Below are positions 1-32,000 of a stretch of DNA of 32,000 bases, piece by piece. Both the position numbers and the translations under genes were made by a program. Below the pieces are notes generated by a model. It did no database searches, was not told the DNA's origin, and saw only the letters and a program-made list of their open reading frames with translations. Where the stretch lies: NCBI RefSeq assembly GCF_029504745.1, contig NZ_JAQFIQ010000008.1:1-32000 (forward strand). Reading direction: 5' to 3'. This DNA is from Breznakia sp. PF5-3. GTDB lineage: Bacteria; Bacillota_I; Bacilli_A; Erysipelotrichales; Erysipelotrichaceae. Position 1 is the first letter of the stretch. Every line of letters begins with the position of its first letter.

Positions 1-95
1 ATTTCCGCTGCTGCTACACGAAGCGTTCCATCCATTGCTTGCAATAGCATTAAACAAGCTAAAAATGCTGCTCCTATTTTCTTTATCTTTTTCAT
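1..95 (-). CDS. N-terminal fragment of a secreted protein (continues beyond left edge)
   Basis: Not in the ORF track because it is truncated. The minus-strand ATG at 95..93 reads MKKIKKIGAAFLACLMLLQAMDGTLRVAAAE, a K-rich n-region plus hydrophobic core like a Sec signal peptide. It lies 11 nt downstream of 107..559 on the same strand. Confidence 0.4.
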   Translation of the reverse strand, partial: MKKIKKIGAAFLACLMLLQAMDGTLRVAAAE

Positions 96-106
96 TCTTG
101 TTTCCC

Positions 107-559
107 TTAACAACCTTTCTTCGCCTGTTTTTGATATGCTTTAAATGCTTTCTCCAAAGCATCTATTGTTTTCTTACTTTGATCTTTTCGAAACGCCTTT
201 AAACACTTTACTAACTCTGCTTGCTTTTTATAAAGTGCTTCCGCTTGTTTACTGTGATTCTTTTTCAACGCTTTATTTTGCACTTCCAAACGTTCTATAA
301 AATCATCTACATCTTCAAACCATGCTTCACTACACAAGTCCCCACTTGATAATAATGCTGTTAAATCTTTTGCATTTTGTTTTGGAAACTTACAAATATC
401 ACTTACTGCGTCCTCTATCTTTTGATCCTTTGTCTTCTCTTTATTACACCTACAAAGAGCTAACAATAATAATAGAATAAGAATTATAATCAATACATCT
501 TTTACCCTCACAGGACGTTTCTTGATATAGAATAATATCTTATTTAAAAACTCTTTCAT
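107..559 (-). CDS. hypothetical N-terminally membrane-anchored, K/A/Q-rich helical protein
   Basis: 150-aa ORF. It has a single hydrophobic segment (VLIIILILLLLLAL) after a basic N-terminus, and the rest is charged and helix-prone. It starts 9 nt after the stop of 569..1894. No family recognised. Confidence 0.6.
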   Translation of the reverse strand: MKEFLNKILFYIKKRPVRVKDVLIIILILLLLLALCRCNKEKTKDQKIEDAVSDICKFPKQNAKDLTALLSSGDLCSEAWFEDVDDFIERLEVQNKALKKNHSKQAEALYKKQAELVKCLKAFRKDQSKKTIDALEKAFKAYQKQAKKGC

Positions 560-568
560 ATATTTCCC

Positions 569-1894
569 CTAATTAAATATTTCTTTTGTTTTTTTAATTA
601 CAACTAATGATCCTACAAGCAATACAATCCATACTCCTTTGTTGCTTACATCTCCAGCACTTGGTGCTTTTGATGCTGCTTCAAAAGTTGTAGATGTAGT
701 ATTATCTGAAGGTGCTGGTTTATTTGGTTGTGGTGTTGGATTTGGTGTTGGTATAACAGCAGTTAATTCTTCTATTTTGAATTTCGCAATCCATGTTGTA
801 TATCCATACCCATTTATGACATACCCATTATCTGCTGTTCTTGTGAAACCATATACATATTTATTCCCTGCATTTGCATCAAATAGTACTTGAGAAAAAA
901 CTTCATTTCCATCCAAATCTGTTTTAATCAAATATAATGAATCTTTTGCATTTATTGTTTTTGAACCAATTAGTACATATCCATCTTCAACCCCTATAAC
1001 TCTATCTACACTCACTTCTCCTGGATAATACAATTTTTTCCAGAGCATATTTCCATCACGATCTAGCTTTAATAAAAATCCTGCTTTACTTGTTCTCTCT
1101 GTTCCTGTGAAAATTAAATTTCCATCAGCAGATAAAGAACACCCTGAAATACTTTCATGATTACCAACAGAATATGTCTTACTCCAAATCTTATTTCCAT
1201 TTCCATCTACTTTAATTATGTAGCTTTGATATCCTGTATTTTCATATTGAACATAACCAGCAAAAATATATTCATTATCTGATACTTTCATCGATCTATA
1301 TAAGTACATTTGATATTGAGGTTCTGTAATCAGATTAAAATTCTTTTGGTTCCCATTCGCATCAGTCTTAACAATCAAACCATGTTTATCATCACTTCCT
1401 GCAGCTAAATATCCTCCATCAGCAGTCTGTTCAACGGCATAAAACATTTCAAAATACTCCCCTCCGTATTGTTTTGACCACTGTTGCTTCCCATTTGCGT
1501 CGGTTTTTACTAACCAACCATCGCCACGTTTTGTAGCAGATTGATTTCGTGTATACCCTGCAGCTATATAGCCACCGTCTTGCGTTTCCCTAGTCGACCA
1601 TAGCTCATCTGTTTCATTACTACCATATTGTTTCTGCCACTGTAAATTACCATTCACATCGTGTTTTGCGAGCACTCCATCCTGATAGCCATTATCCTTT
1701 TGCCCAGGAAGAGCACCATATATTCTTCCTGAAGAAATGGATCCTCCATCCTTCGTTGCAGAGACACTTAAAAATCCTCCATTGACTTGACTTTCCGTTT
1801 TCTCCCAAAGTTCTTCTGCTTGTTGCTCCCCATACATTGTTGTCGTTAATGACAACATAAATACAATCACTAATAAACTCCCTAATCTTTTCAT
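569..1894 (-). CDS. secreted/cell-surface beta-propeller repeat protein with C-terminal sorting-type signal
   Basis: Signal peptide MKRLGSLLVIVFMLSLTTTMYG. About 7 repeats of the pattern [TS]xDGGY(I/L)xAG ... K(T/V/L)DxNGNxxWxKxY. A Pro/Thr/Asn linker (PTPNPTPQPNKPAPSDNTTS) follows, then SAGDVSNKG, a hydrophobic stretch and a KKTKEIFN tail. RBS GAAGAGGAGAAC lies upstream. Confidence 0.8.
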   Translation of the reverse strand: MKRLGSLLVIVFMLSLTTTMYGEQQAEELWEKTESQVNGGFLSVSATKDGGSISSGRIYGALPGQKDNGYQDGVLAKHDVNGNLQWQKQYGSNETDELWSTRETQDGGYIAAGYTRNQSATKRGDGWLVKTDANGKQQWSKQYGGEYFEMFYAVEQTADGGYLAAGSDDKHGLIVKTDANGNQKNFNLITEPQYQMYLYRSMKVSDNEYIFAGYVQYENTGYQSYIIKVDGNGNKIWSKTYSVGNHESISGCSLSADGNLIFTGTERTSKAGFLLKLDRDGNMLWKKLYYPGEVSVDRVIGVEDGYVLIGSKTINAKDSLYLIKTDLDGNEVFSQVLFDANAGNKYVYGFTRTADNGYVINGYGYTTWIAKFKIEELTAVIPTPNPTPQPNKPAPSDNTTSTTFEAASKAPSAGDVSNKGVWIVLLVGSLVVIKKTKEIFN

Positions 1895-1947
1895 TTTTTA
1901 GTTCTCCTCTTCCGATTTTAAACAGCAAAAAAGTTCCTATCGTATAT

Positions 1948-2085
1948 CTATCGACAAGAACCTTTAATGACAAAAAGATCATTTTCTTCATGATCTACTT
2001 TCAATTGCTTTGTATTCTCTCTCACTTCGTCTGCTATCCCTCGCCCTTGGCGCTTCTGAGTAAGAAATAAACTTTGCTCCTCCAT
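1948..2085 (-). CDS. possible 45-aa small ORF upstream of the surface-protein gene
   Basis: Hand translation of the minus strand gives MEEQSLFLTQKRQGRGIADEVRENTKQLKVDHEENDLFVIKGSCR. It is preceded by TAGGAGACGAACTTT-ATG and lies between an extended -10 promoter and the RBS of 569..1894. No family recognised, and it could be non-coding leader. Confidence 0.25.
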   Translation of the reverse strand: MEEQSLFLTQKRQGRGIADEVRENTKQLKVDHEENDLFVIKGSCR

Positions 2086-2125
2086 AAAGTTCGTCTCCTA
2101 TTCTGCCTTTAAAATCTATGATTTT

Positions 2126-2134
2126 AGTATAGCA
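2126..2134 (-). promoter_or_regulatory. extended -10 promoter element (TGcTATACT) for the 2085->1 operon
   Basis: The minus strand reads TTTTTTTTGCTATACTAAAATC. A TTTACA lies 19 nt upstream, which is suboptimal spacing. Confidence 0.4.
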
Positions 2135-2203
2135 AAAAAAACTACCCTTGTGTAAAAACTGTGACATTTGGTCGGTGAAACGGTATTTTTGGTAGTTTTT
2201 TTT
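2134..2203 (-). terminator. terminator-like element downstream of the ATPase gene (long-loop hairpin plus U-tract)
   Basis: Minus strand: AAAAAAAACTACC, about 44 nt, then GGGTAGTTTTTTTT. The 6-7 bp GC-containing stem is flanked by an A-run and a T-run. The unusually large loop lowers confidence. Confidence 0.4.
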
Positions 2204-2214
2204 GATTATATCGA

Positions 2215-4818
2215 TTATTTTTTAGGTTTATTCATAATTGTCTTTGTTAATTGAATAATAATAGTTGGTATAAATGCTAACCCATTTATAGTCAAAATAT
2301 CTTGAATACTTACAGGTGCAACAGCAAATACACCATGGAAGATTGTAAAGTATAGAATACTATTTAATAAAATATAGCCAACAAGGAAAGCATAGATGCT
2401 GTACTTGTTTGATGATAAACCAATTTTCCAAATTGGTTTATCACTACGACAGTTAAAGCCATGAAATAACCTTGATAGACAAAGCACCGAAAAGGCAAAG
2501 GTTGTAGCCATCGTTGTTGATGTTTCTAAACCAAGATAGAACGCTATAATCGTTGCTGTAGCAATCAAAAATCCTTCATATCCTATTTGCTTTAACGTTG
2601 TTTTATCTAATATGGAACTTCCTTGTTTTCTTGGTTTTTCATATAGTAGATATTTATTTGCTTTTTCCATTCCAATTGCAATTGCTGGAAGACTATCCGT
2701 AACTAAATTAATAAATAACAAATGAACTGGTAGAAACGGTAATGGTAACGCCAATATCGTACAATATAGTACAGTTAATATTCCTGAGAAATTACCTGAT
2801 AATAAATATGCAATTGCATTCTTAATATTAGCATATACATTTCTTCCGGTAACAACTGCTTTCACAATCGTTGAGAAATTATCATCTGTTAGAATCATAC
2901 TTGCTGCATCTTTACTTACTTCGGTACCTGTAATTCCCATTGCAATTCCAATATCTGCTTGTTTTAATGCTGGAGCATCGTTTACTCCATCACCTGTCAT
3001 CGCTACATTATGACCACGACTTTGCCATGCTTCAACAATTCGAATCTTATGCTCTGGTGCCACTCTGGCATAAACGCTGATCTTCTCAATTTTCTCATGC
3101 AATTCTTCATCACTCATGCTTTCCAATTCACGACCTTCGATACTGATATCTCCTGTATGGAAGATTCCAATTCGCTTAGCAATTGCCTCCGCTGTAATAC
3201 GGTGATCTCCAGTAATCATGATTGGTTTGATTCCGGCTGTAAAACAATTAGCAACAGCTTCTTCACTTTCTACTCTTGGTGGATCAATCATCGATGCCAA
3301 GCCTAGGAACACCAATTCTTCTTCATCGTCTAACGTTAAATCCTTTTTATCAAATTCACGATAGGCAAAGGCAAGTACCCGTTGTCCCTTTTTTGCGAAC
3401 CCTTCATTTTGCTTTGCAATCTCTTTGCGTATTGTATCATCCAAGGCTATCTCATTTCCCTGGAAATAATATTTTGTGCAAATTTTTAATAATTCATCTG
3501 GTGCACCCTTTACATATAACAAGGTCTTATCATGCACATTGTTCATCGTTGTCATTAACTTACGTACGGAATCAAATGGTAATTCTTTTATACGATAATA
3601 CTTTTCTCGTAAGTCCATTTCATTCATCCCAAATTTATGTGCTAAATCCACAAACGCCAACTCGGTTGGATCACCAATACGTTGCTCTTCATGAATGGTT
3701 GCATCATTACATAAGGTTGCAGCTATCGTCAATAATCGAAAATCTTTATTCTCCGTATCTATATCATCAACATGCGTCAATGTCTTATTCATATAAATAT
3801 TTTCAACACTCATTTTGTTTTGCGTTAAAGTTCCCGTTTTATCACTACAGATAATGGATACACACCCTAGTGTTTCTACTGCATTGATGTTCTTCATGAT
3901 AGCATGTTCTTTCACCATCTTTTGTGTACTGATGGATAATACAATCGTCACAATCGATGCCAATGCTTCTGGTATTGCTGCTACGGCTAATGCAACAGCA
4001 AACAAGAAAGCATCCAACAATGCTTCACCACGAAGCATGGTTAAACCAAATACGATAATACAAATACCAATGATGGCAAACGATAATTTTTTAGAAAAGT
4101 CATCCAAATTTCTTTGTAGGGGCGTACGCTTTTCTTTGGTTGCATTCATCAATTGGGCAATTCGTCCAATTTCCGTATTCATCCCTGTACTCGTTACAAC
4201 GACTTTCCCTCGCCCATAGGTAACTAGACCACTAGCGAAAACCATATTTTTTTGATCTCCAATAGGACAATCTTCATCGTCAATTTGTTCATTGTGCTTT
4301 TCTACACTTTCTACTTCTCCAGTTAATGAAGACTCATTAACTTGTAAAGAAAAAGCATCAATCACTCTACCATCTGCACTAATTACATCTCCTGCTTCGA
4401 CTAAGAACACATCACCAACAACAAGATCTGTAGATTTGATTTCCTTTACAACCCCAGAGCGAACAACCCGTGTAAAAGGTGTTGATAATTGTTTTAAACT
4501 ATCCAATGATTTTTGTGCACGTATCGTTTGTATTGTTCCTAAAATTGAATTCATTGTCACAACCACCAAAATAACAATTGCACTTTGCGCTTCGCCAACA
4601 ACAATTGAAATGGCACTTGCTACAAGCAACACGATTACCAATAAATCTTTAAATTGTTCAACAAAAATCTTCGCTATTCCGGGAGGCTTTTCTGCCGCTA
4701 ATTCATTTCTCCCATCTCTTTGCAAACGCTTCTGCGCTTCCTCATCACTAATTCCCTCTTTGGAAGAGTGAACATCTTCCAATACATCTTTTAAATTCAA
4801 ATTAACAATCTTTTTCAA
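2215..4818 (-). CDS. P-type cation-transporting ATPase, type II (Ca2+/Mn2+-ATPase-like)
   Basis: 867 aa. Motifs: phosphorylation site ICSDKTGTLTQN, hinge MTGDGVNDAPALKQADIGIAMG, A-domain LTGE, and about 10 predicted TM helices. TTG start with AGGAGGA 7 nt upstream. Confidence 0.95.
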   Translation of the reverse strand: MKKIVNLNLKDVLEDVHSSKEGISDEEAQKRLQRDGRNELAAEKPPGIAKIFVEQFKDLLVIVLLVASAISIVVGEAQSAIVILVVVTMNSILGTIQTIRAQKSLDSLKQLSTPFTRVVRSGVVKEIKSTDLVVGDVFLVEAGDVISADGRVIDAFSLQVNESSLTGEVESVEKHNEQIDDEDCPIGDQKNMVFASGLVTYGRGKVVVTSTGMNTEIGRIAQLMNATKEKRTPLQRNLDDFSKKLSFAIIGICIIVFGLTMLRGEALLDAFLFAVALAVAAIPEALASIVTIVLSISTQKMVKEHAIMKNINAVETLGCVSIICSDKTGTLTQNKMSVENIYMNKTLTHVDDIDTENKDFRLLTIAATLCNDATIHEEQRIGDPTELAFVDLAHKFGMNEMDLREKYYRIKELPFDSVRKLMTTMNNVHDKTLLYVKGAPDELLKICTKYYFQGNEIALDDTIRKEIAKQNEGFAKKGQRVLAFAYREFDKKDLTLDDEEELVFLGLASMIDPPRVESEEAVANCFTAGIKPIMITGDHRITAEAIAKRIGIFHTGDISIEGRELESMSDEELHEKIEKISVYARVAPEHKIRIVEAWQSRGHNVAMTGDGVNDAPALKQADIGIAMGITGTEVSKDAASMILTDDNFSTIVKAVVTGRNVYANIKNAIAYLLSGNFSGILTVLYCTILALPLPFLPVHLLFINLVTDSLPAIAIGMEKANKYLLYEKPRKQGSSILDKTTLKQIGYEGFLIATATIIAFYLGLETSTTMATTFAFSVLCLSRLFHGFNCRSDKPIWKIGLSSNKYSIYAFLVGYILLNSILYFTIFHGVFAVAPVSIQDILTINGLAFIPTIIIQLTKTIMNKPKK

Positions 4819-4850
4819 TATATGATCCTCCTGAATTGAAATGCTTTTAA

Positions 4851-4896
4851 TAAAAAAAGACTCATTAAAAGCAAAAAATTACTTTTAATAAGTCTT
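4851..4896 (-). terminator. intrinsic terminator forming the expression platform of the upstream riboswitch
   Basis: Minus strand: AAGACTTATTAAAAG-taatttttTG-CTTTTAATGAGTCTT followed by TTTTTTTATT. The 15-bp stem has one mismatch. It sits about 30 nt upstream of the ATPase RBS. Confidence 0.75.
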
Positions 4897-4973
4897 GTCT
4901 TTAAAATTTAGCCAGGAATTCTCATTCCGTGATGTTGACTAAATCACACAACTTCGTGCGACTACTCCCTTAT
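4888..4973 (-). promoter_or_regulatory. yybP-ykoY-like (Mn2+) riboswitch aptamer
   Basis: Minus-strand RNA: AUAAG-GGAGUAG-UCGCACgaaguuGUGUGA-UUUAGUC-AACAUCAC-GGAAUgagaAUUCC-U-GGCUAAA-UUUUAAAGACAAGAC-UUAU. The 5' GGGAGUAG and 3' A(G/A)CAAGAC boxes match the yybP-ykoY signature as I recall it from the L. lactis and B. subtilis examples. The closing helix AUAAG/CUUAU overlaps the terminator's 5' arm. Confidence 0.7.
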
Positions 4974-4983
4974 CAATGTATTC

Positions 4984-5011
4984 ATTCTATCATAAATAAA
5001 TAATATTACAA
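4984..5011 (-). promoter_or_regulatory. sigma-A-type promoter driving the riboswitch-ATPase unit
   Basis: Minus strand: TTGTAA, a 16-nt spacer, then TGaTAGAAT (extended -10). The predicted start lies a few nt before the aptamer. Confidence 0.6.
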
Positions 5012-5046
5012 TTCATTTAATGAAATTCTTCCTCTGATAACTACAG

Positions 5047-6987
5047 CTATTTTCCTGTTTCAAATTTTATTCCTAACTCGTAACTATTTAATTTCCCATA
5101 TATAAATTTTAAAGTCACCTTTGATGTATCACTTTCATAAGTCATCGTTGTCGTATTTGAATTGATACGAATACTTTTAGGTTTTCCATAAACCAAACGC
5201 ACATCTTGAATAGAGGAGCCCATTTGAAAACCTCCTGGGAAATATATCTCCTTCATCGAAGCTTCTAAACCATTATTGATTCCTACCGTCATAATATAAC
5301 AATCTTTAGGATGTGCTGCTTTATCTGACATATTATACAAAATAATTGGAATTTTATTTCCATTTTTATCAATAACATCATAAAAGTCCGGCCCTGTCTT
5401 CTTTGCATCAATTCGATAAGCCGCTTCAATTCCTAAATCATAACCTGTCTTTTCTAAATCAAGACCTTTTACTGGAAGTTCAATTGTAACCCCATTTATC
5501 AAGATTTGATTACTATCCCAAGGCACTGGAAATACAGTACTTGTTGCTGGAGCACTTTGTTCAATAGATTTTAACGAAACTAAATTTTTTCCTGTTTCAG
5601 ATTGCTTTTGAAATTTTTCTAATATTTCTTCAAACCCCAATGGATAATTAGATATTTTCGAATCATATAATGCAACCTCAAGATTATCAAAATTGTATTC
5701 TTTTTTAATATCCACACTATTCACATTTAACTCACCAACAGCATAATAATAGTGTTTTTCACCATTATTATTTTTAAATATCACTTCATAAACATAAGAG
5801 TCCCTTGCCTCTCCCTTTTTTAATCCACTTATATCCGTCATTGAACGCTCTTTAGATACAGTAAAGGAATTCATTATCTTTTTATCATCTTTATCATATT
5901 TTTCACTAATAATCGCCATTCTCTTTATACTATCTAAGGCATAATCTTTATCATCAGATTGCTTAAGCGCAACAAGTTCTTCTTTAAAAGCATTACTTTC
6001 TTCATACTCTTTTAGTTTATTATTTACTATCTTTGCTTGTTGATCATTCAACATATCCATGTTATAAATCTGTGTTGATAATTTTTCAATCTTAAATTTT
6101 TTAGGTTTTGATTCCACCGTAATATTTAAAGCATTCGAAATAGCTTCATCTTTTTTCATCCATTGTATTTCAATATCTTCCCCATTTTTTAACTTTCCAT
6201 TATTTTTACTAATGACTTCTATGCGTCCTTCTTTCATATATCTAGTCTTCATCACTTCTTCTATACTTTTTGTACGCAATAACAATTGTTGATCACTTCC
6301 ACCACCAATAACTATATTATCTAAATCATATACAATACGTATTTGCCCATATCCATTTTGTCCAGAAAAGTAGAATGGAATATCATATGTTAGATGTAAA
6401 GTAATCTCTTTGGCAATAACCTTTGTTTGCACAAACCATGTACCAAAAATCAATCCTCCATAAAGTAACACCATTGCCCCTTTGATAATTACTGTTTTAT
6501 TATTCATTGGTGGTTGTTCATCTAAATAAGTTGCTTTTAAACTCAACAACACTGCACCCAATTTTAAAACCATTGTAGCCAATGCTATATAAAATGCATA
6601 CACCAAACTAGAATATGCGTTATACCAAACAAATATTTTTAATTCATTATGCAATGCTCCATTACTTAAAAAAAGCAATATATAGTATAATGACAAATCT
6701 AATAAAACAGATAGTATCATACAAACAAGCAATGCGTTTGTAATCTTTGTCCGTGGTTTATCACCAGTAAATAAAAGTTTATAAATACTATACATACTAA
6801 GCAAACTCATTCCTATTAAGCCAATCCAGACAAAGCCATTGCTTGTTGTATAGAAATACACTGGTGCCTGAATAATTTCTTCTAAATTTTGATAAGTAAA
6901 AATAGTATCATATACATAATATAAAACCACTCCTCCAATCAAAAAGATGACCATCGTCATAATTGGTAATCTTCTAAGCTTATACAT
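5047..6987 (-). CDS. hypothetical multi-pass membrane protein with large C-terminal soluble region
   Basis: The ORF track starts at a TTG (7002). GGAGGG lies 7 nt before the ATG at 6987, so I use MYKLRRLPIMTMV as the start. About 6 hydrophobic helices fill the first ~200 aa, followed by a ~440-aa K/E/N-rich region. No family recognised. Confidence 0.7.
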   Translation of the reverse strand: MYKLRRLPIMTMVIFLIGGVVLYYVYDTIFTYQNLEEIIQAPVYFYTTSNGFVWIGLIGMSLLSMYSIYKLLFTGDKPRTKITNALLVCMILSVLLDLSLYYILLFLSNGALHNELKIFVWYNAYSSLVYAFYIALATMVLKLGAVLLSLKATYLDEQPPMNNKTVIIKGAMVLLYGGLIFGTWFVQTKVIAKEITLHLTYDIPFYFSGQNGYGQIRIVYDLDNIVIGGGSDQQLLLRTKSIEEVMKTRYMKEGRIEVISKNNGKLKNGEDIEIQWMKKDEAISNALNITVESKPKKFKIEKLSTQIYNMDMLNDQQAKIVNNKLKEYEESNAFKEELVALKQSDDKDYALDSIKRMAIISEKYDKDDKKIMNSFTVSKERSMTDISGLKKGEARDSYVYEVIFKNNNGEKHYYYAVGELNVNSVDIKKEYNFDNLEVALYDSKISNYPLGFEEILEKFQKQSETGKNLVSLKSIEQSAPATSTVFPVPWDSNQILINGVTIELPVKGLDLEKTGYDLGIEAAYRIDAKKTGPDFYDVIDKNGNKIPIILYNMSDKAAHPKDCYIMTVGINNGLEASMKEIYFPGGFQMGSSIQDVRLVYGKPKSIRINSNTTTMTYESDTSKVTLKFIYGKLNSYELGIKFETGK

Positions 6988-7104
6988 TCTTATTCCCTCC
7001 AAATCTACTTGTTTATCATACTATAAATCTTTGATAAATGCTCATTTATTTTGGAAAACAAATAGCATCATGGTATAGTTGTCCTAAGGAGTTATAAAAC
7101 AATT

Positions 7105-7665
7105 ATGAAAGAAACGTTATTAATTTACACATCATCAAAACAAGCGAAAGCAGAGAAAATAAAAACTATATTACAAGAGCAATACGAAGTTCGCATCATT
7201 GGTGACCAAGAGACAAAACAAACCATTGGATACTTATTTCAGCTTCCTGGGTTTACTGAAAATACCAAAGATGAAAATACTAGCTTTGCTTTTGACATGA
7301 TGATTCTTCCAATAATGAAACATGAAGAAATCAATGCCCTATCAAAACAATTAAGAGACCAAGATCTTGATATTGAGCGCAAAGCTATGCTAACAGAACA
7401 CAATCGTCATTGGACCCTAGCAGCTTTACTAAAAGAAGTAGATGAAGAACACACCTACTTCATGAAACGCAATGAACTTGGATATCTTATACAAGACCTT
7501 ATGAAGATAGATCCTGCTTCCCTTCCTGAAGTTGAAGCAGTTACTTTTAAAAAGATGCTTGTAGATGCATATGATGTATTACAAGAACAAAAAAGCATTG
7601 TTGAAGATTTCCAAAATCATTACAACGCACTACAAAAACACTTTGGACATCACTTAAAAAAATAA
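7105..7665 (+). CDS. hypothetical protein, DUF3783-like N-terminal region
   Basis: 186-aa ORF. The pattern MKETLLIYT...IGYLFQLPGF...KAMLTEHNRHWTLAALLKEVDEEH resembles DUF3783 proteins of Clostridia, from memory only. A TTGGAA-17-TATAGT promoter lies upstream. Confidence 0.5.
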   Translation: MKETLLIYTSSKQAKAEKIKTILQEQYEVRIIGDQETKQTIGYLFQLPGFTENTKDENTSFAFDMMILPIMKHEEINALSKQLRDQDLDIERKAMLTEHNRHWTLAALLKEVDEEHTYFMKRNELGYLIQDLMKIDPASLPEVEAVTFKKMLVDAYDVLQEQKSIVEDFQNHYNALQKHFGHHLKK

Positions 7666-7696
7666 ATGCGTAGCTTATGCTAGGCATTTATTTTTT
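7658..7696. terminator. bidirectional intrinsic terminator between convergent genes
   Basis: AAATGCGTAGC-ttat-GCTAGGCATTT (one mismatch) is flanked by AAAAAA on the left and TTTTTT on the right. It overlaps the treC stop codon. Confidence 0.65.
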
Positions 7697-9328
7697 GTAT
7701 AAAACAATAGATTCATAAGGTCTCAACAAGGAAAGTTCATTACTATTGTCATAGTTTGTAAGTAATACTTCATATTGTTCTTTGTCAATAAAATCAATCT
7801 TTGTCTCTTTTCCATAAAAATTATTTAATACAATTAATTCTTCTTCATCCAAAATTCGTTTGTAAGCAAATACTTCTGTATGATTTTCCATCATTCGCTC
7901 ATATAAACCATCTTGAATAACCCGATATTGCTTACGAAGTTTGATTAACTTTCGATAATGTTCCAAGATGGAATCTTTATCTTTTTTATTTGCTTCGACA
8001 TTAATTGTTTTATAATTTTTATTTATATCGATCCATGGTGTGGCTTTTGTAAAACCTGCATATGGTTCATCATTCCACTGCATTGGGGTTCTTGAATTAT
8101 CACGCGAACGGGCTTGTAAGATTTCAAACTTTTCTTTTTCGTTATATCCTTTTTCTCCAAGGATACGATAATAATTCAATGACTCCACATCTCGATATTC
8201 ATCAATTGTATCGAAGTATGCACTTGTCATTCCAATTTCTTCCCCTTGGTAAATATAAGGCGTTCCTCTTAAACAATGGATGGCAGTTGCTAACATCTTT
8301 GCCGATTGCTTATGATACTGTTTATCATTTCCAAACCTAGAAACAGCTCTAGGTTGATCATGATTACACCAGAAGAGTGCATTCCATGCTTTATGTCGTT
8401 GCATTTCTTCTTGCCAAATATTAAACAACATCTTTAATTCTTTGAAATCAAATGGTTTTAAAGCCCATTTATCTTTATTTTTATAATCAACTTTCAAATG
8501 ATGAAAATTGAATACCATCGTTAATTCATTGCGATCTTCACCAGCATACTTTACACAGCTTTCAAGCGAAGTTGATGACATTTCACCAGCTGTAATACAC
8601 TGTGGATCCTTTCCAAAACTTTGTAAGTTTAATTGTCGTAAATATTCATGTACATGTGGACCATCGGTATAAAACCTTCTTCCATCACCTTCAAAATCAT
8701 CTTTTAATTCTTCTGGTTTTGATATTAGATTCACGACATCAAAGCGAAAGCCTTTAACACCCTTATCCATCCAATACCTTACAACTTTACTCATCTCATC
8801 TCTTACTTCAGGATTGTCCCAATTTAAATCGGCTTGGGTTTTATCAAATAGATGCAGGTAGTATTCATCAAATGCTTCTACATACTGCCAAACATTTCCC
8901 CCAAACTTCGATACCCAATTGGTTGGGGAAGTTCCATCTGGTTTTCCTTTACGGAAAATATAATAATCTTTATATTTTTGCTCACCTGCTAAGGCTTTTT
9001 GAAACCACTCATGTTTGGTTGATGTATGATTGAATACCATATCTAACATGATATCAATCTTATGCTTCTTTGCTTCCTTACAAAGCAATTCAAAGTCTTC
9101 CATCGTTCCATACTGTGGATCGATTTGATAATAATCTTCTACATCATACCCATTATCATTTTGGGGGGATAAGAAACATGCATTAAACCAAATATAATCA
9201 ATACCTAAATATTCTAAGTAATCTAACTTTTCTATTACCCCTTTAAAATCTCCCTGTCCATCATTATCCGCATCATAAAATGATTTTGGATAAATTTGAT
9301 ATACTACTTTCTCTTTAAAATTTATCAT
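7688..9328 (-). CDS. treC: alpha,alpha-phosphotrehalase (trehalose-6-phosphate hydrolase), GH13
   Basis: 546 aa with a GH13 N-terminus (VVYQIYPKSFYDADNDGQGDFKGVIEKLDYLEYLGIDYIWFNACFLSPQNDNGYDV). GFRFDVVN and GEM are present. It starts 7 nt after a PTS EIIBCA gene in a treR-containing unit. Confidence 0.85.
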   Translation of the reverse strand: MINFKEKVVYQIYPKSFYDADNDGQGDFKGVIEKLDYLEYLGIDYIWFNACFLSPQNDNGYDVEDYYQIDPQYGTMEDFELLCKEAKKHKIDIMLDMVFNHTSTKHEWFQKALAGEQKYKDYYIFRKGKPDGTSPTNWVSKFGGNVWQYVEAFDEYYLHLFDKTQADLNWDNPEVRDEMSKVVRYWMDKGVKGFRFDVVNLISKPEELKDDFEGDGRRFYTDGPHVHEYLRQLNLQSFGKDPQCITAGEMSSTSLESCVKYAGEDRNELTMVFNFHHLKVDYKNKDKWALKPFDFKELKMLFNIWQEEMQRHKAWNALFWCNHDQPRAVSRFGNDKQYHKQSAKMLATAIHCLRGTPYIYQGEEIGMTSAYFDTIDEYRDVESLNYYRILGEKGYNEKEKFEILQARSRDNSRTPMQWNDEPYAGFTKATPWIDINKNYKTINVEANKKDKDSILEHYRKLIKLRKQYRVIQDGLYERMMENHTEVFAYKRILDEEELIVLNNFYGKETKIDFIDKEQYEVLLTNYDNSNELSLLRPYESIVLYKK

Positions 9329-9335
9329 AATCCAC

Positions 9336-11219
9336 CTAACGAATTGTTACTACTTCTTGTTTGAATTGAATATTTTCTGTCTTATTTTTGATTGCAATCT
9401 TCTCCTTACTTGTGAAAACTACTGGAGATACTAAACTCTTTTGTTCGTTTTGAATATACTGGATATCCACCTCTGCAATCAAATCCCCTTGTTTTACATA
9501 ATCGCCTACCTTCACATGACTTGTAAACCCTTTACCATCTAATTCCACAGTATCCATACCAATATGAATTAAAATTTCTGTTCCATCACTTCGTTTTATG
9601 CCATACGCATGTTTAGTTGGGAAAGCAACACTAACTTCACCACTGAATGGTGCAACGATTTTACCATTTGATAATTCAATGGCAAATCCTTCACCCATCA
9701 ACCCTTGCGAAAATACTTTGTCATCCACTTCTGAAAGTTCCATGACTCTACCTTCCATTGGTGTAATAAATGCAACACGGTCACTTTGTTCTCCTTCTAA
9801 ATCAGTAATGGTAAGTTTACGTTTTCCAAATACTAGCGTTAAGCCAAACGGTACCACAATTGCTACTGCCATAGCTACAAAGAACATCAACCAATGTTGT
9901 GATTGAATTGCTAAGAAACCAGGTAATCCACCTACTCCAATAGAATTTGCCATAACACCACTTCCCACAGAAATAACGGCTGCGATTGCAGATCCAATCA
10001 TTGCGCTAATAAATGGAAATCCATATTTGATGTTTACACCAAACATTGCAGGTTCTGTAACTCCCAAGTAACAAGAGATAGCGGAAGGAATTGCAATTTG
10101 TTTAGCATTTTCATTTTTTCTTTGCAAGTATACCATTGCCATTACCGCCGATCCTTGAGCAATGTTTGATAATGCAATCATTGGCCATAAAATAGTACCA
10201 TCAAATTGCCCCATCAATTGTAAATCAATCGCATTGGTCATATGATGCAATCCAGTAATAACCAATGGTGCATATAAGAATCCAAATACACCCGCAAATA
10301 ACCATCCAAAAGCAGATGTCAATCCACCATATACCACATTAGAAATAAAGTCTCCGATGGTCCAACCGATTGGTCCTAACAATACATGCGCAACTAATAC
10401 CGCTGGTAACAGTGCCAAAAATGGAACAAGGACCAACCGAATTACATCAGGAATAACTTTGGTAAAAAAGCGTTCCAAGTAAACCAATACAAAGCCTGCC
10501 ATAATTGCTGGGATTACTTGTGCTTGGTACCCAATCATTTGTATTTGTGTAAAACCAAAGTCCCAAATAGGAATATCTGCTGCTGCAGTACTACTCACTG
10601 CATATGCATTCAACAATTGTGGAGATACCAGAGTCAACCCCAGAATAATTCCAAGAATCTGCGTTGTTCCCATCTTCTTTGTAATCGACCAAACAATTCC
10701 AACTGGTAGAAAATGGAAAATCGCTTCTCCAATCAACCATAAGAAATGGTGTAACCCACCCCAGAATTGATTGATTTCTGCCAATGTTTTAGTACCATCT
10801 TCAAACATCTTAATATCACCAATAACATTTCGAAACCCTAGAATTAAACCACCACATACAAGTGCTGGGATAAGTGGTGCAAATATCTCTGCGATATTCG
10901 ACATTAATTTTTGTAATGGTGTTTGATTATCTTTCGCTACATCTTTCAAAGCAGACTTATCCATTCCTTCAATTCCACTTGCTTCTACAAACTCCTTATA
11001 GAAATCTGCCACATCATTTCCAATGATTACCTGAAATTGCCCAGATTGTGTAAACGTTCCTTTTACTGAAGGTAGTGCCTCAATCTGTTTGATATCTGCT
11101 TGGTTTGGATCAATCAAAACAAACCGCATTCTTGTTACACAATGCGTAACAGCCTTAATATTTTCTTTTCCACCTACATGTGTAAGTAAGTGCTTTACAT
11201 CTTGTTCAAATTTTGACAT
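9336..11219 (-). CDS. treP: PTS trehalose-type transporter, fused EIIB-EIIC-EIIA(Glc)
   Basis: EIIB Cys motif THCVTRMRF, a large EIIC core, and a C-terminal EIIA-Glc motif HIGMDTVELDGKGF. The start is moved to the ATG at 11219 (MSKFEQ) because GGGAGGA lies 8 nt upstream. The track's start at 11264 sits inside the operator/promoter. Confidence 0.9.
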   Translation of the reverse strand: MSKFEQDVKHLLTHVGGKENIKAVTHCVTRMRFVLIDPNQADIKQIEALPSVKGTFTQSGQFQVIIGNDVADFYKEFVEASGIEGMDKSALKDVAKDNQTPLQKLMSNIAEIFAPLIPALVCGGLILGFRNVIGDIKMFEDGTKTLAEINQFWGGLHHFLWLIGEAIFHFLPVGIVWSITKKMGTTQILGIILGLTLVSPQLLNAYAVSSTAAADIPIWDFGFTQIQMIGYQAQVIPAIMAGFVLVYLERFFTKVIPDVIRLVLVPFLALLPAVLVAHVLLGPIGWTIGDFISNVVYGGLTSAFGWLFAGVFGFLYAPLVITGLHHMTNAIDLQLMGQFDGTILWPMIALSNIAQGSAVMAMVYLQRKNENAKQIAIPSAISCYLGVTEPAMFGVNIKYGFPFISAMIGSAIAAVISVGSGVMANSIGVGGLPGFLAIQSQHWLMFFVAMAVAIVVPFGLTLVFGKRKLTITDLEGEQSDRVAFITPMEGRVMELSEVDDKVFSQGLMGEGFAIELSNGKIVAPFSGEVSVAFPTKHAYGIKRSDGTEILIHIGMDTVELDGKGFTSHVKVGDYVKQGDLIAEVDIQYIQNEQKSLVSPVVFTSKEKIAIKNKTENIQFKQEVVTIR

Positions 11220-11242
11220 CGTAGTGTCCTCCCTATTCTTAA

Positions 11243-11257
11243 GTTGTACGTACAGGT
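11243..11257. promoter_or_regulatory. putative TreR operator O2 (TTGTACGTACAGGTT; palindromic core TGTACGTACA)
   Basis: Exact 15-nt repeat of the element at 11276..11290. It lies just downstream of the predicted treP transcription start. Confidence 0.65.
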
Positions 11258-11267
11258 TGTTCACCTA

Positions 11268-11296
11268 TAATATAACTTGTACGTACAGGTTTGTCA
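11268..11296 (-). promoter_or_regulatory. treP-treC promoter (TTGACA-17 nt-TATATT)
   Basis: Minus strand: AAAG-TTGACA-AACCTGTACGTACAAGT-TATATT, with an A/T-rich tract upstream of the -35. The spacer is filled by operator O1. Confidence 0.75.
11276..11290. promoter_or_regulatory. putative TreR operator O1 inside the promoter spacer
   Basis: TTGTACGTACAGGTT lies between the -35 and -10. The perfect 10-bp palindrome TGTACGTACA is of the GT..AC type used by GntR/HutC regulators. Confidence 0.65.
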
Positions 11297-11486
11297 ACTT
11301 TTTTGTATTTTTTTTATTTTCTAAATTGAAATCTTTCAAATATATGTTATATTATATATGGATATCATTTAGAAGAGGTGATATCCAAGAAGATGTGATG
11401 GAAGCAAAATGGGGATGATTGATGTGATGAATCAATCATCAAACTTCTCAAAATAATAATAAGAGAAGTAAAAACAAGATGGAGAA

Positions 11487-11528
11487 AGAAAAAAGCCAAA
11501 ACATAATTATTTGTTCTTGGCTTTTTTC
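11487..11528 (-). terminator. intrinsic terminator of treR
   Basis: Minus strand: GCCAAGAAC-aaataattat-GTTTTGGC followed by TTTTTTCTTT. It starts 3 nt after the treR stop. Confidence 0.75.
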
Positions 11529-11530
11529 TT

Positions 11531-12238
11531 TTATATTCTTCTAGCAAAATCCACAAAACGAAACTTATCTGGACGATGCTTTGAAATCGTATATTCAAAA
11601 AGAGTAGCATCTTCTAAATAAGAATAAGATTTTACACATACTAATAAATCATAGTCTTTCATATCTAAAAGTTGTTTTTCTTCTTTGGTTGCAGGAATTA
11701 CAGTGATTTCCTTTTTAGAAAAGCTCACCTTTAACCCTAAATCTTTTTCAATATATTTATATAGTGAATCTGCAGCAATCGCTTCCGTAATTCCATGAAC
11801 GACATTGCCATTTAAATAATCCACATCTAAAATCACTTTTTCTCCATTGATTGTTCGAATTCGCTCTACTTTATAAACATCTCCATCTTCCATAAATAGT
11901 TCTTTTTTCATTTGCTCATCTGCTGGGAATTTTTTTAATTCATGAACGATGGTATCAATCTCTCCATGCATTGTTTCTTTTAACTCTTTGAAACTCGTTA
12001 TCCCTGATACGGGAAAAGCAATTCGATCTGCATCCAAAACAATGGATCCTTTCCCTACTACTTTTTGGATGTATCCATTTTGTAACAGTAGATTTAAGGA
12101 CTTACGAATGGTATCTCGAGATGCTTTAAACTGTTTCATAAGCTCACTTTCACTAGGAAGATATTCACCAGCTACAATGTCTTTATTTTCTATCTTATTT
12201 AATAATTCTTGATATATGTTTTGGTATTTTGCACTCAT
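11531..12238 (-). CDS. treR: GntR/HutC-family transcriptional repressor (trehalose operon repressor)
   Basis: 235 aa. The N-terminal winged HTH (LPSESELMKQFKASRDTIRKSLNLLLQNGYIQKVVGKGSIV) is followed by a UTRA-like effector domain. It is adjacent to treP/treC. RBS GGAGGAAAAC. Confidence 0.85.
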   Translation of the reverse strand: MSAKYQNIYQELLNKIENKDIVAGEYLPSESELMKQFKASRDTIRKSLNLLLQNGYIQKVVGKGSIVLDADRIAFPVSGITSFKELKETMHGEIDTIVHELKKFPADEQMKKELFMEDGDVYKVERIRTINGEKVILDVDYLNGNVVHGITEAIAADSLYKYIEKDLGLKVSFSKKEITVIPATKEEKQLLDMKDYDLLVCVKSYSYLEDATLFEYTISKHRPDKFRFVDFARRI

Positions 12239-12286
12239 TGTTTTCCTCCATCTTTATTATAAAGGAAAACAAAACAAAAACAAACA

Positions 12287-12301
12287 CCTTTACGTACAGG
12301 C
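12287..12301. promoter_or_regulatory. degenerate third copy of the tre operator upstream of treR
   Basis: CCTTTACGTACAGGC matches the O1/O2 core at 9 of 10 positions (TTACGTACA vs TGTACGTACA). It sits just upstream of a TATAAT at 12256..12261 (minus). Confidence 0.4.
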
Positions 12302-12783
12302 TAACTATCTTGTTTTTTCTCGCTTCCTACTAAAAGTCGTATACCATGATAAATTCCCATTCCTGCAAAGATAAACAATGATAAACTCATCAGTTGTAAA
12401 ATGGTCTCAAGCTTATTAACATATGATAATAAATTTATTCCACTTGTATAAGAATAAGATTGGTATACATCAAAGAACGCTAATGCTACTGGAATTCCAA
12501 TGATCCACACAACAAAAAAAATCGCATTTACAATCGTCGTAACCAATAGTCCTGTTCGTTTCTGTTTTTGTACAAAGTACAAATGATAACAACAAGCCAA
12601 ATTCAAAACTAAAGCAATCAAAATCGCAAAATGTATAATACTGGCAGCTAAAGACATTGTCCTGGCCTCACTAAGGCTCGATATGCTTTGTACTGCTCTT
12701 GAAATATAAATATATAGTCCTGATATAATTCCTAAAGCTACCGTAAGCCATCTACTCTTTTTCATCGTATAAAAATTTTCCAT
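12301..12783 (-). CDS. hypothetical integral membrane protein (4-5 TM)
   Basis: Start chosen at MENFYTMKKSRW, with TGGAGGG upstream of the ATG at 12783. The sequence is hydrophobic throughout. No family recognised. No terminator separates it from treR. Confidence 0.6.
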   Translation of the reverse strand: MENFYTMKKSRWLTVALGIISGLYIYISRAVQSISSLSEARTMSLAASIIHFAILIALVLNLACCYHLYFVQKQKRTGLLVTTIVNAIFFVVWIIGIPVALAFFDVYQSYSYTSGINLLSYVNKLETILQLMSLSLFIFAGMGIYHGIRLLVGSEKKQDS

Positions 12784-12931
12784 AATTCCCTCCATATACC
12801 TCATAAGTATACATAAGATAAGCATAAAAAACAAAACCTATTTTTCATTTATATATCTTTATGTTGCAAATGAATTCTTAATAAAATATAATTACAAAGG
12901 CGAATGTATATATTTTGGAGGGAGTTTTTTT

Positions 12932-13732
12932 ATGGAAGCATATATTATTTTTCTTATGCTAATATCTATATTAGCTGGCTTTCTTGCTCATAGTAAAGGA
13001 AGAAGTTTTCTCGGCTGGTGTTTATTAGGATTAATTATCAATCCTATTATTGTCTGTATTATTCTAGCGTTCCTTTCTAGTCGTAAAGATTATGAAGTTA
13101 AAGTCTATTCTTATGTTGCAAATGCGAAAGAGGGAATTGATGTAAATTCACCAATATGTTTAGAAAGCTGTTCCTTATTTACAAACAATGAACATGATCG
13201 TACTGGTTTGATTTTAAATATTCGTAATTTGAGTGATCGTGTTATCACTGCTGTTGATTTTATTTGTGAAGGTTATAGTTCAAGTGATTCTAAATTAACA
13301 TTTAATATAGAAGGAGATTATATTATCAAACTTGATAATATATCTATAGATCCTTATAGTACGTATTCAAATGATCGTACTTCTATTATTGAGTTACTGG
13401 ATCCATCCATTGCTCGTATTACCCTTACCGTTCATGAAATCACATTTGATGATGGTTCTATTTTTATCAATGAACCTTGTATTGAAAAAGTTAAAGAAGA
13501 TGAAATACCATCTTATGCAATTGCACTAGCAAGGAAACATGTTAATAATGCCAGAGTCTTTGGTGAAGATCATGAGCACTATTGGATTTGCCCTTGTGGT
13601 GGAGTAAACTTAAAAAATACACATATCTGTTATCGCTGTAAAAAAGAGAAGGACGAAACATTTAAAGTGATGACAAGAGATAATTTTAGACCTATTTGGA
13701 GACTTGCAAAAGAGCAAGGTGAAACCAAATAA
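12932..13732 (+). CDS. hypothetical membrane protein with C-terminal zinc-ribbon
   Basis: RBS GGAGGGAG. Two N-terminal TM helices (ILAGFLAHSKGRSFLGWCLLGLIINPIIVCIILAF) are followed by a ~150-aa soluble region and CPCGG-x10-CYRC (a 4-Cys ribbon). Confidence 0.7.
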   Translation: MEAYIIFLMLISILAGFLAHSKGRSFLGWCLLGLIINPIIVCIILAFLSSRKDYEVKVYSYVANAKEGIDVNSPICLESCSLFTNNEHDRTGLILNIRNLSDRVITAVDFICEGYSSSDSKLTFNIEGDYIIKLDNISIDPYSTYSNDRTSIIELLDPSIARITLTVHEITFDDGSIFINEPCIEKVKEDEIPSYAIALARKHVNNARVFGEDHEHYWICPCGGVNLKNTHICYRCKKEKDETFKVMTRDNFRPIWRLAKEQGETK

Positions 13733-13744
13733 GTTTATCCTATG

Positions 13745-13769
13745 AAAAGTGATCTTGGATCACTTTTTT
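13745..13769. terminator. intrinsic terminator between convergent genes
   Basis: AAAAGTGATC-ttg-GATCACTTTT followed by TTC. On the minus strand it is followed by TTTTCAT. Confidence 0.7.
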
Positions 13770-13801
13770 CTATCCCCCATGCAATTAAAAAGATAGCTTT
13801 G

Positions 13802-14461
13802 CTATCCTTTTAAAATAATCTTTAAAATATCTTCTGGTGTTCTAGCGATATAAGTTGCTCCATTTGCTACTAACTCATCTTCTTCACGAAATCCCCATAG
13901 TACACCAACACTATCCATGCTTGCATTGTTTGCGGTTTGAATATCGGTTTTAGAATCACCAATATAAAGAATTTCATCGGATTTAAATTCCATGAGATTC
14001 CTTAATTCCAATGCACTTGTTGGGTCTGGTTTTTTAGGAATTCCTTGGCGTTCACCAAAGCATTCAACAAAACAAATATTAGGAAAATGCTTTTGAATCA
14101 ATGCGTTCGTATAGTCAGTACGTTTATTTGAGTTAACAGCAACTTTAATATGGTTTTCTTGAAGTGTAGATAATACTTTATCAATGCCTTCATAGGGCTT
14201 TGTTTCTTTCATAAAATCTTGGTCATAGATTTTTAAAAACATTTGTAACCCTGCTTCTACCTTACTTGCTTCTGTATCTTCTGGCATGCTTCTACAAATT
14301 AAATCTTTGAAGCCTCTACCGATTTTCTTTTTATACGTTGCTTTATCATGGATTGGATAATTATAGGTTTCCAATACTTTATTTACACTGTTTGATAAAT
14401 CACTTAAGGTATCTAGTAAAGTGCCATCCAAATCAAAAATTACTCCTTTATAGTTATTCAT
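13802..14461 (-). CDS. HAD-superfamily phosphatase (phosphoglycolate phosphatase/PpaX-like subfamily IA)
   Basis: Motif I is VIFDLDGTLLDT, with a later SNK and GDSKTD (motifs III/IV). Start set to the ATG at 14461, with GAGGA 8 nt upstream. ATGAATAA overlaps the dhaL stop by 8 nt. Confidence 0.8.
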   Translation of the reverse strand: MNNYKGVIFDLDGTLLDTLSDLSNSVNKVLETYNYPIHDKATYKKKIGRGFKDLICRSMPEDTEASKVEAGLQMFLKIYDQDFMKETKPYEGIDKVLSTLQENHIKVAVNSNKRTDYTNALIQKHFPNICFVECFGERQGIPKKPDPTSALELRNLMEFKSDEILYIGDSKTDIQTANNASMDSVGVLWGFREEDELVANGATYIARTPEDILKIILKG

Positions 14462-15098
14462 TGATAATATCCTCACACATTGATGAAGCCATCGTTTTCA
14501 AAATGATACAACAAGATGTTGCCCCTGCATCCAAAAAGCCTTTGCTACGTTCCCCCAAGCGAGCTGCACGACCAATCTTTGCTACTAGATTTTTCGTGTT
14601 TTCCTTACCCGCTTCAGCTCCATCTAGCAATGCTTTCAAACATTCTTTAAATGATTTCTCTTGTTTTAATGCTTCCTTATAACTTTCTGTTGCTGGGTAT
14701 AATGTATCAAGCAATGTCTTGTCTCCTACTTTTGCACCTGCTAAATCCATCAGTCCTTGGATTGCGTTATTTAAAGCTTCTAACACTGCTTCTTTTGTGA
14801 TTTGGTCTTGTTTTTTCAAACTTCTACTTAAGCGTGAGAACATTGTTCCATAGATAGGACCCATACTTCCACCAATATCCATTACCAATGTTCTTCCTAA
14901 TACCTTTAAACTCTCTGAAAAATCCATATCTTCTTGGATTCTCTCTTTTGCCAACATAAATCCTTTATCCATGTTCACTCCATGATCCCCGTCTCCAGTC
15001 GCTCCATCTATCTCACTTAGATATGCTGCATTCTCATGGATTGCTTCTATGATCGCTAAGGTTATCTTGGCATTCTTTTGATTTGCTACATATTCCAT
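14454..15098 (-). CDS. dhaL: dihydroxyacetone kinase, L (nucleotide-binding) subunit
   Basis: 214 aa with the DhaL signature DGATGDGDHGVNM and an all-helical profile. It starts 3 nt after dhaK. Confidence 0.9.
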   Translation of the reverse strand: MEYVANQKNAKITLAIIEAIHENAAYLSEIDGATGDGDHGVNMDKGFMLAKERIQEDMDFSESLKVLGRTLVMDIGGSMGPIYGTMFSRLSRSLKKQDQITKEAVLEALNNAIQGLMDLAGAKVGDKTLLDTLYPATESYKEALKQEKSFKECLKALLDGAEAGKENTKNLVAKIGRAARLGERSKGFLDAGATSCCIILKTMASSMCEDIINE

Positions 15099-15101
15099 TG
15101 G

Positions 15102-16109
15102 CTATCTCCTAATCTGGGTCATCCCCATTGTCTCTACCTCTTCGTCCATACACTCTTTTAACTCTTCATCTACCTTCATCATCGTCAAGGTTACCCCATT
15201 CATCTCCAATGATGTAAAGTAATTTCCTACATAGGATTTATATATCTTTATTCCTAGCTCATCTAGATTCTTAGCTACTTCATCAAAGAAGATATATTGT
15301 TCCATCACTGGTGTTGCTCCTAATCCAGATATCAACACCACCACTTCATCACCTTCCACATATGGAATATCATTTACTACCAAGCTTGTCATCTCATCAG
15401 CGATTTCTTTTGCACTCGCCAACGATTCTACGCGTATTCCCGGCTCTCCATGATGTCCAATCCCAAACTCCATTGTTCCTTCTGCGATAGAAAAGTTAGG
15501 TTTTCCATTTGCAGGAATTGTACAAGGTCCTAACCCTACTCCTACACTGCGGGTATTATCCATTGCTTTTTGAGCTGCAGCAATCACTTCCTCTAATGTT
15601 GCTCCTTGATTTGCTTTTGCTCCTCCTACTTTCCACATCAAGATTTCTCCTGCGACACCTCTTCGCTTTTGCATCTCTGTTTTTGGCGCACTTGCTACAT
15701 CATCATTCGCCACTACCGTCTTCACTTCAATATCATCGTCTTCTGCCAATTCCATCGCCATCTTCACATTCATGTTATCTCCTGCATAGTTTCCATACAG
15801 GCAGGCAACACCCATCCCTTGATCTACAGCGCGGATACAATCGTAAAAAGATTTCGCTGTTGGTGAAGAGAAGATTTCTCCAACCGCTACTGCATCTACC
15901 ATATTTTTTCCACAATAGCCTATAAAGGCTGGCTTATGTCCACTTCCTCCACCAGTCACAATCCCTACTTTCTTTTTATCTTTCGCAAAGTTTGAGATTA
16001 CAACCCTTGGATTCTCTTCATCGATGTGAATGATATCTTTATGACATCGCTCAAAGCCTTTCAGCATATCTTCTACTACTAAACTGGGATCATTTATAAT
16101 TCTTTGCAT
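15102..16109 (-). CDS. dhaK: dihydroxyacetone kinase, K (substrate-binding) subunit
   Basis: 335 aa. Motifs: TGGGSGHKPAFIGYCGKNMVDAVAVGEIFSSP and GIGHHGEPG (substrate-binding His region). Confidence 0.9.
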   Translation of the reverse strand: MQRIINDPSLVVEDMLKGFERCHKDIIHIDEENPRVVISNFAKDKKKVGIVTGGGSGHKPAFIGYCGKNMVDAVAVGEIFSSPTAKSFYDCIRAVDQGMGVACLYGNYAGDNMNVKMAMELAEDDDIEVKTVVANDDVASAPKTEMQKRRGVAGEILMWKVGGAKANQGATLEEVIAAAQKAMDNTRSVGVGLGPCTIPANGKPNFSIAEGTMEFGIGHHGEPGIRVESLASAKEIADEMTSLVVNDIPYVEGDEVVVLISGLGATPVMEQYIFFDEVAKNLDELGIKIYKSYVGNYFTSLEMNGVTLTMMKVDEELKECMDEEVETMGMTQIRR

Positions 16110-16119
16110 ATCGTTCCTC

Positions 16120-16578
16120 CTATTTTGTATATTGTGCTTCTATCTCCATGATCCGTTCTACCTTTGGTGTACTTTTGCCACCAGCAAATTCACACTCTAG
16201 CCACGTATCGATAAGAAGTTGTGCATATTGTGGAGCAATCACTCTTGCTCCCATACACAATACCTGACAGTTATTACTTTTGATGCTTCTTTCCAATGAG
16301 AACATATCATGACATACCGCTGCTCGAATACCTGGAATTTTATTGGCTGTAATTGCCATGCCAATACCTGTTCCACATAAGAGAATACCACGTTCGTGAC
16401 TACCATCTAAGATATTGTTACACAAGGTTTGTGCTATATCTGGATAGGATGATGGATGCTCATCATAAACACCTATATCTTTTACTTCTTCGCCTTTTTT
16501 TATAAGGTATTGTTTTATTTGTTCTTTTAATTTATATGCTGCTTCATCACAGCCGATTACAATTTTCATCTTTACCAC
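16120..16578 (-). CDS. RpiB/LacA/LacB-family sugar-phosphate isomerase (divergent)
   Basis: 152 aa. IVIGCDEAAY and LLCGTGIGMAITANKIPGIRAA retain the family Cys motif. Several residues I recall as conserved in E. coli RpiB are replaced (see findings). Confidence 0.8.
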   Translation of the reverse strand: MVKMKIVIGCDEAAYKLKEQIKQYLIKKGEEVKDIGVYDEHPSSYPDIAQTLCNNILDGSHERGILLCGTGIGMAITANKIPGIRAAVCHDMFSLERSIKSNNCQVLCMGARVIAPQYAQLLIDTWLECEFAGGKSTPKVERIMEIEAQYTK

Positions 16579-16595
16579 CCACTTTCTTAAATAAT

Positions 16596-16625
16596 AAAGA
16601 GTGAGGTATCACAACCACACTCTTT
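16596..16625 (-). other. intra-operon RNA hairpin between the bicupin and rpiB-family genes
   Basis: AAAGAGTG, a 14-nt loop, then CACTCTTT (perfect 8 bp). It lies in the only sizeable gap (57 nt) of the operon. On the minus strand it is followed by ATTATTT, not a clean U-tract. Confidence 0.45.
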
Positions 16626-16635
16626 ATATAATTTC

Positions 16636-17550
16636 TTATAGTTCAGTAATTGCGAAAACTACTTTAATTGGTTTTGCTTCAAAGTTCACTAACTGATATT
16701 TCACCCCGGCTGGAATAAAGAATGTATCTTCTGGTTCTAATACATAACTCTCTTCCAATTCCGATAAATTCACCGTCACTGGCCCATCAACACAATATAG
16801 TGCTGCATCTCCTGCATGTGAATCTGGATCGGAGCATCGTGGTCCATATCCTCCAGCTGGCAAGATAAATTCACCAAAGTGTCCATAATCATTACTTGTT
16901 ATAAAGCGCATCAACATTGGGTGCTTTACCCCATGCACATTATTTAGTTTTTCAAAATCACGAACTGCATATACGGCTCCAGTTTCTCTTGCTTCCTTTG
17001 GATCTACTGGCCATGATCCAATATCATCTGTACATCCTTGTCGAGAAATATCTTTGATTTTATCTTTCATGTTTGGAAGATTATCATTGTTTGGTCCTTT
17101 ATAGAACTTTGTTTCTTCCTCACTAGGAATAACTGCTGGAGGAATTTCTTCACTCCAAGCCTTTGGTGTAATAAAATATAGAATTCTCGCTTTTTGATCT
17201 GAGAAGTTATGACAACAATGCCATGCACCTTCTGGCATAAACAAACCTTCTCCTGTTTCCAAATAGGCAAATTGTCCATTCCCACTACGTTGAACAACTG
17301 GCCCATTCAAAATGTAATACGATTCATCTCCTGGATGAACATCCAATGGTGCAAATACACCTCCAGGTCCCAATTCATAAATACCAAGCATAAAGGTATC
17401 TGTTGTTACCATCGTAAAGGTATTATCTGATGTAAATGCATTGTTGGGTGGATAAAGAGCCGTTGAATACTCACTTTTCTTTATCAACATTGGTTTTTTA
17501 TCTTCCTTTGAAAACGGGAAGTTTTCTAATATATCTACTAATTTAGCCAT
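16636..17550 (-). CDS. bicupin protein of unknown function
   Basis: 304 aa with two cupin-like halves: LDVHPGDESYYILNG...MPEGAWHCCHN and PDSHAGDAALYCVDG...FIPAGVKYQLVN. RBS AAAGGAGAA. Confidence 0.75.
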   Translation of the reverse strand: MAKLVDILENFPFSKEDKKPMLIKKSEYSTALYPPNNAFTSDNTFTMVTTDTFMLGIYELGPGGVFAPLDVHPGDESYYILNGPVVQRSGNGQFAYLETGEGLFMPEGAWHCCHNFSDQKARILYFITPKAWSEEIPPAVIPSEEETKFYKGPNNDNLPNMKDKIKDISRQGCTDDIGSWPVDPKEARETGAVYAVRDFEKLNNVHGVKHPMLMRFITSNDYGHFGEFILPAGGYGPRCSDPDSHAGDAALYCVDGPVTVNLSELEESYVLEPEDTFFIPAGVKYQLVNFEAKPIKVVFAITEL

Positions 17551-17566
17551 GTTTTATTTCTCCTTT

Positions 17567-18601
17567 TTACTCAGCTAATTCTACTTCTTCATTTACTGGT
17601 TTTTTCAATAACACTAATAATCCTGCACTTACTGCTCCTGCAATTAATAATGCAACAATAAACATAATGGCATTATTCAATGCGAACAATACGAACAATC
17701 CACCATGAGGTGCTCTCATTGTTAATCCAAACACGTATGATAATGCACATCCTACAGCTGAACCTGCCATCAATGATGGAATTACTTTAATTGGATCTGC
17801 AGCTGCAAACGGAATTGCAAATTCGGTAATCATTCCAAATGCTCCAGCAAACAATCCAGGTACAGCAGCACGTTCTTCACTAGTAAATTTCTTTTTTGCG
17901 ATTAAACAAGCAATTGCAATTCCTAGTGGAGGTGCCATACTTCCAATGAAGTTTGCTGCCATTGGAGCAAAGTTTCCAGCTTCCATTGCTGCTAATGCAA
18001 ATGCATATGCAACCTTGTTACAAGGACCACCCATATCAAATGCAAGCATACATCCTTGAACGATTCCTAGTACTACTAAATTTCCTGTACCGAGTGAATT
18101 CAACATATCTGTCAATGCTGTTGTAAGCATTGAAATAGGTTCACCAATTACATAAACCATGATTAAACCAATGGCACCAACTCCTAAAATAGGAATAATC
18201 AAAGTTGGTAATAAGGAACGTAATTGTGCAGGCAATGCAATTTTCTTCAATAGATTTACAATATACCCTGCAACAATCCCCGCAATAAGCCCACCAAGGA
18301 AACCTGATCCTTGTACATCAGCCAATGCTCCACCAACCATTCCTGGTGCCAACCCAGGTTTATCAGCAATTGAGTAAGCAACATATGCACCAAGTACTGG
18401 TACCATAAGTGCAAATGCTTGTTTTCCTAACCAGAAAACAGTGGATGGGAAGTTTCCATATTGTTCAACTGTATTGGGAATATCATAACCACCGATGGCA
18501 AAACCAATCGCGATCATAACACCACCAGCAATAACAAATGGCAACATGTACGATACACCTGTTAATAATGCACTTTTGATTTCATTTAATTGTTCTTTCA
18601 T
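17567..18601 (-). CDS. PTS fructose-family EIIC permease
   Basis: About 344 aa, Gly/Ala-rich and polytopic, with the length and profile of stand-alone Fru-family IIC. Start moved to the ATG at 18601 (AAGGTGAG upstream). It follows EIIA and EIIB. Confidence 0.85.
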   Translation of the reverse strand: MKEQLNEIKSALLTGVSYMLPFVIAGGVMIAIGFAIGGYDIPNTVEQYGNFPSTVFWLGKQAFALMVPVLGAYVAYSIADKPGLAPGMVGGALADVQGSGFLGGLIAGIVAGYIVNLLKKIALPAQLRSLLPTLIIPILGVGAIGLIMVYVIGEPISMLTTALTDMLNSLGTGNLVVLGIVQGCMLAFDMGGPCNKVAYAFALAAMEAGNFAPMAANFIGSMAPPLGIAIACLIAKKKFTSEERAAVPGLFAGAFGMITEFAIPFAAADPIKVIPSLMAGSAVGCALSYVFGLTMRAPHGGLFVLFALNNAIMFIVALLIAGAVSAGLLVLLKKPVNEEVELAE

Positions 18602-18630
18602 TTTTCTCACCTTTTTCTCTCTTTATATTT

Positions 18631-18927
18631 CTAATCTTCGAATATAATCTTAGGGTTTTGGATGACTGCATGAGGTGTCAATTTCTTAATCTTATCTTTG
18701 TATGCATCAAAGCGTTCTGCTTTTGAGACTCCTACATCATTAGCAAAGATAATCATATCTGCTTCTTTGATATCCTTATCTTTTAATTTGTTTTCTATAC
18801 CTAACGCTCCTTGCATTTCAACCTTGCAATCATACCCTTTTTCTTTACAGATTTTTTTAATGGCTTCTGCTGCCATATATGTATGTGCAATTCCTGTCGC
18901 ACAAGATGTAATTGCTACTACTTTCAT
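18631..18927 (-). CDS. PTS fructose-family EIIB
   Basis: 98 aa. The N-terminal MKVVAITSCATGIAHTYMAAEA carries the phospho-Cys loop typical of IIB(Fru). Confidence 0.85.
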   Translation of the reverse strand: MKVVAITSCATGIAHTYMAAEAIKKICKEKGYDCKVEMQGALGIENKLKDKDIKEADMIIFANDVGVSKAERFDAYKDKIKKLTPHAVIQNPKIIFED

Positions 18928-18937
18928 AAGCTCACCT

Positions 18938-19411
18938 CTAATTTTCGTATTTCTGAATCATTTCCATTACTTCTTCATAACTCTTACCATGTTCTAAGAT
19001 ATCAATGAATTCCTCATGCGTAAGTAAACCTGCTAACTTTGCAAGTACTCGCATATAGTGATCTGCTCCTTGATCCATTGAAATAGCCAACATGAAGACA
19101 TATTTTACTTCACCGCTTTCACCAAAACTGTTATATATAAACGGTTCTTTGCAACGGCAAAACCCAATTCCTGGTTTTTTAACTGCTTCACATTTCCCAT
19201 GCGGTAAACCAATTAAATTTCCCATAAAAGTTGAACCAATGGCTTCACGTTCTTCTAATGAAACGATGTATTTAGCTTCATCATCAATGATTCCTGCTTC
19301 CTTAAATTTCGATGCCATAAAAGCAAACATTTCTTCTTTTGAATGAAATGGTTCATGATCCAAAACGAAGGCTTCTTTTACTAATACATCGGCTAAATTA
19401 ACTTTTTCCAT
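18938..19411 (-). CDS. PTS EIIA, fructose/mannitol (EIIA_2) type
   Basis: 157 aa. NLIGLPHGK carries the active-site His, and the length and pattern are those of PTS_EIIA_2. Confidence 0.8.
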   Translation of the reverse strand: MEKVNLADVLVKEAFVLDHEPFHSKEEMFAFMASKFKEAGIIDDEAKYIVSLEEREAIGSTFMGNLIGLPHGKCEAVKKPGIGFCRCKEPFIYNSFGESGEVKYVFMLAISMDQGADHYMRVLAKLAGLLTHEEFIDILEHGKSYEEVMEMIQKYEN

Positions 19412-19413
19412 AA

Positions 19414-20286
19414 TTATTTCCCGTTTTTAAATACTGTTAGAACTTCTCTTGCATACTCTCTCATAAAACGATATGCACTTTCTTGAACTTCATGCCAGTA
19501 AGCACTTCCTTGTGTTTTATCCAATTCTTCATAGATATGTTTCGCTGCTGCTTTTGCCATGTATGAGTAATAGTTAATCTTTGAACAACCAGCACTGATT
19601 GCTGCTTGTACTTGATCACTATCTACCCCACTACCACCATGCATTACAATACGTGTTTCTTTTGGCATTTTTTTACGCATTTCTTTTACTCTTTCAATAT
19701 CAAGAATTGGTGGTTCTGAATAAATTCCATGGGCTGTACCAAAGCATACTGCTAATGCATCAACACCTGTATCTCTAGCAAACTCTGCTGCTTGTTCAGG
19801 ATCTGTAAAGGTAATTTTAATGGATTCATTATCCCATACCGTATCATCTCCATGGGTATCATCTTCTGTTGATGTCATGATTCCAAGTTCAGCTTCAACC
19901 GTAATATCTAAAGCATGTGCAAGCTTGGTAAATGCTTTTAATTTTGCTTTGTTTTCTTCAAATGGCAATGCACTTAAATCATACATAATGGAAGAAAATC
20001 CACAGCGAATCGCACGCATTACAAAGTTATAATCACTACCATGATCCAAATGTACACAAACTGGTACTTTCGCTTTTTTTGCGTATTCTACCATCTTTGG
20101 TCCAATCTCTTCAATTGGAATTAGTGGATCGTGCACTTGTGCGTGGTCAATAATAATTGGTACATTTAAATCCTCAGCTGCACCAATAACAGCACGAAGC
20201 GTTTCAACGTTTGGCGTATTAATACAGCCAATCGCATACCCACCCTTTTCTGCTTCTTCTAAAATCTGTTTCATGTTTACTAACAT
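19414..20286 (-). CDS. class II ketose-(bis)phosphate aldolase (FBA/GatY/KbaY/IolJ family)
   Basis: 290 aa. Motifs: VHLDHG, VEAELG, FGTAHG, MHGGSG (zinc and catalytic motifs of the PF01116-type family). RBS AGGAGGAAAA. Confidence 0.85.
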   Translation of the reverse strand: MLVNMKQILEEAEKGGYAIGCINTPNVETLRAVIGAAEDLNVPIIIDHAQVHDPLIPIEEIGPKMVEYAKKAKVPVCVHLDHGSDYNFVMRAIRCGFSSIMYDLSALPFEENKAKLKAFTKLAHALDITVEAELGIMTSTEDDTHGDDTVWDNESIKITFTDPEQAAEFARDTGVDALAVCFGTAHGIYSEPPILDIERVKEMRKKMPKETRIVMHGGSGVDSDQVQAAISAGCSKINYYSYMAKAAAKHIYEELDKTQGSAYWHEVQESAYRFMREYAREVLTVFKNGK

Positions 20287-20307
20287 AATTATTTTCCTCC
20301 TGTTGTA

Positions 20308-21171
20308 TTATTCTATTTCCATAGCAATCTTTTTCAGGTTTGCTAATCCTTGAACTGCTAGATCTTCTCCCGTATCTGCAAACTTTCGCCATATCGCACA
20401 ATTCGCATTCAACTCTTCAAAACTTGGATCAAAACTTTCTATTACACATGGTCCTTCATATCCTACTTTTTTTAGGGCAATAAAGAATTCCTTAAACGGT
20501 ACTAACCCCGTTCCTGGTATCCCTCGATTACTCTCACATACATGCACATACCCTAAATACTCTTTCCCACATGTCTCTACTGCTCTTGTATAACTTGTCT
20601 CTTCTCGTATCATGTGGAAACAATCTAAATGTACTGCCATATTTCCAGTTCCTACATCTTTGCAATACTTCACTCCATCTTCTGCTGTATTGATGAAATG
20701 TGTCTCAAATCGATTTACTGGTTCCACACAAATTTTTAGCTTTGGATGTTTCTTTAAAGCATATTCTCCAACTTCTCGCATCGCTTCTACCGAATCTTTC
20801 CACTCTCGTTCCGTTTTAGGTTTTCCACTCAAACATCCCCATCCGGCATAATTTACTCCACCTAGAATATTTGAACCCAACGCTAGATTGATATCTACTA
20901 ATTTCTTTAGACTATCAATTCCCTTACGACGAATTGCAGCATCTTCCGATATTAAATTCGTATCTGCTCCTAGGGTGGTTGTCGTTACTACTTCTAGATT
21001 GGTTTTTTCCAATTCTGCTTTTACCTTTTCCGTTGGAAAGGTAAATGGATGAGCGATTGCTATATCAATCGTTTCAAACCCTAATGCTTCTGCTTTTGGA
21101 ATGATCCATAAGTCCTTCTCACTAAAAACTTCACTCCAGATAAACGAGTCTACTCCAAATCTAATCTTCAT
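20308..21171 (-). CDS. ketose 3-epimerase-family TIM-barrel enzyme (D-psicose/D-tagatose 3-epimerase-like)
   Basis: Start moved to the ATG at 21171 (MKIRFGVDSFIW, with AAAGGAGAG upstream). The block EPVNRFETHFINTAEDGVKYCKDVGTGNMAVHLDCFHM...GYVHVCESNRGIPGTG parallels the E/D/H/E metal-site blocks of DTE/DPE enzymes as I recall them. Confidence 0.75.
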   Translation of the reverse strand: MKIRFGVDSFIWSEVFSEKDLWIIPKAEALGFETIDIAIAHPFTFPTEKVKAELEKTNLEVVTTTTLGADTNLISEDAAIRRKGIDSLKKLVDINLALGSNILGGVNYAGWGCLSGKPKTEREWKDSVEAMREVGEYALKKHPKLKICVEPVNRFETHFINTAEDGVKYCKDVGTGNMAVHLDCFHMIREETSYTRAVETCGKEYLGYVHVCESNRGIPGTGLVPFKEFFIALKKVGYEGPCVIESFDPSFEELNANCAIWRKFADTGEDLAVQGLANLKKIAMEIE

Positions 21172-21441
21172 TTCTCTCTCCTTTCTATACAGGAAGTTTT
21201 GGTAGCGCTTCCTTTCTAATTTTATGATAAACAAAACAACCTATAAAAATCCAATCGCTTAAGTCTTTGTTTTGCACTAGGTCTAGTTCATAATTAAACT
21301 AATTGCTTTTCACCCTTTATTTATCAGCTTTTTTTAAATATCAAAAAAACAAAAAAGAAGCAGCTCGTTGCAAAAAAATATTTTTTAAACAATAATGTTG
21401 TTTCGTTTTTTTGATTAATCTTAGTAAATCTGTCTTTTCGA

Positions 21442-21470
21442 TTGTCCAAACATGATTTCTTTACTATAAT
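21442..21470 (+). promoter_or_regulatory. sigma-A-type promoter (TTGTCC-17-TATAAT), probably for the GNAT gene
   Basis: A perfect -10 with 17-nt spacing. It implies a leader of about 175 nt before the ATG at 21652. Confidence 0.5.
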
Positions 21471-21651
21471 AGATTTAGACGTTTAAAAAGAAGTAAAAAG
21501 CAATACCTTTATTTCAATGAATTACTTCTATTTAAGGTTTATCATTATGCTACTGATAATAAGGTTATCGCTTTCTTATTTGGCAGTATCATCATAAGCT
21601 TAACCCTGTCAAATTATTAAAAAGGGCGTATCGCTTTAAAGGAGAGTATGC

Positions 21652-22704
21652 ATGTTTCGTAACACAGAAAAAAAAGACCTTCCCATGATTCACACTTTGT
21701 GGAAAGATATCTTTCAAGACCAAGATGACTATCTTGATTATTATTTTAAACATAAATATAATACGGATTTTTCTTATTTGATTGAGGAAAATGATACCAT
21801 TGTATCCAGTTTACAAGTTCATCCATATACCTATCGGTTGATGGATGAAAACTTACGATTTGGTTATTTTCATGCCATTATGACAAACAAAGAACAACGT
21901 AATCAAGGGTTAATGAAAGAACTATTAGGATGTACCTTTCGTGATCTTTACAATAAAGAAATTATCTTAGGAGGGTTGGTTCCTTCTTCTACTTCTTTAT
22001 TTTCATTATATGAAAAGTATGGATTTGTTTCTTGCTTTTCAACTTGGGAAAAATATTATAAAAAACAACCAACGACGAAGGTTGTTTCTTTACACGTATA
22101 TGAAGATTCTATGTTTGATGATATATATACGTATTATGAAATAATGATGAAGCCATCTTCTAATCTTCTTTGTAAGACGAAAGACGATTTTAAAATTATG
22201 GTTGATGAACACCTTCTTAACGGTGGTGTCATCCATTATGGATTGGATATAGACAATGTTTGTGGAATTGTTTTTATCGATACTAAAAAAGAACTTCATG
22301 TTCGTGAAATGTTTGTATCTACTACTTTATATATTCCCCTGTTAAATGCTGTATTGCAGCACTATGCACTTACTAAAATCTTAGTAAAAAGTGCACTTCC
22401 AACTATGGATAGTATACAAAAAGCGTATGGTATGGCTAGAATTTTAAATGTTTATGAAGTTCTTTCTATGCTTGCTAGAAAAAATCTTGAATTAAAACTA
22501 ACCTTATCCATCCAAGATGATTACCTTTATCAAAATACAGGGGTCTTCTCTCTTTGTGATGGAGATTGCGAAAAAATTTCAAATAGTACAAATGAAGATA
22601 CCATAAGCATTGGTGAATTAACCAAACGCTTATTGCTTGGAGGTAATTTAAAAGATATCAACATCGTCTCAAGCATTCCTTACATGGGAATGTTAATGGA
22701 CTAA
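21652..22704 (+). CDS. GNAT-family N-acetyltransferase, Eis-like three-domain architecture
   Basis: 350 aa. The acetyl-CoA motif A-like segment is FHAIMTNKEQRNQGLMKELL. The C-terminal ARILNV...LKLTLSIQDDYLYQNTGVFSL resembles the SCP2-like tail of Eis-type enzymes. RBS AAAGGAGAG. Confidence 0.7.
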   Translation: MFRNTEKKDLPMIHTLWKDIFQDQDDYLDYYFKHKYNTDFSYLIEENDTIVSSLQVHPYTYRLMDENLRFGYFHAIMTNKEQRNQGLMKELLGCTFRDLYNKEIILGGLVPSSTSLFSLYEKYGFVSCFSTWEKYYKKQPTTKVVSLHVYEDSMFDDIYTYYEIMMKPSSNLLCKTKDDFKIMVDEHLLNGGVIHYGLDIDNVCGIVFIDTKKELHVREMFVSTTLYIPLLNAVLQHYALTKILVKSALPTMDSIQKAYGMARILNVYEVLSMLARKNLELKLTLSIQDDYLYQNTGVFSLCDGDCEKISNSTNEDTISIGELTKRLLLGGNLKDINIVSSIPYMGMLMD

Positions 22705-22713
22705 TTTCATAAT

Positions 22714-22745
22714 TAAAAAAATTATTCTTAGTGAATAATTTTTTT
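22714..22745. terminator. bidirectional terminator between the GNAT and PRD-regulator genes
   Basis: AAAAAAATTATTC-ttagt-GAATAATTTTTTT is perfectly symmetric. The stem is AT-rich. Confidence 0.6.
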
Positions 22746-24714
22746 ATACTTCTCTTAAAACAATACCACTATCATCTACTGCTTTTAAGATACTAGTTAT
22801 ACTTTTCGCATCACGTATAGAAGCTACGCGTTCATGATCATCAATCAATTCATAAAACTGTGAGAAGAAACTATAAATTTCACCCTGAGTTTCAAAGTCG
22901 ATAGCAATAACAAACACAATATCCACCTTATCATCTTCCGTCCAATTTATAGGACGCTCCAATTTAATTACTGCAACACCACTCTTTATCACATGAGTTC
23001 GATATCCATGGGGAATCGCTATGCCATTTCCAATGGACGTAGGTGTTATATTCTCACGTTGCAGAATCTTTTCTTCAAAGCCTTCACTTACAAAACCTTG
23101 TTCCATCAAAAGCTTACATCCTTTTTCAATTACATCTTCTTTTCGTTTTGCATTATATTTAGGAATAATCAAAGACTCTGAGAATAAATGATAATCTTTC
23201 ACAATAATCTCTTGCTTTTCCGCTTGAATTTCTTTTACTCGCTTTTCAATCAAAGCAAAATCTGGTGTTCCTACACGTCTTGATATTTTCAAAACATTAT
23301 CAAAAGGAACAGGGGTTGTCGTAATGATTAAATCATACTTTTCAGGATTTACTTCATTGATATTTTCACTATATACAACTTTCGATATATTGATATTATC
23401 AATACTACGTTTAATTTTATTCTCAATGTATTTAGAGGTATTATAATCGTATGATGTAATTAATAACGTTTTTAAATCATAGATGGTATCTTCCATTGCA
23501 TTATCAATTAACATTACAAAATAAGCAATGTCATTTTCGGTAAATTTCACATTTAGTTTGTTTTCAATTGGTAAAATATTTGCTAATACAATTCCATATA
23601 AACTAGGTAATTGTTTTTTTATATCACGACGGAAATAATTTCCTGTAATCATCTGATAGCTTTGTTGCATTTTCTTTTTTTGAAAAAAGAGACCGATATC
23701 ACTGATTAAACCTTCATTGATAAATAGTGTTTTATTTGCAATGATGTTTTTTAATCGTTCTACAAACTGACGAGCAATTTCATCATAATATTCTTCTTTG
23801 ATAAGACTGGTAGCTACATCATAAGAACCATGCAATACAAATTGAGCAGCCATACAACGAACTTCGATTGATAAATATGCTTGGACATCATCAATAGCGA
23901 TATCAAATAGCTTTTTTGCAGCAGTATAATCGCGGTTGGTGATTTTACAATTATTTAAAATGTTTTTTTCTAAAATGATATTTCCATCTTTCACCCGCAT
24001 CAAAGAGACACTGATATATTCTAATAATTGAACAAAAGAAACATCATCATAGACAAAATCGGTATCTTTTTCTACTTGTTGGAGTAATTTTTGAATTTCG
24101 ATAATATCCACTTTGGGATATACTTCTTTAAAGTAATTGTAATTTCGTTGGTCTATTCGATAATCTAAGATTTCATCAGGTCGTAAATATTTTAGTTGTA
24201 TATCTTCTAAACGAACACTGTTGTTGTACATCATCGCTTGGCGAATATGAAACTCACCACCTTCAATACATACACCTTTATTTCTTACTTTGATAATTTT
24301 TAAATCAAAGTACTGTAACCATTTTTCAATTACTTCTAAATCTCGAAGAATGATATTTCTACCCACTCCAAGGTCATCCGCAAAAATTTGAATTGTATAA
24401 TTGGAGTTGTGTTTAAATAAAATATCTAAGATATAATTTTTTCGATATGCGAAAGAATACGACTTATCATGATTCTGATTGATGAGTTCTGATAGCTTTT
24501 GTTTTTCAAATACTTCCCCTTCGATCCAAAACCCTTTTCCTGGAACCGAGTTTAAAACTGCTCCACTTGTTTGAATCGTTTTTCGTACATAATCCATATT
24601 GTGTTTTATACTACTTATCGACATTCCAATCTCTGTAGCAATCATCTTTGAAGTGATTGGTTGATCACTTTTTAATAAAACACGAATGGTCTTTTCTGTT
24701 AATACATCAATCAT
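22744..24714 (-). CDS. PRD-containing PTS-controlled transcriptional activator (MtlR/LicR/ManR type)
   Basis: About 656 aa with N-terminal HTH regions and central PRD-length segments. The C-terminal EIIA_2-like domain carries GNGIAIPHG. Start moved to the ATG at 24714 because GGAGGA lies 5 nt upstream; the track used the GTG at 24726. Confidence 0.8.
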   Translation of the reverse strand: MIDVLTEKTIRVLLKSDQPITSKMIATEIGMSISSIKHNMDYVRKTIQTSGAVLNSVPGKGFWIEGEVFEKQKLSELINQNHDKSYSFAYRKNYILDILFKHNSNYTIQIFADDLGVGRNIILRDLEVIEKWLQYFDLKIIKVRNKGVCIEGGEFHIRQAMMYNNSVRLEDIQLKYLRPDEILDYRIDQRNYNYFKEVYPKVDIIEIQKLLQQVEKDTDFVYDDVSFVQLLEYISVSLMRVKDGNIILEKNILNNCKITNRDYTAAKKLFDIAIDDVQAYLSIEVRCMAAQFVLHGSYDVATSLIKEEYYDEIARQFVERLKNIIANKTLFINEGLISDIGLFFQKKKMQQSYQMITGNYFRRDIKKQLPSLYGIVLANILPIENKLNVKFTENDIAYFVMLIDNAMEDTIYDLKTLLITSYDYNTSKYIENKIKRSIDNINISKVVYSENINEVNPEKYDLIITTTPVPFDNVLKISRRVGTPDFALIEKRVKEIQAEKQEIIVKDYHLFSESLIIPKYNAKRKEDVIEKGCKLLMEQGFVSEGFEEKILQRENITPTSIGNGIAIPHGYRTHVIKSGVAVIKLERPINWTEDDKVDIVFVIAIDFETQGEIYSFFSQFYELIDDHERVASIRDAKSITSILKAVDDSGIVLREV

Positions 24715-24772
24715 GCGTTCCTCCACAAAATTAAAAAAGATAGTGTTTTCCCTATCCCTTCTATTACAACCG

Positions 24773-24801
24773 TTTACATTTACATTCTACCATATTACAA
24801 T
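24773..24801 (+). promoter_or_regulatory. promoter TTTACA-17-TACAAT for the C-S lyase gene
   Basis: The spacing is exactly 17 nt. The RBS TAAGGAGAA follows about 20 nt later. Confidence 0.55.
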
Positions 24802-24832
24802 ACTAGTAGTAAAAAACTATTAAGGAGAAACT

Positions 24833-26002
24833 ATGGTAAATTTTGATAAAGAAACAAATCGTGTACATACAAACGCGATTAAATGGGATAATCGTAAAGA
24901 AGTATTTGGTAAAGAAGATGTTCTTCCTTTATGGGTTGCTGACATGGATTTTGAAACACCAAAAGAAGTGATAGAAGCAATGCAAAAACGAATTCAACAT
25001 GGCATCTTTGGTTACACAGATATTCCTGATAAACTATATGATGCTGTCATCGATTGGAACTGGAAACGTCATGAATGGAAAATAGAAAAAGCGAACATTG
25101 TTTTTAATAACAATGTCCTTTCTTCCATTAATGCACTGTTGCGTATTTTAAGTAAAGAAGGAGATGGCATCTTAATGCTTACACCTGTATACTTTCCTTT
25201 CTTTAATATTGTGAATATGTTGAAACGAGTGCCTATCTATTCAGAAATGAAAGTTGTTGATGATCGTTATGCAATAGATTTTGATGATTTAGAAAAACAA
25301 ATCATTGAACAAAAACCAAAAGTTTTGTTATTCTGTAACCCTCACAATCCTGGAGGTAGAGTTTGGAATCAAGAAGAATTAAAAAAGGTTATCGAACTTT
25401 GTGAACGTTATCATATTGAAATCATCTCTGATGATATTCATAAAGATATCGTTTTCCCTTATATTACCTATACGCCAATGATAAATATGACAACGACGTA
25501 TAAAGAACATATCTTTACAATTACAGCACCAACAAAAATCTTCAATATTGCAGGTATAAAAGCAGCTTATACCATTTTCTATAATGATAATATGAAGAAA
25601 CGTTTTACTTTAGAAACTAAAAAGATGAATTATTCATCTTTAAATATTCTAGCAATTGAAGCTACCCTCGCTGCTTATACTAAGTGTGCTTATTGGGTTG
25701 ATGAGCTTTGTGACTATTTACAAGAAGGCTATCAAATTATTAGAGATGGATTAAAGAACACTAAGTTCCACTGTTTAGAAAGTGAAGGAACTTTCCTTGT
25801 TTGGATTGACTATCGTAAGTTTAACTTATCTTCTGATGAAATGGAAAAACGATTAATTAATGCTGGTTTAGGAATCCAAATGGGAAAACAATTTGGCGAA
25901 GCTGGAACACCTTTCTTTAGATTGAACATTGGTACTCAACATGATAACTTGCATAAAGCTGTTAAGCTTTTAAAAGAAGTAGATAGAGCCGTAACGAAAT
26001 AG
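24833..26002 (+). CDS. PatB/MalY-type PLP-dependent C-S lyase (class I/II aminotransferase fold)
   Basis: 389 aa. The N-terminus FDKETNRVHTNAIKWD...LPLWVADMDFETP is typical of MalY/PatB. Also present: CNPHNPGGRVW and the PLP Lys region APTKIFNIAGIK. Confidence 0.8.
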   Translation: MVNFDKETNRVHTNAIKWDNRKEVFGKEDVLPLWVADMDFETPKEVIEAMQKRIQHGIFGYTDIPDKLYDAVIDWNWKRHEWKIEKANIVFNNNVLSSINALLRILSKEGDGILMLTPVYFPFFNIVNMLKRVPIYSEMKVVDDRYAIDFDDLEKQIIEQKPKVLLFCNPHNPGGRVWNQEELKKVIELCERYHIEIISDDIHKDIVFPYITYTPMINMTTTYKEHIFTITAPTKIFNIAGIKAAYTIFYNDNMKKRFTLETKKMNYSSLNILAIEATLAAYTKCAYWVDELCDYLQEGYQIIRDGLKNTKFHCLESEGTFLVWIDYRKFNLSSDEMEKRLINAGLGIQMGKQFGEAGTPFFRLNIGTQHDNLHKAVKLLKEVDRAVTK

Positions 26003-26098
26003 ATTAATCAGATGATTAACTATAAGAGTTACAGCTCTTTTTTTATATTTTAGGTGTATTAAAAATCGTGATACGAATATCACAGGATTGCTTTCGTA

Positions 26099-27037
26099 TT
26101 ACAGTTCCTTTTTTACATATGTGACATAGCTTAAGTCTAAACTTCCTGTTAATGTAATTGGACCAAACTCACAAGGTATAAATAATGTTTCACCACCCTT
26201 GATTGCAATATCATTAACCTTTCCTTCTCCACCTAAACAAGTTAAGAAATAGAATTCATCACGTTCATAATTACCTTTTGTTTCTATTTCAATATGTCCA
26301 GCACTATAAACCCCTGGTTCATCGTGGAAGGATGTAAGGATGCAACAATCTTTTTCAATCTTATTCAAATCAACTAAACCAATTTTATCATTGGGTATAT
26401 TTACACACTCAAACACTTTCTGAACGTGTAAATCTCTTGGTTGGTTTGTTGTTTCATCAATTCGATCATAATCATAAAGACGATATGTAAGATCTGCATT
26501 CTGTGAAAATTCAATTAAAACAAATCCACCCCCAAAAGCATGCAATGTACCATATGGTACATCAACAAATTCACCAGCTTTGATTGGAATATATCGCAAT
26601 AAATTATCCCAGTCTCCTTCGTTTACTTTCTCAATAAACTCCTCTCTGGTTTTCGCATAATGACCAAGTTCCATTGTTCCTTCACCTTCAATGAAATACA
26701 CTCCATCTGGTTTTCCTAAACGATGATCGTGTTTTAAAGCATATTCATCATTGGGATGAACTTGTACAGACATTGGAATAATTGGATTGGCCATTGCAAC
26801 ACGAACAGGCATCTCTTTTGTATCACTACCAAACAAATCTTTATGATTATGATAAAAAGCAGATAGTTTCTCATTGGTCTCAAGAACATCACAGTCTAAA
26901 TGATTTGGCATCGCAATAACATTATAGCATTCACCAATATTTTTTAAATCCGTTTTATAACCATAACGTTTTATTAATTCCTGACCTCCCCAAATACGTT
27001 CATTGAACACTGGTAAAATATGATATATTTTTTTCAT
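26099..27037 (-). CDS. manA: mannose-6-phosphate isomerase, class I
   Basis: Start moved to the ATG at 27037 (MKKIYHILPVFNERIWGG, with AGAGGAGG upstream). Motifs: SVQVHPND and YGTLHA. Length is about 312 aa. Confidence 0.85.
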   Translation of the reverse strand: MKKIYHILPVFNERIWGGQELIKRYGYKTDLKNIGECYNVIAMPNHLDCDVLETNEKLSAFYHNHKDLFGSDTKEMPVRVAMANPIIPMSVQVHPNDEYALKHDHRLGKPDGVYFIEGEGTMELGHYAKTREEFIEKVNEGDWDNLLRYIPIKAGEFVDVPYGTLHAFGGGFVLIEFSQNADLTYRLYDYDRIDETTNQPRDLHVQKVFECVNIPNDKIGLVDLNKIEKDCCILTSFHDEPGVYSAGHIEIETKGNYERDEFYFLTCLGGEGKVNDIAIKGGETLFIPCEFGPITLTGSLDLSYVTYVKKEL

Positions 27038-27224
27038 GACTAAACCTCCTCTTATCTTCAGTATAAACAACCTGTTTATGAAGACAATATATATAACCAT
27101 AAACAATACACAAAATTAATCGCTATTTTATTAATCTGTCACTTAGCAAATGAAAATCAGAATAAATATGATCATTTGCGCACTTTTGAGCATTTTGTAT
27201 TATACTAAGTATAGAGGTGATCAT

Positions 27225-27983
27225 ATGAAATTATCCAAGCGACATCATCAAATCATGGAACTACTTTATTCACAAAAATATACAACTGTTAGTGAACTAG
27301 TAACATACTTAAATGTATCAAGTGCAACGATTCGTCGAGATCTAGTATCTTTAGAAAAAGAAGGTTTTTTGCTTCGTGAACATGGTGGAGCAAAAATAAA
27401 AGATCTTAATCACTCACAAAGTGCTGACTTTGAATTGCCAATTAAAAAGAAAATAGATATTCACAAACAAGAAAAAATAAACATCGCCCGTTATGTAGCA
27501 ACCATTCTTAATGATGGTGATTGCATCTATTTGGACAGTGGCTCTACTCCTGCGTATATCTATGATTATATACGTCATAAAAATATTACGATTGTAACAA
27601 ACAATTTATTTCTTTTAGATAAAATCAAAGAGAAAGATAAGGCATCAGTAATCTTTGGAGCTGGAACTTATGACTTTGCCCACCACACATTGAATGGAAC
27701 ATTATATTTAGATATTATCAAACAGTTTCAATTTAGCCATGCATTCATTGGCTGCAGTGGATTTAACATTGAGAACCTTCACTGCACTTGTACTTCTTTA
27801 CAATCGTCAAGTTATAAAAATCATGCTATGCAACAAAGTAAACAAACTTTTTTAGTAGCTGATGCCAGTAAAAAAGAGGAAGAAGGAATTATTTGTTTTG
27901 CATTGTCTTCTGCGTTTACAAAAATTCTTACAACCCCATTCCATTCTGAACATCTTCCAAAAAATGTATATTTCTGTTCATAA
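27225..27983 (+). CDS. DeoR/GlpR-family transcriptional regulator
   Basis: Start at MKLSKRHHQIMELL, with GAGGTG upstream. The HTH is VSELVTYLNVSSATIRRDLVSLEKEG. The C-terminal DeoR sugar-binding-type domain contains LDSGSTP. Confidence 0.85.
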   Translation: MKLSKRHHQIMELLYSQKYTTVSELVTYLNVSSATIRRDLVSLEKEGFLLREHGGAKIKDLNHSQSADFELPIKKKIDIHKQEKINIARYVATILNDGDCIYLDSGSTPAYIYDYIRHKNITIVTNNLFLLDKIKEKDKASVIFGAGTYDFAHHTLNGTLYLDIIKQFQFSHAFIGCSGFNIENLHCTCTSLQSSSYKNHAMQQSKQTFLVADASKKEEEGIICFALSSAFTKILTTPFHSEHLPKNVYFCS

Positions 27984-27984
27984 A

Positions 27985-28019
27985 GAAAAAATCGCTTCAT
28001 AGGAAGCGATCTCTTCTTT
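27985..28019. terminator. terminator between convergent DeoR and surface-protein genes
   Basis: AAAAAA-ATCGCTTC-atag-GAAGCGAT-CTCTTCTTT has a perfect 8-bp stem. The cleaner U-tract is on the minus strand. Confidence 0.65.
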
Positions 28020-29739
28020 ACTTATTCAATCTTTTTCTAGCTCTCAGTAAGATGATACTCATAAGTGATCCTACTGCTGCAATAAAGAATACATTTTTAT
28101 TTGTTGAATCTCCTGCTTTCACAGAAGCTTGTATTTCCGAAGCCTTGTTTGGCGTCTTATTTGTTGTGTTTCCATCTTTTGGATTTTCATTTCCTGGATT
28201 TGAAGGTATTTCAAGTTTTTCTTCCCATTTTGCATATAACGTAAATGAACTTTTTACTGGACTATTGAAGTCATATGCTATTGTACATTGTTCATCTGTA
28301 TACCATCCTTCAAATATATATCCTTCTTTAGTTGGTTCATTTGGTATCGTCACGAAACCTTCATCATATAACGTTTGACTCGCTACTTGACTTCCATCAA
28401 AGGTTTGGAAATTCACTGTATGTGCAATCAGTGTAAATCTTGATACAGCAGGAATGATTTCCCAAGTTTGGGTATTACCACTCATTCCAAAAACCATAAA
28501 TGATCCATCTGCTAAGGCAATTACATCAACTAACATACCTATTTCTGCACTCATTGCTATTCTTTTACCATTTCCATTTGTATCAAATTGAATAACACAA
28601 GGTTCTGACAAACCACTTATCGAATTATATGCTGTTCCAACTGAAACAACAGTTCCATCTGGTAATGCTTTTGTTGCATAAAATAGTCCATTGCTTAAAT
28701 CCATTTGTGGATTTAATAGAAGTGATCCTTCATCACTTAATCGAACGACAACTCCTGTTTCTACTCCATTTATTTCTGCTGTTCCTGAAGCAAGGAAAGA
28801 TCCATCATCCTGTGCCATAACATGATAAAAGTACACCCTTTCATAATTTGTAACATTTGATGGCTTTTCAAAAACACTAACACTTTCATCTGGTTTTATT
28901 TTTACTGCAATCTGTTGCGCTTCTTCATTTATTCTTCCTTCACCTACTGCAACCACATTTCCATTTGCATCTTTAGTAAGCTTCATAAATTCACCATTTG
29001 TAATTTCTGCAGGTGTTGGAATGACTTTTCCTTGGCCATCCGCACTAAATTTCACAATCAATGGTATGCTATTAGAATCACGTTGTCCAACAGCAATAAA
29101 AGATCCATCTGCTAAAGCACAAACATCGCTAAAATGACCTCCATCCATAACCAATTCTGGTAGATTTAATAACTGACTTGTACCATCCGTATTAAATTTC
29201 ACAACCACTGGTTGTTTTTTATCATTTGTAAACGTTCCGATTCCTGCAACAATAACAGATCCATCATTCAATACATCTCCATACACATAGTTTACTCTTT
29301 TCAACTCTTGCGATGCCGGTGCTGCTAGCACTTCTACATTACCAGCACTATCAATCTTAGCTGCAAGACCTTTGGTCACTTCATTTCCTCCTAGCCCAAA
29401 AATCATATAAGAATTATCAGCTAAAGGAATAACAGAATGAGCTTCTCCACTACTGATTACTTCTGGTAATGTAATTCTTGTTGCTGTTTGTGTTTGCGGG
29501 TCAAACACACTTACTAAAACATCATTACTTAAATATCCAACACTCACGACCTTTCCATTTGGTAATTGTGCTGCATTTACATAAACTCCTTCATCATCTG
29601 ATGCAAGACCATCAGCAATAGGGAAAACCTCTTCATTTCCATAATTATAAGCATTTATATTTTTTTGTGCATATGCAGTAAACACTGCAAAACAAAGACA
29701 CATCACAATGCATAGTGCCTTCCATTTTAAATTTTTCAT
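28018..29739 (-). CDS. secreted/cell-surface beta-propeller repeat protein with Listeria-Bacteroides (Flg_new) repeat and C-terminal sorting-type signal
   Basis: Start at MKNLKWKALCIVMCLCFAVFTAYA (signal peptide). About 8 repeats follow of the type L(A/P)DGS(F/V)(I/M)xxG. Then comes GYIFEGWYTDEQCTIAYDFNSPVKSSFTLYAKW (Flg_new/InlB-B-repeat signature), an N/P/K-rich linker, KAGDSTNKN, a hydrophobic stretch and an RARKRLNK tail. Confidence 0.85.
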   Translation of the reverse strand: MKNLKWKALCIVMCLCFAVFTAYAQKNINAYNYGNEEVFPIADGLASDDEGVYVNAAQLPNGKVVSVGYLSNDVLVSVFDPQTQTATRITLPEVISSGEAHSVIPLADNSYMIFGLGGNEVTKGLAAKIDSAGNVEVLAAPASQELKRVNYVYGDVLNDGSVIVAGIGTFTNDKKQPVVVKFNTDGTSQLLNLPELVMDGGHFSDVCALADGSFIAVGQRDSNSIPLIVKFSADGQGKVIPTPAEITNGEFMKLTKDANGNVVAVGEGRINEEAQQIAVKIKPDESVSVFEKPSNVTNYERVYFYHVMAQDDGSFLASGTAEINGVETGVVVRLSDEGSLLLNPQMDLSNGLFYATKALPDGTVVSVGTAYNSISGLSEPCVIQFDTNGNGKRIAMSAEIGMLVDVIALADGSFMVFGMSGNTQTWEIIPAVSRFTLIAHTVNFQTFDGSQVASQTLYDEGFVTIPNEPTKEGYIFEGWYTDEQCTIAYDFNSPVKSSFTLYAKWEEKLEIPSNPGNENPKDGNTTNKTPNKASEIQASVKAGDSTNKNVFFIAAVGSLMSIILLRARKRLNK

Positions 29740-29868
29740 TATACCGCCCTTCTGCTTCAACCCTCCAAAATGGTTAATTTGAAGCTATACAAATAAAAAT
29801 ATTCTCCCCAAAGTTAGAGTATCTAAAAAAAGGAACCCTTTCTTCAAAGAAAATATTTACAGCATAAC

Positions 29869-29895
29869 ATTATAACAAAACAACTAAAATTGCAA
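29869..29895 (-). promoter_or_regulatory. extended -10 promoter (TGtTATAAT) with TTGCAA 15 nt upstream
   Basis: Minus strand: TTGCAAttttagttgttTTGTTATAAT. It lies about 130 nt upstream of the surface-protein start. Confidence 0.45.
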
Positions 29896-29934
29896 GCATT
29901 TATATTATTTTTTATAATTATAAAACATGAAAGT

Positions 29935-30288
29935 TTATATTCCTTCATTTACACTCGCATCTTTGATTTCTTTATTTAAGAAATAAGAGATAACCGTACG
30001 AATAATAACGGTTGCTGCTAATAAGGCAATATCAGTAAGGGTTGGACTTACAATCGTTTCAATGATATCAGCAGCAATTAAGATTTCTAAACTTAATAAA
30101 ATATAAGAAGCCAATTGATTTTTTATCTTTGTTGTTTCAATAAATTCTTGTTTTCGATTGTTTGTAGTAAATCTTGATATAATAAAATCTTTTGCACTAC
30201 AAAGCACTCCATAAGTAAGTACAATTACTGAGAAAATATCAATGATTGTTGCTAAGGTATCTAAAACTGGTGCTATTCTATCCATCAT
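29935..30288 (-). CDS. DUF1622-like small membrane protein
   Basis: Start at MMDRIAPVLD, with AAGGAGGAAG 5 nt upstream. It has 3-4 TM segments. The segment LSLEILIAADIIETIV...IRTVISYFLNKE resembles DUF1622, from memory only. Confidence 0.6.
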   Translation of the reverse strand: MMDRIAPVLDTLATIIDIFSVIVLTYGVLCSAKDFIISRFTTNNRKQEFIETTKIKNQLASYILLSLEILIAADIIETIVSPTLTDIALLAATVIIRTVISYFLNKEIKDASVNEGI

Positions 30289-30354
30289 TTCTACTTCCTC
30301 CTTGTACATATATTGTATAACAAAGAAATATTATATGCATTTATAAGGCATATG

Positions 30355-30387
30355 AAAACAGACATCCTTTGAGGATGTCTATTTTTT
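30355..30387 (-). terminator. intrinsic terminator after the tandem aldolase genes
   Basis: AGACATCC-tttga-GGATGTCT (perfect 8 bp) lies immediately after the stop at 30386. T-runs are present on both strands. Confidence 0.6.
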
Positions 30388-31252
30388 AACGATATAGTGA
30401 CGCTTTATCTGTGGCATTAAATAAGTCTATTTTATTTCCAACAACACAACGACACGCTTTTATACTCTCTGGATAAATTTCTAAAGGTTCTCTATATCCA
30501 GGATTGGCATTTAATACTTCTCTACATTTTTCATAGAATGCTACTTTAATATCACTTGATATATTAATTTTTGATATTCCAATTTTTACTGCTTCTGCAA
30601 TTTCTTCATCTTTGTTTGAAGAACCACCATGAAGTACTAATGGAATCTCAACTTTATCTTTTATCTTTTGTAAGATATCTAAGCGTAATTCTGGTTTCAT
30701 ATCTTTTGGATAAATACCATGAGCCGTACCAATTGCAACAGCAAGGGTGTCAACGCCTGTCTTTTCCACAAAATCTACAGCTTGTTCTGGATCTGTATAA
30801 ATTACATCCTTTGTTCCGCCTTCAATTGAGTTTCCAGTTACTCCGATTGTTCCTAATTCTGCTTCAACAGAAACATTTTTAGGATGCGCAAGGGCAACTA
30901 CTTGTTTTGTAATTTCCACATTTGCATCATAAGGCATTTTTGAAGCATCAATCATTACAGATGTAAAGCCAGCCTGAATTGCTCTTTTCACAATATCAAT
31001 ATTATCGCCATGATCCAAATGAATCACAACGGGAATACTTGCTTTCTTTGCTTCATAAATCATACTTTCAATTAAGCTTTCTTCCACAAACTTTAATTCA
31101 TCTGGTGACAATTCTAATATTACTGGTGCATTTTTTGCGATTGACTCTTGCATAACTGCTTTCAATAATTGATCACTTCCAATATTAAATGCAGGAACAG
31201 CAAAGCCATTTTTATTTGCTACTTCTAATAAATCTTTCATATTCATTAACAT
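30386..31252 (-). CDS. class II ketose-bisphosphate aldolase family protein (paralogue 2)
   Basis: 288 aa. Motifs: IHLDHG, VEAELG, IGTAHG, LHGGSS. Confidence 0.85.
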   Translation of the reverse strand: MLMNMKDLLEVANKNGFAVPAFNIGSDQLLKAVMQESIAKNAPVILELSPDELKFVEESLIESMIYEAKKASIPVVIHLDHGDNIDIVKRAIQAGFTSVMIDASKMPYDANVEITKQVVALAHPKNVSVEAELGTIGVTGNSIEGGTKDVIYTDPEQAVDFVEKTGVDTLAVAIGTAHGIYPKDMKPELRLDILQKIKDKVEIPLVLHGGSSNKDEEIAEAVKIGISKINISSDIKVAFYEKCREVLNANPGYREPLEIYPESIKACRCVVGNKIDLFNATDKASLYR

Positions 31253-31269
31253 AGTTCATATCCTTCTTT

Positions 31270-32000
31270 CTATAATGATTTTCCACTTGATTTTGATAAT
31301 TGAATATAATGTCTCACAAGTTGTTGACTATCTTTTTCTACCTGATGCATCATAACCCAATAATTGATATCTGGATCTTTTTCTAAATGCTTTTTTATAC
31401 TTGCTACATTGGCATTCATAAAATCACAACCAACATTGATTTTATTAATCCCATATGCAACACATTGTTTTATATTTTCATCACCTGAACCTGAACCACC
31501 ATGTAATACGAGTGGCATCTTTGTTGCTTCTTTTATTTCTTTTAAGCGATTAAAGTCAAATTCTGGTACATATCCTTCTGGATAATTTCCGTGTGATGTT
31601 CCAATGGAAATTGCCAATGCATCAATGCCTGTTTCATAAGCAAAACGCTTTGCTTCTGCTACATCTGTTAGCATTGATTCCTTCGTGAATTTTCCACCTT
31701 CACTACCACCCATACAACCAATTTCTCCTTCTACACTGACATCGTAAGCCTTCGCAAAATCAACAATCTCTTTTGTCATCTTGATATTGCCTTCAAGGTC
31801 AAAACGTGAAGCATCTACCATAACGGAAGAATAGCCATCAACAATTGCTTTTTTCAATAAGCCTATTTCTTCTCCATGGTCAAAGTTTAATGCTACCTCA
31901 ACACTTGCACGCTGTGCCAATTCACGAACGATTGGTGCGATCAATGCACTGTCGCAATGTTCGACCATGTGTTCTTGAACAATGTTTACGATGATTGGTG
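31270..32000 (-). CDS. class II aldolase family protein (paralogue 3), N-terminus beyond right edge
   Basis: The frame stays open upstream of the track's Met (..PIIVNIVQEHMVEH), so the gene is truncated by the window. Motifs: NFDHG, VEGEIG, IGTSHG, LHGGSGSG. It lies 17 nt upstream of paralogue 2. Confidence 0.8.
   Translation of the reverse strand, partial: PIIVNIVQEHMVEHCDSALIAPIVRELAQRASVEVALNFDHGEEIGLLKKAIVDGYSSVMVDASRFDLEGNIKMTKEIVDFAKAYDVSVEGEIGCMGGSEGGKFTKESMLTDVAEAKRFAYETGIDALAISIGTSHGNYPEGYVPEFDFNRLKEIKEATKMPLVLHGGSGSGDENIKQCVAYGINKINVGCDFMNANVASIKKHLEKDPDINYWVMMHQVEKDSQQLVRHYIQLSKSSGKSL

What the first reader, a model, noticed from the sequence alone, without database searches (positions are those of the whole stretch)
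13802..21171. Ten-gene PTS operon whose enzyme set does not match a textbook sugar pathway (aldolase + DhaKL triokinase logic, no second sugar kinase)
Seen in the sequence:
- Ten co-directional genes have junctions of -8 to +57 nt, each with its own SD.
- The order is ketose 3-epimerase family, class II (FBA/GatY/IolJ-type) aldolase, EIIA, EIIB, EIIC (fructose family), bicupin, RpiB/LacAB family, DhaK, DhaL, HAD phosphatase.
- The operon contains no PfkB/1-phosphofructokinase/tagatose-6-P kinase, no dehydrogenase and no DhaM.

Established knowledge:
- A PTS delivers a sugar monophosphate.
- The known fructose, tagatose, galactitol and sorbose routes add a second phosphate or a redox step before aldol cleavage.
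- FBA-family class II aldolases can cleave monophosphates to DHAP plus a free aldehyde (IolJ).
- DhaK-family kinases phosphorylate DHA, D-glyceraldehyde (animal triokinase) and erythruloses.
- RpiB-family and TIM-barrel isomerases act on tetrulose phosphates in erythritol/threitol pathways.
- A Listeria DhaKLM operon linked to pentose-phosphate paralogues, including an rpiB, has been described.

Inference:
- The operon may encode a fructolysis-like route for a rare ketose such as an allulose/tagatose/sorbose-type hexulose. The steps would be PTS to ketose monophosphate, optional C3 epimerisation/isomerisation, aldol cleavage to DHAP plus unphosphorylated triose, and rescue of the triose by DhaKL.
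- Alternatively it may be a tetrulose-type pathway.
- Either would be an uncharacterised combination.
Basis: partly seen in the sequence, partly recalled or inferred. Interest (0 to 1): 0.7.

Follow-up and report, generated by a model that had tools for sequence, protein, structure and literature searches.

The report
Uncharacterised PTS–aldolase–bicupin sugar operon
This is a real ten-gene sugar-uptake and breakdown operon, conserved in more than 70 bacterial species including the abundant human gut bacterium Anaerostipes hadrus, that fits no described pathway and most likely splits an unidentified sugar into a three-carbon phosphate plus a free four-carbon sugar that it then salvages.

Summary
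Ten co-directional genes on the minus strand (21171 to 13802) have the stated families, order and junctions. No PfkB kinase, dehydrogenase or DhaM lies anywhere in the 32 kb window. The host is a Breznakia species (Erysipelotrichaceae).

The gene set recurs around an unannotated, very conserved bicupin in 73 species of Bacillota, Actinomycetota and Chloroflexota. The core is a fructose-family PTS, an aldolase and the bicupin. A linked module holds a Dak kinase, a divergent RpiB, and either a ketose 3-epimerase homologue or a TIM paralogue, never both.

The TIM paralogue is 39-47% identical to solved L-erythrulose-1-phosphate isomerase and shares its signature motifs. The DhaK tree splits by the same partner. 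The epimerase keeps the residues that bind a free C1 hydroxyl. The RpiB lacks the canonical ribose-5-phosphate contacts.

The fragment is more likely a tetrose or erythrulose than a triose, so the substrate is probably a heptulose. The substrate and the bicupin's reaction remain unknown. I found no publication describing this operon.

The parts
22744..24714 (-). Transcriptional activator with HTH (Mga/HTH_11), PRD and EIIA-2 domains; the probable regulator of the operon
   Evidence: Pfam domains. A homologue lies next to the cluster in 45 of 75 loci and is directly adjacent in B. pachnodae and A. hadrus. It is 32% identical to the A. hadrus regulator.
21219..21247 (-). Candidate sigma-70-type promoter (TTTATA, 17 nt spacer, TAAAAT), 48 nt upstream of the first start codon
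   Evidence: Consensus scan only. Promoter-like sites are not enriched over shuffles, so this is weak.
20308..21171 (-). EPI: ketose 3-epimerase homologue (xylose-isomerase-like TIM barrel), 287 aa
   Evidence: AP_endonuc_2. D-psicose 3-epimerase model 164.9 bits against a cut-off of 300. Closest PDB relative is an L-ribulose 3-epimerase. All four metal ligands and the three O1/O2-binding residues are invariant in 35 orthologues. The roles of these residues are given in PMC8167858.
19414..20286 (-). ALD: class II FBA-family aldolase, 290 aa
   Evidence: F_bP_aldolase 269 bits, below every NCBIfam equivalog cut-off. The HLDH, GTAHG, HGGSG and KIN motifs are present. The C-terminal segment is YdjI-like rather than FBA/GatY-like. 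Present in 52 of 73 species loci, and replaced by a class I DhnA-type aldolase in 8 more.
18938..19411 (-). PTS EIIA (fructose/mannitol type), 157 aa
   Evidence: PTS_EIIA_2 109 bits. The fruA IIA domain model scores 94.5 against a cut-off of 103.5.
18631..18927 (-). PTS EIIB (fructose type), 98 aa
   Evidence: TIGR00829 FRU 93.5 bits, above the cut-off of 76.85.
17567..18601 (-). PTS EIIC (fructose family), 344 aa
   Evidence: TIGR01427 330.5 bits, above the cut-off of 157.55. Found next to the bicupin in 56 of 73 species loci.
16636..17550 (-). CUP: orphan bicupin, 304 aa; the signature gene of the system
   Evidence: Two Cupin_2 stretches. AlphaFold2 pLDDT 90.4. Foldseek returns only generic bicupins at TM about 0.6 and at most 17% identity. 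No informative PDB or NCBIfam relative. It is 87% identical to the A. hadrus protein against 47-75% for its neighbours. The N-terminal cupin motif is complete, with D70, H72, E76 and H111 invariant.
16120..16569 (-). RpiB-family sugar-phosphate isomerase with a divergent active site, 149 aa
   Evidence: LacAB_rpiB 170.6 bits. D-erythrulose-4-phosphate isomerase model 152 bits, below the cut-off of 240. Cys65 and Thr67 are kept. GCDEAAY / KSNN / GGKSTPKV replace the GxDHxG / (E,Q,S)HN / GGRHxxR of solved RpiBs.
15102..16109 (-). DhaK (Dak1) substrate-binding kinase subunit, 335 aa
   Evidence: Dak1 384 bits. Best NCBIfam match is the fused Dak family NF011049. The PTS-type DhaK equivalog scores 364.5, below its cut-off of 406.25. 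The GGGSGH, NYAGD and HGEPG motifs are conserved. It falls in the EPI-linked clade of the DhaK tree.
14454..15098 (-). DhaL (Dak2) nucleotide-binding kinase subunit, 214 aa
   Evidence: Dak2 173 bits. TIGR02365 171.4 bits, above the cut-off of 138.3.
13802..14461 (-). HAD-IA phosphatase, 219 aa; role unknown
   Evidence: HAD_2 118 bits. Phosphoglycolate-phosphatase-like, 139.8 bits, below the cut-off of 225. Present in only 23 of 75 loci; a Cof-type HAD is present in 10.

Best explanation
The operon catabolises a sugar that has not yet been identified. Proposed route:
1. The fructose-family PTS imports a 2-ketose and phosphorylates it at C1 (inferred from the family).
2. The class II aldolase cleaves this monophosphate into DHAP and an unphosphorylated aldose (inferred).
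3. That aldose is a tetrose, not a triose. The bicupin and/or the epimerase homologue convert it to free erythrulose and equilibrate the D and L forms (inferred).
4. DhaKL phosphorylates D-erythrulose to D-erythrulose-4-phosphate (inferred).
5. The divergent RpiB homologue converts that to erythrose-4-phosphate for the pentose-phosphate pathway (inferred).

Sister operons reach the same intermediate differently. They use a second kinase clade plus an L-erythrulose-1-phosphate isomerase-type TIM paralogue.

C3 plus C4 implies a seven-carbon ketose as substrate, such as sedoheptulose, mannoheptulose or perseulose. This last step is speculation. The HAD phosphatase has no assigned step.

What is shown here: the families, the conservation, the co-occurrence, the alternation of partners, and the residue patterns. 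None of the reactions has been shown.
For: - The same gene set recurs around the bicupin in 73 species loci: EIIC 56, aldolase 60 (class II 52, class I 8), any Dak 53. In all 75 bicupin-bearing loci clustered, RpiB is present in 48.
- The aldolase and bicupin are the adjacent core, found even in minimal clusters and in ABC-transporter/FGGY-kinase variants.
- Non-orthologous replacement of the class II aldolase by a DhnA-type class I aldolase marks aldol cleavage as an essential step.
- The aldolase keeps its catalytic and DHAP-phosphate motifs but has a YdjI-like distal segment.
- Dak and RpiB are linked: 40 of 53 loci with Dak against 3 of 20 without, p about 6e-6.
- EPI and the TIM paralogue never co-occur: 0 loci with both, 29 with EPI only, 14 with TIM only, p about 8e-7.
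- DhaK domains split into an EPI-linked and a TIM-linked clade, whether the kinase is split or fused and in whichever phylum.
- The TIM paralogue is 47% (Pelolinea) and 39% (Lachnospiraceae) identical to solved L-erythrulose-1-phosphate isomerase (PDB 11ef). It shares IGE/TNGxPA, SVNP and GLFxxRxAW/F where canonical TIM has IGTGxxA and GGASL.
- EPI keeps the residues that bind free O1. TM0416, of the same fold family, isomerises D-erythrose and D-threose to D-erythrulose (PMC8167858).
- The RpiB homologue lacks the His and Arg contacts of ribose-5-phosphate isomerases.
- A Dak-family kinase with a TIM-family and an RpiB-family isomerase is the published erythrulose-to-erythrose-4-phosphate route (PMC5992420; PMC10733421).
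- A 42%-identical bicupin homologue sits in a C4 acid-sugar cluster (DUF1537 kinase, PdxA-like, class II aldolase-like) at the place where a ketol isomerase is expected.
Against: - No experiment bears on any step.
- The bicupin has no informative relative, so its role as an aldose-ketose isomerase is a guess.
- The argument about the aldolase's distal site rests on a reference sequence and a residue role recalled from memory.
- The co-occurrence statistics are not corrected for phylogeny, and the DhaK tree is neighbour-joining without bootstrap.
- The window operon has the EPI variant, for which the erythrulose assignment is indirect. It rests on mutual exclusion with the LerI-like gene, not on homology to a characterised erythrulose enzyme.
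- Four TIM-type loci lack RpiB within 10 kb.
- No transketolase or transaldolase gene is linked, unlike in the Listeria operon.
- Free heptuloses are minor nutrients, and no PTS for them is known.
- The HAD phosphatase is unexplained.
- The closest solved DhaK is a PTS-dependent one, so the phosphoryl donor is unsettled.
Confidence: 0.38

Rival explanations
1. A rare ketohexose (allulose, tagatose or sorbose type) is phosphorylated at C1 by the PTS and, if needed, epimerised. It is then cleaved to DHAP plus D- or L-glyceraldehyde. DhaKL acts as a triokinase, possibly after the bicupin isomerises glyceraldehyde to DHA.
For: - The families and the absence of a second sugar kinase fit.
- The aldolase looks like a monophosphate type.
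- EPI's best family matches are hexulose 3-epimerases.
- Minimal clusters with only PTS, aldolase and bicupin could feed a housekeeping DHA kinase.
Against: - It gives no role to the RpiB homologue, which is linked to the kinase and has a non-canonical active site.
- It does not explain why EPI alternates with an L-erythrulose-1-phosphate isomerase-like protein or why the kinase clades follow that split.
- EPI keeps the residues that bind a free O1, so it is unlikely to act on a 1-phosphate. DHA has no stereocentre to epimerise.
Confidence: 0.15
2. The imported substrate is itself a C4 compound: erythrulose, a tetrose, or (in the polyol-PTS variants) a tetritol. PTS or Dak phosphorylation, followed by EPI or the LerI-like isomerase and the RpiB-like isomerase, gives erythrose-4-phosphate. 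The aldolase, with the HAD phosphatase, then either condenses erythrose-4-phosphate with DHAP to a sedoheptulose phosphate (a transaldolase bypass) or cleaves erythrulose-1-phosphate to DHAP plus formaldehyde.
For: - The LerI-like, RpiB-like and Dak genes match the published tetritol module.
- Some loci carry a mannitol-type PTS with a Zn-dependent dehydrogenase or a Gfo/Idh/MocA oxidoreductase instead of, or beside, the fructose-type PTS.
- Erythrulose-1-phosphate cleavage has been suggested for erythritol catabolism in Propionibacterium (PMC10733421). Propionibacteriales carry the bicupin.
- It would give the HAD phosphatase a role.
Against: - If the PTS already makes erythrulose-1-phosphate, a separate kinase for free erythrulose is redundant. 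Yet Dak is present in 53 of 73 loci.
- The aldolase lacks the FBA-type distal segment expected for a bisphosphate such as sedoheptulose-1,7-bisphosphate.
- The two most conserved partners, aldolase and bicupin, are left with peripheral or undefined roles although they form the core.
- Formaldehyde release is costly for strict anaerobes, and no detoxification genes are linked.
Confidence: 0.2
3. A tagatose-6-phosphate-like route. The PTS makes an aldose 6-phosphate and the RpiB/LacAB-family enzyme isomerises it to a ketose 6-phosphate. DhaKL is the missing second kinase and phosphorylates C1 next to the carbonyl. The aldolase then cleaves the bisphosphate to DHAP plus glyceraldehyde-3-phosphate.
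For: - It follows the same order of chemistry as LacABCD (established knowledge).
- The Dak mechanism phosphorylates a hydroxymethyl group next to a carbonyl.
- It would explain the RpiB-Dak linkage.
- EPI's free-O1 head-group site would accept a ketose 6-phosphate.
Against: - The TIM paralogue is LerI-like, not a plain triose-phosphate isomerase.
- The aldolase lacks the bisphosphate-type distal segment.
- The RpiB homologue has lost the His that solved RpiB and LacB enzymes carry at the position assigned to opening ring-form substrates. That role is recalled from established knowledge; the residues are.
- No Dak is known to accept a sugar phosphate.
- Minimal PTS-aldolase-bicupin clusters have no kinase.
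Confidence: 0.07
4. Two unrelated modules merely lie side by side. One is a PTS-aldolase-bicupin unit for one sugar. The other is a separate Dak-RpiB-EPI unit for free erythrulose or DHA taken up by another route.
For: - The two gene groups occur apart in some genomes: minimal clusters, and Dak-TIM placed divergently from ALD-CUP.
- Gene order is reshuffled between lineages.
Against: - In the window and in A. hadrus all the genes form one tightly spaced co-directional unit, with junctions of -8 to +66 nt in the window.
- Dak lies within 10 kb of the bicupin in 53 of 73 species across three phyla, despite rearrangement.
- No separate transporter for a second substrate is present in the operon.
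Confidence: 0.08

Closest known systems
Tetritol/erythrulose pathways: M. smegmatis LerK/DerK-LerI-DerI, Brucella EryC-EryH-EryI, and the Yarrowia EYK1 cluster
   Same: They use a Dak-family kinase, an RpiB-family isomerase, and either a TIM-family L-erythrulose-1-phosphate isomerase or a xylose-isomerase-fold epimerase. Together these lead to erythrose-4-phosphate. The TIM paralogue of sister operons is 39-47% identical to solved LerI and shares its motifs.
   Different: Those pathways start from a polyol, using a dehydrogenase with an ABC or other transporter. They have no PTS, no class II aldolase and no bicupin. In the window the partner is a free-ketose 3-epimerase homologue, not a characterised EryC, and no activity has been tested.
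Animal fructolysis (ketohexokinase, aldolase B, triokinase)
   Same: The logic is the same: ketose 1-phosphate, aldol cleavage to DHAP plus an unphosphorylated aldehyde, and rescue by a Dak-family kinase.
   Different: Here the first phosphorylation is by a PTS and the aldolase is class II. The rescued fragment is probably C4, needing further isomerases. The bicupin has no counterpart.
Listeria monocytogenes DhaKLM-2 operon linked to pentose-phosphate paralogues
   Same: DhaK/DhaL sit together with an rpiB and a tpi paralogue in one sugar-related operon of a Bacillota member. The TIM paralogue found here scores best against the same non-canonical NCBIfam TIM models.
   Different: The Listeria operon carries dhaM, transketolase, transaldolase and a dehydrogenase. 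It lacks the PTS EIIABC, the class II aldolase, the bicupin and the epimerase.
E. coli YdjI and B. subtilis IolJ (FBA-family class II aldolases acting on monophosphates) and IolB (a cupin isomerase upstream of IolJ)
   Same: They are FBA-family aldolases that release DHAP from a monophosphorylated ketose. The window aldolase aligns with YdjI over nearly its full length and shares the aromatic-His C-terminal segment. The inositol pathway also pairs a cupin isomerase with such an aldolase (established knowledge).
   Different: Their substrates carry a terminal carboxylate, and their kinases are PfkB-type. Identity to YdjI is modest (144.9 bits). The bicupin is unrelated to the KduI/IolB Pfam family.
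Tagatose-6-phosphate (LacABCD) and galactitol (GatYZ) pathways
   Same: They combine a PTS entry, an RpiB/LacAB-family isomerase and a GatY/KbaY-like aldolase. The best PDB matches of the aldolase are KbaY and a ketose-bisphosphate aldolase.
   Different: Those routes need a PfkB second kinase and cleave bisphosphates. No such kinase is present here, and the aldolase departs from GatY/KbaY after residue 255.

Membership tests
Fructose-family PTS (EIIA/EIIB/EIIC) | Subfamily-domain models for the fructose-type EIIC, EIIB and EIIA reach their curated cut-offs | tested here: met
   EIIC TIGR01427 scores 330.5 against a cut-off of 157.55. EIIB TIGR00829 scores 93.5 against 76.85. EIIA TIGR00848 scores 94.5, just below its cut-off of 103.5, but Pfam PTS_EIIA_2 scores 109 against 27.
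Fructose-family PTS (EIIA/EIIB/EIIC) | Substrate identity and the carbon that is phosphorylated | not testable with these tools
   No equivalog model is reached. This needs a transport or phosphorylation assay.
Class II fructose/tagatose-bisphosphate aldolase (FBA/GatY/KbaY) | Fold and catalytic motifs (Zn-binding His residues, catalytic Asp, DHAP-phosphate loop) | tested here: met
   PF01116 scores 269 bits. HLDH, GTAHG, HGGSG and KIN are aligned with KbaY, AgaY and YdjI.
Class II fructose/tagatose-bisphosphate aldolase (FBA/GatY/KbaY) | Curated equivalog score for FBP, TBP or ketose-bisphosphate aldolase | tested here: not met
   The best score is 229.7 against a cut-off of 423. All 20 listed models are below their cut-offs; TIGR00167 is closest at 214.8 against 215.6.
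Class II fructose/tagatose-bisphosphate aldolase (FBA/GatY/KbaY) | Distal (second) phosphate site: the C-terminal ...DPR(K)Y... segment of B. subtilis-type FBA | tested here: not met
   The segment is replaced by a conserved (Y/W)HE(L/V) in all eight orthologues aligned, resembling YdjI's FLHLE. Caveat: the FBA reference sequence and the role of its Arg are from memory.
Ketose 3-epimerase (D-psicose / D-tagatose / L-ribulose 3-epimerase) | Four metal ligands including the two catalytic Glu, plus the Glu/His/Arg that bind O1/O2 of the free ketose | tested here: met
The residue roles are confirmed in PMC8167858.
Ketose 3-epimerase (D-psicose / D-tagatose / L-ribulose 3-epimerase) | Curated equivalog score for D-psicose 3-epimerase | tested here: not met
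   164.9 bits against a cut-off of 300. The distal pocket residues also differ: Y6 to D, W14 to F/Y, I66 to T, A107 to V.
Ribose-5-phosphate isomerase B | Family models and the catalytic Cys/Thr | tested here: met
   TIGR01120 scores 145.6 against a cut-off of 138.65, and NF004051 scores 173.9 against 135. Cys65 and Thr67 are conserved.
Ribose-5-phosphate isomerase B | Canonical substrate contacts: His10, His99, Arg133-His134 and Arg137 (E. coli numbering) | tested here: not met
   The window protein has GCDEAAY, KSNN and GGKSTPKV. The solved RpiBs of C. thermocellum, E. coli and T. maritima have GxDHxG, (E,Q,S)HN and GGRHxxR. The same substitutions occur in A. hadrus and Pelolinea.
[quoted passage not shown] | Curated equivalog score | tested here: not met
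   NF051858 scores 152.1 bits against a cut-off of 240. That model is built from Rhizobiales sequences. Activity is not testable here.
PTS-dependent dihydroxyacetone kinase DhaKLM | DhaK with the hemiaminal His and catalytic Asp, and DhaL with a Dak2 domain | tested here: met
   GGGSGH, NYAGD and HGEPG are aligned with L. lactis and E. coli DhaK. The DhaL model TIGR02365 scores 171.4 against a cut-off of 138.3.
PTS-dependent dihydroxyacetone kinase DhaKLM | A DhaM phosphoryl-donor subunit, and a DhaK equivalog score | tested here: not met
   No EIIA-mannose-type protein was found among the scanned window ORFs. TIGR02363 scores 364.5 against a cut-off of 406.25. The best model is the fused Dak family NF011049. 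Orthologous loci carry fused 586-aa Daks. The rest of the genome was not searched.
Erythrulose-to-erythrose-4-phosphate module (LerK/DerK, LerI, DerI) | Co-occurrence of a Dak-family kinase, an RpiB-family isomerase and a LerI-type TIM paralogue | tested here: inconclusive
   This is met in 10 sister loci, where the TIM paralogue is 39-47% identical to PDB 11ef and has the shared motifs. The window itself has EPI instead of the LerI-type gene. The link rests on strict mutual exclusion and on the kinase clades.
Bicupin superfamily | Two cupin barrels, at least one with a complete metal-binding motif | tested here: met
   Two Cupin_2 stretches. AlphaFold2 pLDDT 90.4 with two beta-barrels. Foldseek gives probability 1.0 to quercetinase, oxalate decarboxylase and BacB. 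The G-x5-D-x-H-x3-E-x6-G and G-x5-P-x-G-x2-H-x3-N motifs are invariant. No functional subfamily could be assigned.

The most novel reading that the evidence does not exclude
The operon encodes the first PTS-dependent pathway for a seven-carbon ketose. A monophosphate-specific class II aldolase yields DHAP plus a free tetrose. The orphan bicupin is a new type of free tetrose/tetrulose (ketol) isomerase. Two interchangeable solutions, a free-erythrulose 3-epimerase with a 4-kinase or a 1-kinase with a LerI-type isomerase, funnel the tetrulose to erythrose-4-phosphate. It would be a widespread trait of the human gut butyrate producer Anaerostipes hadrus.
Probability: 0.2. Interest if true: 0.8.

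Novelty: new variant of a known kind. Interest (0 to 1): 0.66.

Why it matters
- **Prevalence.** The signature bicupin belongs to a 90%-identity cluster of 2,237 sequences, indexed in about 35,000 blocks of the public assembly collection. Most come from Anaerostipes hadrus and related gut Lachnospiraceae. An abundant butyrate producer therefore carries a dedicated, regulated uptake and catabolic system whose substrate is unknown.
- **What finding the substrate would give.** It would add a nutrient niche, possibly a dietary rare sugar, heptulose or tetritol-related compound, to models of gut carbohydrate use.
- **New enzymes.** It would assign a function to a compact, very conserved orphan enzyme family. 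It would also extend Dak-family kinases, LerI-type isomerases and free-ketose 3-epimerases into PTS-linked metabolism of Bacillota.
- **Annotation.** Automatic labels in these operons (dihydroxyacetone kinase, ribose-5-phosphate isomerase B, triosephosphate isomerase, fructose-bisphosphate aldolase) are probably wrong in substrate.

Tried and rejected
- **Literature.** Ten full-text searches found no paper describing this operon or the bicupin family.
- **Riboflavin preprint.** A 2026 preprint on anaerobic riboflavin degradation by Lachnospiraceae looked promising, but its fin neighbourhood has different genes.
- **Bicupin function.** It could not be assigned by Pfam or NCBIfam, PDB sequence or profile search, or AlphaFold2 plus Foldseek. 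All returned only generic cupins.
- **Non-coding features.** Rfam found no riboswitch or other RNA. A cre-box pattern gave no site near the operon. The promoter and terminator scans were not above shuffled expectation.
- **Split transketolase.** I suspected that two recurrent 280-aa neighbours were split transketolase, which would have supported an erythrose-4-phosphate link. They are ABC permeases.
- **A single horizontal transfer.** I considered this as the reason for the bicupin's 87% identity across classes. The neighbouring genes are only 47-75% identical, so the bicupin itself is unusually constrained.
- **ATP versus PTS dependence of the kinase.** This could not be settled. The best NCBIfam model is the fused family, but the best solved relative is PTS-dependent.
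- **Lost sandbox.** The Python sandbox was lost, so a bootstrap tree and a family-wide aldolase alignment could not be made. A ten-sequence alignment was made instead.
- **Not obtained.** The Huang et al. 2015 threitol paper could not be retrieved by DOI. The sequence of Brucella EryI (probably PDB 5ifz) could not be displayed for comparison with the RpiB.

Full report
**Observation**

The window comes from a Breznakia species (Erysipelotrichaceae). The bicupin and four other operon proteins are exact matches to proteins of Breznakia sp. PF5-3, on contig JAQFIS010000015 of GCA_029504795.1.

Ten co-directional minus-strand genes occupy 13802-21171. Junctions are +21, +2, +10, +29, +16, +66 (or +57 with the alternative GTG start), +10, +3 and -8 nt. 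Purine-rich ribosome-binding motifs precede the starts.

- xylose-isomerase-fold ketose 3-epimerase homologue (EPI)
- class II FBA-family aldolase (ALD)
- fructose-type EIIA, EIIB and EIIC
- a protein with two cupin domains (CUP)
- RpiB/LacAB family
- DhaK
- DhaL
- HAD phosphatase

None of the other ORFs of at least 90 aa that were scanned in the 32 kb is a PfkB kinase, a dehydrogenase or a DhaM. A PRD/EIIA-type activator lies upstream at 22744-24714, separated here by a GNAT gene.

**Is it a real unit?**

Yes. The bicupin is 87% identical to a protein of Anaerostipes hadrus (Lachnospiraceae). It sits there in an operon with orthologues of all ten genes plus one extra Cof-type HAD, in a different order, directly behind the same kind of activator. 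The other nine proteins are 47-75% identical, so the bicupin is the outlier in conservation.

A scan of one genome per species returned 80 loci. They come from Erysipelotrichales, Lachnospirales, other Clostridia, Negativicutes, Bacilli, Coriobacteriia, Propionibacteriales, Anaerolineae and a planctomycete.

I clustered all ORFs within 10 kb of the bicupin. Among the 73 species loci with an intact bicupin:

| Neighbour | Loci |
|---|---|
| Fructose-type EIIC | 56 |
| Class II aldolase | 52 |
| Class I DhnA-type aldolase in its place | 8 |
| Dak kinase (split or fused) | 53 |
| EPI | 30 |
| TIM paralogue | 15 |

In all 75 bicupin-bearing loci clustered, the RpiB homologue is present in 48. Smaller numbers have dedicated EI and HPr genes, DeoR regulators, Gfo/Idh/MocA or Zn-dependent dehydrogenases, and a mannitol-type PTS.

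Seven loci replace the PTS by an ABC transporter plus an FGGY kinase and keep the adjacent aldolase-bicupin pair. The core is therefore uptake and phosphorylation, then aldolase and bicupin. The linked accessory module is Dak, RpiB, and either EPI or TIM.

**The bicupin**

It has no curated family. NCBIfam gives only weak partial matches to ureidoglycine aminohydrolase. The PDB has no informative sequence relative.

An AlphaFold2 model (pLDDT 90.4) matches only generic bicupins at TM about 0.6 and at most 17% identity: quercetinase YxaG, oxalate decarboxylase and BacB.

The N-terminal barrel has a complete metal motif, with D70, H72, E76 and H111 invariant. In the C-terminal barrel the second-motif His is replaced by Tyr.

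The family is compact. Only 54 clusters at 50% identity reach E of 1e-30 or better among 1.84 billion representatives.

Hints to its chemistry are indirect:
- A 42%-identical homologue lies in an actinobacterial cluster of C4 acid-sugar genes: a DUF1537 kinase, a PdxA-like dehydrogenase and a class II aldolase-like decarboxylase. From my knowledge of the threonate/erythronate pathways, a ketol isomerase is expected at that place.
- More remote homologues sit beside Gfo/Idh/MocA, Zn-ADH and SDR oxidoreductases, a GH95 glycosidase and a PfkB kinase.

These point to isomerisation of an unphosphorylated keto or aldo sugar. They prove nothing.

**The accessory module points to erythrulose**

Five independent lines converge.

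1. *Dak and RpiB travel together.* They co-occur in 40 of 53 loci with Dak, against 3 of 20 without.

2. *EPI and the TIM paralogue are strictly alternative.* Among Dak loci, 0 have both, 29 have EPI only and 14 have TIM only. A neighbour-joining tree of DhaK domains splits into an EPI-linked clade and a TIM-linked clade. The split holds whether the kinase is split or fused, and each clade spans more than one order or phylum. The window's kinase is in the EPI clade.

3. *The TIM paralogue is not an ordinary TIM.* Its second-best PDB match, tied with the best TIM, is L-erythrulose-1-phosphate isomerase (PDB 11ef).
   - The Pelolinea protein is 47% identical to it and the Lachnospiraceae protein 39%.
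   - They share IG(E/T)(N/S)GxPA in loop 6, SVNP, and GLF(I/T)(G/T)R(S/T/A)A(W/F) in loop 8. Canonical TIM has IGTGxxA and GGASL there.

4. *EPI probably binds a free C1 hydroxyl.* The EPI family keeps all four metal ligands. It also keeps the Glu, His and Arg that hydrogen-bond the free O1 and O2 of the ketose in its closest solved relative (PMC8167858).
   - It therefore probably acts on a sugar with a free C1 hydroxyl.
   - A free ketose with a C3 stereocentre must have at least four carbons.
   - The same paper reports that TM0416, of this fold family, isomerises D-erythrose and D-threose to D-erythrulose.

5. *The RpiB homologue has a non-canonical active site.* It keeps the catalytic Cys and Thr. 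It has lost the His10, His99, Arg133-His134 and Arg137 equivalents present in the solved RpiBs of C. thermocellum, E. coli and T. maritima. The same substitutions occur in A. hadrus and Pelolinea.
   - From established knowledge, the His99 equivalent is assigned to ring opening.
   - Erythrose-4-phosphate cannot form a furanose ring. The loss is thus consistent with an acyclic C4 substrate, but does not prove it.

The published erythrulose routes use these same families. They combine a Dak-family kinase (LerK makes L-erythrulose-1-P and D-erythrulose-4-P) with LerI/EryH of the TIM family, EryC as a 3-epimerase, and DerI/EryI of the RpiB family, ending in erythrose-4-phosphate (PMC5992420; PMC10733421).

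The alternation then has a simple reading. Either free erythrulose is epimerised and the D form is phosphorylated at C4, as in the EPI-type loci including the window. Or the L form is phosphorylated at C1 and moved to D-erythrulose-4-P by the LerI-type enzyme, as in the TIM-type loci.

**The upstream half**

A kinase for free erythrulose inside a PTS operon implies that a free C4 sugar arises inside the cell.

The aldolase keeps the Zn-binding, catalytic and DHAP-phosphate motifs. It is below every equivalog cut-off.

After residue 255 it departs from KbaY/AgaY and aligns instead with the monophosphate aldolase YdjI. A conserved YHEL replaces the ...DPRKY... of B. subtilis-type FBA. That reference sequence, and the role of its Arg in binding the distal phosphate, are from my memory.

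Replacement by a class I DhnA-type aldolase in Chloroflexota, Moorellaceae and Oceanobacillus shows that aldol cleavage to a DHAP-type fragment is the conserved function.

The most economical reading runs as follows: ketose 1-phosphate goes to DHAP plus a free aldose, and that aldose is a tetrose. The bicupin and/or EPI convert it to erythrulose. The substrate would then be a heptulose. This last inference is speculative. Free heptuloses are minor nutrients, and no PTS for them is known to me.

**Rivals**

It leaves RpiB, the LerI-like gene, the kinase clades and the free-O1 epimerase unexplained.
- *A C4 substrate taken up directly* fits the accessory module and the polyol-PTS variants. It makes the kinase redundant and marginalises the aldolase-bicupin core.
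- *A LacABCD-like bisphosphate route, with Dak as the second kinase,* conflicts with the aldolase's distal segment and with the LerI-like protein.
- *Mere juxtaposition of two modules* conflicts with the single tight operon and with linkage across three phyla.

**Open points**

- The phosphoryl donor of DhaKL is unsettled. There is no DhaM in the window, and fused, presumably ATP-dependent, orthologues exist in sister loci. The best NCBIfam model is the fused family, but the best solved relative is PTS-dependent.
- The HAD phosphatase has no assigned step.
- The statistics are not corrected for phylogeny, and the tree has no bootstrap, because the scripting machine was lost.

**Novelty and verdict**

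Every enzyme belongs to a known superfamily, and the downstream chemistry resembles known tetritol pathways.

I found no description of the combination with a PTS, a monophosphate-type class II aldolase and an orphan bicupin. Nor did I find one of the two interchangeable ways of handling erythrulose.

I rate it a new variant of a known kind. It is of good interest because it is very common in human gut metagenomes and is directly testable.

Noticed in passing
window 30386-31252 (-) and 31270-31968 (-): Two further class II FBA-family aldolase genes lie in tandem at the end of the window. The second is cut off by the window edge: its Pfam match starts at profile position 57. They are about 35% identical to the operon aldolase and probably belong to another sugar operon that continues beyond the window.
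   Followed up: partly
window 21652-22704 (+): An Eis-like GNAT acetyltransferase (Acetyltransf_9 plus an SCP2 domain) is inserted between the PRD activator and the operon in this strain. In Breznakia pachnodae (L009) the activator is directly adjacent to the first operon gene.
   Followed up: partly
window 7688-12238 (-): An apparent trehalose-type operon: a GntR/UTRA regulator (11531-12238), a PTS EIIBCA of the glucose family (9336-11264) and a GH13 alpha-amylase-family hydrolase (7688-9328).
   Followed up: no
window 16636-17550 compared with L005: The bicupin is 87% identical between Erysipelotrichales and Lachnospirales, while the nine other operon proteins are 47-75% identical. This degree of constraint on one enzyme is unexplained. 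It may reflect both barrels being functional or a protein partner.
   Followed up: partly
L087 879-5261: A 42%-identical bicupin homologue in an Actinomycetota MAG lies among C4 acid-sugar catabolic genes: a DUF1537 kinase, a PdxA-like dehydrogenase, a class II aldolase-like protein, a cyclase-family protein and a LacI regulator. No xylose-isomerase-fold isomerase is nearby.
   Followed up: partly
L089 2685-10597 and L090 6982-11841: Remote bicupin homologues (161-189 bits to the family profile) sit next to Gfo/Idh/MocA, Zn-ADH and SDR oxidoreductases. In L089 there is also a GH95 glycosidase, a PfkB kinase and an RPE-family epimerase. This suggests a wider family acting on free keto sugars.
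   Followed up: no
L015, L018, L020, L025, L066, L076 and others (clusters c12 and c14): Dedicated paralogues of the general PTS proteins are encoded inside the cluster: Enzyme I in 16 species and HPr in 12. In L025 and L066 they lie immediately before DhaK-DhaL. This may bear on the phosphoryl donor of the kinase.
   Followed up: no
L056-L060 (cluster c31), for example L058 484-1704: The ABC-transporter variants start with a 406-aa protein that has no Pfam or NCBIfam match. By eye it has cupin-like HxH and G..P.G..H motifs. It may be the aldose-ketose isomerase of that variant.
   Followed up: no
L058 11824-18594: Next to the aldolase-bicupin pair of this Lachnospiraceae MAG lie genes for an OMP-decarboxylase/HUMPS-family protein, an RPE-family epimerase, a SIS-domain protein, an AraD-like class II aldolase-fold protein and several FGGY kinases. 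The set resembles L-xylulose/3-keto-L-gulonate or ribulose-monophosphate genes.
   Followed up: no
window 26099-27983: A 335-aa protein with only a faint match to the mannose-6-phosphate isomerase cupin domain (26099-27106, -) lies divergent from a DeoR-family regulator (27150-27983, +). Its function is unknown.
   Followed up: no
window 107-1894, 5047-7002, 12301-13732: Five sizeable ORFs (150, 441, 651, 177 and 266 aa) have no Pfam match at E of 0.001 or better.
   Followed up: no
window 28018-29760 (-): A 580-aa protein with a Listeria-Bacteroides repeat domain and beta-propeller-like repeats, probably a surface protein.
   Followed up: no
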